57,493 nucleotides of DNA from Myxococcales bacterium (GTDB lineage Bacteria > Myxococcota > Myxococcia > Myxococcales > UBA5297), in the NCBI GenBank assembly GCA_031262165.1, contig JAISIF010000129.1, positions 1 through 57,493 on the forward strand, written 5' to 3'. This document shows, piece by piece, positions 1 to 57,493 of the stretch. How positions within the stretch are numbered: position 1 is the stretch's first letter; each line of letters begins with the position of its first letter. The notes under the pieces were generated by a model. It was not told the origin of the DNA. It did not search any database and worked only from the letters and a program-made list of their open reading frames with translations. The position numbers and the translations under genes are program-made.

Positions 1-62
1 TTGATTGGAAGTAAATGCGCAATGCGATTCCACTCTCGTTCGCTCAATTCGTGTCGGTGCAT
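1..62 (-). mobile_element. 5' end of an IS5-family transposase, truncated by the window edge
   Basis: Minus-strand ATG at 62 reads MHRHELSEREWNRIAHLLPI, matching the 'MxRHELTDEQWERIxPLLP' N-terminus of IS5-family (DUF4096) transposases; AAGGAG RBS just upstream; probable left end TAA|GAGGGCTG near 76-86. Confidence 0.75.
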
Positions 63-535
63 TTGCTCCTTCTTTCAGCCCTCTTAGGCTTCTTCAAGGG
101 TTTTCAAACAGGGCCTAGACCTCGAAAACAAAACGTCTCCAGAACAACGACCTTCGATAGTGTTGTCTTTCATAAGAGCACCCTTGAGGAGAAAGGCTTC
201 GGTGATAGCGAGTTTGGTCGAGACGAATGGCTTTTCTCTAGCCAGTTATGAGCGAGATGAGCTGTCGTCGACAGGTCAAAGCGCTATTTCGAAGCCGAGG
301 GCGTTTCACATATCGATGGAATGAACGCAACGCAAAATTGAGGCTATAGGACTTATGTCTACATGATCTTACCGATGATTGATGGACCTTCAGAATTTTT
401 CTCCAGACAATGATCGCACAGAAAAAATATAAAAGTCCCAAATAGGTTTTTTTCTTTTTCTCAAACCGGACCAACAGTTTTCTGAATCGATTGATCCACG
501 AATGAATCTCCTCGACGCTCCATCTACGCGCCTGA

Positions 536-682
536 GGCTTATCCCTCGATGAGGACCGAGCAACGCGAAGGATGGGGCAAGCCAGAAGAGGTGGGAGTTT
601 CCAGATGGAAGTGAAGAGCGAAGCAACGAAGGCTAGCCTTTCACGGACGAGCGGGGCGACGGGATAATCGAGGGATAAGTCC
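536..682 (-). repeat. MITE family A, copy 1 (inverted orientation)
   Basis: TIRs GGCTTATCCCTCGAT...ATCGAGGGATAAGTCC, flanks TGA/TAA; interior is the reverse complement of the copies at 5731, 24164, 34111 and 46041. Confidence 0.9.
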
Positions 683-1076
683 TAAGGGCTTAAGGAAGGA
701 AACGTCGCTGTGCGTCTAGATGGACGGCAGGCATCTGGTTTCGACGCACTTGTCTGGCAAGTTTGCAGGCGAGCAGACGATAGGTGGTGGATTTCCCCTC
801 TCACGCACTCTCCTCTTTCCACGACCGACATCTACTGCCACCAAGATTCTTCCGACAAAACACGACTCTCGATTTCCCCGCACCTGCCTTTGTTTGTCTC
901 GAAGAATGCGCCCGGCTGACGACGTCTCTATCAAGCTTTTTTAGAACTCGACCGCCCTGGAATACCTTTGGGCCGTGTTGACAACGCTTTTGTCTTGTCG
1001 CTAAAAGCCCGCCCCGTTTTTTTGTCCCCAGGTTGTCCTTTCCCTCCCCAAAAGCTTTCTCGTCAGGAGTTTCCCA

Positions 1077-1655
1077 ATGCACACGACCGCTCGCCTGCTG
1101 GGCCTCTTCGCTCTCCTCTCCCTGGCCGCCTGTGCCTCTCACTCTGCCTATGGTCCCGCGGGCGATGATCGCCTCGATGAGGATTCATCTGGACGCAAGG
1201 CGCCTCAGGCGCTCGATGCCAACGCGATGATGAGCCTGAACTGTAAGGAACAGGAAAAGGCCGTGCAGGCCGCGAACACTGAGACCGATGAGCGCAAGAA
1301 GCTCATCACGCTGGGCAAGGCCTATGAGGCGGCCAAGGCCACCTTCACACAGCTCGACGAAGCATCCTCCAGCCAGACCGACCTGCTCTACGGCAAAGAA
1401 GGCGATCAGATTAAGGCGAACCTCGAAGGCTGCCGGGAGGCCTCGGCGTCGGCCTACAGCGCGTTCGACGGTTTCGTCCGCGAGCTCGTCGACATGCCTG
1501 TCGTCCAGGAGATGCAGGACAGGAAGATGATCAACGTCGCCCGCGTCGAATTCGCGACGCTGCGCACGGCCATCGACAAGCTGGGTGCGACAGACAGAGA
1601 AGTGCTGCTCAACAAGCTCGCCGCGGTCGAGCCCTCCCTCGGTCAAGCGATCTGA
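1077..1655 (+). CDS. Hypothetical helical lipoprotein
   Basis: Signal peptide with lipobox LAAC; AGGAG RBS; high-GC codon usage; followed by a terminator. Confidence 0.8.
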   Translation: MHTTARLLGLFALLSLAACASHSAYGPAGDDRLDEDSSGRKAPQALDANAMMSLNCKEQEKAVQAANTETDERKKLITLGKAYEAAKATFTQLDEASSSQTDLLYGKEGDQIKANLEGCREASASAYSAFDGFVRELVDMPVVQEMQDRKMINVARVEFATLRTAIDKLGATDREVLLNKLAAVEPSLGQAI

Positions 1656-1684
1656 ACCTCGCGCGGCAGTAGCCAGATTTTCCC

Positions 1685-1720
1685 AGAGCGCCGATCCCGA
1701 TGGGTTTCGGCGCTCTTTTT
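1685..1720 (+). terminator. Rho-independent terminator
   Basis: Stem AGAGCGCCGA...TCGGCGCTCT followed by a T run. Confidence 0.8.
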
Positions 1721-1871
1721 CTTTGCCTCGCCCAGCGCCTCTCCGCCTGCCAGCGCCTCGCCTTGCCACTGAATAAAAAAAGGACTCTGCCGTTTGAGGC
1801 GCGACTTTGCCTCCCATCCTCAAAACAGGCTGTCGCCAGAGCCCTGGCCCTTCTCGAAAGATCTCTCAACG

Positions 1872-3503
1872 ATGAACGCCTCTTCCGCCGCCTGCCGCCT
1901 CGCTGGACTCCTGGCCATCTTCACCCTCACAGGCCTCGCTGCGGCGCCGGGCCTTGCCCACGCCGATGGAACCGCGTGCAGCATCCAGCAGGTCGAGGGC
2001 ACCTGCGGCGCTGGCGAGGGGATACTGGAGGAGCAGGCGCCGACTCTCTCCGACGCCCAGGTCTCCTTCACCACCACGCGCTCGACATCCGCTGCAGCGG
2101 CAGCGCCAGCGACAAAGCCTGTCACCCTCCAGCTCTTCTACGCCTACGACTGCCCGCACTGCCACGAGGCCATGGCGTGGCTCCCCGAACTTCAAAAGAC
2201 CTACCCCAACCTCAAAGTCGAGATGTTCGAGGTCAAGCGCGAGGAGAAGAACCGTGGCCTGTTCGAGGCGCGCGCCAAGGAGATGGGCACCGTCGTCCGC
2301 GGCTATCCAACGTTCTTCATCGGAGAGGAGACAATCGTCGGCTTCAATCAGAGCACGACCGGCGAAGAGCTCACTCGCCTGGTGAAGTCTCTGTCCGAGC
2401 CCTCGCCCGTGCCAGCAAAGCTAGCGCCTCGAGCGCGCCAGCCCGTCACGATGAAGATGTTTTACGATGCGAGTGGCTGCGTCCATTGCACAGGTGCCCT
2501 GCAGTGGCTGCCCGAGCTCGAAGCCGCTTATCCCAACCTCAGCATCGAGAAGATCGCGGTGAACGATGCCCCGGCCAACCGCGCCCTCTTTGTCGAGACG
2601 GCCAAGAAGTTTGGCACCGAGCCGCAGGGCCTGCCCGCCTTCTTCGTCGGCGACGACGTGTTCTACGGCTTCTACAAGGACAAGACGTGCGCGAGCCTCA
2701 TCGACAAGGTGCGCGAGCTGTCGGGCATCAGCGAAGACAAAGACTGCGCCGATGCGCGCGAAATCTCTGTGCCCTTCCTCGGCTCCATCCGCACCGACCG
2801 CGTCTCACTCGGCCAGCTCACCCTGGTGCTGGGGCTTCTCGACAGTCTGAACCCGTGCGCCATCTGGGTGCTCACCTTCCTGTTGAGCCTGCTCGCCCAC
2901 ACCCGCAACCGTCGCAAAATCCTCATGGTGGGCGGCACCTTCATCGTCATGTCGGGCCTGGTCTATTTTGCATTCATGGCGGCGTGGCTGAGCCTGTTCC
3001 ACGTGATTGGGATGCACACGGCTATCACCTTCGTTTTGGCTGGCGTGGCCATCGTCATGGGCCTCATCAACCTGAAGGAGCTCTTCTTCTTCAAGAAGGG
3101 CGTCTCACTGATGATCCCCGACAGCGCCAAGCCCAAGATCGCCTCGCGCGCCCGCAAGATTCTCCAGGAGCAGAACATGGTGCTGGCCTTCGTCGGCACG
3201 GCACTGCTCGCGGGGTTTGCCAACATCGTGGAGCTCGGCTGCACCGTTGGCCTGCCTGCCATCTTCACCAAGGTCCTCACCTCGCGTGGCATCGGCACTG
3301 GGACGCAGCTGGCCTACATGGCGCTCTACAACGTCTATTACGTGATTCCGCTGGCCATCATTGTCGGCATCTTCGTCTGGACCATGGGCCACTTCCGGGT
3401 GACGGAGCGCACCGGCAAGGTCCTCAAGCTCATCAGCGGCGTGGTCATGCTGGCGCTCGGCCTCATCATGCTCGTGAAGCCAGAACTGCTCGTTCTGAGC
3501 TGA
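1872..3503 (+). CDS. Membrane protein with two thioredoxin/glutaredoxin-fold domains and a DsbD/CcdA-like TM domain
   Basis: Signal peptide; CPHC and CVHC redox motifs in two similar domains; DSLNPCAIWVL and ELGCTVGLP TM cysteines; multiple TM helices. Start placed at ATG 1872. Confidence 0.8.
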   Translation: MNASSAACRLAGLLAIFTLTGLAAAPGLAHADGTACSIQQVEGTCGAGEGILEEQAPTLSDAQVSFTTTRSTSAAAAAPATKPVTLQLFYAYDCPHCHEAMAWLPELQKTYPNLKVEMFEVKREEKNRGLFEARAKEMGTVVRGYPTFFIGEETIVGFNQSTTGEELTRLVKSLSEPSPVPAKLAPRARQPVTMKMFYDASGCVHCTGALQWLPELEAAYPNLSIEKIAVNDAPANRALFVETAKKFGTEPQGLPAFFVGDDVFYGFYKDKTCASLIDKVRELSGISEDKDCADAREISVPFLGSIRTDRVSLGQLTLVLGLLDSLNPCAIWVLTFLLSLLAHTRNRRKILMVGGTFIVMSGLVYFAFMAAWLSLFHVIGMHTAITFVLAGVAIVMGLINLKELFFFKKGVSLMIPDSAKPKIASRARKILQEQNMVLAFVGTALLAGFANIVELGCTVGLPAIFTKVLTSRGIGTGTQLAYMALYNVYYVIPLAIIVGIFVWTMGHFRVTERTGKVLKLISGVVMLALGLIMLVKPELLVLS

Positions 3504-3650
3504 CGCGAAACACGCCAAATCCACCTCCTCATCAAAGGGGAGGTGTTCCTCTAAACCCTCGCTCGTGGAGCCACGCCCTCTGGCCCTTTCAAAGGCAGAT
3601 GGGGAACGCCGCGCCCGTAGGTGAGGTTCGAAACACAGGTCATCACAGCC

Positions 3651-4676
3651 ATGCGCACGCTCTCAGGAATCCAGCCCTCGGGCGCCCTACACCTGGGCAA
3701 CTACTTCGGCGCTTTGCGCCAATTCGTCGAGCTCCAGAAGGAAGAGGGCGAGGCGCTCTACTTCATCGCCAACCTCCACGCGCTGACCACGACGCGCGAC
3801 GGCGAGGCGCTCTCTCGCAACACTGCTGCCATCGCGCTCGACTTCCTCGCGCTCGGGCTCGATCCACAGAAGTCCATCCTGTTCCGTCAGTCGGATGTGC
3901 CGTTCCACGCCGAGCTGCATTGGCTTCTCGGAACAGTGACGCCCCTGGCGCTGCTCGAGCGTGGCCACAGCTACAAGGACAAGCTCGCGCGCGGGTTTGG
4001 CGCGGACGTGGGGCTGTTCACCTACCCGGTGCTGATGGCCGCGGACATCCTGCTCTACCGCACCGATCGCGTGCCAGTGGGCAAGGACCAGAAGCAGCAT
4101 CTCGAGATTGCGCGCGATATCGCGACCAAGTTCAACCTGACCTACGTGCCTGGCTACGATCCGCAGGACCCCGAGGGCCGCGAGAACAAAAAGCATACGA
4201 AGGGCATCCTCAAGCTGCCAGAGCCGTTCATCCTCGACTCGACGGCCGTGGTGCCTGGGACCGACGGCCAGAAGATGTCGAAGAGTTATGGCAACGCCAT
4301 CGACCTGTTCGGGACCGACAAGGAGCTCAAGAAGCAGATCATGGGCATCGTCACAGACTCGACACCCGTCGAGGCGCCCAAGGATCCCGACGCGAGCAAC
4401 CTGTTTTTGCTGCTCAAGCTCTTCCTCTCGCCCTCGGAAATCGACGTGCTCGCGCAGAGCTTTCGCCAGGGCGGGACAGGCTATGGCGCCTACAAAAAGC
4501 AGCTGCTCGATGCGTTTCACGCGGCGTTCGATCCTGCCCGCGCCCGGCGTCTCGAACTCCAGAAGGACATGGGGGAGATCGAGGCCATTCTCCAGGACGG
4601 TGCCCAGCGCGCCGAGGCCATTGCGCGGCCTGTCATCGAAGAGGTGCGCCGTGCCGTGGGCGTGACCGGGAGGTAG
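3651..4676 (+). CDS. trpS: Tryptophan--tRNA ligase
   Basis: LSGIQPSG, HLGN, YPVLMAADIL, VPVGKDQKQH and KMSKS motifs. Confidence 0.97.
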   Translation: MRTLSGIQPSGALHLGNYFGALRQFVELQKEEGEALYFIANLHALTTTRDGEALSRNTAAIALDFLALGLDPQKSILFRQSDVPFHAELHWLLGTVTPLALLERGHSYKDKLARGFGADVGLFTYPVLMAADILLYRTDRVPVGKDQKQHLEIARDIATKFNLTYVPGYDPQDPEGRENKKHTKGILKLPEPFILDSTAVVPGTDGQKMSKSYGNAIDLFGTDKELKKQIMGIVTDSTPVEAPKDPDASNLFLLLKLFLSPSEIDVLAQSFRQGGTGYGAYKKQLLDAFHAAFDPARARRLELQKDMGEIEAILQDGAQRAEAIARPVIEEVRRAVGVTGR

Positions 4677-4839
4677 GCGCGGAGATCGAACGATCATCGA
4701 CGGGCGTTTTTCGCAGAGCCCCCTCCATGGCGTGGCCTGGCGATGGATGATCGACCCGAACGCAACGTTGGGCAGGCACAGGCGCCTGCCCCTTGAAAAG
4801 CAATCGCTCCCTGTTCCCTGCCCCAAGGTCTCCTCTTCC

Positions 4840-5724
4840 ATGCGCATCGCCGACCGACTCGCCGACCCAGCGCCGTGTTTCTCCTTCGAGTTCTTTCCCC
4901 CGAAGACCGAGCTCGGGCGCGCCCACCTGGACGCGGCGCTGCGCGATTTGGAGAGCCTCTCGCCCGGCTTCATCTCGATCACCTGTGGGGCCAGCGGCAG
5001 CGCGCGCGCGCCCTCCATCGACCTGGCCATCGAGCTCCAGACAGCGCGCCAGGTCGAGGTCATGGCGCACCTGACCTGCCAGGGACAGTCGCGCGCACGA
5101 CTCTTCGAAGAACTGACGCGGCTGCGTTCGAGCGGCATCGAAAACGTCTTTGCCCTGCGCGGCGACCCCACTGATGGCGCCTGCGCCGATGAGTCGAGCC
5201 CGCGTTCGGCCAGGGACTTCACGCGCTTCATCCGCGAGCGCGGCTTCGACTTCTGCCTGGGCGGCGCGGCCTACCCCGAGGTCCACCCGAGGGCCCTCTC
5301 GAGACGAGCCGACCTCGACGATCTGAAGCGCAAGGTGGACGCGGGCGTCAGTTTCCTCATCACGCAGCTCTTCTTCGACAACGCGCACTACTTCGACTTC
5401 GTGGAACGCACCCAAAAGGCCGGGATCACCGTCCCCATCGTCCCGGGCATCTTCCCGATCACGAGCTTCGATCAGATCGAGCGCTTCACGCGCCTGTGCG
5501 GCGCCACGCTGCCCGGGCGCTTGCGCCTCGAGCTCGAACGCCACCAGGCGGATTCCGAGGCCGTGCTCCAGCTCGGCGTTGCCCACGCCACGCTCCAGTG
5601 CCTCGACCTGATGAACCAGGGCGTGCGCCACCTGCACTTCTTCACGCTCAACAAGTCGCCCGCGACCCGCCTTCTCGTGATGGCGCTCAACGCCTTTCGA
5701 GCCGAGCGCCCGCCCTCGACATAG
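4840..5724 (+). CDS. metF: 5,10-methylenetetrahydrofolate reductase
   Basis: FSFEFFPPK, AHLTC, ALRGDP, AAYPEVHP, ITQLFFD and HFFTLN motifs. Confidence 0.95.
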   Translation: MRIADRLADPAPCFSFEFFPPKTELGRAHLDAALRDLESLSPGFISITCGASGSARAPSIDLAIELQTARQVEVMAHLTCQGQSRARLFEELTRLRSSGIENVFALRGDPTDGACADESSPRSARDFTRFIRERGFDFCLGGAAYPEVHPRALSRRADLDDLKRKVDAGVSFLITQLFFDNAHYFDFVERTQKAGITVPIVPGIFPITSFDQIERFTRLCGATLPGRLRLELERHQADSEAVLQLGVAHATLQCLDLMNQGVRHLHFFTLNKSPATRLLVMALNAFRAERPPST

Positions 5725-5730
5725 GACTTA

Positions 5731-5880
5731 GGACTTCTCCCTCAATTATCCCGTCGCCAAAGCTCGTCCGTGAAACGCCAGCCCTCGTTGCTTCGCGCTT
5801 CACTTCCGTCTGGAAGCTCGCGCCTCGTCTGGCATTCCCCGTCCTTCGCGGTGCACAGGTCCTCATCGAGAGATAAGTCC
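5731..5880 (+). repeat. MITE family A, copy 2
   Basis: GGACTTCTCCCTCAAT...ATCGAGAGATAAGTCC; shared core TCGTTGCTTCGCxCTTCACTTCCGTCTGGA; lies just after the metF stop. Confidence 0.9.
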
Positions 5881-5928
5881 ATAAAACCACCGCCCCGGCC
5901 TTCCAGAGCCACCTCAAAGGAGCCCCGC

Positions 5929-8900
5929 TTGGACTCACTTGCCCTCGCCCTTCGACGCGGACTCATCGCTGGCCTTCTCGCCCTCACCTTTCCCTTGGCG
6001 CTCGACGCTGCCGAGCTCACGGGCAAGCGCGTCAAGCCCCAGCGCGGTGCGCCCACGATGGCCCGCGACACGCTGCCGACTCAGCCCAGCGATCCATTCT
6101 CCCAAGAGCTCGCGCGCCTGACACAGGAGGCGATCGCGGTCGAGGACCAGCCCGAGGCCAGCCTCCCGCTCCTGCGCGCCTTCGAGCTGCGCGAGCGCCT
6201 GCCCAGCCTCGCGCCGCTCGCTCAACTCTATCAGCGCTTCTCCACCGCGAGCCGCGTCGATCCGCGCGTCCGAGAGCTGGCCGCCTGGCACCTGGCCCAG
6301 ATCGAGCGCCAACGCGGCCGCCTCAGCCGAAGCGACGAGGCGCTCCAGCGGCTCGGCTTCGTCACGGACTTCCTCGTCATCGGCCCGTTCGACAACGAGG
6401 GCAAAGGCGGCTGCGACAAGAGCCTGGCGCCCGAGACCGAGATCGATCTGGGCGCCGAATACCTGGGCAAGGTCAGGCCCGTGCGCTGGCGCCGCCTGCC
6501 TGCTGGCAAGCCCGCGCTCGGCCAGATCGCCCTGAACCGCCTGTTCACGCCGGACCAGGAGATCGTCAGCTACGCCTTTACCGAGGTCGACGCCGAGAGC
6601 GACCAGTCCGTGCTCCTGTCGTTGAGCACCTCGGGCGCGAGCGCGCTCTTCATCGATGGCCAGCGCGTGTTCGAGGACGCGGGCTACCACCCGCAGGGCG
6701 TAGAGCAGGCGCGCCTGCAGGTGGCGCTGCCCAAGGGCCGACACCAGTTCCTGCTCAAGCTCTGTCAGGCCACGAGCGGCCAGCACGGCTTCTCGATGCG
6801 CCTGCGGCAACCCAATGGCCGCCCCCTCCAAAACGTGCGCGTCACGCTGCCCGAGGACGGCGCGCGCCTCTCGCTGCCGTCCTCTGCCCCCGCACCGAAG
6901 AAGGGAAGGGCCGCCGCGCAGCCAACGGTCAAAGTCGAGCGACTCGACACGCTCGCCGATACGCTGCGTCTGAAGGCCGAGAGGTCGCCCCGCGATCCCA
7001 AGACGCTGGCCAACCACGCCGAGCTCGCCAAGGCGTTTCACCCAGACGACGAGACGGCCCGGACAGCCGTCGTCCAGAGCGCCCGCGCCGCCGCGCTCGC
7101 GCCGAGCGATCCGGAGATCCTCTGGCTCGCCGCGCGCCTGGCCGACGACTGGAACGAGGAGCGCGGCCTGCTCGATGAGCTCCTGAAGCTCGATCCTGGT
7201 CATGCCCGCGCCACGGAACGGCTCGCCGCGCGCCTGGCCAAGCACGGCCAGCCACGCCGGGCGCTCGATCTCATCGACGCCGCGCTCGCCCAGAATGGGG
7301 GTGACTTTGCCTTGAGCCTCCAGAAGGCCATGCTGCTCTCCTCGGCCTTCGACCTGAGCGCCGACGCCGATCGCCGCGTCGAGACCACGTTCGAGCAATG
7401 GCGCGATCGGCCCGAGGTCATCCTCCATCTGGCGTTGCTCCGGCAGTCCCAGTCCAATCCACGAGAGGCGCTCGCGCTCCTGCGGACTTACCTGTCGCTG
7501 AAACACGCGGATCTGGGCGCGCGGCGCCAGCTTGCCGCCATCCTGGGAGACCTCGGCGACCTGGACGCCGCCCTCGACGAGCGCCACAAGATCCTCGCGC
7601 TCGATCCCTGGAACAGCGCGGACTGGCTCAGACTCGGCGAGCTCGCGGCTGCCAATGGCCGCTCGGAGGAGGCGCTCGGCGCCTTGGAACGCGCGCGAGC
7701 GATCGGTCCAGACGACCCCCAGATCCACGAGCGCGCTGGCCACGCGTTGGCCTCGATGGGGCGCACGAAGGAGGCGATCGCGGCCCTCGAAAGCGCCCTC
7801 GCGCTCAGGCCGCAGAACGCGCGGCTCAAGGAGGCGCTGAACGCCCTGAAGGGCGGCCAGAAGAGCTTTGGTGAGGCGTTGGCGCAGGACGTCACCAAGC
7901 TCATCGCCCAGTTTCCACCGCGCCCGGGCCAGGACGGCGCGGTGCTCGCGCAGCTCACCGCGATTCAGGTCCACCCGAGCGGCCTGGCCTCGCGCTTCCA
8001 CCAAGTCGTGGCCCGCGCCCAGACGCCGCGCGGCGTCGAGGCGCTGCGCCAGCACTGGGTGACCTACGCGGACGATCGCCAGGAGATCAAAATCCTCACG
8101 GCGCGCATCCACCGGCCCGATGGCTCCGTGCTCGAGTCGTTCAACCAGCAGGAGCGCTCGCTGTCCGACCCCTCGACACGCCTCTACTACGACGCCCGCG
8201 CCCGCCTCATCCGCTTCCCTGCGCTCGCGCCCGGCGACGTGCTGGAGCTCGCCTACCGGCTCGACGACACGGCCAGCGACAACATGCTCTCCGACTACTT
8301 CGGCGACGTGCGGCCCATCCAGGGCGAGCTCGTCAAGGAGCGCTTCGACGTCGTCATCCAAATGCCGCAAGGCCGAAAGCTCCACGCCAACACGCCCTCG
8401 ACGCCGATCGAGAGAACAGAAGAGTCTCTACCCGATGGCGGTCGGCTCTATCGCTTCACGGCGCGCGAGGTCCCGCGCTTCGTGCCCGAGCCAGGCATGC
8501 CCGGTGCGCAGGAGCTCATCAGCCTGCTGCACGTCTCGACCTACGAGACGTGGGACGAGATCGCCCGCTACTACGAGGGCCTGGTGCACGATCAGCTCAC
8601 GATCACCCCGACCATCCGCGAGGCGTTCGCCGACATCGTGAAGCCCCTCGCCAACCCCAAGGACGAGCTGGCCGTGATCCGCGCGGTCTATGACTTCGTC
8701 GTGAGCCGCACCCGCTACGTGGGCCTCGAATTCGGCATCCACGGCTTCAAGCCCTACCCCGTGGACAAGGTGCTCTCGCGCCGCTTCGGCGACTGCAAAG
8801 ACAAAGCGTCGCTCATGCACGCGCTGCTTCAGGTGGGCGGCATCGACTCGAAGCTCGTGCTGCTGCGCATGAAGCGGCGCGGCGCGCTCGCGCCCTATCC

Positions 8901-9723
8901 TGCGTCCTTGGCCGTCTTCGACCACGCCATCCTCTACCTCCCGAAGCACGACCTCTTCCTCGATGGGACGGCCGAGCACCACGGGACCACGGAGCTGCCG
9001 GTCCAGGACGCGGGCGCTGCCGTGCTCGTCATCGATCCGAGCAAGCCCAGCGCACTCGCGCGCATCCCCGAGCTCGGCGCCGAGCGCAACGCCTCGACCG
9101 CGCTCCATGAGATCACGCTCTCGGCCACGGGCGAGGCGCGAATCCAGGGCAGCGTCACGCAGACCGGCCAACTCGCGCCCTCGTTCCGGCGCGCCTATCT
9201 GGCAGAGGCCAAGCGCGCGCAGGACTTCGAGCGCACCTGGTCCAGGCTCTTCCCCGGCGCCTCTGTCCGCGCGCTCGACGTGGGCGATCTCACCGCGATC
9301 GAGGCGCCCGTCCGCTACACGTTCGAGCTCACGGCGCCCGGGTTCGCCAAGCGCGATGGCGATGCGCTGATCGTGCTGCCGCTCGGCCAACGCAAGAGCT
9401 ACGTCGAGACTCTGGCGCCGCTGAGCGAGCGCTCGCTGCCGCTCGAGCTGTGGCTGGCGAGCACGCGGGCGACGACCTACCGCGTCGCGCTGCCCGAGGG
9501 CTTCGTCGTGGATGGCCTGCCCTCACCCGTGGAGCTCGACACGCCGCTCGTCCACTTCGCGCGGCGCTGCGAACAGGTGGATGGCCGTGTGGAACTCGCC
9601 ATCACCTTCACCCTCAAGACCGCCCGCGTCGAGCCAGCCGACTACGCCGCGTTCCGAGAGAGCCTGGCGCGCATCGACGCCCTGCTGAGCGAGGGCATTC
9701 GGCTGAAACCGTCAGGCAATTGA
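5929..9723 (+). CDS. Large secreted TPR + DUF3857 + transglutaminase-like protein
   Basis: TTG start with AAGGAG RBS, then a signal-like segment; TPR-like helices; RYVGLEFGIHG, GDCKDKA and FDHAI (Cys/His catalytic motifs of transglutaminase-like DUF3857 proteins). Confidence 0.85.
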   Translation: MDSLALALRRGLIAGLLALTFPLALDAAELTGKRVKPQRGAPTMARDTLPTQPSDPFSQELARLTQEAIAVEDQPEASLPLLRAFELRERLPSLAPLAQLYQRFSTASRVDPRVRELAAWHLAQIERQRGRLSRSDEALQRLGFVTDFLVIGPFDNEGKGGCDKSLAPETEIDLGAEYLGKVRPVRWRRLPAGKPALGQIALNRLFTPDQEIVSYAFTEVDAESDQSVLLSLSTSGASALFIDGQRVFEDAGYHPQGVEQARLQVALPKGRHQFLLKLCQATSGQHGFSMRLRQPNGRPLQNVRVTLPEDGARLSLPSSAPAPKKGRAAAQPTVKVERLDTLADTLRLKAERSPRDPKTLANHAELAKAFHPDDETARTAVVQSARAAALAPSDPEILWLAARLADDWNEERGLLDELLKLDPGHARATERLAARLAKHGQPRRALDLIDAALAQNGGDFALSLQKAMLLSSAFDLSADADRRVETTFEQWRDRPEVILHLALLRQSQSNPREALALLRTYLSLKHADLGARRQLAAILGDLGDLDAALDERHKILALDPWNSADWLRLGELAAANGRSEEALGALERARAIGPDDPQIHERAGHALASMGRTKEAIAALESALALRPQNARLKEALNALKGGQKSFGEALAQDVTKLIAQFPPRPGQDGAVLAQLTAIQVHPSGLASRFHQVVARAQTPRGVEALRQHWVTYADDRQEIKILTARIHRPDGSVLESFNQQERSLSDPSTRLYYDARARLIRFPALAPGDVLELAYRLDDTASDNMLSDYFGDVRPIQGELVKERFDVVIQMPQGRKLHANTPSTPIERTEESLPDGGRLYRFTAREVPRFVPEPGMPGAQELISLLHVSTYETWDEIARYYEGLVHDQLTITPTIREAFADIVKPLANPKDELAVIRAVYDFVVSRTRYVGLEFGIHGFKPYPVDKVLSRRFGDCKDKASLMHALLQVGGIDSKLVLLRMKRRGALAPYPASLAVFDHAILYLPKHDLFLDGTAEHHGTTELPVQDAGAAVLVIDPSKPSALARIPELGAERNASTALHEITLSATGEARIQGSVTQTGQLAPSFRRAYLAEAKRAQDFERTWSRLFPGASVRALDVGDLTAIEAPVRYTFELTAPGFAKRDGDALIVLPLGQRKSYVETLAPLSERSLPLELWLASTRATTYRVALPEGFVVDGLPSPVELDTPLVHFARRCEQVDGRVELAITFTLKTARVEPADYAAFRESLARIDALLSEGIRLKPSGN

Positions 9724-9937
9724 ATTCTCACCGCCCTCTGCCCCTGCGGACCACCTCCCACCCAGCGAGGGGGATGTCGGCAAAGAGGACAGGAGGAGAG
9801 CGCCCCGAATTTGTCCGCCCTGTCGATGGACGGCCCATGCCGGAAGAAAAATGGAGCGCAGCGCCAACGCCGTCTCCTCTCGTGACTTCCGACGACCAAC
9901 AGATCCAGATCACTCACTTCGTATCGAGGGCTCCGCC

Positions 9938-11200
9938 ATGATTCCCAGCCTCTCCGTTCAGCGCGTCCAACGCTTCGGCCATTACTGGCTGCTGTGCCAA
10001 CTGGGCTACTGCGACATGGGCGAGATGTGGCTGGCCAGCCCGGACGACGGGCTCGACGCCAACGAGCTGTGCGTCATCAAAAAGCCGCAGCCCGACACGT
10101 TCCACGAACCCGACTCGATCGCGCGCTTCCTCGACGAGATCCGCGTGACGGATCTCCTGGATCACCCGAACATCTCAAAGGTGCTCGATGCCGGAGAGAT
10201 CGACGGCGAGCCCTTCCTCGCGCTCGACTTCGTCGAGGGAAAGAGCCTCTCGGATATCAACGATCGGCTGCGCGAGACAGGGCAGCTCTTCCCGCTGCCC
10301 CTCACGATCCACCTCGGCATCCGCGTCTGTGACGCGCTCGCCTATGCCCACCGCCTCGTGGGGCCGGGCAACCGACCGCTCCAGCTCGTCCATCGCAACA
10401 TCTGCCCGGACAACCTGCTCGTTGCCTACTCGGGCGGCATCTCGCTCATCGACTTCGGCATGGCCTACTCCACGCTGAGGGAAGCGCAGACGCTGCTGGG
10501 CAAGCGACCCAGTCAGCAGACGGCCTACCGGAGCCTGGAGCACGCTCGGAACAAGGCGGTGGACGCGCGCTCGGACATCTTCTCGCTGGGCGCCGTGCTG
10601 TGGGAGCTGGCCGCTGGCGTCAGCCCCCAGCAGACGAGGGAGGAGATGGAGCTCTGGCTCAAGTCGGGTCGGCCACGCTTCGTCTCGCCGTCGAACCACC
10701 GCAAGGGTGTGCCGCAACAGCTCGATTACGTGCTCATGCGCGCGCTGAACAACGACCCGCGCGATCGCCAGCAAAAGGCCACCGAGCTCCAGCGCGAGCT
10801 CCAGGCCATCCTCGACCGCCTCGCCCCCGGCTATGAGCAGATCGCCGACAGCGAGATGTCGCAGTTCATGCACGATCTCTTCGGCACCAGCTTCATCGAG
10901 GAGCGGAAGCGGACGATGCACGCGCTCAAGTCGGCGCAGGCCGAGGCGAGCGTCGGCGCGGACGACGCCGACGGCGAGCCCTTCGACGATGACGATGTCG
11001 ATGATGATGTCGATGACGCTCGCGGTGATGGCGAAGGCGAGCTCCCGCCATCGCAGTCGCCGCCCTTGTCGAAGCGCGCTGGGACGGCCGTCGCCGTGAT
11101 CGCGGGCAACCGAGGCCTCGTCGTCGGTTTCGTGCTCGCGTTCTTCCTGAGCCTCCTCGTCGCCGCGGCGCTCTATCTGATCTGGACGCTTCTGAGCTGA
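9938..11200 (+). CDS. Membrane-anchored Ser/Thr kinase-like protein, probable pseudokinase
   Basis: VIKK, HPNI, DFG and DIFSLG present; catalytic loop reads HRNICPDN; acidic linker; C-terminal TM helix. Confidence 0.85.
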   Translation: MIPSLSVQRVQRFGHYWLLCQLGYCDMGEMWLASPDDGLDANELCVIKKPQPDTFHEPDSIARFLDEIRVTDLLDHPNISKVLDAGEIDGEPFLALDFVEGKSLSDINDRLRETGQLFPLPLTIHLGIRVCDALAYAHRLVGPGNRPLQLVHRNICPDNLLVAYSGGISLIDFGMAYSTLREAQTLLGKRPSQQTAYRSLEHARNKAVDARSDIFSLGAVLWELAAGVSPQQTREEMELWLKSGRPRFVSPSNHRKGVPQQLDYVLMRALNNDPRDRQQKATELQRELQAILDRLAPGYEQIADSEMSQFMHDLFGTSFIEERKRTMHALKSAQAEASVGADDADGEPFDDDDVDDDVDDARGDGEGELPPSQSPPLSKRAGTAVAVIAGNRGLVVGFVLAFFLSLLVAAALYLIWTLLS

Positions 11201-11382
11201 GCTGGGCTGGGCTGGGCCGATCCAAACGGCTCGCCTCGCTCGTTCGCTCGCCCAGACTAGGCCCGCCTGGACACACAGCGCCGCCTCTCCCCCAGGAGGC
11301 GCTCTTGTCATTCGTCCGCCTGCTCCACACCTCTTGAGCACCACCTGGTGACCTCACTCAGGAAAGGAGCAGGAGGCAGGAC

Positions 11383-11622
11383 ATGGACAAAAAATACGGC
11401 GGCAAGAAGGACGAGCAAAACGAGAAGGGCGAGATGAGTGTGCGCGAGGCTGGCAAGCGCGGCGGCGAAGCCCGGAAGGAAGAGCTCGGCCACGAGGGCT
11501 ACGTCGAGCTCGGCCACATGGGCGGTCAGCGTGTGCGTGAGCTGGTCGAAGAAGGGCGCGAGGCCGAGGCCGAGGAAGAGAAGCGTCACGCCAACGACAA
11601 GAACCGCTCACCCAAGAAGTGA
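11383..11622 (+). CDS. GsiB/Em(LEA1)-like general stress hydrophilin, copy 1
   Basis: MSVREAGKRGGEARKEELGHEGYVELGHMGG motif; AGGAGG RBS. Confidence 0.85.
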   Translation: MDKKYGGKKDEQNEKGEMSVREAGKRGGEARKEELGHEGYVELGHMGGQRVRELVEEGREAEAEEEKRHANDKNRSPKK

Positions 11623-11696
11623 GCGCGCGCCTCACGGTCGCAGTCACGACAGACGAGGCGCCACACCTCACACGGGAAAGGAACAGGAGGCAGGAC

Positions 11697-11930
11697 ATGG
11701 ACAAAAAGTACGGCGGCAAGAAGGACGAGAAGATCGAGAAGGGTGAGATGAGCGTGCGCGAGGCTGGCAAACGCGGCGGCGAAGCCCGGAAGGAAGAGCT
11801 CGGCCACGAGGGCTACGTCGAGCTCGGCCACATGGGCGGTCAGCGCGTGCGCGAGCTGGTCGAAGAGGGGCGCGAGGCCGAAGAAGAGAAGCGCCACGCC
11901 GACGACAAAAGCCGCTCACCCAAGAAGTGA
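11697..11930 (+). CDS. GsiB/Em(LEA1)-like general stress hydrophilin, copy 2
   Basis: Near-identical to copy 1, with the same AGGAGGCAGGACATG start context. Confidence 0.85.
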   Translation: MDKKYGGKKDEKIEKGEMSVREAGKRGGEARKEELGHEGYVELGHMGGQRVRELVEEGREAEEEKRHADDKSRSPKK

Positions 11931-12034
11931 GCGCGCGCGCCGCGGTCACATCAGGCGGCGCTCCACCCCTCCCCCACGCCCCATGACCTCATGGGGACGA
12001 CGAAACGACGCATCAAAGGAGAAAGGCGCAGGAC

Positions 12035-12280
12035 ATGGACCACAAGAGTGACGGCAAGAAGGGTGAGATGCCCGAGAAGGGCGAGATGAGCGTGCGCGAG
12101 GCTGGCAAGCGAGGTGGCGAGGCGCGCAAGGAAGAGCTCGGCCACGAGGGCTACGTCGAGCTCGGTCACATGGGCGGCTCCAAGGGCGGCCAGCGTGTGC
12201 GCGAACTGATCGAAGAAGGCCGCGAGGCCGAGGAAGAGAAACGTCACGCCGAGGACAAGAGCCACTCATCCAAGAAGTGA
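12035..12280 (+). CDS. GsiB/Em(LEA1)-like general stress hydrophilin, copy 3
   Basis: Paralog carrying an extra SKGG (HMGGSKGGQRV). Confidence 0.85.
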   Translation: MDHKSDGKKGEMPEKGEMSVREAGKRGGEARKEELGHEGYVELGHMGGSKGGQRVRELIEEGREAEEEKRHAEDKSHSSKK

Positions 12281-12320
12281 GCGCGCCTCGTCGCGAGGCT
12301 TCACGAATCACGAGCAGATC

Positions 12321-12380
12321 ATCCCGGGAGTCGCCGTTTCTCCGATGTGAATCGGCAGAGGGGCTCCCGGGATTTTTTTT
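12321..12380 (+). terminator. Probable terminator after the stress gene triplet
   Basis: ATCCCGGGAG...CTCCCGGGAT stem followed by a T run. Confidence 0.6.
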
Positions 12381-12616
12381 GCCTCGATCGAGCGCCCCTC
12401 ATCCCGTCGCCTCGTGTCCCGTCGCCTCGTGTCGGCCCTCTCCCACGAGTGGGAGAGGGGGAGTTTTGAAGGTCGAACTGGATCGGATGTGACGAACCCA
12501 GCACGGACCAGTTGCAGTCTTTCGTTTTCCGAACAAAGTGCGCGCCCTTTTTCGAGTGAGCGCTCGGCCTTGGCCCAAAGCGCCGCTCTCCCTTCCCCTC
12601 AAGGAGCCAACGCTTC

Positions 12617-13081
12617 ATGGCCACGCCGAAAACGCCCTCGACGACATCATCGTCATCCCCCGCCTCCCCATCCGCCTCTGCCTCTGCCTCCGACGCCCAA
12701 GAGACGGCGCGCACCCTGGCCCGCCTCGGCCTCGACAAAAAAGCGAGCGACGTGCTCGTGCTCGATGTCCGCGAACTGGCCTCCTACACCGACTTCTTCG
12801 TCCTCATGACCGCCGAGAGCGATCCCCAGCTCTTCGCCATCGCCGATCACATGGAGATGACACTGAAGGCCCAGGGCAGGCGCCCCATGAGCATCGAGGG
12901 GCTGCGCGCTGGCCAGTGGGTGCTGCTCGATTACGGCGACGTCGTCGTCCACGTCTTCCATGCGGACGCGCGCGCCTTCTACGACATCGAGGGCCTGTGG
13001 GCCGACGCGCACCGCGAGGAGATCAGCGACGAGCCGCCCGCCTCCACCCACACCACCACCGCGCCCACCGGAAACGCCTGA
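12617..13081 (+). CDS. rsfS: Ribosome silencing factor (Iojap family)
   Basis: [30 protein letters not shown] and [10 protein letters not shown] motifs. Confidence 0.95.
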
Positions 13082-13101
13082 CTGACACGAGGTCCGCCAC
13101 C

Positions 13102-14349
13102 ATGAACCGCCAGTCCCTGAGAGCCTCCGATCCAGAAATTTTTGACATCATTGCCTGTGAGACGCGTCGCCAGGAGGAAGGCCTCGAGCTCATCGCCAGC
13201 GAAAACTTCGTCTCCAAGGCCGTGCTCGAGGCGCTCGGATCGACGCTCACGAACAAATACGCCGAGGGCTATCCGACCCGCCGCTACTACGGCGGCTGCG
13301 CACAGGTGGACCGCGCCGAGACGCTCGCCATCGACCGCGTGAAAAAGCTCTTCGGCGCTGAGCACGCCAACGTCCAGCCGCACTCGGGATCGCAGGCCAA
13401 CATGGCCGCCTACATGGCGCTGCTCACGCCCGGCGCACGCATCCTCACGCTCGACCTCAACTCGGGCGGGCACCTGACCCACGGCGCCAAGTTCAACTTC
13501 TCGGGCAAGCTCTACGAGGTCTTCCACTACGGGCTCGACCCGAAGACCGAGCGCATTGATTTCGATCGGCTCGAAGCCCTCGCCCAAGAGCATAGGCCCG
13601 CACTCATCGTGGCTGGGGCAAGCGCCTATCCGCGCACCATCGACTTTGCGCGCTTCCGTGCCATCGCCGACAGCGTGGGCGCAGCGCTCATGGTGGACAT
13701 GGCGCACATCGCCGGACTCGTCGCGGCTGGCCTGCACCCATCGCCGGTGCCCGTGGCCGACATCGTCACCTCGACGACGCACAAGACGCTGCGTGGCCCG
13801 CGCGGGGGCCTCATCCTCAGCAAGGCCGAGTTGGCCAAGAAGGTCGATTCGCAGATCTTCCCGGGCATTCAGGGCGGTCCGCTCGAGCACGTCATCGCGG
13901 CCAAGGCCGTCTCCTTCCACGAGGCGCTCTCCGACGACTTCGTCGCCTACCAGCGGCAAGTCCTCGCGAACGCGCAGGCACTCGCAGAGGCGCTCATCGC
14001 ACGCGGCCTGCGCCTGTGTTCGGGCGGCACCGACAACCACCTCGTGCTCGTCGATCTTCGATCCAAGTCGATCACGGGCAAGGCAGCCGAGGAAGCGCTG
14101 GGCCTGGCCGACATCACGGTCAACAAGAACATGATCCCGTTCGACCCAGAGAAGCCGACCGTCACCTCGGGCATCCGCCTGGGCACCCCGGCGCTCACCA
14201 CGCGCGGCCTCGGAACGGACGAGATGGCGCACGTCGCCAACTGGATCGTCGATGTGCTGGAGAATCCTGAGGACGAGGCGGTTCGCACAAAGGTCAGAGG
14301 ACAAATCAAAGAATTGTGCGAACGATTTCCTTTGTATCGGGATGAATGA
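13102..14349 (+). CDS. glyA: Serine hydroxymethyltransferase
   Basis: [39 protein letters not shown] and SGIRLGTPA motifs. Confidence 0.98.
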
Positions 14350-14426
14350 ATCATAAGGCAATTCACAAAGGGTTTTGATGAATGGCCATTGATAAAACGA
14401 GTTGGAACACAACAAGAGGAGCCTGA

Positions 14427-15590
14427 ATGGCAGTATACAAACACATAGATTCCGCCCTCATTCACGGTGGAATCTATGGGGACGAGACGACGGGAGCGGT
14501 GAATACGCCTATTTACCAAACATCCACCTATATGCAGGAGGGTTTGGGAAAACATAAAGGCTATGAATATTCGCGCACTGGCAACCCGACACGGGCCGCA
14601 CTCGAGGCGCTCATCGCCGAACTCGAGGGAGGGCGAGCGGGGTTCGCGTTTGCCTCTGGCATGGCAGCGATTTCAGCGGTCATCGGGCTTTTCAAAAGCG
14701 GTGACACGCTCATCATCTCGAGCAATGTCTATGGTGGGACTTTTCGTATTTTAGACAAGGTATTCGGGCATTTCGGTATTCGCTGCATCATCGCAGACAC
14801 CGCCGATTTGAATTCCCTGGAATCCAAAATAACGAAAGACGTCAAAGCCATTCTCGTCGAGTGTCCCGCCAATCCGCTGCTCACCATTACAGATATTGCC
14901 GCCGTGGCGCGCCTTGCCAAACAGCATGGCATCTATTCCATCGTCGACAACACCTTCATGACGCCCTACCTGCAGCGCCCCATCGAGCTCGGTGCGGACA
15001 TCGTCATCCACAGCGCGACCAAATATCTCGGCGGCCACAGCGATTTGATTGCAGGGCTGGTCGTCGTCAATTCCCAAGAGCTCGCCGAGCAAATTCATTT
15101 CATACAAAACGCGACCGGAGGCATTTTACAGCCGTTCGACTCATTCCTCCTGATCCGCAGCATCAAAACCCTCGGCATCCGAATGGAGCGCCATGTCGAA
15201 AACGCGAGCACCGTCGCGAATTTCCTGAATTCAAACGAGAGCATCAAAAAGATATATTATCCCGGATTACCTGATTGTCAGGGATATGAGATCAATCAGC
15301 GTCAGGCCAAGAATGGCGGCGCGATGCTCTCCTTCGAATTGACCGAAGGCCATGACATCCGAGTGTTTTTTAGCGCGTTGCGTCTCATCGCTCTGGCAGA
15401 GAGTTTGGGTGGCGTCGAATCCCTCGTCTGTCATCCCGCGAGTATGACCCATGCGTCCATTCCGAAAGAAATCCGAGACAGGGTGGGCATTACAGACGGC
15501 TTGATACGCTTATCGGTCGGAATCGAAAATATCAGCGATATTTTGGACGACCTCAACCAAGCGATTGCAAAAAGCACGGAGACAAATTGA
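14427..15590 (+). CDS. mccB: Cystathionine gamma-lyase (MccB/YrhB type)
   Basis: YEYSRTGNPTR, FASGMAAI, VDNTF, HSATKYLGGHSD and AESLGGVESL motifs; lower GC than flanks; adjacent to a CBS/CysK-type gene. Confidence 0.85.
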   Translation: MAVYKHIDSALIHGGIYGDETTGAVNTPIYQTSTYMQEGLGKHKGYEYSRTGNPTRAALEALIAELEGGRAGFAFASGMAAISAVIGLFKSGDTLIISSNVYGGTFRILDKVFGHFGIRCIIADTADLNSLESKITKDVKAILVECPANPLLTITDIAAVARLAKQHGIYSIVDNTFMTPYLQRPIELGADIVIHSATKYLGGHSDLIAGLVVVNSQELAEQIHFIQNATGGILQPFDSFLLIRSIKTLGIRMERHVENASTVANFLNSNESIKKIYYPGLPDCQGYEINQRQAKNGGAMLSFELTEGHDIRVFFSALRLIALAESLGGVESLVCHPASMTHASIPKEIRDRVGITDGLIRLSVGIENISDILDDLNQAIAKSTETN

Positions 15591-16513
15591 TGGCTTACTA
15601 TGATTCAATGCAGGGGTTGATTGGAAACACGCCCTTGGTCAAACTAAACAATATGGATATTCCGCAAGGCGTGAATGTCTTTGCCAAACTGGAGTATTAC
15701 AATCCCGCTGGCAGCGTCAAAGACCGCATCGGCAAATACATGCTGGATGACGCAGAGCGCAAAGGCCTTCTGAAGCCCGGCGGCGCCATCATCGACGCGA
15801 CGGCAGGGAATACAGGGCTCGGGATTGCCTTTGCGGCGTTGGGGCGCGGCTACCGAATTATCTTTATCGTGCCGACGAAATTCTCCATCGAGAAGCAGAC
15901 ATTGCTGCGCGCATTGGGCGCCGAAGTCATCAATACCCCATTAGAAGAGGGGATGCTCGGCGCGTCCAAAAAAGCGGATGAATTGCGCGCACAAATCCCG
16001 GGTGCAGTCACCTTGGATCAATTCAAAAACATGAATAACCCGCTGGCGCACTATGAACAGACAGGTCCCGAGATCTACAGGGACTTAAACGGAGAAATTG
16101 ATTACGTCGTCGCTGGTGCAGGCAGCGGCGGGACGTTCTCCGGTATTCTCAAGTATCTGAAAGAACAAAACCCTGCCATTCAAGGTATTTTGGCAGACCC
16201 TGTTGGTTCCACGATGGGCGGCGGTGAACACGCGAATTACGAGATAGAGGGGATCGGCAATGATTTTATCGCCGACACAATGGACATGTCCCTCGTCGAT
16301 AAAGTCATCAAAATCACCGACCAGGAGGCGTTTGCCACGACCCGTCTATTGACCAGACGCGAAGGGATTATCGTCGGAACGTCATCTGGAGGTGTCATGG
16401 CCGCCGTCCAAAAGTTCGCTGCGACCATCGACAAGGGAAATATCGTCACCGTTTTCCCAGACAGAGGCGATCGGTATTTCAGCAAAGGGATATATTCAAA
16501 AGAAAACTCATGA
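15590..16513 (+). CDS. mccA: PLP-dependent cysteine synthase family protein, probable O-acetylserine-dependent cystathionine beta-synthase
   Basis: IGNTPLV, KLEYYNPAGSVKDR, TAGNTG, GAGSGGT, IEGIG and FPDRGDRY motifs; TGATG overlap with mccB. Confidence 0.8.
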   Translation: MAYYDSMQGLIGNTPLVKLNNMDIPQGVNVFAKLEYYNPAGSVKDRIGKYMLDDAERKGLLKPGGAIIDATAGNTGLGIAFAALGRGYRIIFIVPTKFSIEKQTLLRALGAEVINTPLEEGMLGASKKADELRAQIPGAVTLDQFKNMNNPLAHYEQTGPEIYRDLNGEIDYVVAGAGSGGTFSGILKYLKEQNPAIQGILADPVGSTMGGGEHANYEIEGIGNDFIADTMDMSLVDKVIKITDQEAFATTRLLTRREGIIVGTSSGGVMAAVQKFAATIDKGNIVTVFPDRGDRYFSKGIYSKENS

Positions 16514-16555
16514 TGTGTCATCATGAATCAGTCGAGAAAGAGGCATCAAAAATAA

Positions 16556-17197
16556 ATGGGACGTGAGTTTCTAGAAGTTTTTACGGATTGGGCAGACAGC
16601 TATGATGGCTTCATCGAAGGGGCTGCCGAAGAATACAGTAGAGTATTTCAGCGCTATGATGAAATCCTTGATGAAGTCGTCAATCGAAGCGGTCAAACCA
16701 TTATTGAATTCGGAGTTGGGACCGGCAACCTCACCAAAAAGTTTTTAGACAAAGGGAAAAAAGTCTTTCCCATCGAGCCCTCGGTTGAAATGAGGTCCAT
16801 CGCTTCGACGAAACTAGGCGAGTTGGTGACCATTCATGATGGAGATTTGCTGGATTTTCCAAAGCCGGAAATTTCCATCGATACGATTGCCCATTCATTT
16901 GTCTTCCATCATTTGACCGACCCTGAAAAACGTGAAGCGCTGAGGCTTTACCATGCTCTATTGGCACCGGGCGGAAAAATGGTCTACGCCGATACTATGT
17001 TCCTGACACAGGAAGCATTCGATGAAGAGATCAGGAAAGCGGAAGCGGCGAATTATCTTAATTTAAGCGCTGATCTCAAACGGGAATATTATCCGCTGAT
17101 CCCAAATATCCAGCCCTTCTTTGTTGAGCAGGGGTTCGACGTTTCTTTCAAGCAATACAATGATTTTGTATGGCTCGTCGAAGCCATCAAAAAATAA
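16556..17197 (+). CDS. Class I SAM-dependent methyltransferase (YrrT-like)
   Basis: MGREFLEVFxxWAxxYD start, IEFGVGTGNLT motif I and FHHLTDxEK, resembling Bacillus YrrT. Confidence 0.8.
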   Translation: MGREFLEVFTDWADSYDGFIEGAAEEYSRVFQRYDEILDEVVNRSGQTIIEFGVGTGNLTKKFLDKGKKVFPIEPSVEMRSIASTKLGELVTIHDGDLLDFPKPEISIDTIAHSFVFHHLTDPEKREALRLYHALLAPGGKMVYADTMFLTQEAFDEEIRKAEAANYLNLSADLKREYYPLIPNIQPFFVEQGFDVSFKQYNDFVWLVEAIKK

Positions 17198-17229
17198 CGG
17201 AATACCTCAGCTCAGAATTACCCACCTAA

Positions 17230-17405
17230 CCAGACCAAGACGCCCCTCGATCGCCTCTCACTGTCGAGGCCATCCCCGATACCAGCTGCTCTCTGGGAAC
17301 GAGGGGTTTTCCTTTGGAACGACATTGATTCAAATGTCAGACGCAAACATGGCTCAGCAAGGAGACTTCATCCAGGACGGCGTGAGAACCCAGCTCCTTG
17401 ACCGA
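17230..17405 (+). pseudogene. Remnant of the hydG upstream region and first ~24 codons
   Basis: Aligns with 21767-22010, with an internal deletion; ATG 17334 gives MSDANMAQQGDFIQDGVRTQLLDR versus HydG MSDASVAQTGDFIQDGVIAQVLDR. Confidence 0.9.
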
Positions 17406-17554
17406 CGCGCGGCCTCGGAACGGACGAGATGGCGCACGTCGCCAACTGGATCGTCGATGTGCTGGAGAATCCTGAGGACGAGGCGGTTCGCGGTCGGGTC
17501 AAAGGACAGATCAGGGAGCTGACGGAGCGGTTTCCGCTGTATCGAGAGAAATGA
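17405..17554 (+). repeat. Second copy of the glyA 3' end (150 bp)
   Basis: 17405-17491 is identical to 14200-14286; the remainder encodes GRVKGQIRELTERFPLYREK* versus [20 protein letters not shown]. Confidence 0.95.
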
Positions 17555-17593
17555 AAATGATTTCCTAGAACTCTTCGATATTTACGGAGGGAC

Positions 17594-18157
17594 ATGAAGA
17601 TGAAACTTCATTCTGTTAACTCAGTTCTCATCTTCCTCTTTGTTGTTATCGGCATACTCGTATTTCCAGAAATGCCTTTAGCGGAATCTTCTCAATGTCC
17701 TCAAAAAAGCATGGAAGAAGTGTCCATGGAAATAGGCCCTGAAGGAGGGACGATTCATCTTTCTTTTTCAACACTGACGATCCCCGAAGGTGCGTTAGAC
17801 TCAAAAGTGCTCATCAAGTTTTTGCGATACGGTGTTTCGAAAAATCCTGATAGAAATGACTATTACGAAATCCTGCCTTTTGGGATTAAATTTCATCGCT
17901 CTGTGACACTATCCGTCGTCACGGGTGACATCATCTACGAAGGCAGTGAATTAAAAACAATCGATAAAGTATATCCAGAAGATTACAGGTTTTGCCTTAT
18001 CAGAGACGACGGCACCTTTATCTTTTGGCGACTCCCAACACAGGTCTCCTCTCAGCTTGGAGTCTTTATTGGCGTGCTGAAAGAAACCAATAGATATGGG
18101 ATTCGTAAAGCAGATCTTCAAAATCAGAGTTTAGGAAAGTGTTTTGGGGAGAATTAG
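17594..18157 (+). CDS. Secreted ZU5-like domain protein
   Basis: Signal peptide; IGPEGGTI...LTIPEGAL motif; AT-rich; GGAGG RBS; paralogous to the next gene. Confidence 0.7.
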   Translation: MKMKLHSVNSVLIFLFVVIGILVFPEMPLAESSQCPQKSMEEVSMEIGPEGGTIHLSFSTLTIPEGALDSKVLIKFLRYGVSKNPDRNDYYEILPFGIKFHRSVTLSVVTGDIIYEGSELKTIDKVYPEDYRFCLIRDDGTFIFWRLPTQVSSQLGVFIGVLKETNRYGIRKADLQNQSLGKCFGEN

Positions 18158-18204
18158 GTTTTTGGAGAAGAATTTTGGCCATTTTTTGAGCAAAGGACAC
18201 TCAG

Positions 18205-19444
18205 ATGAAGCATATATCTACGATCTTGATGCTTTGGCTTCTTTTGACCACCGCTTGTTCCTCTAAGACAGAGGATAGCTCAGATACCGAACAGAGCCTG
18301 ATGGAAGAAAAATCAATGGAAATTGGTCCATCAGGAGGGAGTATCGAGCTTTCTTTTACAACTCTTACTATTCCTGAGGGCGCACTCGACAAGAATGTTT
18401 CTATAAAAGTATCACGATATGGAAAATCAGAAGACCCAAACAAGGAAGACTATTATGAATTATCTCCTTCCGGATTAGAATTCAATAAGTCTATAACTAT
18501 TTCAATCGCAACGAGTGTTCTCTTAGAACCTGTTGAACTTGTGTATCCAAAGCATTATCGACTGGGTTATCTTAATGATGGAGATTTTTCTCCTATTCCA
18601 ACGCAAAACATTTCACAATTTGGAATTCTAACGGGTGTTCTACGGCATTTTTTCTACGGTTGCCGCTCGAGATCCCGGAAACGGTGCTCAGGGTCCTTCA
18701 GAAGAAAAATGCTTTCCTTCAAAATATAAAATTTCAAATGATTGCCCAGCAGGGCTCTGTCATCGAAATTTTTTCAATTATCCATGTGAAACTTGTTTGA
18801 TTCGAACCCCTCAATGTGGAGAGTTCTCTCAAGAGCTGTTTTCTTGTTGTAAAAGCTGTGAAGATCCGACGATTACAATGATAGATATGAAATGTTCACA
18901 AGACCAACTTGAGGACTCCGAGGAAATTATTTGTGATCAAAAGCTCATTCCTTTTTCTGGAAAATGTTCAAACAACGGCCCTATCGGTGGTTCTTTTGCT
19001 GAAACAAGGGTTTTGTGTGATCCCACTTCCATTTCCAAGATTACGCAAACGGAAGCTGATGGTCAGATTTGCGTCCAAATCGTTAATGAGTCAGTGAATG
19101 TTTCTTCAAAAACCGAATTAACTATGCCCGACTGGAAAAATAAGCCTGAAAAATGTGCCAGCATGTGGGATAATTTTATTTGTAAATTGCGTGAACATGA
19201 AAAAGAGCATCATAAAATGGGAGTTCAAACATGTTCAGATATGGGTTCAGCTATTCAGGCGATAGTTGTTGAATCTTGTGCTTCAACACATGAAGCTGCA
19301 CAGAAGCAAGCGTTGAGTGACTATAGACGAGAGTTTCAGAATGCAATTGGATTATCAATGCGAATAGGTCAGGATATTCAAGATGAATTTGATTCGGACA
19401 CGAATCATGGAAATCTGATGCTCGATTGTTCATGCGCCAATTGA
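18205..19444 (+). pseudogene. Frameshifted lipoprotein: ZU5-like domain + Cys-rich linker + DUF922-like HExxH domain
   Basis: Lipobox LTTAC; IGPSGGSI...LTIPEGAL; removing one T from the T6 run at 18648-18653 joins ORFs 18205 and 18635 into 412 aa reading RHFSTVAARDPG; MPDW...WDNFICKLREHEKEH near the C-terminus. Confidence 0.75.
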
Positions 19445-19500
19445 TATGGTGAACGCGCCTATTTACCAAGCAGCCCTGCCTCTGGAGACCTGAACCGGCT

Positions 19501-20361
19501 CTACTTGGACCAGTCGAGGCGCCGCTGCGCCGGAAAGCTCACCTCTTCCCGCCGGAGTTGGCCGCCGATCACGGCGCTCACCTCGTAGGCGCGCGCCTCG
19601 GCTGGCAACACCACGCGCGGCCCCTTGCCGACCATCTTCCCGTCCACGAAGAGCGGCACGTCCGCTGGCACCAGGACGACGAGGCAACACTCGTCGGCGA
19701 GCTGGCTGAGCACCTGCGGCGCGACGTCGATGCGAATGCCGAAGTTGACGTTGTTGGCACTAGGGATCCCGGCGGTCGTGATGCCGACGACTCGCCCCAG
19801 CCGATCGACGATGGGGCCGCCAGAGGCGCCAGGGTTGAGCGGGATCTGGGTCTGGAAAACCGGCCGCTCAGCGCCGATCGGGTAGATGTTCGTCACCATC
19901 CCCGTGGAGAAGGTCCAGATGCCGCCGAGCCCATGGCCCACTGCGGCGACCCAGCTCCCGACCCTGAGCCCCTGCATCTGAAGCGCGAGCGGCGTTGGAG
20001 ATTTGGCCGCCACCTGCACCAAGGCCAGGTCCACGTCTTTCTGCCCGCGTTCGACCACCGCCCCTGCCAACCGCTTCCCATCGTGCAGCACGACCTCCAC
20101 GCTGGCACTGTCGCCCACGACGTGGGCGTTGGTGAGCACCAACCCATCGGCGTTCACGAAGAAGCCAGAGCCGAACTTGCCCTTGGCCGAGATGAGCACC
20201 ACCGACGGTGCGATCCGATCGAAGAGCGCCTGCTGAAAGCGCTCGATCGCCTGAATGGGATCAGCGGCCTCGGCTGATTCTGCCGCCCGTGCAGCGCCGG
20301 TCGAGAGCACTGCGGCAAGCGGGAGAAAGGCCAGGGCGCGGAACAGCGATCGCTTCGGCAT
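19501..20361 (-). CDS. Secreted trypsin-like (S1C) serine protease without PDZ, with a PEGA-like tail
   Basis: GSGF, TNAHVV, DVDLA and LNPGASGGP catalytic triad motifs; LFVDGK in the C-terminal segment. Confidence 0.9.
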   Translation of the reverse strand: MPKRSLFRALAFLPLAAVLSTGAARAAESAEAADPIQAIERFQQALFDRIAPSVVLISAKGKFGSGFFVNADGLVLTNAHVVGDSASVEVVLHDGKRLAGAVVERGQKDVDLALVQVAAKSPTPLALQMQGLRVGSWVAAVGHGLGGIWTFSTGMVTNIYPIGAERPVFQTQIPLNPGASGGPIVDRLGRVVGITTAGIPSANNVNFGIRIDVAPQVLSQLADECCLVVLVPADVPLFVDGKMVGKGPRVVLPAEARAYEVSAVIGGQLRREEVSFPAQRRLDWSK

Positions 20362-21464
20362 CAGAACGTCCCTGAGAGAAGCGCCCCACCACCGCCCGGG
20401 CCAGCCGAGAAGCTCAGGTCGATCGTGACGTTGTCCGGGAGCCCGAGCTTTTGGCGCAGCTTCTTGTTGTGCTCATCGGCGAGCCGACGCGCCTCGGCAG
20501 CATCAATGGGAGCCATTCGCAAAAAGAGGCCTGTCATGAGCGCTGCCGTGCCCACTGCCGTGATGACGCCGCCAGCGATGAGAAAGTTGGTTTTTCTTTT
20601 ACTCTGCTTGGCATCCCAATCTTCCCACTCCTGCGAGCCCCAATCTTCCGGCTCTTTGCCATCGCTGCCGAACAGAGGAAGCAGCATGACGACCAGGCCA
20701 CCGGCCATGGCCACGCTGCCGCCCGCCATCAGGCCAATTTTGGCGCCCCGTCTGGTCTTGTAGCTGCTGACGAGATCGGCGCGCCCGATCTCTTCATAGA
20801 AGGTGGCACCCTTCAGCGGCTCTTTGAACTTACCCTTGACCGGGATGACCCCGGACGAGGCAGAGACCACCTGGCCGTATTGATTGACGCCGATTGCCGT
20901 CCACCCTTGGAAGCCAATGAAGTTCTTCTCGTATTCGTCGAGGGCGCTCGTTCCGGTCTGCTGAATCTCCGAGATGGCCTGCATCGCGGCCGGGGGCGCG
21001 CCGTCACTCGGAGCCGCTGCCCCCTCTTTGGCCGCCAAGGCCACCCCGCGCTTCACGGTGAAGGCATCCAGCGGTTCGCCCTTCTTCGAGTAGCGCGTCA
21101 CCATCGCGGTCGGCGGGGTGCTGGAGGCACCAGGGAAGATGCGCACGATGACGATCGAGTCAGCGGGAAATTGGGCACCCTTGGCCGCGATGGCGGCATC
21201 GTCGAGTTCGGCGACCGAACCGAGCGCTTCGCCAGTGAGGACCGTGACCCCCGCCTCGCGCGCGGCTTCGGCGAACGCTGCCGTGGCCGAAGCCAATTCC
21301 TCCGATGGCATCCCGCCCGCGACGAGCAGCACGGTGGTGTCGGCGCGCCCGAGATAGCTGGTCATCGCCGAAGGCGAAAAGGTCTCTGGCCATGTCTCGG
21401 CCTGCGCGGTGAAGGGGAGGGCAAACGCGAGAAGAAGTGTGGCTCGATGCAATAAAGCACTCAT
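20361..21464 (-). CDS. Hypothetical exported protein with two C-terminal hydrophobic helices
   Basis: GGAGG RBS, signal peptide ending AQA, ends ...LLSGTF; stop overlaps the protease start. Confidence 0.75.
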   Translation of the reverse strand: MSALLHRATLLLAFALPFTAQAETWPETFSPSAMTSYLGRADTTVLLVAGGMPSEELASATAAFAEAAREAGVTVLTGEALGSVAELDDAAIAAKGAQFPADSIVIVRIFPGASSTPPTAMVTRYSKKGEPLDAFTVKRGVALAAKEGAAAPSDGAPPAAMQAISEIQQTGTSALDEYEKNFIGFQGWTAIGVNQYGQVVSASSGVIPVKGKFKEPLKGATFYEEIGRADLVSSYKTRRGAKIGLMAGGSVAMAGGLVVMLLPLFGSDGKEPEDWGSQEWEDWDAKQSKRKTNFLIAGGVITAVGTAALMTGLFLRMAPIDAAEARRLADEHNKKLRQKLGLPDNVTIDLSFSAGPGGGGALLSGTF

Positions 21465-21938
21465 GAATCTTACCTCCTGATGCTGGTTTGGAGCTGCTGA
21501 CGATTCCTCAAAAACCTCCCCCTCCAACCGCCTCTGAATCGGGAAGATCCATCGTCATTGTGAAAGAAGTTTCTCGTCCTCCAGATGGTGTGGAGCACAC
21601 CTCATCGTTCCTCGGAATCGACGGCCTCTCGCCCTGCTCTTTTTGGCAAGCAAGGGGATAAATCCCCTTGCCAAGAAATTCTGGAAGCGGATGCGGTAAT
21701 GACCAACATCAGAGATGCAAACGATACGGACACACAACGCCCTTTCCTTTTTTTGAATAGACGCATCCAGACCAAGATGCCCCTCGATCGCCTCTCACTG
21801 TCGAGGCCATCCTCGATGCCAGCTGCTCTCTGGGGACGAGGGGCTTTCCGTTGGCTGGACCGCGCAACCCCATCAGGCGCGGCGCATCAGAGCGCTCCTT
21901 CCCCGCAGCAGACTCCAAAAACAACGAGGTCGATTCAA

Positions 21939-23345
21939 ATGTCAGACGCAAGCGTGGCTCAGACAGGTGACTTCATCCAGGACGGCGTGATCGCCCAGGT
22001 CCTCGACCGAGGCGCCGCCGCTTCCCCCACCGAGATCCGCGAGATCCTGGCCAAGGCGCTCGAGCTCAAAGGGCTGTCGCTGTCGGATGTGGCCGCGCTC
22101 TCCAAACTGCGCGATCCCGAGCTTTGCCACGCGCTGTTCGAGGCAGCTCGCGCGGTCAAGGAGAGGATCTATGGCACGCGCATGGTTCTCTTCGCGCCGC
22201 TCTACATCTCCAATCTCTGCAACAACGAGTGCCTCTACTGCGCGTTCCGCGCGAGCAACCGCGAACTGGAGCGTCGGGCGCTCTCCCGCGACGACATCAC
22301 GCGCGAGGTCGAAGAGCTCGTGGATCAGGGGCACAAGCGCGTCCTGATGGTGGCCGGTGAGCGCTACCCGCAGGAGGGCTTCCGCTACGTGCTCGACGCG
22401 ATCGACGCCATCTACGCGGTGAAGCGCCCCAAGGGAGAGATCCGCCGCGTCAACGTCAACGTGGCGCCGCTGTCCGTCGATGAGTTCCGCGAGCTCAAGG
22501 CAGCGCGCATCGGCACCTTCCAGCTCTTCCAGGAGACCTACCACCGCGGAGTCTATGCGGAGGTCCACCGCGGCGGCCCCAAGCGCAATTACGACTTCCG
22601 CGTGACCGCCATGGACCGCGCCATGGCGGCTGGGATCGACGACGTGGGCATTGGCCCGCTTCTCGGCCTGGCCGACTGGCGCTTCGAAATTCTCGCGTTG
22701 CTCCAGCACATCCACCACCTCGAAGAGCGCTTCGGCGTTGGCCCGCACACCATCAGCATCCCGCGGATCGAGCCCGCGTGCGGCTCGGACATGGCGACGC
22801 GCCCGCCCAACGAAGTGAGCGACGACGACTTCCGCAAGATCGTCGCGATCCTGCGGCTGGCCGTGCCCTACACGGGCCTCATCCTCTCGACGCGCGAGAG
22901 CGCCGCGATGCGCCACGAGCTCATCGGCCTCGGCATCTCGCAGGTCTCGGCCGGCAGCCGGACGAACCCGGGCGGCTACACCGAGCGCGAGGACGAGCAG
23001 GCCGCCCAGTTCCACCTCGGCGACCACCGCTCACTCGAAGAGGTGGTCGTGGATCTGATGTCCATGGGCCACATCCCGTCGTTCTGCACGGGCTGCTACC
23101 GCATGGGCCGAACGGGCAAGGACTTCATGGACCTCGCGCGGCCCGGCGACATTCGACGCCACTGCGATCCCAACGGCCTGTCCACATTCCTCGAATACCT
23201 GATCGACTTTGCCTCTCCCGAGACGCGGCAGATGGGCGAGCGGCTCATCCAAGACAAGATCGAGCGCATGGCGCCCATCCCGCGCGCCGTGTCCCAGAAG
23301 CTCGTCGAGCGCGTCCGTTCGGGCCAGCGCGACGCTTACGTGTGA
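21939..23345 (+). CDS. hydG: [FeFe]-hydrogenase H-cluster radical SAM maturase
   Basis: FAPLYISNLCNNECLYC (CxxxCxxC), LFQETYH, SAGSRTNPGGY and the C-terminal SFCTGCYR...HCDPN auxiliary-cluster motif that separates HydG from ThiH. Confidence 0.93.
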   Translation: MSDASVAQTGDFIQDGVIAQVLDRGAAASPTEIREILAKALELKGLSLSDVAALSKLRDPELCHALFEAARAVKERIYGTRMVLFAPLYISNLCNNECLYCAFRASNRELERRALSRDDITREVEELVDQGHKRVLMVAGERYPQEGFRYVLDAIDAIYAVKRPKGEIRRVNVNVAPLSVDEFRELKAARIGTFQLFQETYHRGVYAEVHRGGPKRNYDFRVTAMDRAMAAGIDDVGIGPLLGLADWRFEILALLQHIHHLEERFGVGPHTISIPRIEPACGSDMATRPPNEVSDDDFRKIVAILRLAVPYTGLILSTRESAAMRHELIGLGISQVSAGSRTNPGGYTEREDEQAAQFHLGDHRSLEEVVVDLMSMGHIPSFCTGCYRMGRTGKDFMDLARPGDIRRHCDPNGLSTFLEYLIDFASPETRQMGERLIQDKIERMAPIPRAVSQKLVERVRSGQRDAYV

Positions 23346-23697
23346 GAGAGAACGACAAAGGAGATCACATTCAAATTAGTATTATAGAACGCCACAACGA
23401 CGCCAAAAAGAACATTGAATTCGAAATAAAATAATAAAGATTCCGCGTCCCACTTCGCGGGAATCAATCATTTGCAGCTTCGCTGTAAAATTATGCCGCC
23501 TTTCAGCGGTGTTTCGCTTCTCTTCGCAATTTGCAGCATTTTCGAGAAAGAATGAGATTGTTCATTTTATTTGCTAGACGGGCGCAGCACGCTGCGCCCC
23601 TACAAAACCTTCGATGGATAGCGTCAATTATTTTTGAGGACACTGTAAATCCAATAGGACCAAACTGCTTGAGAGAAAAATAGAATTTATAAAAGAA

Positions 23698-24157
23698 TTG
23701 GATGTCGTCGCGGTTCGCAATGACGAGAATGTTGGGAATATCGTCTATTGTGAATCCGAAATCATAGATTCAGACAGAGAAGACGTCGTTTTGACCTTGG
23801 GCCTTCTCAGCGTTTTGCCTGAATGTCAGAAAAAAAGGATTGGGGGAGGGGAGGGCGGCGATAGAGCTGGCACGGACGATGGGGATCGGGCGGTGCTCAT
23901 CTATGGCGTTCCAGCGTATTATCAGCGCGTTGGCTTCAAGCCTTCCAAAGAATACAGGACAACAAACGAGGATTTGCAAAGTCCCGCCGCGCTGCTGGCG
24001 CTCGAATCATATTCGAATGCATTGAGTGGAATCAAAGGCGTGTTCGATGAAGGAAAGCATTATCAAGTCGATGAGCTTGGATTGCTTGAATCCAAAAAAG
24101 GCTTCCCTCCAAAAGAAAAGCGCTCCACGAAAATACAGGATCGATTCAATGAGTCAG
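23698..24157 (+). pseudogene. Degraded GNAT acetyltransferase
   Basis: VGNIVY, LSVLPECQKKRIG, LIYGVPAYYQRVGF; N-terminus missing; segment AIELARTMG lies in another frame; 3' end runs into a MITE. Confidence 0.7.
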
Positions 24158-24163
24158 GACTTA

Positions 24164-24277
24164 GGGATTATCCATCGATTATCCCGTCGCCCCGCTCGTC
24201 GGTGAAATGCCAGCCTTCGTTGCTTCGCTCTTCACTTCGTCCTTCGCGTTGCTCGGCCCTCATTGAGGGATAAATCC
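24164..24277 (+). repeat. MITE family A, copy 3 (internally deleted)
   Basis: TTA|GGGATTATCC...GGATAAATCC|TTA, with a matching 3-bp TTA on each side. Confidence 0.9.
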
Positions 24278-24383
24278 TTAGTGGAGATGTTTTTGTGAAA
24301 GCAGGGATGATTATCAATCGCCCGTGCGAAATCATCTGAAGACCGCCATTAGAATTGGTGATTTCGGGATCAAAGGAAAAGGG

Positions 24384-24890
24384 TCACCGCATGGGCTTCA
24401 TGTAGGCGATCTGCGTCACCTCGCGGTCGTCGGACTCGGCGGCGAGCGTCGTCACGCGGCCATCCGCGGCGCGCAGGCGGCGGCACAGCTCGCGGTTGAG
24501 GTTCTGGAGCACCAGGACGTAGGCCTTCACGTCCGCCTGATAGAGCCGATACAGATCCATGTTCGTCAGTTCGAACAGGGTGACATCGGTCTCGGCTTGG
24601 GCCGTCGCTGGCCTCGGCTGCATCTCGATGAGCGTCGTCTCGCCGAAGAAGTCGCCTCGGCGCAGTCGCACGAGGCGCACCTGCTGACCGCTGACCCCAG
24701 AGCGGACCATCAGGACCTCACCCGAGTGGATGAGATACATGGATGCCCCGCGATCGCCCTCGAAGAAGATGGTCGATCTCTGTCGGAAGGTGTGCTGCTT
24801 GAGCATTCCGCACAGCCGCTCGAGGGCTGGCTCGTCGAGGCCTCCGAAGAAGGGCGTTTTCTCCAAAAATTCTTTGAGTTCTCTCTGCAT
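24384..24890 (-). CDS. Stand-alone cyclic nucleotide-binding domain protein
   Basis: IFFEGDRGASMYLIHSGEV, GDFFGE and PRPATAQA motifs; no HTH. Confidence 0.9.
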   Translation of the reverse strand: MQRELKEFLEKTPFFGGLDEPALERLCGMLKQHTFRQRSTIFFEGDRGASMYLIHSGEVLMVRSGVSGQQVRLVRLRRGDFFGETTLIEMQPRPATAQAETDVTLFELTNMDLYRLYQADVKAYVLVLQNLNRELCRRLRAADGRVTTLAAESDDREVTQIAYMKPMR

Positions 24891-25006
24891 GACTCCCCAT
24901 CACCGGGGCTGGAGGCCCGGCATGTCTCCACGTGTATCGACGAAAAGGCGGCGCGCGATAGCACGTTTCCGGGCGGGCGCGGCAAGGGCGGTGTGGCGAT
25001 GGTGAA

Positions 25007-25174
25007 CTGAGGATTGGGTTCTGATTTTTGATGTCGTGAAATGGGTTGTAGGGGCAAGGCGTGCCGTGCCCTGTCGAACATCTTTCCGACACAGACACGA
25101 TGGGCGCGGCGCGCCGTGACCCTACGAAAAACCGCATCCATTCAAATCGAAACCAGCAGAACTCGATTGCTCTG
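25007..25174. repeat. Family B element carrying a GTAG-type REP pair
   Basis: Ends GATTGGGTTCT / AGAACTCGATTGCTCTG; internal GTAGGGGCAAGGCGTGCCGTGCCC and GGGCGCGGCGCGCCGTGACCCTAC. Confidence 0.65.
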
Positions 25175-25335
25175 TCCTGCCGTTGAAGGCCGTTGGCCCT
25201 CCAGAGCGCGATCGCTATAAGGCGCCGCCATTCCATCCATGCCACCCATCGTCCGCCCGCCGTGCGCGGCAGGGCACGAAGACAGAACACGAAAACGAAA
25301 ACGAACGCGACGCTCGCGAAGAAGAAGAGGAACGC

Positions 25336-26277
25336 ATGTCACCGAAACGATCCCTCAGATGGCTCTCCCTTGCCTGTGCGCTCGGATTTTTCCTGAGTGC
25401 GGGCGCCGATGAGTGCCTGGCCGCAGCCCGAACCAAGGCGCGCCACCGTATCGCCAAGGTCATCCCGACCTATGCCTATCTCGTCCCGGACAGCAGCCAG
25501 TTCATCGACGCTGATCCCGCCTTTCTCAAGAACGCCCTGGCCAAGGCCAAGCGGCGCCGAGGCGTCAAGCGCGGCGAGATCATCGACGACAAGGAGATCC
25601 GCCTGGAGATCGATCCCAAGACCTTCCAGACCGAGACCGTGATCCAGGATCTCGAGGGACTGCGCGTCGCGATGCGCCCGCCCTACAAGGGAATCGAGCT
25701 GCGCGTGGTCGATGGTGCGAGCTTCCCGCCGCGCAGCGAGATCAACGACGATGGGATGCTCGTCGTCGAGCTCAGCACGCAGCTCAAAGAGGCCATCAAC
25801 GAGGCTGTCCACTTCAACCTCCCGCCGAGGATGAAGTGCGTCGGCAAACTCGACTCGCCCAAGGCCAACGACGCGACGCTGCTGCGCTTCGAGAAAGAGA
25901 AGCTCTCCCCGGCCAAGATGATCCCCTTCATGAGTGTCGCGGACTTCGACGGCGACAAGCGTCCCGACCTGTTCCTCAGGCTCAGGGGCCTGCCCGAGAT
26001 GATCGTCTTCAACCAGGGCAATGGCTTCAATGTGGTGCCGCTGCGAGCGCCGCCGACGGAGCTGTCCACGATCCCGCGCTGCAGCCAGGATCCGCTCCAA
26101 TACGTCCGCGCCGTGCCCAACAAGCAGGTGAGGTGTCTCTCGGCGGAGAAGCGCCCCAAGAAACACAAGGGTGACGGCTTCGAGCTGATCAACCTCAACG
26201 TCAGCAACCAGCTCCTCATGTGGGACGGCTCCAAGATCGTCTCGTGTGAGCCGCTCGGTGAGGCCGTGATCCCCTGA
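25336..26277 (+). CDS. Secreted hypothetical protein with an FG-GAP/VCBS-like motif
   Basis: Signal peptide; ADFDGDKRPDL motif; GAGG RBS. Confidence 0.75.
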   Translation: MSPKRSLRWLSLACALGFFLSAGADECLAAARTKARHRIAKVIPTYAYLVPDSSQFIDADPAFLKNALAKAKRRRGVKRGEIIDDKEIRLEIDPKTFQTETVIQDLEGLRVAMRPPYKGIELRVVDGASFPPRSEINDDGMLVVELSTQLKEAINEAVHFNLPPRMKCVGKLDSPKANDATLLRFEKEKLSPAKMIPFMSVADFDGDKRPDLFLRLRGLPEMIVFNQGNGFNVVPLRAPPTELSTIPRCSQDPLQYVRAVPNKQVRCLSAEKRPKKHKGDGFELINLNVSNQLLMWDGSKIVSCEPLGEAVIP

Positions 26278-26453
26278 CATCCCTCTCCCGCAAGCGGGCG
26301 AGGGAATTCTTGGAAACCGGTTTGGAACGAATTGGATGAGGCCATCCTCATTCGCTGCCCTCTCCCGAAAAAAGGGAGAGGGCGGTCGCGAGGCGCCATG
26401 AGAGGGGCTCCGAATCCGGCTCAGGCGTCACCTCCTCTCAGGAGCCTCTCGAG

Positions 26454-27632
26454 ATGTCTCGATACCTTTGCCGCTCCTCCGATGTCCGCTGCCCCTGGAC
26501 TGGCCTGACAGCGCTTCTCGTGCTCGCGCCGATGCTCTGTCTGTCGCTCGCGTGTGGAGAGGAGAAGCGCTTGGTCCAGCTCGAGATCGACGGCTACCGC
26601 CAGGACGTCTTCGAGCAGGAGGCCGCCTCGAAGCTCGACCTGCTCTGGGTCATCGACAACTCGGGCTCGATGAAGCCGCACCAGGACCGTCTCGCCGCTG
26701 GCCTGCGGCGCTTCATGACCCTGCTCGATCGTGGGCTCGTCGATTACCGCATCGCGGTGATCACCACTGACGCGCGCTCGGATCGCGGCGAGTTCCAAGG
26801 CGTGCCCGCCATCGTCACGCCGCAGCTCGCTGACCCGCTCTCGGCCTTTCAGCGCAATGTCCAGGTCGGCGTCGGCGGCACGGGGCACGAGGAGGCCTTC
26901 GAGTCAGCGCGTCTGGCCATCGAGCGCGAGCGGGCCATGGCTGCCGAGGTCCTCGCCGCGCGCGAGCGCTGCGCCGAAGGATGCGCCTCGGGCAACGGCG
27001 CCTGCGCCTCTGCCTGCGAGGAGAGCCACACGCCCATCTTCATGCGCCCCAACGCGCACCTGCACCTCATCTTCGTGTCGGACGAGGACGAGCAGAGCGT
27101 GGGTGAGCTGCGCTTCTTCCAGCGCTTCTTCGAGACGTCACTCGGCGTGGGCAGCGAGGACTCGGTGCGCGTGGCCACCCTGTGCGGCGATCTCTCTGTC
27201 GCCACGTGCGCCAAGGCGCCGGGCAGGCGCTACCGCGCGCTCGTCGAGTCGATGGTCGGCATCACGGCCTCGATCTGCGACGAGAGTTTCGAGACCTCCC
27301 TCTCTGCCATTGCCCTGGACGCGGCAGGCCTCGCGCGCAGGTTCAAGCTCTCGAACAAGGCGGATCCCTCGACGATCTCGATCGAGACGCTCTACCGCTG
27401 CGACAGCGAGCCAGCCCACATCGGCCGATGTCAGGAGCGCACCGATGCCTGCGATGGCGCGACGCCCTCGACCCTCGGCATCCGCTGCGTTCCGCCCGCT
27501 GACGCGACGAACGGCTGGACGTTCGAGCCGCGCGCGAACGCGCTCTTCTTCAACGGAGACGCGCTGCCGGGCCTGCGCGCCCGCGTCGTCGTCAGCTACC
27601 ACGTCGACGAGTCGCTCCTCCTACCGCGCTGA
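26454..27632 (+). CDS. vWA-like lipoprotein
   Basis: Lipobox SLAC; LDLLWVIDNSGSM (MIDAS DxSxS), IAVITTD and IFVSDEDE motifs. Confidence 0.8.
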   Translation: MSRYLCRSSDVRCPWTGLTALLVLAPMLCLSLACGEEKRLVQLEIDGYRQDVFEQEAASKLDLLWVIDNSGSMKPHQDRLAAGLRRFMTLLDRGLVDYRIAVITTDARSDRGEFQGVPAIVTPQLADPLSAFQRNVQVGVGGTGHEEAFESARLAIERERAMAAEVLAARERCAEGCASGNGACASACEESHTPIFMRPNAHLHLIFVSDEDEQSVGELRFFQRFFETSLGVGSEDSVRVATLCGDLSVATCAKAPGRRYRALVESMVGITASICDESFETSLSAIALDAAGLARRFKLSNKADPSTISIETLYRCDSEPAHIGRCQERTDACDGATPSTLGIRCVPPADATNGWTFEPRANALFFNGDALPGLRARVVVSYHVDESLLLPR

Positions 27633-27641
27633 GAGCCCCTC

Positions 27642-29102
27642 ATGGACACACGCCTCATCACCGCCCTCTTGGCTGGGCTGCTCCTCTGCCTCCTCTCCGT
27701 CGCTGCCTGCGATGGCGGGAACACGGTCGCCGTCACGCCACAGATCACCTTGGAGCGCGCTGCGCTCGACTTTGGTGAGGTGCCCGTGCTGGTGACGCGC
27801 ACGGCCTCGCTTCGGTTGACCAACACGGGCCGCGCACCGCTCGCCCTGTTCGATGTTCGGCTCGACGGCGCGGGCGATGACCTGGCCATTGCTCAGGCGC
27901 CGACCTCGATCGACTCTGGCGGCGAGGCCTGGATCGCGCTCGACTGGCGTCCGGAGCGCTTGGGGGGGCTCGATGCGATCCTGCGTTTCGCCACGGACGA
28001 TCCAGAGGCGCCACTCATCGCGGTCCCTCTCACGGGCATCTCCACGACGCAGGGCAAGCTCGAACACAGCGCCGCGCTCGACTTCGACGGCCAGTGCGAG
28101 GGCAGCGAGGCCCTGGGGCAGATCGAGCTCAGATCGACTGGCACGGCCGCGCTCGTGATCACTGGCATCGCGATCGAGCCGACATCAGAGAACGCCTTCT
28201 CCCTGCTCGGCTCGGCACGCACGCCGATCACGATCCCGAGCGGCGAATCGATCGCTTTGATCGTGCGCCATGCGCCGCCCTTTGGCGCGGAGGAGCCTCG
28301 GCGCGCGCGCCTCGTCATCGACAGCAGCGACCCGACCGCGCCGCGCCTCGACATCCCACTCGACGCCACGCTCGACCGCGCGCCCCTGGCCCACATCGCG
28401 CCCTTTCCTGGCCTAGCGCCAGGCGCCTTGCTCACGCTCGATGGCTCAGCGTCAGACGATCCAGATGGTCCTGGGCCACTCACCTTTGCCTGGACCCTCG
28501 ACGCGCGCCCTGCTGACTCGAAGAGCGCCATCGCGCACGCGGACGCGCCAGAGGCCACGCTCGAGATCGACGCGCCAGGCACCTACGACGTCGCCCTGCG
28601 CGTGACAGACGCGGCGGGCTGTGTGTCTCGGCCAGCATTCCGGACGGCGCTGGCGCAGACGGCCGAGGCGCTGCGCGTCGAGCTCTTCTGGGACAACCTC
28701 CAGGCCGACCTCGACCTGCACCTCGTCCCAGATCCAGACGACTTCTTCGACCCATCGGACTGTCACTTTGCCGATGGCCACCTCGCGCCGGACTGGGGCG
28801 TTCCAGGCGATGCGTCGGACGATCCCCTACTCCTGCGCGATGCGCTCACTGGCTACGGCCCAGAGATCATCTCGTTCCCGGCGCCCTCCGCGGGGCGCTA
28901 CCGCGCGCTCGTGCATTACTTCTCGGCGCACCACGCTGCCGCGACCGCGACCCTGGCCACCCTGCGCCTCTACCGATTCGGCGTGCTCGTGTTCGAGTCG
29001 CGCCAAACCCTCGGCAGCGAAGGCGCACGCTGGGAAGCGTTCGCCGTGGCCTGGCCTGGCGGCGAGCTCTTTCCCATCGATGTGTGCGAGGCCTGCGAAT
29101 GA
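27642..29102 (+). CDS. Lipoprotein with ASH/choice-of-anchor D-like Ig repeats, a PKD domain and a C-terminal DLDLH domain
   Basis: Lipobox VAAC; LDFGEV, LTNTG, LDGSASDDPDG, GTYDVALRVTD, ADLDLHL and GYGPE motifs. Confidence 0.8.
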   Translation: MDTRLITALLAGLLLCLLSVAACDGGNTVAVTPQITLERAALDFGEVPVLVTRTASLRLTNTGRAPLALFDVRLDGAGDDLAIAQAPTSIDSGGEAWIALDWRPERLGGLDAILRFATDDPEAPLIAVPLTGISTTQGKLEHSAALDFDGQCEGSEALGQIELRSTGTAALVITGIAIEPTSENAFSLLGSARTPITIPSGESIALIVRHAPPFGAEEPRRARLVIDSSDPTAPRLDIPLDATLDRAPLAHIAPFPGLAPGALLTLDGSASDDPDGPGPLTFAWTLDARPADSKSAIAHADAPEATLEIDAPGTYDVALRVTDAAGCVSRPAFRTALAQTAEALRVELFWDNLQADLDLHLVPDPDDFFDPSDCHFADGHLAPDWGVPGDASDDPLLLRDALTGYGPEIISFPAPSAGRYRALVHYFSAHHAAATATLATLRLYRFGVLVFESRQTLGSEGARWEAFAVAWPGGELFPIDVCEACE

Positions 29103-30562
29103 GAACGCTCCTCCCTCTCCCTCTCCTCCTTCTCGTGATCGCGGGTTGTTCCGAAGGCGAGACCACTCGGATCGACGCGGGCGACACGGCGAGCGCGAAC
29201 ACCTGTTCGACGCGTTCCGACTGCGAGGCAGGGCTCGTGTGCGGCGCGACGAACCGCTGTGAGGCGTGCGTGAGCGATGGGCAGTGCCGACTCAAAGAGC
29301 GGTGCGCGCCAGACACGGCGCGCTGCGTGTTCAAGGACGGCTACGGCGACGACTGCACGTTCAACGACGAGTGCCAAGCGGGCGAGTTCTGTAGCCAGGG
29401 CGTGTGCAGGGACGCGCTCGACGTCACCCTGTGCGTCGATGGCCAATGCCTGGCGAGCGGCCTGCGCTGCAATGCGCTCAACGGCGTGTGCGAGCTCGAC
29501 CTGGGCTGCCTGGAACACGGCGACTGCGCCAAGGGCGAGCTGTGCAACCTGCCCACCCACCGCTGCGTGACGCGCTGCACCGAGGAGAGCACCGCCTACC
29601 TGTGCCTGCCGGGCGAGAAGTGTCTGAACGATCGCTGCTCGGCCTGTCTGGGTGATGCTGACTGCGCTGGTGGCATGCGCTGCGATCTCGACGCGCTCGC
29701 CTGTGTTCTCGACGACGGCGGCGTGACGCGCTGTTCGAGCGAGCGCGACTGCGCGCTGGGGCAGCTGTGCGATCCAGACCTCGGTATCTGCTTGGACAAG
29801 AAGCCACCCTGCACGAGCGACGAATCGTGCGCCTCGTCCGAGCGCTGCGACATCGCCTCGGGCAAGTGCCTGCCGCGCGACTGCGCGCCAGATCGCTTCG
29901 AGCCGAACGACACTCTCGGCGCGGCCCTCGCGGCGGAGCGCACGCTCGGTGATGGCGTCATCGAGGGACTCGCGCTGTGCGGCGCGGACATCGACTTCCA
30001 TGCCATCGAGCTCGAGCGCGGAGAGCAGCTCTCCGCGACCTTCGTCGTCGACGCGCTCGTCGATGGCCAAGTGTCGATCGCGCTCATCGATCCGCTGGAG
30101 CGCACGCTCGGAGCAGGCGGCCTGTCGGTGAGCGGTGTGGCCGTGATGGATGGCCGCCACGCGCTGCGCGTCGCGCCGAGCGCGCCAACGGGCAGCACCT
30201 GGATCGACTACGGCCTGACCCTCTCTATCTCGACCGGGACGCCGTGCGACTTCGACGTGTTCGAGCCGAATGACGCAGTCAGCGCGGCGACGCGCGTCGA
30301 GACAGCGGGCACGACGAACGGCCTGACGATCTGCGGGAGCGACGTGGACTTCTTCCGAATCGCACTTCCGCCCGGCCAGCGCGCCCGCGTCCAGGCCATG
30401 GTCACCCAGGGCAGCGCGGCGCTCGACGTCGAAGAGGTCGATGAGCTCGAAGAGACCCGGGAAGGAGAGGGCGCCGAAGCGCTCTTCAAGGTCTCCTCAC
30501 CGCTCCAGCGGGTGGCGGTCACCTATGTGCTGACCGTCCAATTCGAGGCGCTGGGCGAGTGA
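29099..30562 (+). CDS. Cys-rich repeat lipoprotein with PPC-like C-terminal domains
   Basis: Lipobox IAGC; many CxxDxxCxxGxxC repeats; two D(R/V)FEPND...LC...D(I/V)DF modules; ATGA overlap with the previous gene. Confidence 0.8.
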   Translation: MRTLLPLPLLLLVIAGCSEGETTRIDAGDTASANTCSTRSDCEAGLVCGATNRCEACVSDGQCRLKERCAPDTARCVFKDGYGDDCTFNDECQAGEFCSQGVCRDALDVTLCVDGQCLASGLRCNALNGVCELDLGCLEHGDCAKGELCNLPTHRCVTRCTEESTAYLCLPGEKCLNDRCSACLGDADCAGGMRCDLDALACVLDDGGVTRCSSERDCALGQLCDPDLGICLDKKPPCTSDESCASSERCDIASGKCLPRDCAPDRFEPNDTLGAALAAERTLGDGVIEGLALCGADIDFHAIELERGEQLSATFVVDALVDGQVSIALIDPLERTLGAGGLSVSGVAVMDGRHALRVAPSAPTGSTWIDYGLTLSISTGTPCDFDVFEPNDAVSAATRVETAGTTNGLTICGSDVDFFRIALPPGQRARVQAMVTQGSAALDVEEVDELEETREGEGAEALFKVSSPLQRVAVTYVLTVQFEALGE

Positions 30563-30680
30563 CTGGGCGCCTCGGTGCCTCACCTCATCCAGCGCCCTCT
30601 CCCCATCGCCTCGCGTTGGCCCTCTCCCGCGAGCGGGCGAGGAAAGAGAGCGAGGAGCGACGTCGAGGCGTGCTGTTCGG

Positions 30681-31085
30681 TCAGCCCTTCTTGCTCAGCA
30701 GAAAGGCATCGAGGAACCTGGCCAGGGCCTGCTCGTGCTCCAGGGACATGTCCTGGAAAGCCAGGTGGATGCCCCAAGCGCCGGTGTCCTCTCGGTGGGT
30801 GCGGACCACGCTCGCCTTGCAGCCGATTTCCACTGCCTCGGTCGAGCCATCTTGGGCCGCGGGCAGCTCGATTCGGAAATCGACGAGATTGGGCACTGGC
30901 GGCACATCCGCCGAGTAGAAGGCGCCGCCCAGCGACACGTCGCCCTCGCAATCCATGAAGGGATGCGCCGCGTCGGCGCGCACTCGAAACGGCATGAGCA
31001 GGCGCGGAGAATCACGGCGGTCCAAGGCCACGGATTGTTCGACGCGCTCTGGATCGCTGCGGCGGTCTTTGCGTTCTTCGGTCAT
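30681..31085 (-). CDS. PilZ domain protein
   Basis: RRDSPR (RxxxR) and DVSLGG (DxSxxG) c-di-GMP motifs. Confidence 0.85.
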   Translation of the reverse strand: MTEERKDRRSDPERVEQSVALDRRDSPRLLMPFRVRADAAHPFMDCEGDVSLGGAFYSADVPPVPNLVDFRIELPAAQDGSTEAVEIGCKASVVRTHREDTGAWGIHLAFQDMSLEHEQALARFLDAFLLSKKG

Positions 31086-31162
31086 GGCAGGCTCCCTCTG
31101 GTCGGATGGTGGGTTGAGTTGGAAGAGGCGGGCTCGGGGTCGATGAGGGATCGCCTGAACGA

Positions 31163-31205
31163 GAAGACCCCTCGCCATCTGCCGCGCAGACGAGAAGGGG
31201 TCTTC
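31163..31205. terminator. Hairpin downstream of punA
   Basis: GAAGACCCCT...AGGGGTCTTC inverted repeat. Confidence 0.45.
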
Positions 31206-31238
31206 ACAAAGGCCATGGAGGCTTTGGGCGGCGCGGGC

Positions 31239-32081
31239 TCAGCGCTGGCGGCGCGGCACCTGCGCGATGGCGGGCAGGAAGTGCGCGAGCAGGTTCGTGA
31301 AGCAGCCGCGCACGCGATCGGCCGTCTCGGAGACCTCCTCGTGCGAGAGCGGCACCTTGCTGATGCCAGCCGCGAGGTTCGTGATGCACGAGATGCCAGC
31401 GACGCGCACGCCCATGTGGTTGGCGACGATGGTCTCGGGGACCGTGCTCATGCCGACCGCGTCGATGCCAATCGTCTTGAGCATCCGAATCTCGGCGGGC
31501 GTCTCGTAGGACGGGCCGGTCAGCCACGCGTAGACGCCCTCCTGGAGCGGCACGCTCAGGCGCGCGGCCGTCTTGCGCAGGATGTCGCTGAGGTCCGGGT
31601 CGTAGGCCGTGCTCATGTCCGGGAAGCGCGTGCCCAGCGCGTCCTCGTTCGGCCCTGTGAGCGGGTTGCGGCACGTGAGGTTCACATGATCGTTGATGAG
31701 CATCAGATCGCCAGCCTTGAAGCTGCCGTTGATGCCGCCCGCGGCGTTCGTGACGACGAGGCTGTTGATGCCGAGCGCACACAGAACGCGCGCCGGGAAG
31801 GCGACCTCCTGCGGCGTGTAGCCCTCATACATGTGCACGCGCCCCTGCATCGCGACGATGGGCGCGTCACCCAAGGTGCCGATGACGAGGCGTCCCGCGT
31901 GGCCCGCGACCGACGAGATCGGAAAATTGGGGAGCTCGCCGTAGGAGATGGCGACCTTGTCCTGGAGGGAGTCGGCAAAGGCACCCAAGCCCGAGCCGAG
32001 GATGATCCCGACTTTGGGCTGGAGGGAGCAGCGTTCACGGACAGCGGCGACGGTGGCTTGGATGAGGTCGTAGGTTTTCAT
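31239..32081 (-). CDS. punA: Purine nucleoside phosphorylase (trimeric family)
   Basis: IILGSGLG, GHAG, QGRVHMYEG, TNAAGG, GPSYETPAE and GMSTVPE motifs. Confidence 0.95.
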   Translation of the reverse strand: MKTYDLIQATVAAVRERCSLQPKVGIILGSGLGAFADSLQDKVAISYGELPNFPISSVAGHAGRLVIGTLGDAPIVAMQGRVHMYEGYTPQEVAFPARVLCALGINSLVVTNAAGGINGSFKAGDLMLINDHVNLTCRNPLTGPNEDALGTRFPDMSTAYDPDLSDILRKTAARLSVPLQEGVYAWLTGPSYETPAEIRMLKTIGIDAVGMSTVPETIVANHMGVRVAGISCITNLAAGISKVPLSHEEVSETADRVRGCFTNLLAHFLPAIAQVPRRQR

Positions 32082-32328
32082 GGGCGGCGGAGTCTAGTGA
32101 GGGTTTTTGGGGCGTCCAGAGAGTGTCCAACTTTTTTTGGAATCTAAATTCCTCAATGATTCCAATGGGTTACGATTGATCACCTCGCCCGTTGGCGCAT
32201 GAGCCCAGACCTTCTCGGCGCTCGTGATCGGCGCCACGAGGTCTTTTGGGGGAAGCTCTGGGAATCGTTCGGCGCGCCAAAATCCAGCGCCTACACTCCT
32301 CCTCTCCACGTCATGAAAGAGGAGAATC

Positions 32329-34110
32329 GTGCCCATGGCCGAGCTGGTCTTTTTCAGGCGGCGGGAGGAGTTGATGCGCGTCTCGATCGACGCTGGTCGG
32401 CGCGTCATCATTGGGCGGGCTGGCTCCTGCGATGTCGTGGTCCCAGATCCAGCCGTGGCGCGCGCCCAGCTCGCGATCGAAGGCGACGCAGAGGGCCGTT
32501 TCTGGCTCACCGATCTGTCTGGAAAGGGCAGCCTGCTCTGTGGCGTGACGCGGGCAGCGGCCGAGCTCCTCGACGGCCACGACATCGAGCTGGGCGAGTG
32601 GCGCGCCATCTTCCATCCAACGACCGCGAGCAGAGATGGCGGGCAGACTCGATCGACTCGTCCCAGAGCTGACACGACACGCCTGTTCGATCGCCCGGAG
32701 CGCGAGAAATCGCAGCGCTCCCACGCGCGGCGGCGCTCGATCGAGCAGACGCAAGAGCTCCCGATGTTCTGGGATCGACTCGTCGTCCGTGGCCGAGCCG
32801 AGCTCGACAGGCCCAGCGCCGAGCGCGTGGTGCCCTGCCCGGAGCGACTCGTCATCGGGAGCGACATCGGCTGCGATCTCGTGCTCGCCGATCCGTTCGT
32901 CTCGGCCTGCCATGCCCTGCTCGAACGCCGCGGCCAGGTGCGCTGGCTGCGCGATCTGAAGTCGAGCAACGGGACCTTCCTCGGCCGCTCCCGCATCGTC
33001 GAGGCCGAGATGCCCTTTGGCGTCCCAGCGCGCATCGGCCACAGCGAGCTCGTGCTCACCCCACCAGAGCAGGGCCACGCCGAGATCAGCTTCGAAGGGC
33101 TGATCGGCGGTTCCCCCGCCATGCGCGAGGTCTTCTCCATCATCGAGCGCGTGGCGCCTTCGGAGGTGACGGCGCTCATCGTCGGCGAGTCTGGGACGGG
33201 CAAGGAGCTCGTCGCCCGCGCGCTGCACGCGCGCAGTGGGCGCGCCGAACACCCCTTCGTCCCGATCAACTGCGGCGCGCTGAACGAAGGGATCATCGAG
33301 AGCGAACTCTTTGGACACGAGAAGGGAGCGTTCACCGGCGCGGACAAGGTTCGGCGTGGCGCCTTCGAAGAGGCGAGCGGCGGGACGCTCTTCCTCGACG
33401 AAATCGGCGAGCTGCCCCTGAACCTGCAGGCCAAGCTGCTGCGCGCGCTGGAGCTGCGCGAGATCAAGCGGGTGGGCGCCAGCCTACCCCAGCGCGTCGA
33501 TGTGCGCGTCGTCGGCGCGACGAACCGCGATCTGCGCTCCGAGGTGGCTGCCCGTCGTTTTCGCGAAGACCTCTATTGGCGCCTCGCCGCCATCCCGATC
33601 GCGCTGCCGCCGCTGCGCGCCCGCGGCGAGCAGGATCTGCGCGCGCTCGTGAGGCACTTCCTCAAGTCGTTCACCGCCGTGGGCTGCTCCATCCATCTGA
33701 GCGCCGAGGCCGAGGCTCGGCTACTCGCGCACACGTGGCCAGGCAACGTGCGCGAGCTCAAGAACTGCCTGAACCGAACCCTCCTCCTGCGCCGATCGGA
33801 CGTCATCGAGGCGCGGGACATCTTCTTCGACGAGGGCTTTGGCGGCTTTCCGGCCACGATCGAGGCGACACCCGCGACGCCAGCCTCGGTGAGCCGCGCC
33901 AGCGCTGGGCGCGACGCCAATGCGAGCAGCTGCATCGACATCGCGGGCAAGACGTTCGCGCAGATCGAGGAGGAGGTCTTTGTCCGAACGAGCGAACGGC
34001 TCGGGTTCAAGGTGTCGGCCATTGCCCGCGCGCTCGGTCAGTCGCGAGGGACGATCTATAGGCGCATGGAGAAGCTCGGGATCGGGCCTGGCCGAGAGCC
34101 GGAGGAGTAA
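32329..34110 (+). CDS. Sigma54-dependent activator with two FHA-like domains
   Basis: IGR...DVVV and [11 protein letters not shown] motifs; [22 protein letters not shown] and WPGNVREL; C-terminal Fis-type HTH. Confidence 0.93.
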
Positions 34111-34266
34111 GGACTTATCCCTCAATTATCTCGTCGCCCCGTTTGTCCGTGAAACGCCAGTCTTCGTTGCTTCGCTCTTCACTTCCGTCTGGAAGCTCAA
34201 AGCCTCGCACCAAAATCTGGCATTCCCCGGCCTTCGCGTTGCTCGGTCCTCATCGAGGGATGAGCC
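34111..34266 (+). repeat. MITE family A, copy 4
   Basis: TAA|GGACTTATCCCTCAAT...ATCGAGGGATGAGCC|TAA; the left TAA is the stop codon of the sigma54 activator. Confidence 0.9.
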
Positions 34267-34325
34267 TAAGGGCATCGCGCGCAACGCCTCTACGAGCGCG
34301 CTCGGATCTGCTCCACACCATCGGT

Positions 34326-34733
34326 AGAACCCGATTCGGCCTGACGTCCGACCCAGGGCAATCGAGTTCTCGGTTTTCGGATGTCACGGATGATGGGGGC
34401 GTAGGGGCGATTACCAATCGCCCGTCGTCGATGGTGGGTCGATCGCTCCTCGAAGGTGAGTCGCTCGTCGAGGGTTGTTGCGCACGGGCGATTGATAATC
34501 GCCTCTAAGGATTGTCTCCGAGGGACACGAAGAAAATTTCGACCCCCATCTCCCGCGCAGGCCTTCGAGTTCTGTCGCTTCGCATCGCCACTCCCCCTAT
34601 CGGCTTGGCAGACATCCCCCTCGATGAAGGGGACTCCATCAAAAACTTCTCTCTCAGAGGGAGTTGACCCGGAGGGCCGGAGGTAGTGGGCGTGTCACGC
34701 AAATCCAGAACCCGATTCGGCCTGACGTCCGAC
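34326..34733. repeat. Family B composite element bounded by a 27-bp direct repeat
   Basis: AGAACCCGATTCGGCCTGACGTCCGAC at 34326-34352 and 34707-34733; between them CAGGGCAATCGAGTTCT, a GTAGGGGCGATT...AATCGCC REP pair and a family C module. Confidence 0.85.
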
Positions 34734-34779
34734 TCCCGCCTTCTGGACCTCGCCTCGAAACGGACTAGGATGCCGCGCC

Positions 34780-36051
34780 GTGCAAACGTTCCCCTCTCCC
34801 CACTCGACGGCGTCGTTTCGAGGCGACCTCCCCGATCCGGCGACCACTGGCGCCTCTGCCAATGCCGAATCCTCGGATCGTGCCTGGAAAGAGGAAAAGT
34901 TCGTCACCCGAGCCCGCGCGCTCTTCTTCACGCGCCTGGCATTTTTGGCGATCGGACTGACCGTGATCGCCGTCCCGTCGTGGTCGTTCTCGCTCGGGAT
35001 CCAGGGCCAGGGCGTCTTCGCCGTCTTCTTCGGGATGCTCGGCTACAGCATCGTGAACTTCCTCGTATTGCAGCGCCCCAAGGGCGGTCGCACCCTGACC
35101 TTTGCCACGCTCTGCTTCGACCTGCTCGTCGCCGTGTATCTCATCGAATCCACGGGCGGTCTGCAGAGCCCGCTGCTCGCCACGCAGCTCATGTTCACGG
35201 TGCTCTTCGTCCTGCTATTCCCCAAGCCGCTCGCGATTCTGCCGCCGCTCCTGACCCTGCCCGTGGTGGCCAAGCTCGATCAGCTCCTGGGCCTGCGTGT
35301 CATCGACTTCGGCGACCTGCTCATCCTCATCTGGTATTCGGCCCTCAACTTCATCATCGTCTATGTGATGGTCTATCTGCACGAGCGCGAAGAGGTGGCC
35401 CACAGCGACATCGTGGCCCTCGAACGCGACCTCCAGGGCCTGGCGGTCACCGAGGAGCGCAACCGACTCTCGCGCGAGATCCACGATGGCCTGGGCGCCA
35501 CGCTCTCCTCGCTCATCATCCAGGCCGAATACATCGAGGGCCTGGCGAGCACCCCGGAGCTCAAGAGCGAGATCCAGGAGCTCAAGGGCTGTGCCGAGGA
35601 CTCGATCGATGAGCTGCGGCGCGCGCTGCGGATGATGCGCGCCGACTTCGAGCTCGTGCCAGCGGTCGAGGACTACTGCCGCACGTTCGGGAACCGCTCG
35701 AAGCTGCCCGTCCAGTTCCACAGGGCGGGCATGGCCAGGGCGCTGCGCAACGAAGCGCAGCTGACCATCTTCCGCGTGCTCCAGGAGACGCTCAACAACG
35801 CCCGCAAACACGCCGAGGCCTCCATCCTCCGGGTCGAGCTCTCGTTCGACGAGCGCGCGCTGCGCCTCGTCGTGGCCGACGATGGCAAGGGCTTCGATCC
35901 CAAGGCCCCGCGCCGCGGCCACTACGGCGTGACCACGATGCGCGAGCGCGCGGCCAAGGTCGGCGGCGACGTCACCATCGACAGCGCGCCGGGCCAGGGC
36001 ACCCGCATCACGCTGGAGATCCCCTACGCGCCGATCGAGGCGCGGTTCTGA
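34780..36051 (+). CDS. Membrane sensor histidine kinase (HisKA_3/NarX type)
   Basis: Several TM helices; ERNRLSREIHDGLG, QETLNNARKHA, DDGKGFD and PGQGT motifs. Confidence 0.93.
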   Translation: MQTFPSPHSTASFRGDLPDPATTGASANAESSDRAWKEEKFVTRARALFFTRLAFLAIGLTVIAVPSWSFSLGIQGQGVFAVFFGMLGYSIVNFLVLQRPKGGRTLTFATLCFDLLVAVYLIESTGGLQSPLLATQLMFTVLFVLLFPKPLAILPPLLTLPVVAKLDQLLGLRVIDFGDLLILIWYSALNFIIVYVMVYLHEREEVAHSDIVALERDLQGLAVTEERNRLSREIHDGLGATLSSLIIQAEYIEGLASTPELKSEIQELKGCAEDSIDELRRALRMMRADFELVPAVEDYCRTFGNRSKLPVQFHRAGMARALRNEAQLTIFRVLQETLNNARKHAEASILRVELSFDERALRLVVADDGKGFDPKAPRRGHYGVTTMRERAAKVGGDVTIDSAPGQGTRITLEIPYAPIEARF

Positions 36052-36114
36052 TCCTCTGAATCCGAAGCGCTCCCCATTCACTTCCCGCGATCCGCCTCAC
36101 CCCAGGAGACACCC

Positions 36115-36783
36115 ATGGAAGACCGCCGCCCCATCCGCGTCCTCGTCGTCGAAGATCAGCCCAAGATCCTGAAGAACCAGCTCAAGCTCCTCGACGCCGC
36201 CGCGGACCTGATCGTGATTGGGACCGCGACGAGCGGCGAAGAGGCGCTCAAGGAGATTCCGAACTGCAAGCCCGAGGTCCTCCTGCTCGATCTGGGATTG
36301 CCTCAGATGAGCGGCATCGACGTGACGCGCGAGGTCAAGGCGCGCTGGCCCGGCATCGAGATCCTCATCTTCACGATCTTCGACGAGGAGCAGAAGGTCC
36401 TGGAGGCCATCCGAGCTGGCGCCTCGGGCTACCTGCTCAAGGGCGCGACGGCCGACAAGATCGTCGAGGCCATCTGCGACGTGCGGGCGGGCGGCACGGT
36501 GATTCAGCCGAACCTCGCGCGGAACCTGCTCAAGCACTTCCGGGCCGACGCGCCTGCCGCGCCAGAGGCTCTCGTGCCTGGTCAGCGGCCCCTGTCGGAG
36601 CGCGAGAAGGAGATCCTCCAGATCATCGCCAAGGGCATCTCGAACAACGAGGCCGCCGCGATGCTCGGCGTGTCCAAGGCCACCATCCGCACGCACCTGG
36701 AACACATCTACGCCAAGCTGGAGGTGACGAACCGCGTCGAGGCCGTCACCGAGGGCATCCGCAAGGGCCTCATCGACATGTAA
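36115..36783 (+). CDS. NarL/LuxR-family response regulator
   Basis: VLVVED, LLDLGLP and GASGYLLK receiver motifs; LSEREKEIL...TIRTHLEHIYAKL HTH. Confidence 0.95.
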   Translation: MEDRRPIRVLVVEDQPKILKNQLKLLDAAADLIVIGTATSGEEALKEIPNCKPEVLLLDLGLPQMSGIDVTREVKARWPGIEILIFTIFDEEQKVLEAIRAGASGYLLKGATADKIVEAICDVRAGGTVIQPNLARNLLKHFRADAPAAPEALVPGQRPLSEREKEILQIIAKGISNNEAAAMLGVSKATIRTHLEHIYAKLEVTNRVEAVTEGIRKGLIDM

Positions 36784-36956
36784 GAGTGGCCCTCTCCCTC
36801 TCGTGGGGGAGAGATTTTTGGCGTTGCGTCATTCGGGAAAAGCCCCCCCCACGCAAAATCATCCGCGATCTCCTCCCTCGCCCGCTCGCGGGAGAGGGCC
36901 GACGCGAAGCGCTGGGGAGAAGGGGCGGGCGATTGACCGAAATCGACTGCCCCGTC

Positions 36957-38240
36957 TCATGAGCAGCGCGGCACATCTCGACGATCGAGCACCAAGCGAC
37001 CGCGCTTCACCACCTGGCGGACGTGCGAGATGCCCAGGTGCCAGACCAGATGAGCGAGGCTCGGCGCCGCGTGGACCACGAGGTCGGCCTGGAAGCCCGG
37101 GCACAGGGCCCCCACCCGATCCTCCAGCCCGAGCGCGCGGGCCGCGCCCAGGGTGAAGGCTTCGAGCGCTTCCTCTGCCCGCAGCCCATTGAAGCGAGCA
37201 GCGAGGCCCAGGGCGAGCGCGGCGTTCTCGCTCATGGCCGTCCCTGGGTTGAGATTGGTGGCGAGTGCGACCCGAGCGCCCGCGTCCCACAGGGCGCGCC
37301 CTGGCGCGCGGCGCGGATCGTCGAGGAAGAGCGTCGAGAGCGGGAGCAGCACGGACGTGACGTCCGAGGCGGCCAGCCGCGGGATGTCGGTGGGCTGGAG
37401 CGCTTCGAGGTGATCGACCGTGGCCGCGCCCAGATCGAGCGCCAGATCGATGGCGCCGCGCGAGGTCATCTGCTCCGCGTGCAGGCGCGGTCTCATCCCG
37501 AGCGCCGCCGCCCGTTCGAGAACGCGCCTGGCCTCCTCGACCTCGAAGGCGCCCTGCTCCACGAAGGCATCGCAGAAGCGGACGAAGCCCAAGCGCGCGG
37601 CCTCGGGCACGATCTCGGACACGCACAGGTCGAGGTAGCGCTCGCGCGCGGATGAGAACTCGGGCGGGATGGCGTGCGCGCACATCAATGTCGCGATCGT
37701 CTCGATGGGCTGGCGCGCGCCGAGGCGCTGGATGGCGCGCAGCATCTTCAGCTCAGACTCGGTCGAGAGTCCGTAGCCGCTCTTCACCTCGGCCATCGTC
37801 ACGCCAAAGCCCAGCAACCGGCTCAGGCGCGGCAGGGCGAGCTCGACGAGCGCGTCTTCGGAGGTGGCGCGCGTGGCGCGCACGGTCGCATTGATGCCGC
37901 CGCCCTTGGCAGAGATCGACAGGTAGCTCTCGCCAGCGCACCGCGCGGCGATCTCCTCGGCGCGCGTCCCCGCGAAGACGAGGTGCGTGTGGCAATCGAT
38001 GAAGCCAGGCGTGACGAGGCCTTGCGCGGCGTCGAGCCAGACGGCGTCTGGCGCGGCGCAGATCTCTGTCGCGAGCGCTGACTCAGGCCCGACCCAGATC
38101 ACGGCGCCATCTGCCACGGCGAGCGCGCCCGCCTCGATGACGTCTGGTAGCCCACTGCCAGCGACGCGCGTTCCAAAGCTCCACACCTGCGCGGCGTTGT
38201 GGATGATGAGATCGGCGTTCGGTCGGGAAGAGCGGGACAT
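36957..38240 (-). CDS. hutI: Imidazolonepropionase
   Basis: PGFIDCHTHLVFAG, GGGINATV, EVKSGYGL, HAEQ, DHLE and LATNLNPG motifs. Confidence 0.95.
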   Translation of the reverse strand: MSRSSRPNADLIIHNAAQVWSFGTRVAGSGLPDVIEAGALAVADGAVIWVGPESALATEICAAPDAVWLDAAQGLVTPGFIDCHTHLVFAGTRAEEIAARCAGESYLSISAKGGGINATVRATRATSEDALVELALPRLSRLLGFGVTMAEVKSGYGLSTESELKMLRAIQRLGARQPIETIATLMCAHAIPPEFSSARERYLDLCVSEIVPEAARLGFVRFCDAFVEQGAFEVEEARRVLERAAALGMRPRLHAEQMTSRGAIDLALDLGAATVDHLEALQPTDIPRLAASDVTSVLLPLSTLFLDDPRRAPGRALWDAGARVALATNLNPGTAMSENAALALGLAARFNGLRAEEALEAFTLGAARALGLEDRVGALCPGFQADLVVHAAPSLAHLVWHLGISHVRQVVKRGRLVLDRRDVPRCS

Positions 38241-38248
38241 GGGTTCAC

Positions 38249-38354
38249 CAGGGCAATCGAGTTCTGTTTTTTCGGATGGGGTAGGGGAAGGGCGTGCCCT
38301 ACCCGTCGTGTGTGTGCCGAATGACGACCACAGGGCACGGCTCGTCGCTGCCTG
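38249..38354. repeat. Partial family B element with a GTAG REP
   Basis: CAGGGCAATCGAGTTCT end followed by GTAGGGGAAGGGCGTGCCCTACCC. Confidence 0.6.
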
Positions 38355-38397
38355 ACCGCAAACGCGCCTCGTTGATTGATGGAGGCAAGCGCTCGAT

Positions 38398-39906
38398 TCA
38401 GCGGTCTGGTGTGACGACGAGATCGAACCACTCGGCCGTCATGCCCTGGGGCAGTCCCGCGTCGCTCGTGCCGGTCCCCTCACTCTGGAGAAAGGCCTTG
38501 ATCGACTTGAGCTCTGCGGCGTCGATGGGCCGCTCACTCGCGAGGACGGCGAAGCGGTTGCGGCCCACCGCATCCCTCAGGAGCAGGCGCGCAGGGACGC
38601 CCTTGATCGAGAGGTGATGCTTGCCAGGCGAGCGGCGTCCCGGGAGCTCCAGGAGCTCCAGCGAGTCATCTGGCCGGATGCGCGTGATCGCGACGAAGCG
38701 GGAGCGCAGCAGGCGGTAGCTCAGGAGAAGCTGTCGCGAGCTGGGCGTGGACTGGCCCGGGATGCCTTCGATGGGAGCGAGCGCGTCGTCTTCCGAATCG
38801 CCATCGCCATCGCCATCGCTGGCCTCGTCGCCAAGGGCAGGTGGCTCTGCCAGATGGAACGCGAGCTCCAGATCCCGCTGCGCGCTCTCGTCCAGCGTCG
38901 CCTGAAACGAAGGCGTTGCCCGCAGCGCGAAGAGCGTGAGGCCCGCCAGGCCCAACAGGCCAGCGGCGATGAGTGGGATCACGTCGCGTCGATTGCCCAA
39001 GACGGTGGACAGGCCAGGCAGCTCACCATTCAGGCGCGCGCCGATCTTCAGGCGACGCAGGATGCGCTGGAACATCGCGAGATCGCGGTGGCGACCGCGC
39101 TTCGGTCTGCTCTGGGCAAAGAGGATGGCGGCGAGCACCCCATCGAGCGCGTCGGTCGAGGGGCGGTGGCACAGGAGCGCCTCACAATCTGGGCAGCCAG
39201 CGCGCAGGTGTGCAGAGAGGCGATCGGCATGGTCCACGGGCTCACCGCGCAGGATCGCCTCGTAGAGCTCGGTCGTGAGGTGGGGCGTCCAAGGCGCCGT
39301 GGCATCGGCGTTGGCGTTGGCGGCGGCGTCCAAGTCGCCCGGCAAACCAGGCTGGTCAGCGAGCAGGCGCGCGAGGAGAAAGACCTTGAAGCGCACTTCA
39401 GCGATCTGCAGGTGCGCGCCGACCTGTGCGACGTCGAGCGAGAGGCGCGTGGCCAAGGCCTGAGGGCGCTCCTGCCGGTCGAAGCAGCTGGCCTCGGCGA
39501 TCTGCCGCGTCTCTGGTGGGAGCGTGGCGAGCGCCTCCCTGAGGCAGAGCTCCAATTCGAGGCGCGTCCCAGGGCTCTGCAGGCTGGACACATCGAAGTT
39601 CGGCTTCTCGCAGAAGTGCGCCTCGCTGCCGCTGGCGATGGCACAGCGCTGGCGGGCCATGCCGTGCGCGATACCGAGGAGGTAGGCGGCAAAGCGGTTG
39701 GGCTCGCGCAGGCGCGCGAGGTTGGAGAAGGCGTGGAGGAAGCTCTCCTCGACGAGATCGCTCTGTTCGGCGGTCTCCAGCACCCGCGCGCGGGCGAGCA
39801 CCTCTTCGACGGCAGGCACGTAGCGCTCGAACAGGGTTCGGCAGGCGGACGTGTCGCCCGCGAGGGTTCTGGAGATGAGCTGAGCGTCGTCGCGGTGCAT
39901 CGGCAA
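38398..39906 (-). CDS. ECF sigma factor fused to a zinc-binding anti-sigma-like domain, TM helix and C-terminal domain
   Basis: Sigma2: DDAQLI...AGD...LFERY...DLVEESF...LREPNRF; sigma4-like LREALATLP; H...HLRAGCPDC; TM LIAAGLLGLAGLTLFAL. Confidence 0.8.
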   Translation of the reverse strand: MPMHRDDAQLISRTLAGDTSACRTLFERYVPAVEEVLARARVLETAEQSDLVEESFLHAFSNLARLREPNRFAAYLLGIAHGMARQRCAIASGSEAHFCEKPNFDVSSLQSPGTRLELELCLREALATLPPETRQIAEASCFDRQERPQALATRLSLDVAQVGAHLQIAEVRFKVFLLARLLADQPGLPGDLDAAANANADATAPWTPHLTTELYEAILRGEPVDHADRLSAHLRAGCPDCEALLCHRPSTDALDGVLAAILFAQSRPKRGRHRDLAMFQRILRRLKIGARLNGELPGLSTVLGNRRDVIPLIAAGLLGLAGLTLFALRATPSFQATLDESAQRDLELAFHLAEPPALGDEASDGDGDGDSEDDALAPIEGIPGQSTPSSRQLLLSYRLLRSRFVAITRIRPDDSLELLELPGRRSPGKHHLSIKGVPARLLLRDAVGRNRFAVLASERPIDAAELKSIKAFLQSEGTGTSDAGLPQGMTAEWFDLVVTPDR

Positions 39907-39965
39907 GGCGTCCTCGGAGGTCTCGATGTCCGTTCCCGTTCCCGTTTCAGATTTCAGATTTCGCT

Positions 39966-40721
39966 TCAGTTTCGCGAAGGCAGCAGCGGCCGCATGGCAG
40001 GCCTGGGCGTGTCGCCCGACTTCTTCAGAACAGCCTGAGCGCGCTCGGGTTGTCCATGCCGTTCATAAAAGCGAGCCAGGCGGCGGGCATGGAGCGCGCT
40101 CCTCGGGTTCTGGTCGAAGAGGATCTCGAACTCACGTTGGGCACACGCGATCTCGCCCGTGCGCTCACATGTCTCGGCCAGATGCGCACGCGCCACGCCG
40201 TCGCGCGGAGCACGGGCGAGCGCCTTTCGGAGCGCCTCGATGGCCTGCGCGTCGCGACCAGCCAGCGACAGCAAGATGCCCAGCCGCAGCGCCAGGGCGT
40301 CCTCTTCGGGCCTGAGCTCGAGCGCGCGCGAACAGCTCTCGATGGCCTGCGCCAGGGCCTGCGTGCGGTCGAAGTGACGGCACCGCGCCAGGAACACGCG
40401 CGGGTTGCGCGGTTCGAGCCGCGCGGCGGCGTCGAGCGCGCGCTCGCGCTCGGCGATGGGCCCATCCAGCTTTTCGAGGAGCTCTGCCCATTCGAGCTGC
40501 ACCAGACCAAACCTCGGAAAGCGCTGGACGAGGGGCGCCAGAATCTTCCGCGCTGCCTCCAAGTCTCCGGCCTCGACATGGGCGCGCGCCCGCTTGAGCT
40601 GCTCCGTCGCGTTGGCGGAGACCGCGGCCACGCAGAGCGTCTGGAGCGATTCCGCACCAGGGCTGGCCGAAGGAAACGACGCCATCACGAAGAGCGGGAG
40701 GAGCGCGAGGACGAGGGACAT
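39966..40721 (-). CDS. Secreted TPR protein
   Basis: Signal peptide; repeated A...AL.L.P TPR patterns. Confidence 0.85.
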   Translation of the reverse strand: MSLVLALLPLFVMASFPSASPGAESLQTLCVAAVSANATEQLKRARAHVEAGDLEAARKILAPLVQRFPRFGLVQLEWAELLEKLDGPIAERERALDAAARLEPRNPRVFLARCRHFDRTQALAQAIESCSRALELRPEEDALALRLGILLSLAGRDAQAIEALRKALARAPRDGVARAHLAETCERTGEIACAQREFEILFDQNPRSALHARRLARFYERHGQPERAQAVLKKSGDTPRPAMRPLLPSRN

Positions 40722-40949
40722 GGGCGCGGCGGCTTAGCAAAAGCTTTCTGGAATGCGGAGGGTATTTTTCGAATTCGGATCTACCAATTCAATTTCGAGC
40801 TTCGATTCTCCATTTCAAATGAAACGTGTAATAATTATCTAATACAAAAAAAGGACGCGATTCATCGCGCCCTCTTCTCGTTTACTCCATTCTTTCACTC
40901 CATTTTGTTTTTATTTCGATATTCGAAATCGAATTGGCCCGTTTGCGAT

Positions 40950-42881
40950 TCAATTCCGTTTGGCGCCGCTCTTGACCTTGAGTCCGACGGCCTTGGCCCA
41001 GCGGGCGAGCGCCGTCAGGGGGAAGGTCAAGGGGTAAGACGGGTAGTTCATATAGATGATGCAGGGGTGACCCGTGCCCACCGTGGAGCGATCGCTCCAG
41101 CGGCCATCGCGCTGGAGCTCGTCCACCAGGAAGCGGGCGGCGGACGTGGCCGCGGCGCCTTTGGCCCGGCCACCGGCGATGAGCGCGAGCAGAGTCCAGG
41201 CGGTCTGCGAGGGCGTGCTCACGCCGCGACCTGCCCACGCCTCGTCCTCGTAGGCGCGCACGCTCTCACCAAAGCCTCCGTCCGGGTTCTGACGGCTCTC
41301 CAGCCAGTCGAGCGCGCGGCACAGGTAGGGCTCGTGCGGGCTCTCCCCTGCCTTGACGAGGCCCACCACGGCCGCGCCCGTGCCGTTGAGGTAGTTGATG
41401 CCCCAGCGTGACCACCAGGCGCCGCTCGGCGACTGGGTGGCCTTGAGGTAGGCGATGGCCCGGCGCGCGGCAGGGCTCGATGTGCGCGTGTGGCCATGGT
41501 CGGCGATCGCCTCCAGGATGTGGCCGGTCAGGTCTGGCGAGCTCTCGTCGAACAGGTCGGCCGAGTCGGCCAGAGCGCCAGCGGCGCGGTTCAAGAACCA
41601 GTTGCCCACGTTGTCCTTGGCAAACGCGCCAAACCCGCCGTCCGCGCTCTGCAGGGAGAGCAGCCACTTCAGGGCGCGCTCGATGGCGCGATCCACCACG
41701 GGCTCACCGGCGAACGGCTTGAGGAACATCAGGATCTCGGCCGTGTCGTCCGTGTCGGGCGCGTACCAGAAGTCGTGGCCATAGCCGAACCCACCGAGCG
41801 CGCTCTGGTTCTCGACCAGGTAGTGGGCCGTTGGTCGCAGCGCCTCCAGGTCGATGTCGCTCGTCAGGAGCGCGATGCCGACGAGCGCCGTGTCCCAATA
41901 ATGGCCGTCCATCAGGCCGCCCAGGTAGGCGGCGCTCTCGCTCTCGAAGAAGAGGTGCTCGACGAAATCGAACGCGCGCTCGAGGGCGATCGAGAGCTTC
42001 TGGTCCGGGTCGCCACGGTTGCGCGCGAAGTCGTCGAACACGATGGTCGAGAGCATGGTCGAGAGCGTGTAGCCGCCGAAGCTCCCCTTGGGTTGCTGGC
42101 GGTCGAGCATGAACCGGATGAGCTTCTGGTCCGCCTCGTCCGGCAGGAGCCGGTCGCGCGCATCGATCTGACGGCGGATACGCGCCTCTTGCGCGCGGTC
42201 GCACCACAGCTCGGGCAGCAGGAATTCTGGACCGATGAAGCGTCGGAAGCGCTTCTCGCGCAGATAGGCGATGGCCACCATGTGCGGCCCGATCCACTGC
42301 GCAAAGTCGTCGTGGTTGAACGGGAAGGCCTTGTTGAACACGAAGTAGGGAATCCGGGGCATGAACTCCCAGTCGTAGTTCCCGAAGCAGGCGGCCACGA
42401 TCTTGTTGAACGCCGACAGCTTGGCCATCCCGCCCTTCGAGAGGATGAAGCCGCGCGCGCGGACGAGCGGCGCCGAATCGGCAGGCGTGCCCGAGGCCTT
42501 CAGGAAAAAGTAGTTGAGGAAGGTCGCGTTGAGGTCGCCCTCGGGGATGTTCGCGTCCTGGATCGCGTACCAGGAGCCGTCCGGCAGCTGATTCTCGAGG
42601 AGCAACCCTCGCAGGCGCTCGACGTCGAGCTTGGTGTGCTCGCGGTCGAGCAAGCGCAGGAAAAGGTAGAACTGGGAGGTGTAGTGCATCCCCAGGTAGG
42701 GCGGCATGTCCCAGTAGAGATCTCCGATGCGTTGCTCGAAGAGGTTCATCTGGGCGCGCTCGACAGCCTCGAGGATCTCCTTCTGGCAGGGCGCGGGCAG
42801 CGGGTTGTGCTCATTCCGCTTGGGGGGCGGCAGGGAGCTGAAGAGCGCGGCAAAGGGCTCCAGATACGTCTTGAGGTTCAT
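40950..42881 (-). CDS. shc: Squalene-hopene cyclase family terpene cyclase
   Basis: QLPDGSW, QSADGGF, QSPSGAW and QNPDGGFGE QW repeats; WDTAL; PDTDDTA (DxDD); RWGINY; STPSQTAW. Confidence 0.88.
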   Translation of the reverse strand: MNLKTYLEPFAALFSSLPPPKRNEHNPLPAPCQKEILEAVERAQMNLFEQRIGDLYWDMPPYLGMHYTSQFYLFLRLLDREHTKLDVERLRGLLLENQLPDGSWYAIQDANIPEGDLNATFLNYFFLKASGTPADSAPLVRARGFILSKGGMAKLSAFNKIVAACFGNYDWEFMPRIPYFVFNKAFPFNHDDFAQWIGPHMVAIAYLREKRFRRFIGPEFLLPELWCDRAQEARIRRQIDARDRLLPDEADQKLIRFMLDRQQPKGSFGGYTLSTMLSTIVFDDFARNRGDPDQKLSIALERAFDFVEHLFFESESAAYLGGLMDGHYWDTALVGIALLTSDIDLEALRPTAHYLVENQSALGGFGYGHDFWYAPDTDDTAEILMFLKPFAGEPVVDRAIERALKWLLSLQSADGGFGAFAKDNVGNWFLNRAAGALADSADLFDESSPDLTGHILEAIADHGHTRTSSPAARRAIAYLKATQSPSGAWWSRWGINYLNGTGAAVVGLVKAGESPHEPYLCRALDWLESRQNPDGGFGESVRAYEDEAWAGRGVSTPSQTAWTLLALIAGGRAKGAAATSAARFLVDELQRDGRWSDRSTVGTGHPCIIYMNYPSYPLTFPLTALARWAKAVGLKVKSGAKRN

Positions 42882-42974
42882 CGGCAAAGTCACCTGTCTG
42901 TTCCTCCTCCGGCCAGGAGGGCGCGCCTTCTGAGTGAAGGCACTTGGCGTGACAAGATGGAAATGCCCAGCGTC

Positions 42975-43275
42975 CAGGGCAATCGAGTCCTCAAATCACT
43001 TGACACACCCACTCCCTCCAGGCCTCCGGGCCACCTCCTTGGGTGAGAGAGGCTTTCGATGGGGGCCCCTTCACCGAGGGGGATGTCGGCGTCGCCGACA
43101 GGGGGCGGCGCGATCCGAATCGATGTCGAAATCGATGTCGAATCGGAGGTGTAGGGGCGTTGTGTGCAGCGCCCTGCGAATGACGGACGAGGCAAACGCG
43201 CGATGGCGACGCGAGCGTCGCGCCTCCGACAAAACACCTCGATCGTCGGTCATTCGCCAGAGCCCGATTTCCCTG
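42975..43275. repeat. Family B composite element
   Basis: Imperfect TIRs CAGGGCAATCGAGTCCT...AGAGCCCGATTTCCCTG; contains a family C module (43001-43104, inverse of ~34593-34697) and a GTAGGGGCGTTG REP. Confidence 0.75.
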
Positions 43276-43313
43276 AGGCGGCTCGCGCCACTTTCTTCTT
43301 TGATTGCCCTGCC

Positions 43314-45575
43314 ATGCCCTCACTCCTGAAACGCCCTTCGGTGCTCGCCGTCACCGCACTCATCGCCCTCGTCGGCGGCGCGCTCACGTGGTTGCCGCTG
43401 TTCGATCTGCCCGGCTACGAGCTGTCGAGCGCGCTCACGCTGATGCTCGCGCTGGCCGCGCCCTACTTCGGCATCCGCGCCGCCGAGTGCCTCATCACCG
43501 AACGCCCAACCTTGCGCGAGCTGCTCAAAGCCGCGCGCGCCGCGCTCTTCCCCGCCGTGATCGCCGCGCTCCTCCCGCTCGCGTTTGCCTGGATCACGAG
43601 CGCGCTGAGTGAGCGATGCAGCCCCTCGTCTGGGAGCGCGCTCGCCCTCCTCCTTCCTCTGCCGACGGCGGTGTTGGGCGTGTGCCTCGGCATCTGCCTG
43701 AAGCGCTGCCTGAGAAAGACGAGCCGCGCGCTCTTCGCCGTGCTTCTCGTCCTGCTCGCGTCGCTCGCCATCTCACTCTGGCCGCTATGGGCCGGGCCGC
43801 AGCTCTTTGCCCTCAACCACCTGCTCGGCGCCTTTCTCGGGCCAATCTACGACGAGGCCTTGGCCGTGGACGCGCGCCTCCTCACGTTCCGCGCGCTAAC
43901 GCTGCTCTGGGCGCTGGCGCTGCTGCTGTTCACGGCCCTCGTCAGCGCATCGAGCTCGATCTCGAGGTCATGGCTTGCCTGCGCGTTCGGCGCCTGCCTC
44001 CTCGCGCTCGGATTGTGCTGGCACTTCGACACGGCGCTCGGGCTTCGGACGACCGAGGCCGACATCGACGCGACGCTCGGCGGCAAGCTCAGCGTCTCCC
44101 CGCAACTCACGCTCCACTTCCCGCGCGAGAAGCCAAAGGAGCAGGTCCGTCGCCTCGCGTTCGAGATGGCGTTTGCCTGGTCCGAGCTCAGCGAGCTCTT
44201 TGGCGCCACGCCCCAGGGCGAGGTGCACGCCTTTTTCCATCGAAGCCCCGAGGAGAAGCGCCGCCTGACCGGCGCCTCGCGCACCGACTTTGCCAAGCCC
44301 TGGCGCGCGCAATTTCACGTGCTCGACAAACCCTGGCCCCACCCAACGGCACGCCACGAGCTGGCCCACCTCTTTGGCGCGGCGTTTGGCTCGCCGATCT
44401 TTGGCGTGTCGTGGCGCGGCATCCTTGGCCTCAACGTCGGGCTGATCGAAGGTCTCGCCGTGGCGGCCGAGGCAGAGGGCGACGAGGACTTCGCTCTCCA
44501 CGCGCAGGCACGCGCCATGCGCGAGCTCGGGCTCCTCCCAGATCTGAGCGCGCTGCTCGATCCAGCGGGCTTCTACGCGCAGCCCGGCGCCCGCGCTTAC
44601 ACGGCCAGCGGCAGCTTCCTGCGCTTCGTCCACGAGCGGCACGGCGGCGCTGCCGCGTTGCGCGCGCTCTACCCCGAGGGCGACTTCGTGACGGCCACGG
44701 GCCAGGCGCTCCCGACGCTCATCGCGCAGTGGCTCGAAGCACTCGACACGATCGAGCTCACGCCGCGCGCTCGATCAGCGGCGCAGCAGCGCTTTGGCAG
44801 GGGGAGCCTGTTCCAGCGGCCTTGCGTGCGCGAGATCGCAGCCCTCGAGAGGCAGGCCGCACCACTCGTCAACGCCGATCCAGCGCAGGCCCTGGCGCTC
44901 TACGATCGATGCGCGGCGCTCGTGCCCGACGATCCAGGCTTCGCGTGGATGCGTGCCGAGCTCAAACGGTCGCAGGAGGACTTCGACGGCGCGGCGACGC
45001 TCTATGAAGATCTGAGCAGCAGCTCGAACGCGGCTCCGCACGTCCAGGGGCGGGCGTTGCTCGCGCTGGCCATGCTCGACTGGCGCGCTGGACGGCTCGA
45101 CGCTGCCCGTGATCGCCTGGAGCGCGCGCTGGCGCTGCCGCTCCTGCCTGGCGACGAGCGCAGCGCCCTGATCAAATTCGTGGCCATCGTCGGCGACGAG
45201 GCGTCGCGAGAGCTCCTTCGGCGCTACTTCGACAGTGGCGCTGGCCTCGCCGAGCTGCTCGCGCTCCAGCGGCTCTCGGAGGCGCGTCCAGATTGGCCCA
45301 TCGCCCCCTACCTCCTCGGCCGCCAGCTCTGGATACGCGGACAGGGTGCCGAGGCGCTGCCGTATCTGCGGCGCGCGCACGAGGCAGCGCTCGGCCATCC
45401 CGTGCTCGTCGAGGAGAACCTGCGCGTCTGGGTCGATGCCGCGTTCTGGTCAGGCGACCTCGCCGAGGCGCGCGCTGCCCTGGCGGAATGGGAGGCGCTC
45501 GGCGCCAGCGTGGACCAGCGCGCCCGTGAGCTCTGGCAGCGACGCTGCGCGTTTCGTGAGCGTCACGGCGACTGA
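43314..45575 (+). CDS. Multi-pass membrane protein with a gluzincin-like motif and TPRs
   Basis: N-terminal TM helices; RHELAH...IEGLA; TPR-like C-terminus. Confidence 0.75.
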   Translation: MPSLLKRPSVLAVTALIALVGGALTWLPLFDLPGYELSSALTLMLALAAPYFGIRAAECLITERPTLRELLKAARAALFPAVIAALLPLAFAWITSALSERCSPSSGSALALLLPLPTAVLGVCLGICLKRCLRKTSRALFAVLLVLLASLAISLWPLWAGPQLFALNHLLGAFLGPIYDEALAVDARLLTFRALTLLWALALLLFTALVSASSSISRSWLACAFGACLLALGLCWHFDTALGLRTTEADIDATLGGKLSVSPQLTLHFPREKPKEQVRRLAFEMAFAWSELSELFGATPQGEVHAFFHRSPEEKRRLTGASRTDFAKPWRAQFHVLDKPWPHPTARHELAHLFGAAFGSPIFGVSWRGILGLNVGLIEGLAVAAEAEGDEDFALHAQARAMRELGLLPDLSALLDPAGFYAQPGARAYTASGSFLRFVHERHGGAAALRALYPEGDFVTATGQALPTLIAQWLEALDTIELTPRARSAAQQRFGRGSLFQRPCVREIAALERQAAPLVNADPAQALALYDRCAALVPDDPGFAWMRAELKRSQEDFDGAATLYEDLSSSSNAAPHVQGRALLALAMLDWRAGRLDAARDRLERALALPLLPGDERSALIKFVAIVGDEASRELLRRYFDSGAGLAELLALQRLSEARPDWPIAPYLLGRQLWIRGQGAEALPYLRRAHEAALGHPVLVEENLRVWVDAAFWSGDLAEARAALAEWEALGASVDQRARELWQRRCAFRERHGD

Positions 45576-45589
45576 GATCGGCCAGCCAC

Positions 45590-46400
45590 TCAGGGCAGCC
45601 GATCGATCTCGATCTGCTGCGGCGTCCCGAGCCCCAACACGCGGACAGGCGTGGGCCGATCTTCCCTGATCCCGTCGCCGAGCTGACCTGCCTCGTTGCC
45701 GCCCCAGCAGATCACCGCGCACGTGTGAGCGCTGCCAGCGATCAGGCCAGTGACGATGCCGTCGAGCCCAATGACCGGCATCGGGAGGCTGGGCCCCGTC
45801 GTCGTCTCATCAGCGGGTTGGCCGTTGGAATGGCTGCCCCAGAACGTCACCGATCCGTCCTCGTTCAGCGCGCAGGCGTGTCGAGCGCCTGCCGCGATCG
45901 CCGTCACGTCGCTTTGCAATCCGATGACGTCCACGGGCTCGACGCTCTCGGGCACGCTGCCGTTGCCGAGCTGACCTTCGAGGTTCTGGCACCAGCACGT
46001 CACACCGCCCTCGGCCGTCAACACGCACGCCAAGGACTTAGGACCTATCCCTCGATTATCCCGCCGCCAAAGCTCGTCCGTGAAACGCCTGCCTTCGTTG
46101 TTTCGCTCTTCACTTCCGTCTGGATGCTTTCGGACTCTCCGAGGGGCGCTTCTGGCATTCCCCGTCCTTCGCGGTGCAAAGGTCCTAATGAAGGGATAAT
46201 TCCTAAGCCCCTGACGCTTCATACGATTCCTCGGTGGCATGGCAGGCGTCCGACGCTTCGCCGTCTGGTTCGTCTGGCTGCGAAGCGGTGTTGTCGGGCG
46301 CGCCCTCCTTCTCCGTCTCTTTGATCTGACACACCGCAGCCCACCGACATCGTGAGGGCGAGCGCAATCACTGGCACGAGCCACAACGCCTTGTTCCAAA
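45590..46400 (-). pseudogene. RCC1-repeat lipoprotein gene disrupted by a MITE
   Basis: ACVLTAEGGVTCW...GQLGNG, IAAGARHACAL and CWGGNEAGQLGDG repeats; lipobox-like SVGC segment on the far side of the MITE in another frame. Confidence 0.8.
46041..46203 (+). repeat. MITE family A, copy 5
   Basis: TTA|GGACCTATCCCTCGAT...GAAGGGATAATTCC|TAA; same core as the other copies. Confidence 0.9.
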
Positions 46401-46667
46401 TCGAGCCGATCGAGATCGAACGCACGGCGGACCGCTCCCTCGCCTTCGTCGTGTTTGGCCGTGCTTCATCGAATGATGGCTTGATGGGTGTGGCATGAGG
46501 CGGACGCGACATTGCCCGCCCGACAGCCCTTCTATCGGCCCATCTGGACAAGGCCCGCTCGCTGGTCTTTATGCCGCCCCCGTTTCCTCGGGCCTTTGCG
46601 GCGCGCGTCCGGCGCGACCGCCGAGGCTCTTTCATTTCACTTCACCGCAGCCAGCAAGGAGACAGAC

Positions 46668-48200
46668 GTGAAAGAAAAACTTGTGGTGCGCAAAGGCGCT
46701 TACCACGACTCGGCGTTCCTGATGCGGGTCACCCGTCAGCTCAAAGGCATCTCCAACATCTTCGATGCCGTCGTGGTCATGGGCACGCCCATGAACCTGG
46801 AGCTGCTGGCCGCCTCCAACTTCATGGGTGAGGCGCTCGAGAGCGTCACCCCAATGGACATGGTCGTCGCGCTGCGGGGCGCGAGCGCCGACGCGATCGC
46901 CGTGGCGGAGCAGGAGCTCGAAAAACTCCTCCAGGGAGGCGAGCAGCAGACCGGTGATGAGTCCGCGGGTCTTCCCATCGACCTCACCACCGCGCTCACT
47001 CAGAACCCCGACGCGCAGCTCGTCAGCGTGTCTGTCCCAGGCACCTACGCGGCCTACGTGGCCAGCCGCGCGCTCGATGCCGACCGCCACGTGTTCCTCT
47101 TCTCGGACAACGTCTCGGTCGAGGACGAGCTCGCGCTCAAGACGCGCGCGCTGGAGAAGGGCCTGTTCGTCATGGGCCCGGACTGCGGCACGGCCATCAT
47201 CGCGGGCGTTGGCCTCGGGTTCGCCAACCGCGTGCGCCAAGGCCGCATCGGCGTGGTCGGCGCCTCCGGCACCGGGATGCAGGAGCTCACGAGCCTCATC
47301 TGCGAGCAAGAGGGGGAGGGGATCTCGCAGGCCATCGGCACGGGCGGCCGCGATCTCTCCAAAGCCATTGGCGCGCGCATGACCGATCTGGGCCTCCGCG
47401 TGCTGGCAGCCGATCCCGGGACCGACGTCATCTGCGTCGTGGCCAAGCACCCGGCCGACGAGGTCGCGGACCGCGTCCACACCATCCTCGAAGGCCTCGG
47501 CAAGCCGGTCGTGGTCCGCTACATGGGCAACGCGGTGCGACCGAGCACGTCCAACGTCTTCTATGCCTCGACCATCGATGAGGCTGCCCAGGCCGCTGCC
47601 CGCCTCGCGCGCGGCGAGCCGCTCACGTTCTCGAAGCAGTGCTCGGGCTGCGGCGACGCCTGCTTCAAAGCCGACAAGATCAAGGAGGGGCGCGTCATCC
47701 CCAAGCGACTCATCGGGCTCTACAGCGGCGGTTCGCTTGCTTACGAGGCCGCCCTGTTCCTCCAGCAAAAGGGCATCGCCGTCCACGAGCCCAAGGTTGC
47801 GATGAAGTCGAGCGGTCCCATCGAGTTCGACGGCAACCTCGTCATCGACACGGGCGAGGACTTCTACACGGTCGGCAAGCCCCACCCGATGGTCGATCAA
47901 ACGGTCCGCTGCGAGCTCATCGAGAAGGTCGGCGCGGACAAATCCGTGGGCGTGCTGCTCCTCGACGTCGTGCTCGGTGATGGATCGCACGCCGACCCAG
48001 CGCCCGAACTCGTGGCAGCCGTGAACGCGGCCAAGGCAGCGCGCGGCTCGGACGACCTGCTCGTGCTCGCCTCCATCACCGGCACCGAGCTCGATCCGCA
48101 GGATCTCTCCCGCCAGAAGGCCATCCTGAAGGCTGCGGGCATCCTCGTGGCGCCGACCGCCTCCAAGGCCGCGCGAATCGCGAGTGAACTCCTCGCCTGA
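46668..48200 (+). CDS. fdrA: FdrA-family protein (acyl-CoA synthetase-like)
   Basis: YHDSAFLM, MGTPMN, SVPGTYA, FSDNVS, MGPDCGT, GASGTG, GTGGRDL and PHPMVD motifs; GTG start with AAGGAG RBS. Confidence 0.92.
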   Translation: MKEKLVVRKGAYHDSAFLMRVTRQLKGISNIFDAVVVMGTPMNLELLAASNFMGEALESVTPMDMVVALRGASADAIAVAEQELEKLLQGGEQQTGDESAGLPIDLTTALTQNPDAQLVSVSVPGTYAAYVASRALDADRHVFLFSDNVSVEDELALKTRALEKGLFVMGPDCGTAIIAGVGLGFANRVRQGRIGVVGASGTGMQELTSLICEQEGEGISQAIGTGGRDLSKAIGARMTDLGLRVLAADPGTDVICVVAKHPADEVADRVHTILEGLGKPVVVRYMGNAVRPSTSNVFYASTIDEAAQAAARLARGEPLTFSKQCSGCGDACFKADKIKEGRVIPKRLIGLYSGGSLAYEAALFLQQKGIAVHEPKVAMKSSGPIEFDGNLVIDTGEDFYTVGKPHPMVDQTVRCELIEKVGADKSVGVLLLDVVLGDGSHADPAPELVAAVNAAKAARGSDDLLVLASITGTELDPQDLSRQKAILKAAGILVAPTASKAARIASELLA

Positions 48201-48249
48201 GCTGTCTGTCCAACTTTCAAAAACATCGAACCGAAAGGATCGAACACCA

Positions 48250-49689
48250 ATGGATCTCTCCAAAGGAAAACAACTCATCGAAGGTCCGCTCAAGCTCGTG
48301 GGTTTGGGCATCGAGAGCATCGTCGAAGGTGCCAAGGCTGCCGGTGCCAATGTGGTCGAGGTGACCTTCCAGCCGCCCGCGGGCGGTGATGCGACTCGGA
48401 TGCGCGCGCTTGCCAAGCTCTTCGAGCCGCCGCTCGCCGAAAAGATCGACGCGGCCAACCAGATCGCCCTCGAACGTCTGCTGGAGAGCCGCCCCACGCT
48501 CGTGGGTGTGGGCGTGGCGCGCGAGGTCATCCCAGGCATGAGCGACGATCTCATCCTGCACGCCGGACCGCCCATCACGTGGGAGCGCATGGCTGGCCCC
48601 TTGCGAGGCGCGATCATCGGCGGCCTCATCTACGAGGGCAAAGCCACGACGCCCGAGGAGGCAGAGGCGCTCGCCGCCTCCGGCAAGATTCGCTTCGATC
48701 CGTGCCACCACCACCACGCGGTCGGGCCCATGGCGGGCGTCGTCACGGCCTCGATGCCGGTCTGGATCGTCGAGGACATGGCAGGCGCGAACGCGGGCAA
48801 CCGCACCTACTGCACGCTCAACGAGGGCCTGGGCAAAGTGCTGCGCTTCGGCGCCTACAACGACGAGGTCGTCACGCGCCTGAAGTTCATCGAGCGCACG
48901 CTCGGCCCCGTGCTCGGTCGGACCATGGCAGGCCGCGGTCCCATCGATCTGAAGATGATCATGGCCCAGGCGCTCCAGATGGGCGACGAGGGCCACAATC
49001 GCAACCGCGCTGGCACCTCGCTGCTCTTCCGCGAGCTCGCGCCCGCCATGGTGCGCTTTGGCGGTGAGGCCGAGGACGTGGCCAAGTGCCTCGACTTCAT
49101 CTCGAAGAACGATCACTTCATCCTCAACCTCACGATGCCCATGGCCAAGTGCATGTTGATGGCGACCGAGGGCATCGCGCACGCGACCGTGCTCAGCGTG
49201 ATGGCGCGCAATGGCACCGACTTCGGCATCCAGGTCGCGAGCATGCCGGGACGCTGGTTCACTGGTCCGGCGCAGCTCATCCGCGGCCTCTACTTCCCGG
49301 GCTTCACGGACGAGCACGCCAACCCAGACATCGGCGACTCGGCCATCACCGAGACGGCTGGCTTTGGTGCCTTCTGCATGGCCGCCGCACCCGCCATCGT
49401 GCAGTTCGTGGGCGGAACAGTGAACGACGCGCTCAAGAACAGCCGCCAGATGGGCCGCATCACCGTGGGCAAAAATTCGCTCTTTCAGATTCCAGCGCTC
49501 GGGTTCGAGGGCAGCCCCACGGGCATCGACGTGCGCCTGGTCGAGGAGAAGAACCAACTGCCGGTCATCAACACGGGCATCGCGCACAAGGCCGCGGGCG
49601 TTGGCCAAGTCGGCGCTGGCCTCGTGAGCCCACCGTGGGAGTGCTTCCACCAGGCGCTCACGGCGATTGTGGAGCAGGAGAATGCTTAG
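48250..49689 (+). CDS. DUF1116 (YlbE/YahG-like) protein
   Basis: LHAGPP, VGPMAG, NEGLGKVLRFGA, MGDEGHNRN, ARNGTDFG, DIGDSAITE and INTGIAH motifs. Confidence 0.92.
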   Translation: MDLSKGKQLIEGPLKLVGLGIESIVEGAKAAGANVVEVTFQPPAGGDATRMRALAKLFEPPLAEKIDAANQIALERLLESRPTLVGVGVAREVIPGMSDDLILHAGPPITWERMAGPLRGAIIGGLIYEGKATTPEEAEALAASGKIRFDPCHHHHAVGPMAGVVTASMPVWIVEDMAGANAGNRTYCTLNEGLGKVLRFGAYNDEVVTRLKFIERTLGPVLGRTMAGRGPIDLKMIMAQALQMGDEGHNRNRAGTSLLFRELAPAMVRFGGEAEDVAKCLDFISKNDHFILNLTMPMAKCMLMATEGIAHATVLSVMARNGTDFGIQVASMPGRWFTGPAQLIRGLYFPGFTDEHANPDIGDSAITETAGFGAFCMAAAPAIVQFVGGTVNDALKNSRQMGRITVGKNSLFQIPALGFEGSPTGIDVRLVEEKNQLPVINTGIAHKAAGVGQVGAGLVSPPWECFHQALTAIVEQENA

Positions 49690-49800
49690 ATCGCCGTTGC
49701 ATCGATGATGGATGGCGCCATCGAAGGGAAACAGGCTCGATCGAAAGATTGGGCCTGTTTTTTTATCTCGAAAACCTCATTTCGAATCTCGAGACCCCGT

Positions 49801-49887
49801 CGTCATTGCGAGGAGCGAAAGCGACGAAGCAGTCCTATCGACGAAAAAATTCGCCAACCATCCTGGATTGCTTCGCTCGCACTGACG
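49801..49887. repeat. Palindromic repeat (GTCATTGCGAG...GGATTGCTTCGCT type)
   Basis: CGTCATTGCGAGGAGCGAAAGCGACGAAGCAGTCC...GGATTGCTTCGCTCGCACTGACG between convergent genes. Confidence 0.75.
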
Positions 49888-49901
49888 GAACTTCGAAGTC
49901 T

Positions 49902-51095
49902 TCACCGCTTGGGGCGCTCGCCCAGCACCACGCTGATCTCCTGCTCGATGCCATCGCGCAGGACCTTCAGCCGAATGTTCTGTCCCGGGGTGAACTGGGA
50001 GATCTGACGGATGAGATGGGAGGCGCTCTGGATGGGCTCGCCCTCGATGTCGATCACGATGTCGCCCGTCTTGAGGCCCGCGGCCTCGGCAGGGCCGTTT
50101 CGATGGATCGATCGGATGCAGGCGCCCTCGGCTTCGGACAGGTTCGTGGCGCGCATCTCCTCTTCGAGGAGGTTGCGGGCCGAGGCGCCCAGAAAGCCGC
50201 GCCGGATCTCGCCATGTTCGACGAGCACGGGCAGCAAGGTGCGGATGAGGTCGCTCGGGACCGCAAAGCCGATGCCGTCGGCCTGATCCACGATGGCCGT
50301 GTTGATGCCCACCACACGCCCCTCCAGATTGAACAGCGGGCCGCCCGAGTTGCCCGGATTGATGGCCGCGTCCGTCTGGAGATAGCTGTCGAAGGGGTTC
50401 TCTCCCAGCTCGCGTGCCGTCCCGGAGATGATGCCGTAGGTGACCGTGAGCTGGAGTCCGAAGGGGTTTCCGATGGCCACCACGAAGTCGCCCACGCGCA
50501 GTGACTTCGACGCCCCGAGCTCGGCAAAGGTGATCGTTTCGTCCAACTCGACGAGCTGGATCAGCGCCACGTCCGTCTCGGGGTCCCTGCCGATCAGGCG
50601 CGCCTGGCGCTCTCGGCCATCGGCCAGCCGCACGAGGATGCGCTCAGCGCCCTCGATGACGTGGTTGTTCGTGAGGATCGTCCCATCGGGCGCGATGAGC
50701 ACGCCCGAGCCGATGGTGCGCGGCCCATCATCGAGCATCCCCATCAGCCGATCCCAGAAGCCCCGCTCTCCCCTCGTCATCACCTCGACCACGGTGGGCC
50801 GCACTCGTTCGACGAGCGGCGCGAGCGAGGGCAACATCTGTGGCAGAGGCCGCTCGGAGAGGGCTTCCTGGCGCGCGGCAGTGGCGCTGTCTGGAGTCAG
50901 CTTTTGGGCGTCGAGCACGCGCGTGGACGGGGGCGGCGGTGTCGCGGGCGCCTGTTCCGTCGCGGCCGCAGCGCTCGGCTCGCTCGCGTTCGCGCTCATC
51001 TCAGGAACGTCGGGCTGCACCGAGATGACCGCGATCTCTGCCAGCGCCCAGGCGATCCACAAGAGCAGTGCCGCCCTCGAAAGCTCACGCCACAT
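49902..51095 (-). CDS. HtrA/DegP-family serine protease with one PDZ domain
   Basis: GSGV, TNNHVI, TDVAL, IGNPFGL and TDAAINPGNSGGP motifs; PDZ GPAEAAGLKTGD. Start uncertain. Confidence 0.93.
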   Translation of the reverse strand: MWRELSRAALLLWIAWALAEIAVISVQPDVPEMSANASEPSAAAATEQAPATPPPPSTRVLDAQKLTPDSATAARQEALSERPLPQMLPSLAPLVERVRPTVVEVMTRGERGFWDRLMGMLDDGPRTIGSGVLIAPDGTILTNNHVIEGAERILVRLADGRERQARLIGRDPETDVALIQLVELDETITFAELGASKSLRVGDFVVAIGNPFGLQLTVTYGIISGTARELGENPFDSYLQTDAAINPGNSGGPLFNLEGRVVGINTAIVDQADGIGFAVPSDLIRTLLPVLVEHGEIRRGFLGASARNLLEEEMRATNLSEAEGACIRSIHRNGPAEAAGLKTGDIVIDIEGEPIQSASHLIRQISQFTPGQNIRLKVLRDGIEQEISVVLGERPKR

Positions 51096-51177
51096 CGCGC
51101 GCCTCCCTCGACCCAACCCCCAGCTCATCGGCGGAGCATCGACGACGAGATCTCTCGACAAGCGACGCCCGGCGCGC

Positions 51178-51438
51178 TCAGGCCTGGGCGCCACTCCAGA
51201 CGAAGCGCCGCCGCTCTTCGTGGGCGCGAATCAGGTAGCCCATCAACATCAGCGAGGAGCTGTTCTCGAGGATGCGCGAGGGATCTTTGGAGATGAGGTT
51301 CGCGCTGTAGGACAGGAAGAACTGCGCGAGATCTTCCCCCGCCTCACGGAGGATGAGCGCGTTGAGCACAGAGGCCTCCATCGTCCGGATGTCGTTGATG
51401 AAGCCGACCGCGATCTTCTTCTTCTCGTTCTTCTCCAT
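51178..51438 (-). CDS. Small hypothetical protein (86 aa)
   Basis: GGAGG RBS before ATG 51438; host-like codon usage. Confidence 0.65.
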   Translation of the reverse strand: MEKNEKKKIAVGFINDIRTMEASVLNALILREAGEDLAQFFLSYSANLISKDPSRILENSSSLMLMGYLIRAHEERRRFVWSGAQA

Positions 51439-51713
51439 CCCGCGCCTCCCCGTTCCCCTTCCCCATCCGACCGCTGCCCAGAGGAGGTTTTGGACGGGGT
51501 GGACGATGCGCAAGGGCCCGATGCAGCGCTGACATCAGCTCGGCGTCGCCCCCTCCCTCTCCCGGTCGCTGCGCGACGGAGTTCTCCCACGAGTGGGAGA
51601 GGGATTTTTGTGCTGGTTGTCTCGACTGATCCGCGATCTTTTCCCTCTCCCGTTTGACGGAAGAGGGTCGACGCGCAGCGATCAGGAGAGTGGGGCCGGA
51701 GAGTGGGGCTTCG

Positions 51714-52607
51714 TCACGCGAAGACCACGGTCTTGTTGCCGCAGACGAGGATGCGATCTTCGAGGTGCCAACGGACGGCGCGCGCCAGCACGACCTTCTC
51801 GAGATCGCTGCCCTTGCGCGAGAGGTCGGTGGCTCGATCGCGGTGTGAGCAGCGCACCACGTCCTGCTCGATGATCGGCCCCTCGTCGAGGTTGACCGTC
51901 GTGTAGTGCGCCGTTGCGCCGATGAGCTTCACACCTCGGGCATGGGCCTGCTGGTAGGGCTTGCCGCCCTTGAAGGCGGGCAGAAACGAGTGGTGGATGT
52001 TGATGATGCGCTCGGGAAAACGCTCGATGAACGACCCGCTGAGGATCTGCATGTAGCGGGCAAGCACGATGAGATCGACGCCTTCGGCTTCGAGCAGCGC
52101 GGCCTCGGCCTCCTCCTGCGCGTGCTTTGTCTCGGGCGAGATCGGGAACATGTGAAACGGGATCTGGAAATAATCGGCGATCGGGCGGAGCGCCTCGTGG
52201 TTGCTGACGATGAGCGGAATGTCGCAGTCGAGCTCGCGCGAGTGCCAGCGGGCGAGCAGATCGATGAGGCAGTGATCGTATCTCGACACGAAGATCGCCA
52301 CGCGCTTGCGCTCATCCCCCCAGCACAGGCGCCACTTCATCGAGAAACGCTCGGCCACTTCGCCGATGCCTCGGACGAGCGTCGCGCGGTCGGTGCGCAG
52401 CTCGCTCGCGTCGAAGCGGATGCGCTGGAAGAACTGTCCGGCCGTTGGATCCGCGTGCTGATCCGAGTCGAGGAGGTTGGCGCCGTGGCCAGCGAGGATC
52501 TGCGCCAGGGCGGCGACGAGGCCACGCCGATCGGCACAAGAGACGAGGAGTGTCCCCAGATCGCGCGGGCGCGGATCGGAGGTGGTGGGCGGAAGGGAGG
52601 GCGGCAT
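51714..52607 (-). CDS. purU: Formyltetrahydrofolate deformylase
   Basis: ACT domain; HCLIDLL, LARYMQILS, INIHHSFLPAF, GVKLIGATAH and LDEGPIIEQ motifs. Confidence 0.96.
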   Translation of the reverse strand: MPPSLPPTTSDPRPRDLGTLLVSCADRRGLVAALAQILAGHGANLLDSDQHADPTAGQFFQRIRFDASELRTDRATLVRGIGEVAERFSMKWRLCWGDERKRVAIFVSRYDHCLIDLLARWHSRELDCDIPLIVSNHEALRPIADYFQIPFHMFPISPETKHAQEEAEAALLEAEGVDLIVLARYMQILSGSFIERFPERIINIHHSFLPAFKGGKPYQQAHARGVKLIGATAHYTTVNLDEGPIIEQDVVRCSHRDRATDLSRKGSDLEKVVLARAVRWHLEDRILVCGNKTVVFA

Positions 52608-52716
52608 GCTCGTCGCTCGAAGAGGTCAAAAAAGAAGGGCGACTTCATTCGATGGAGCCGCCCTTGAAAACACTGCGAAGTCGTCTGTTTGGTCAGTGAC
52701 CTACTCGGCCTTCTGC

Positions 52717-53184
52717 TCAGCTTTGGGCCATGAGGTGTGCCTTGAGTGCGTCGAGGCAGGCGAGCGCCGAATCCTTGGAGACGAGGAGGCGTGGCACGAT
52801 CACGTCCAGAATGAGCTCGCGCTCCTGCTTGGAGAGGATCTTGTCGAGGCTGAGGATCGACATCGCCTCTTCGAACAGCGCGTGGCCAATGCCGCTTTTG
52901 AACTGCTCGGGCACGGCGTCCATGGCGTCGAACACCTGCTTGAGGCGGTCGTCCTCGACGGGCTTCCCCGTACGCAGTCCTTCGAGGTGCTCGGAGAACA
53001 TCATCTTGACCTCGGCGTCCGAGAGGAGCGTCGCGCTCAGCGGGCGCTCGAGCACCTGTTCCTCGGCGGAGGCCAGGCCATCCCAGGAGGCGACGAGGAG
53101 CTTGATGTTCACCGAGGCGCGGTCGCAGGCGAGGGCGAGCTCGGGATCGTTGAGCGCGTCGAGAAGTTCTTTCGAGAGGGCCAT
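52717..53184 (-). CDS. Hypothetical protein
   Basis: AGGAG RBS; host-like codon usage; helical. Confidence 0.7.
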   Translation of the reverse strand: MALSKELLDALNDPELALACDRASVNIKLLVASWDGLASAEEQVLERPLSATLLSDAEVKMMFSEHLEGLRTGKPVEDDRLKQVFDAMDAVPEQFKSGIGHALFEEAMSILSLDKILSKQERELILDVIVPRLLVSKDSALACLDALKAHLMAQS

Positions 53185-53324
53185 GCGCTGTCTCCTGATG
53201 GGTGGCGTGAAGGTTTGAGGGGGAGGCTTCGAGAGTGGAGCGCGGGCCTCTAGTCGAAAAGGGTTCTCACGAACAAGTGAAACCCGCTGGCATCAGGACA
53301 ATCGACGCCTCACCCTTGGCTCAC

Positions 53325-53582
53325 TGGGTTTTGATGTCGAATGACGACCATGGGGCGTTGCACGCAGCCTCCCTACACATCCCTCGCGACCTCCAAACGA
53401 CAGAACCCGATCTCCCTTCGGCTCCCTCCCCCCTCTAGAGGCCATCGAGTGCTAACGGGCCACCCCGCAACTCCCTCGTGTCGCCTTCTCCGACATCCCT
53501 CTCGGTGAGTGGGATTCTCATAAGAAGAAAAGCCCCCCTCTTTTGGGGGAGGGGCGCACCGCTTTGAGGAAGGTGGCGTGTC
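53325..53582. repeat. Degenerate family B/C repeat cluster
   Basis: GGGTTTTGATGTCG...CCCTAC...CAGAACCCGATC and CCGACATCCCTCTCGGTGA...GGCGTGTC resemble parts of the 25007, 34354 and 42975 elements. Confidence 0.55.
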
Positions 53583-53690
53583 GAGCGATTGGCGAACTCG
53601 ACAAACGCCCTGCTGAAGCCTTCGAATTAGAATTAGGTTTGACAACCCATCGAGGCGAGTGCATAGGGCCGCGCCGTTTTTATGGACGCC

Positions 53691-53762
53691 GGGCGATTAG
53701 CTCAGCGGTAGAGCACTGCCTTCACACGGCAGGGGTCGCTGGTTCGAAACCAGCATCGCCCA
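53691..53762 (+). tRNA. tRNA-Val(CAC)
   Basis: Acceptor GGGCGAT/ATCGCCC; anticodon arm CTGCC-TTCACAC-GGCAG; GGTTCGAAAC T loop; CCA not encoded. Confidence 0.96.
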
Positions 53763-53772
53763 CACCCAAATG

Positions 53773-53812
53773 ACCGGAACTCGCTCAGCGCGGGTTCCGG
53801 TTTTCGTTTTTT
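53773..53812 (+). terminator. Terminator after tRNA-Val
   Basis: ACCGGAAC...GTTCCGGT stem followed by T runs. Confidence 0.75.
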
Positions 53813-53923
53813 CGAGTCGGATCGAATCGATGCTGCCGTTGACGTCGGTCTGCTAGAGAGCGCCTCCTTTTCGGCCCCCCCCCCCTCCATGCTGGCGCGC
53901 ATTGCCAGAGCAGAAGGTGCCGG

Positions 53924-54376
53924 ATGAATCGACGCGATTTTCTCGAGGGCCTGCTCACGCCGGTCATGGATTTCGAGACGGCCTTCTGCAACTTCGACTG
54001 CACGCGCTGCGCTCAGGCCTGCCCCAGGGGCGCGCTCCCGCCGCTCACGCGTGAGGAGAAGCAGCGCATCCAAGTGTGCCGCGCCGCCTTCGACAGGGGC
54101 CTGGGCATCGTGAACACGGACGGCACCTACTGCGGCGCCTGTTCGGAACACTGCCCCACGCAGGCCGTCCAGATGGTCCCGGTCCGCGATGGGCTGACCA
54201 TCCCCGAGGTCGACGCGGATGGCTGTGTCGGCTGCGGCGCCTGCGAATAGATCTGCTCGGTCCGGCCAAGGCACGCGATCCACGTCGAGGGCAACGCGGT
54301 CCACCAGACAGCGCGCGCGCCTCGGACGGGGTCAGACACTCGGCCTGAGATCGACATCGACGACTTCGGGTTCTGA
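53924..54376 (+). pseudogene. Fragment of a multi-[4Fe-4S] ferredoxin-like gene with an in-frame TAG
   Basis: CxxxCxxCxxxCP, CGACSEHCP and CVGCGACE*IC; the frame continues ...HAIHVEG...DDFGF to TGA 54376. Confidence 0.75.
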
Positions 54377-54502
54377 GTCGGAAGCGGCTGGTGGACGGGG
54401 GAGACGGCAGTGGGAGGAGGCGCTCGAGCGTCCACGCTTTTCCTCTCCCGAATGGAGCTGTCGGAGAGAGGCGGCGCGGAATCGAGATTTTTCAGTCAGG
54501 CC

Positions 54503-55678
54503 CTAAAACCGCCCGACGAGCGAGATCGTCCCGACCTGCCGCAGGTAGCTCAGCGACGTGTCGTCGTCGCGCCGCGGCAGCTCCATCCACGAGAGGCTGT
54601 ATTTGAGCTCGATCTCGATGTGCTCCGTGAGAGGGCGCGCCAGCTTCAGGGTCGAGCTGCTCTGTGACTCGTCGTCGTAGAGGAGCAAGTCGATGAGGTC
54701 ATCCGAGAGGTAGAGGCCATCTGGGTAGTGCAGCGTCTGCCAGGCCAGGTGCAGCCCCACGAAGACAGACCACGGCAGGCGCGTGGTCATCGCCACGAAG
54801 ACGCGGTGGCGCTGGAAGCTCTCGCCGAGGCTGTTCGACCAATTGCCCACCCACAGGTAGCCGCCCTGGAAGGCCGCCCTCTGGTGCCGGTAGGAGGCCT
54901 GGAGCTGCAGCGAGAGCAAGCGATCTCGCCGCACGACCGATCCGGGCATCTCGTCCGAAGCGCGCGCGAAGCCCTCGTAGGTCGGCAGCGCGCCGCGCAC
55001 ACCGAGCGCGAGCTGGAGGCGACGATGGACTTGCCACAATCCCCACAGGCCACCCCGAAGTCCCCAGAAGCCATAGTCCTCCTCGTGAGGATAGCTGAAG
55101 TGGCGCACGCCGAGCTCGCCCTTGAGCGCCAAGCCTCTCGCGATCCGCCACCGCGCCGATAGGTCGCCGGATAGGTCGAGGTAGTCGCGCAGACCATTGC
55201 GCGAGAAGCGCAGCTTGGCGTTCGCGCTGGCCTCGAAGGTCCAGTTCGAGGCGGTGCTGGCCACGTAGCCGAGCGCGAGCTGCTGGACCATGAGGTCCTC
55301 GGCGTCGAGGTTGAAGAATTTCTTGAGGCCGAGGTCGTAGCGCCCATGGAGGCGGTGGCGATCATCCAGCGAGAGCTCGCCGCGGGCCGTTCCAGCGAGA
55401 CCGGCAAAGGCGTCCGAGACAGCCTCTTCGCCGATCACGCGGCGCGCGTTCGTGTCCACGCCCGCGTTGAACGTGATGGTCGCCTCCCCATTGGCGCGCA
55501 CCGACGATGGCGATGTCGCTGGAGGTGGCGGCGACATGGGCGCTTCAGAGGCACGCGCATCGACACTCCCGCTCATCACGCCAACACCTTCGAGCGCTTC
55601 GTCCGCCTCGACGTCCACGCCTTGGGCAGACAAGGCGAGCGTCACGAGCGCGGTAAGAGCTGGGAGCAGAATCGGCAA
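54503..55678 (-). CDS. Probable outer-membrane beta-barrel protein
   Basis: Signal peptide; amphipathic beta strands; C-terminal Phe (LVGRF). Confidence 0.65.
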   Translation of the reverse strand: MPILLPALTALVTLALSAQGVDVEADEALEGVGVMSGSVDARASEAPMSPPPPATSPSSVRANGEATITFNAGVDTNARRVIGEEAVSDAFAGLAGTARGELSLDDRHRLHGRYDLGLKKFFNLDAEDLMVQQLALGYVASTASNWTFEASANAKLRFSRNGLRDYLDLSGDLSARWRIARGLALKGELGVRHFSYPHEEDYGFWGLRGGLWGLWQVHRRLQLALGVRGALPTYEGFARASDEMPGSVVRRDRLLSLQLQASYRHQRAAFQGGYLWVGNWSNSLGESFQRHRVFVAMTTRLPWSVFVGLHLAWQTLHYPDGLYLSDDLIDLLLYDDESQSSSTLKLARPLTEHIEIELKYSLSWMELPRRDDDTSLSYLRQVGTISLVGRF

Positions 55679-55738
55679 GGCGTCGGGTTCCGGGATCCAA
55701 TGAAGGGCGATCGGACGGGTCGGATAAAGCGGGGCGCT

Positions 55739-56986
55739 CTAGCGCGTCGCGCCAGCGCCGGGAAGCAAGATGATGTGCGTGATCTCAGGCGGCGCGCCCA
55801 CGCGGGCCGGCGGCCCCCAGTAGCCACAGCCGCGCGTGACGTAGAGCTGCCCTTTGCCGTGTCGATAAAGACCTGCCAGGAACCCATCGTTCGCGTGCCA
55901 CGCAAAGGGATGGAAAGGAAACATCTGGCCGCCGTGCGTGTGGCCAGACAGCTGGAGCGCGACCCCCTGCCCGACCGCATCCCTGAAGCCACGGGGTTGG
56001 TGGGTGAGCAGGATGCTCGGGCGATCACCGTGGCGGCGCTGGGCCAGCGCGCCGACCAGGTCATAGCCCGGGCTGATGCCGTGCCTGGCCATACTCCAGT
56101 CGTCCACACCGAGCAGGTCGAGGCCGTCTAGGTCCGCGCATTCGTTGCGCAGGACGCGGATGCCCAGCGAAGAGAGGAACGCCACCCACGGATCCACACC
56201 CGAGTAGATCTCGTGGTTCCCGACGACGAAGAAGGTTCCCAGGCGCGAACGGAGGTTGGCCAGCGGCGCGACGCTCGACGATAGCGCGTGGACTTTGCCG
56301 TCCACCAGATCGCCCGCGATGAACACGGCGTCGGGCGCGAGCGCGTTCACCTTGTCCACGAGATCCTGGACAAAGTCGCGACCGATCCAGCCACCCACGT
56401 GGATGTCGGACAGGAGCGCGATCGACAGCCCTGACAGGCGCTCGGAGAGGCCTTCGAGGTGGATGGGGCGACGCACGATCTGGCAGTGTTGCGCGCTCCA
56501 AAATCCCCAACCCGAGGTCGGCAGAGCCAGGCCAAGGCCGATCAGACCGCTGTTCTTGAGAAAGCGGCGGCGCTCGGGACGAAACGTGGCCTCCACTTCA
56601 GGCACCTCGGCGGAGATTGGCGCGAGGACCTCTTCCGCACTCGATGGCGCGACCGACGGTGGGAGCCTCAGCGCTTTGCGCCGACGCACGCGCTCCACGA
56701 GCCAGGCGACGAAGATCGCGAGATCGATCGCGAGCAGCGCAAACAGGCAGTAGAGCGCGATTGGCATCCACACGTAGCCCGCGCGCTGGAGGTAGAGGGC
56801 TGCCGTCCCTGGGAGGATCCGGGAGATGGTGTTCCCAAACGCGACGAAGAAGAGGAGCGTGAGGAGGATCGCCGCCCCTGCCCCTCTCTGACCGCGGCCT
56901 GAGAGGGGCCGCACCAAGCGTCGGTAGAAGTAATAGTGGGCAGCGATCAGGGCGATGGCCGCGATGGGAAAAAAGAAGAAAAACAT
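55739..56986 (-). CDS. Membrane-anchored metallophosphoesterase (YkuE-like)
   Basis: SDIH, GDLVD, GNHE, LLTHQP, LSGHTHGGQ and GYWGPPAR motifs. Confidence 0.93.
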   Translation of the reverse strand: MFFFFFPIAAIALIAAHYYFYRRLVRPLSGRGQRGAGAAILLTLLFFVAFGNTISRILPGTAALYLQRAGYVWMPIALYCLFALLAIDLAIFVAWLVERVRRRKALRLPPSVAPSSAEEVLAPISAEVPEVEATFRPERRRFLKNSGLIGLGLALPTSGWGFWSAQHCQIVRRPIHLEGLSERLSGLSIALLSDIHVGGWIGRDFVQDLVDKVNALAPDAVFIAGDLVDGKVHALSSSVAPLANLRSRLGTFFVVGNHEIYSGVDPWVAFLSSLGIRVLRNECADLDGLDLLGVDDWSMARHGISPGYDLVGALAQRRHGDRPSILLTHQPRGFRDAVGQGVALQLSGHTHGGQMFPFHPFAWHANDGFLAGLYRHGKGQLYVTRGCGYWGPPARVGAPPEITHIILLPGAGATR

Positions 56987-57206
56987 GAGCACCAAGCCGT
57001 TGGGGCGATCCTCTCGAAGCGCGTTCGAAGCAAGCCAACTGCAATTTTAAGTGTGGGCGCGCCAGCCGACAGCACGCTCCCCCAATTGCTAGAGCGGGCG
57101 CCATGCAGTCGAGGCGCGAGAGGTGTCAACGCGGAAACGCTCATCGAACCGGGGGTGAGGCGCACGGAAGAATGACGTGAAAAACATCAGAATCCTCGAA
57201 AAATTC

Positions 57207-57235
57207 TTGACCTGGACAAAAGCCTCGACTAAAGA
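57207..57235 (+). promoter_or_regulatory. Possible sigma70 promoter for tRNA-Ala
   Basis: TTGACC-17 bp-TAAAGA followed by a GC-rich discriminator. Confidence 0.45.
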
Positions 57236-57286
57236 GCCGCGCGTTTTTTCGGGAACTTCTCGAAAAGGCAGACAAATGAATACCCT

Positions 57287-57359
57287 GGGGCTGTAGCTCA
57301 GTTGGGAGAGCGCCTGAATGGCATTCAGGAGGTCATCAGTTCGATCCTGTTCAGCTCCA
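57287..57359 (+). tRNA. tRNA-Ala(GGC)
   Basis: GGGGCTG/CAGCTCC acceptor with G3:U70; anticodon arm CCTGA-ATGGCAT-TCAGG; TTCGATC T loop; CCA not encoded. Confidence 0.96.
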
Positions 57360-57493
57360 CTTAGAGGTTGGTTGTAGAAGTCCGTCGAAGTCCATAACCC
57401 GTTGAAATCACTGAGGTTTTCAGAGGTTTCGGGGCCAAGATGGACCCCGTGAAGGCCACGGACATCTGAAAAAACTGAGGTGTGACGTTTTTT

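Follow-up and report, generated by a model that had tools for sequence, protein, structure and literature searches.

Stacked gene blocks and a hybrid hydG/glyA remnant in the glyA-hydG interval of a Myxococcales genome

Some integrative elements insert at the 3' end of fda, others at the 5' end of prfC, and they show tandem accretion. In 2004 Pavlovic et al. reportedly described how ICE, IME and CIME elements accrete in tandem at a housekeeping gene's 3' end. Homology-facilitated illegitimate recombination (HFIR) is presented as the combination of one homologous anchor with one microhomology joint (PMC3240628; PMC5361080). For Rhs/CdiA arrays and T6SS effector-immunity displacement arrays, HFIR was proposed in a treatment that knows of no integrase in these systems (PMC5361080). 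For MGE-free hotspots, Oliveira et al. 2017 propose diversification via homologous recombination in the flanking core genes; the general notion that core-gene flanks serve integrase-free hotspots as recombination arms is in print already (PMC5635113).

For the growth of integrase-free hotspots by host recombination, the evidence is mostly statistical. Here we describe a single locus in which the scar has survived: both parental gene ends and the joint are present, sister species show the empty site, and the type of event can be read directly. The locus is known from one MAG (3.02 Mb, GC 0.625), and the window analyzed here is the whole 57,493-nt stretch of contig JAISIF010000129.1.

The glyA-hydG interval and its repeats

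Intact glyA, for serine hydroxymethyltransferase (SHMT), and intact hydG were separated by 7589 nt in this genome, compared with 253 nt in G002 and 258 nt in G001 (Table 1). These two genomes are both congeners in a genus-level comparison set of three species, and the spacer was empty in 2/2, which bore out the earlier expectation that the interval varies among relatives. The flanking genes are core genes that are neighbours in the relatives without the insert (G001 and G002), as in hotspots, and the left flank (1149-14337) was collinear with G001. The adjacency of glyA and hydG is peculiar to this genus: the genes were on separate contigs in the six other family genomes having both, and of 58 hydG loci from metagenomes that retained 1.5 kb or more of upstream sequence, none had glyA there. 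The hydG of this genome was 80-81% identical to that of G002, and its best match in metagenome contigs reached 68% at the amino acid level. Searches of the available collections detected no close relative of this organism, no conspecific genome and no single-block allele; all of the window proteins present in the protein collection (8/8) belonged to clusters holding this organism alone.

Table 1. Features of the glyA-hydG interval and its flanking genes
Feature	Position	Strand	Evidence and remarks
glyA (serine hydroxymethyltransferase), intact	13099..14349	+	PF00464 550 bits; NF000586 640 bits, full length
Repeat R copy 1, inside glyA	14200..14286	+	87 nt, 87/87 identical to 17405-17491
Foreign-looking AT-rich tail of glyA	14287-14349 (last 63 nt)	+	GC 0.40, GC3 0.35
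Block 1a, cystathionine gamma-lyase/synthase family PLP enzyme	14427..15590	+	PF01053 500 bits; GC 0.525
Block 1a, cystathionine beta-synthase/cysteine synthase family PLP enzyme	15587..16513	+	PF00291 240 bits; GC 0.518
Block 1b, SAM-dependent methyltransferase	16556..17197	+	PF13649 and others; GC 0.45
Remnant of hydG leader (17230-17333) and first 24 hydG codons (17334-17404)	17230..17404	+	
Orphan glyA 3' end: R copy 2 (17405-17491) and displaced GC-richer tail with stop (17492-17554)	17405..17554	+	
Block 2a, three genes	17594..19444	+	GC 0.40; two paralogous small proteins and a Cys-rich DUF922 protein
28-nt lyase-type gene fragment, VNxPIYQ motif	19448..19475	+	24/28 identical to 14498-14525
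Block 2b, trypsin/HtrA-like serine protease	19501-20361	-	
Block 2b, 388-aa protein with hydrophobic stretches (membrane or secreted, by eye)	20361-21527	-	
Resident hydG leader	21767..21938	+	Sequence repeat comparison
hydG ([FeFe]-hydrogenase maturase, radical SAM), intact	21939..23345	+	TIGR03955 521 bits (cutoff 312 bits)

A repeat search paired 14200-14350 with 17405-17555 (151 nt, 86%), 17230-17317 with 21767-21854 (88 nt, 93%), and 17318-17414 with 21923-22019 (97 nt, 85%). The two hydG-side repeats are split by 68 nt of the resident leader (21855-21922) that are absent from the remnant. When 17230-17555 was searched against the whole genome, matches were found at these places alone, with E values of 2.6e-45, 1.8e-31 and 3.0e-24, indicating that the repeats are not due to chance. 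The order is R-tail1-block1-leader'-hydG'/R-tail2-block2-leader-hydG, with the slash at the joint. Both blocks begin with a glyA 3' end and finish with a hydG 5' region, and the hybrid spacer that the preliminary description had reported between them is real.

Base-by-base comparison of the glyA repeat confirmed the perfect identity of its first 87 nt (R), and all 21 differences were located in the last 63 nt, leaving the tails 67% identical. As described initially, both tails nevertheless encode SHMT C-termini, one of them reading GRVKGQIRELTERFPLYREK before the stop, and the AT-richer tail is now on glyA while the GC-richer one is displaced (GC 0.40 vs 0.56). The GC3 values were 0.35 for the tail on glyA, 0.65 for the displaced tail and 0.86 for the glyA body. 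The orphan end matched the glyA of G001 and G002 by tblastx. No third copy of R was found in the genome, and block 2 had no distal repeat. A second glyA C-end occurred in 2/201 genomes of the order, and another orphan glyA end adjoining glyA was found in none of 200 genomes of the order.

On the hydG side, the remnant differed from the resident copy at 19/175 aligned nucleotides (89% identical). Its hydG ATG lies at 17334, and the 24 codons enter the glyA piece out of frame, with a stop after 62 codons. The sequence CCAGACCAAG at 17230 and 21767 marks the first base of the leader, where both foreign blocks stop. Folding gave z scores of -1.8 for the whole resident leader and -2.8 for the remnant copy, and an Rfam search of the leader returned no match. 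At the rate of difference seen in the remnant, the probability of 0 differences in the 87 nt of R is 4.5e-5, suggesting that divergence of the leader/hydG piece preceded the duplication of R or was independent of it. The 24 codons of the remnant held 10 differences, mostly non-synonymous, of which six were derived in the remnant, one in the resident copy and three were ambiguous. Judged by these substitutions, the remnant looks more like a decaying dead copy than a functional donor gene. It was also AT-shifted (12 against 4).

The joint reads CTTGACCGA followed directly by CGCGCGGCC. When it is written GACCGA/CGCGCGGCC, the 9 nt after it match hydG at 7/9 and the 5 nt before it match glyA at 4/5 with one gap. 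This microhomology patch is GC-rich and imperfect, and no hydG-glyA similarity was found beyond it.

Composition and affinities of the inserted blocks

The interval consists of at least four blocks differing in composition; the two cargo blocks of the preliminary description are indeed stacked, but each is a mosaic rather than a single cargo. The foreign-looking blocks had a GC content of 0.40-0.53 against 0.625 for the genome, and they are foreign by composition and affinity. The block 1a lyase scored 562 bits against NF005810, under the equivalog cutoff of 594, and its best genome matches (77% amino acid identity) were Bacillota gut MAGs (Clostridia-type gut bacteria). The synthase gene followed the lyase gene in 78/80 foreign loci, and glyA was within 6 kb of the pair in 0/80. 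Block 1 delivers a sulfur-amino-acid pathway; G001 has a different lyase/synthase pair (70-72% amino acid identity) at another locus, and no pair was found in G002. For the methyltransferase, no orthologue was detected in 200 genomes of the order, with just three weak partial matches. The earlier view of the donor as simply a relative does not agree with these affinities, nor with a new tail far more diverged than the remnant.

The two small proteins of block 2a have hydrophobic N-terminal stretches which, by eye, are putative signal peptides. The 28-nt lyase-type fragment sits precisely at the change in GC from 0.40 to 0.65, and its match to the block 1 lyase gene exceeded the maximum of 21/28 obtained in 30 block shuffles. 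Block 2b (19501..21527) had a GC content of 0.63-0.67. Its protease pair was not found in either congener, and its DNA had matches of 66-79% in other family and order genomes.

In keeping with the preliminary description, no ORF of the interval matched an integrase or transposase family in Pfam, NCBIfam, PHROGs or PADLOC. Matches to mobility families, including phage and conjugation, were zero, with four ORFs having no family match or a DUF alone. A remnant of a site-specific integrative element, integrase-less and cis-mobilisable, directed at the 3' end of glyA, carrying a replacement tail and served by an integrase in trans, would explain the direct repeats on both sides of block 1 and the supply of a new in-frame gene end with displacement of the old one. 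The genome also contains a second integrase-free insert, on whose flanks 41 nt of the pdxJ 5' end are repeated. This explanation is nonetheless very unlikely, considering the lack of any integrase match in the interval and of a third R copy at the far end of block 2, where att repeats at every border would place one. Moreover, block 1 finishes on the right with a fragment of neighbouring chromosomal hydG; an att-site element would acquire such a fragment only through aberrant excision. The cargo is also metabolic, with no mobilisation function.

Assembly support and formation of the joint

The assembly was checked independently with Logan contigs of the sole run holding the locus (X1). Contigs bridged R through tail1 to the lyase gene (14257-16251, depth 6.5), the methyltransferase gene to leader' (16255-17271, depth 6.0), R through tail2 and block 2a to the protease gene (17462-19926, depth 10.1), the protease gene to the leader (19901-21808, depth 6.9), and the leader to hydG (21779-23190, depth 6.7). 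The glyA contig (depth 8.0) passed 14200 unbroken. Every join was confirmed except the hybrid joint, as no Logan contig covered 17272-17461; this hole is neither proof nor support.

Block 1 might be a separate 3.2-kb circle, or alternative blocks of two strains might have been threaded via the shared 87-bp and 34-bp words. In the de Bruijn graph that the Logan contigs imply, breaks fall at 14286, 17271, 17462 and 21808; with the uncovered stretch left out, the graph is a plain two-branch bubble. Coverage is low (6-10), and a Logan contig has A for the C of the MAG at 17230, pointing to some heterogeneity. However, the 129 nt at 17276-17404 are unique and unlike the resident copy, so that reads carrying them must exist, and hydG and glyA have no assembler-length word in common at the joint. 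The bin contains no further contig with glyA or hydG, and a 3.2-kb circle with two PLP enzymes and a methyltransferase would have no replication gene. Two co-assembled strain alleles should give a flank depth equal to the sum of both blocks, but the block depths (6.0-6.5 and 6.9-10.1) do not add up to those of the flanks (8.0 and 6.7). The depths and the bridged joins speak against the co-assembled alleles raised as a concern in the preliminary description, except at the hybrid joint itself, and we consider such an artefact decidedly unlikely.

We lean, with limited confidence, towards reading the glyA-hydG spacer as an integrase-free hotspot between core genes and the remnant as the scar of additive stacking recombination. 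The incoming DNA would have carried a glyA 3' end with the AT-rich tail, the lyase/synthase pair, the methyltransferase gene, and the hydG leader with the start of hydG. On the left side, homologous recombination would have taken place in the glyA end, with the perfect 87-bp repeat marking the homology; on the right side, illegitimate joining at the GC-rich microhomology would have linked hydG codon 24 to glyA codon 368. The joint may have been made first, closing a 3.2-kb circle that entered by one crossover (Campbell-type), as was proposed at first, or it may have been made while a linear fragment integrated by HFIR. The topology of a 3205-bp circle (14287-17491) and a joint in imperfect microhomology do hold, but the circle and linear routes give the same product. 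In either case glyA would stay intact but end in a new tail, its former tail would be pushed downstream together with the older block, and hydG would keep its own leader. We infer this order of events, the circular or linear route and the nature of the donor, with host RecA-type functions as the probable agent. Such one-ended homologous recombination can lay a new allele atop the old one at a housekeeping locus and leave both flanking genes intact.

Several observations weigh against the stacking reading in addition to the uncovered joint. Classical HFIR usually deletes recipient DNA, whereas here 87 bp are duplicated. The donor R would be identical to the recipient R over 87 nt, yet the tail is 33% and the leader/hydG piece 11% different, which implies that the donor allele was itself mosaic or that R was later homogenised by gene conversion. 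The 6:1:3 distribution of the remnant hydG changes (derived, resident, ambiguous) does not favour stacking either.

That distribution, together with the AT shift, is what decay predicts for an in-situ tandem duplication running from glyA codon 368 to hydG codon 24, generated by microhomology-mediated unequal exchange. The contents of one copy would later have been swapped with a foreign allele by double homologous recombination, the dead pieces would have decayed, and gene conversion would have held R identical. The joint, a segment end fused to a segment start, is exactly the expected product, and the lyase-type fragment in block 2 suggests that a lyase gene was once present in both copies. 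On the other hand, divergence varies greatly along the copies, from 0/87 in R through 6/88 and 13/87 in the leader/hydG piece to 21/63 in the tails, and the functional tail, being AT-rich, cannot be the ancestor by decay of the GC-richer orphan. A swap limited to copy 1 would also have to place its right crossover either within the leader or in the final 6 nt of the remnant, and at least three events are required against one or two for additive stacking. We regard this duplication as unlikely.

Block 1 could also be viewed as a self-perpetuating, integrase-free 3.2-kb cassette that passes between circle and chromosome, relying purely on the host's homologous recombination across the glyA end. 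The unit would consist of the glyA end, the lyase/synthase pair, the methyltransferase gene and a fossil hydG leader and start. The hydG'/glyA joint would mark where the circle had once closed, accounting for the long-dead look of the hydG piece (six derived changes vs one), and each integration would restore the 87-bp arm to perfect identity. The insert at the pdxJ end would then give this genome a second instance in which foreign DNA travels with a copied housekeeping-gene end. We find this account scarcely credible. The swappable, stackable slot proposed earlier does not amount to a system either, given one stacking scar in one MAG and the rarity of second glyA C-ends in the order. The locus represents a known kind of event and reveals neither a dedicated cassette system nor a new mechanism. 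Its use is as a worked natural example and a caution for MAG curation.

Comparison with known systems

Integron cassette arrays and CALIN share with this locus the addition of promoter-less gene blocks in order at one end, with older blocks pushed back. Here, however, the borders are gene fragments and not attC-type imperfect palindromes (by eye). A GTTRRRY core was not seen by eye in the leader, which is the only common border sequence and was Rfam-negative. As in the tandem accretion of ICE, IME and CIME elements, blocks are stacked, direct repeats are present and the incoming DNA restores a gene end, but the locus lacks an integrase match, a third att copy and any gene for conjugation or mobilisation.

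In the Rhs/CdiA and T6SS arrays, as here, a new 3' end with cargo is added, the old end and its cargo are shifted as orphans, and the newest adjoins the constant part of the gene; the orphan glyA end below an intact glyA with another tail corresponds to this arrangement. In contrast, the constant gene here is a housekeeping enzyme whose 20-codon tail has no known variable function, the cargo comprises PLP enzymes, a methyltransferase and secreted proteins instead of toxin/immunity pairs, and one displacement was seen.

The locus resembles HFIR in its homologous anchor in the glyA end (87/87, continuous with the glyA body), its GC-rich imperfect microhomology joint, the foreign DNA trapped between the two, and the absence of a dedicated recombinase. 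It differs in that 87 bp of the recipient were duplicated and nothing was deleted, and in that the illegitimate end is a piece of the neighbouring core gene. With MGE-free hotspots it has in common core-gene flanks that are adjacent in relatives, several transferred genes of varied origin, and no integrase or transposase match. The model for those hotspots is replacement by double homologous recombination, whereas here addition would have occurred via one non-homologous joint.

An insert between glyA and hydG

In the two congeneric genomes G001 and G002, glyA and hydG are directly adjacent with spacers of 258 and 253 nt, respectively, compared with 7589 nt in the window, as revealed by the comparison with 40 related genomes. 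The congeners thus provide an empty site, and the insert in the window takes up the whole stretch from the glyA stop to the hydG leader; in the comparison among relatives proposed in the preliminary description, the interval did differ. The left flank (1149-14337) was collinear with G001, indicating native sequence in the contig as far as glyA. The hydG gene showed 80-81% identity to that of G002. Six other genomes of the family possessing both genes carried them on different contigs. A metagenome scan with HydG retained 80 loci (best 68% aa), which included no close relative and had glyA upstream in none; among metagenome loci having at least 1.5 kb upstream, glyA preceded hydG in 0 of 58. 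The glyA-hydG adjacency is a trait of this genus.

Features of the glyA-hydG interval and of repeats elsewhere in the window
Feature	Coordinates	GC	Remarks
glyA, intact SHMT	13099-14349
87-nt glyA repeat (R)	14200-14286, 17405-17491
Tail 1, now on glyA	14287-14349	0.40
Block 1, Cys/Met-metabolism PLP enzyme, cystathionine gamma-lyase/synthase family	14427-15590	0.52 (with next gene)	Best NCBIfam score 562, just below equivalog cutoff 594
Block 1, cystathionine beta-synthase/cysteine synthase family enzyme	15587-16513	0.52 (with preceding gene)
Block 1, SAM methyltransferase	16556-17197	0.45
Remnant hydG leader and first 24 codons	17230-17404
Tail 2, displaced	17492-17554
Block 2a, three genes	17594-19444	0.40	Two paralogous small proteins and a Cys-rich DUF922 protein
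Block 2b, trypsin/HtrA-like protease	19501-20361, other strand	0.63-0.67
Block 2b, 388-aa protein	20361-21527, other strand	0.63-0.67	No assigned function, hydrophobic stretches
hydG	21939-23345		TIGR03955, 521 bits
Dispersed ~160-nt repeat	5723-5880, 24156-24238, 34102-34264, 46033-46203
42-nt repeat, four copies	12418-12459, 26263-26304, 30602-30643, 51562-51603		GC-rich palindrome at end (CCCTCTCCCACGAGTGGGAGAGGG)
Three tandem units, ~310 nt each	11351-12286		93% and 73% identical, strong AT skew

None of the ORFs matched integrase, transposase, phage or defence-island recombinase families in Pfam, NCBIfam, PHROGs or PADLOC, in agreement with the integrase-free character initially described. 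A tRNA-targeting island was rejected because no tRNA or tmRNA was present within 30 kb of the locus. The two paralogous small proteins of block 2a had hydrophobic N-termini that resembled signal peptides by eye. In an exact look-up of 12 distinct window proteins or ORFs, eight were present in the protein collection and four were absent; glyA from 13099, the synthase-family ORF, the 388-aa ORF and both ORFs across the hybrid joint gave no match. Every protein cluster found for the eight consisted exclusively of sequences of this organism.

Synteny with both congeners stopped at the hydG stop codon, which makes the region downstream of hydG variable as well. An AT-rich stretch (23350-24300, GC 0.43-0.52) containing an ORF without a known family (23698-24273) lay directly 3' of hydG, and one copy of the ~160-nt repeat was located just beyond it. 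With a related 396-nt query, 292 BLAST hits were obtained throughout the genome, and many pairs on the same contig showed 80-90% identity; this repeat looks MITE- or REP-like, and the 42-nt repeat looks REP-like. Across the tandem units, the window was ~1.2 kb longer than G001 (10951-12692 versus 129836-130365 of its contig C1).

Duplicated gene ends and the hybrid joint

The repeats reported in the preliminary description were real and had the coordinates given there. The segment 14200-14350 aligned with 17405-17555 over 151 nt (86% identity), 17230-17317 with 21767-21854 over 88 nt (93%), and 17318-17414 with 21923-22019 over 97 nt (85%). A search of the whole genome (3.02 Mb, 214 contigs) located these pieces at this locus only, with E values of 2.6e-45, 1.8e-31 and 3.0e-24. 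The first 87 bases of the glyA repeat were all identical and the 21 differences were confined to the last 63 nt, where both tails still encoded homologous SHMT C-termini, as had been noted. Base-by-base comparison also agreed with the earlier reading of the spacer as a diverged hydG leader with 24 codons joined to a glyA tail. This remnant lacked 68 nt present in the resident leader (21855-21922) and was fused to glyA codon 368 at 17404/17405, between ...GACCGA and CGCGCGGCC...; from the start of the hydG remnant, the glyA piece was read out of frame to a stop after 62 codons. The sequence around the joint was GC-rich, with agreement between hydG and glyA at 7 of the 9 nt after it and 4 of the 5 before it, features typical of microhomology-guided illegitimate recombination. 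Blocks 1 and 2 both terminated at the same leader base, CCAGACCAAG at 17230 and 21767. At 17230, the first base of the leader homology, an independent Logan contig had A and the MAG had C, which points to a degree of heterogeneity, or to differing consensus calls, where the block ends.

Among public sequencing runs, X1 alone contained the locus (0.95 of sampled words) and may derive from the source sample; X2 and X3 from the same study held next to none. The Logan contigs of X1 bridged R through tail 1 to the lyase gene (14257-16251), the methyltransferase to the remnant leader (16255-17271), R through tail 2 and block 2a to a lyase fragment and the protease gene (17462-19926), the protease pair to the leader (19901-21808), and the leader to hydG (21779-23190). 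They broke at shared 31-mers and left 17272-17461 uncovered, so the hybrid joint was the sole join without independent support. We regard an assembly artefact or a separate circle as improbable. Two strains with alternative blocks, if threaded together, should give a flank depth equal to the sum of both blocks, whereas the depths were 8.0 for glyA, 6.5 and 6.0 for block 1, 10.1 and 6.9 for block 2 and 6.7 for hydG; the depths thus did not point to the co-assembled strain alleles considered at the outset. In addition, the 129 nt at 17276-17404 are unique sequence, which means that reads containing it exist, and at the joint no word common to hydG and glyA is of sufficient length for an assembler to link the two genes.

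The 88-nt start of the hydG leader was the best-conserved part of the remnant and may be a cis-regulatory or terminator element. It was predicted to form a stem, GCCCCTCG...CGAGGGG, around two hairpins, followed by a T-rich run, and folded modestly better than shuffles (z of -1.8 for the whole leader and -2.8 for the remnant copy). A riboswitch or sRNA was rejected with folds this near to shuffles and no family, as an Rfam search of 12000-24500 (E of 1 or below) gave a spurious NRON match alone. The leader did not align with the glyA-hydG spacers of G001 and G002, and scanning for promoters and terminators gave nothing helpful above shuffle expectation.

Mosaic composition and origin of the insert

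Instead of the two single cargo blocks first proposed, the insert was a mosaic of pieces with GC contents of 0.40-0.67 (genome, 0.625) and differing affinities. The nearest relatives of the lyase were in Bacillota gut MAGs (77% aa), with similar copies in Fibrobacter, Treponema, Thermoguttaceae and methanogen MAGs. In a scan of genome contigs with the lyase, the synthase gene followed it in 78 of 80 loci and neither glyA nor the methyltransferase occurred within 6 kb in any; the donor arrangement was therefore not found in genome contigs. G001 harbored a different lyase/synthase pair (70-72% aa to that of the window) at an unrelated locus, a patch of GC 0.55 on contig C10 (386401-388471; L167), followed by a 379-aa ORF of ~50% GC, and none was found with these queries in G002 (89% complete). 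Members of the genus seem to have gained the pathway independently. No methyltransferase orthologue was detected in 200 genomes of the order. Neither congener yielded the protease pair; other members of the family and of the order gave DNA matches of 66-79%. Exactly at the GC jump from 0.40 to 0.65 between block 2a and the protease pair, a 28-nt lyase-type fragment with the VNxPIYQ motif (19448-19475) was identical at 24 of 28 positions to the block-1 gene (14498-14525), compared with a maximum of 21 in 30 block shuffles. The fragment is likely a further scar of illegitimate recombination and hints that the older block formerly held a lyase gene; no other remnant was found between the two blocks.

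The interval has the order R, tail 1, block 1, remnant leader, hydG remnant, then R, tail 2, block 2, leader and hydG. Judged from this order, the topology is that of a 3205-bp circle inserted via one crossover in R, as originally suggested, but it would be given equally by a linear fragment with a homologous end in glyA and an illegitimate end rejoined to glyA at the start of R. Differences between the copies were 0/87 in R, 6/88 in the 5' part of the leader, 13/87 in its 3' part with the hydG piece, and 21/63 in the tails. The probability of 0/87 in R at the divergence rate of the remnant was 4.5e-5, which excluded one in-situ duplication with uniform decay thereafter. The pattern implies that R was duplicated or last homogenised well after the leader/hydG piece had split from the resident copy. 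The 24 hydG codons differed at 10 positions, most of them non-synonymous; polarised with G001 and G002, six differences were derived in the remnant, one in the resident gene and three were ambiguous. These changes, together with an AT shift of the remnant (12 versus 4), suggest that the hydG piece has long been non-functional. The glyA tails differed from G002 at 28/63 and 27/63 nt, which favours neither of them as the native one.

The simplest account is that another version of the interval, diverged beforehand, was added to the resident one. Additive integration at an integrase-free hotspot, through homologous exchange in the glyA end and one microhomology joint, is the explanation we consider best, with somewhat better than even confidence. 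Crossover models of any kind need a donor R identical to the recipient R despite the 33% difference in the tails, so either the donor allele was a mosaic or R was converted later.

Comparison with known systems

The locus did not show the defining features of site-specific element arrays, having no integrase match and no third repeat, nor were attC-like borders seen by eye. It belongs to the hotspots between core genes that are free of mobile genetic elements, for which Oliveira et al. (PMC5635113) proposed diversification via homologous recombination in the flanking core genes. The earlier idea of a slot using housekeeping gene ends as arms fits this class but, as such recombination is already in that publication, is not new. 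A second insert of this kind may be present at pdxJ. On contig C102 of the same genome, G000 (L174), a 2.4-kb insert of 35-43% GC encoding a 495-aa DUF4062 protein and a DUF2442 protein separates pdxJ from its upstream neighbour, and G002 has an empty site of ~220 nt. In Pfam, the three ORFs scanned from the insert and its neighbours matched no integrase family. On either side of the insert lies a 41-nt direct repeat (4346-4386 and 6789-6829) holding the pdxJ ribosome-binding site and first 12 codons, with a single mismatch that abolishes the ATG of the distal copy. The insert may thus be another integrase-free one bounded by a copied housekeeping-gene end. At glyA, just two of the 201 genomes of the order, G000 and G158, gave a second C-end match, a tally including one unpublished genome (G161, single match); orphan ends are not a recurrent feature of glyA.

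The locus also resembles homology-facilitated illegitimate recombination, defined in PMC3240628 by one homologous anchor and one illegitimate end. This process is proposed, in PMC5361080, for the C-terminal displacement arrays of Rhs toxins and T6SS effector-immunity clusters, in which a new gene end and cargo push the old end downstream. The outcome is alike, with the old glyA end displaced downstream, although the lack of a toxin/immunity module places the locus outside the toxin arrays. Overall, what was initially observed was confirmed and its interpretation was supported in part only. The mechanism is established and a single MAG, with no close relatives, provides the evidence; the contribution of the locus is a clean natural scar of addition, not replacement.
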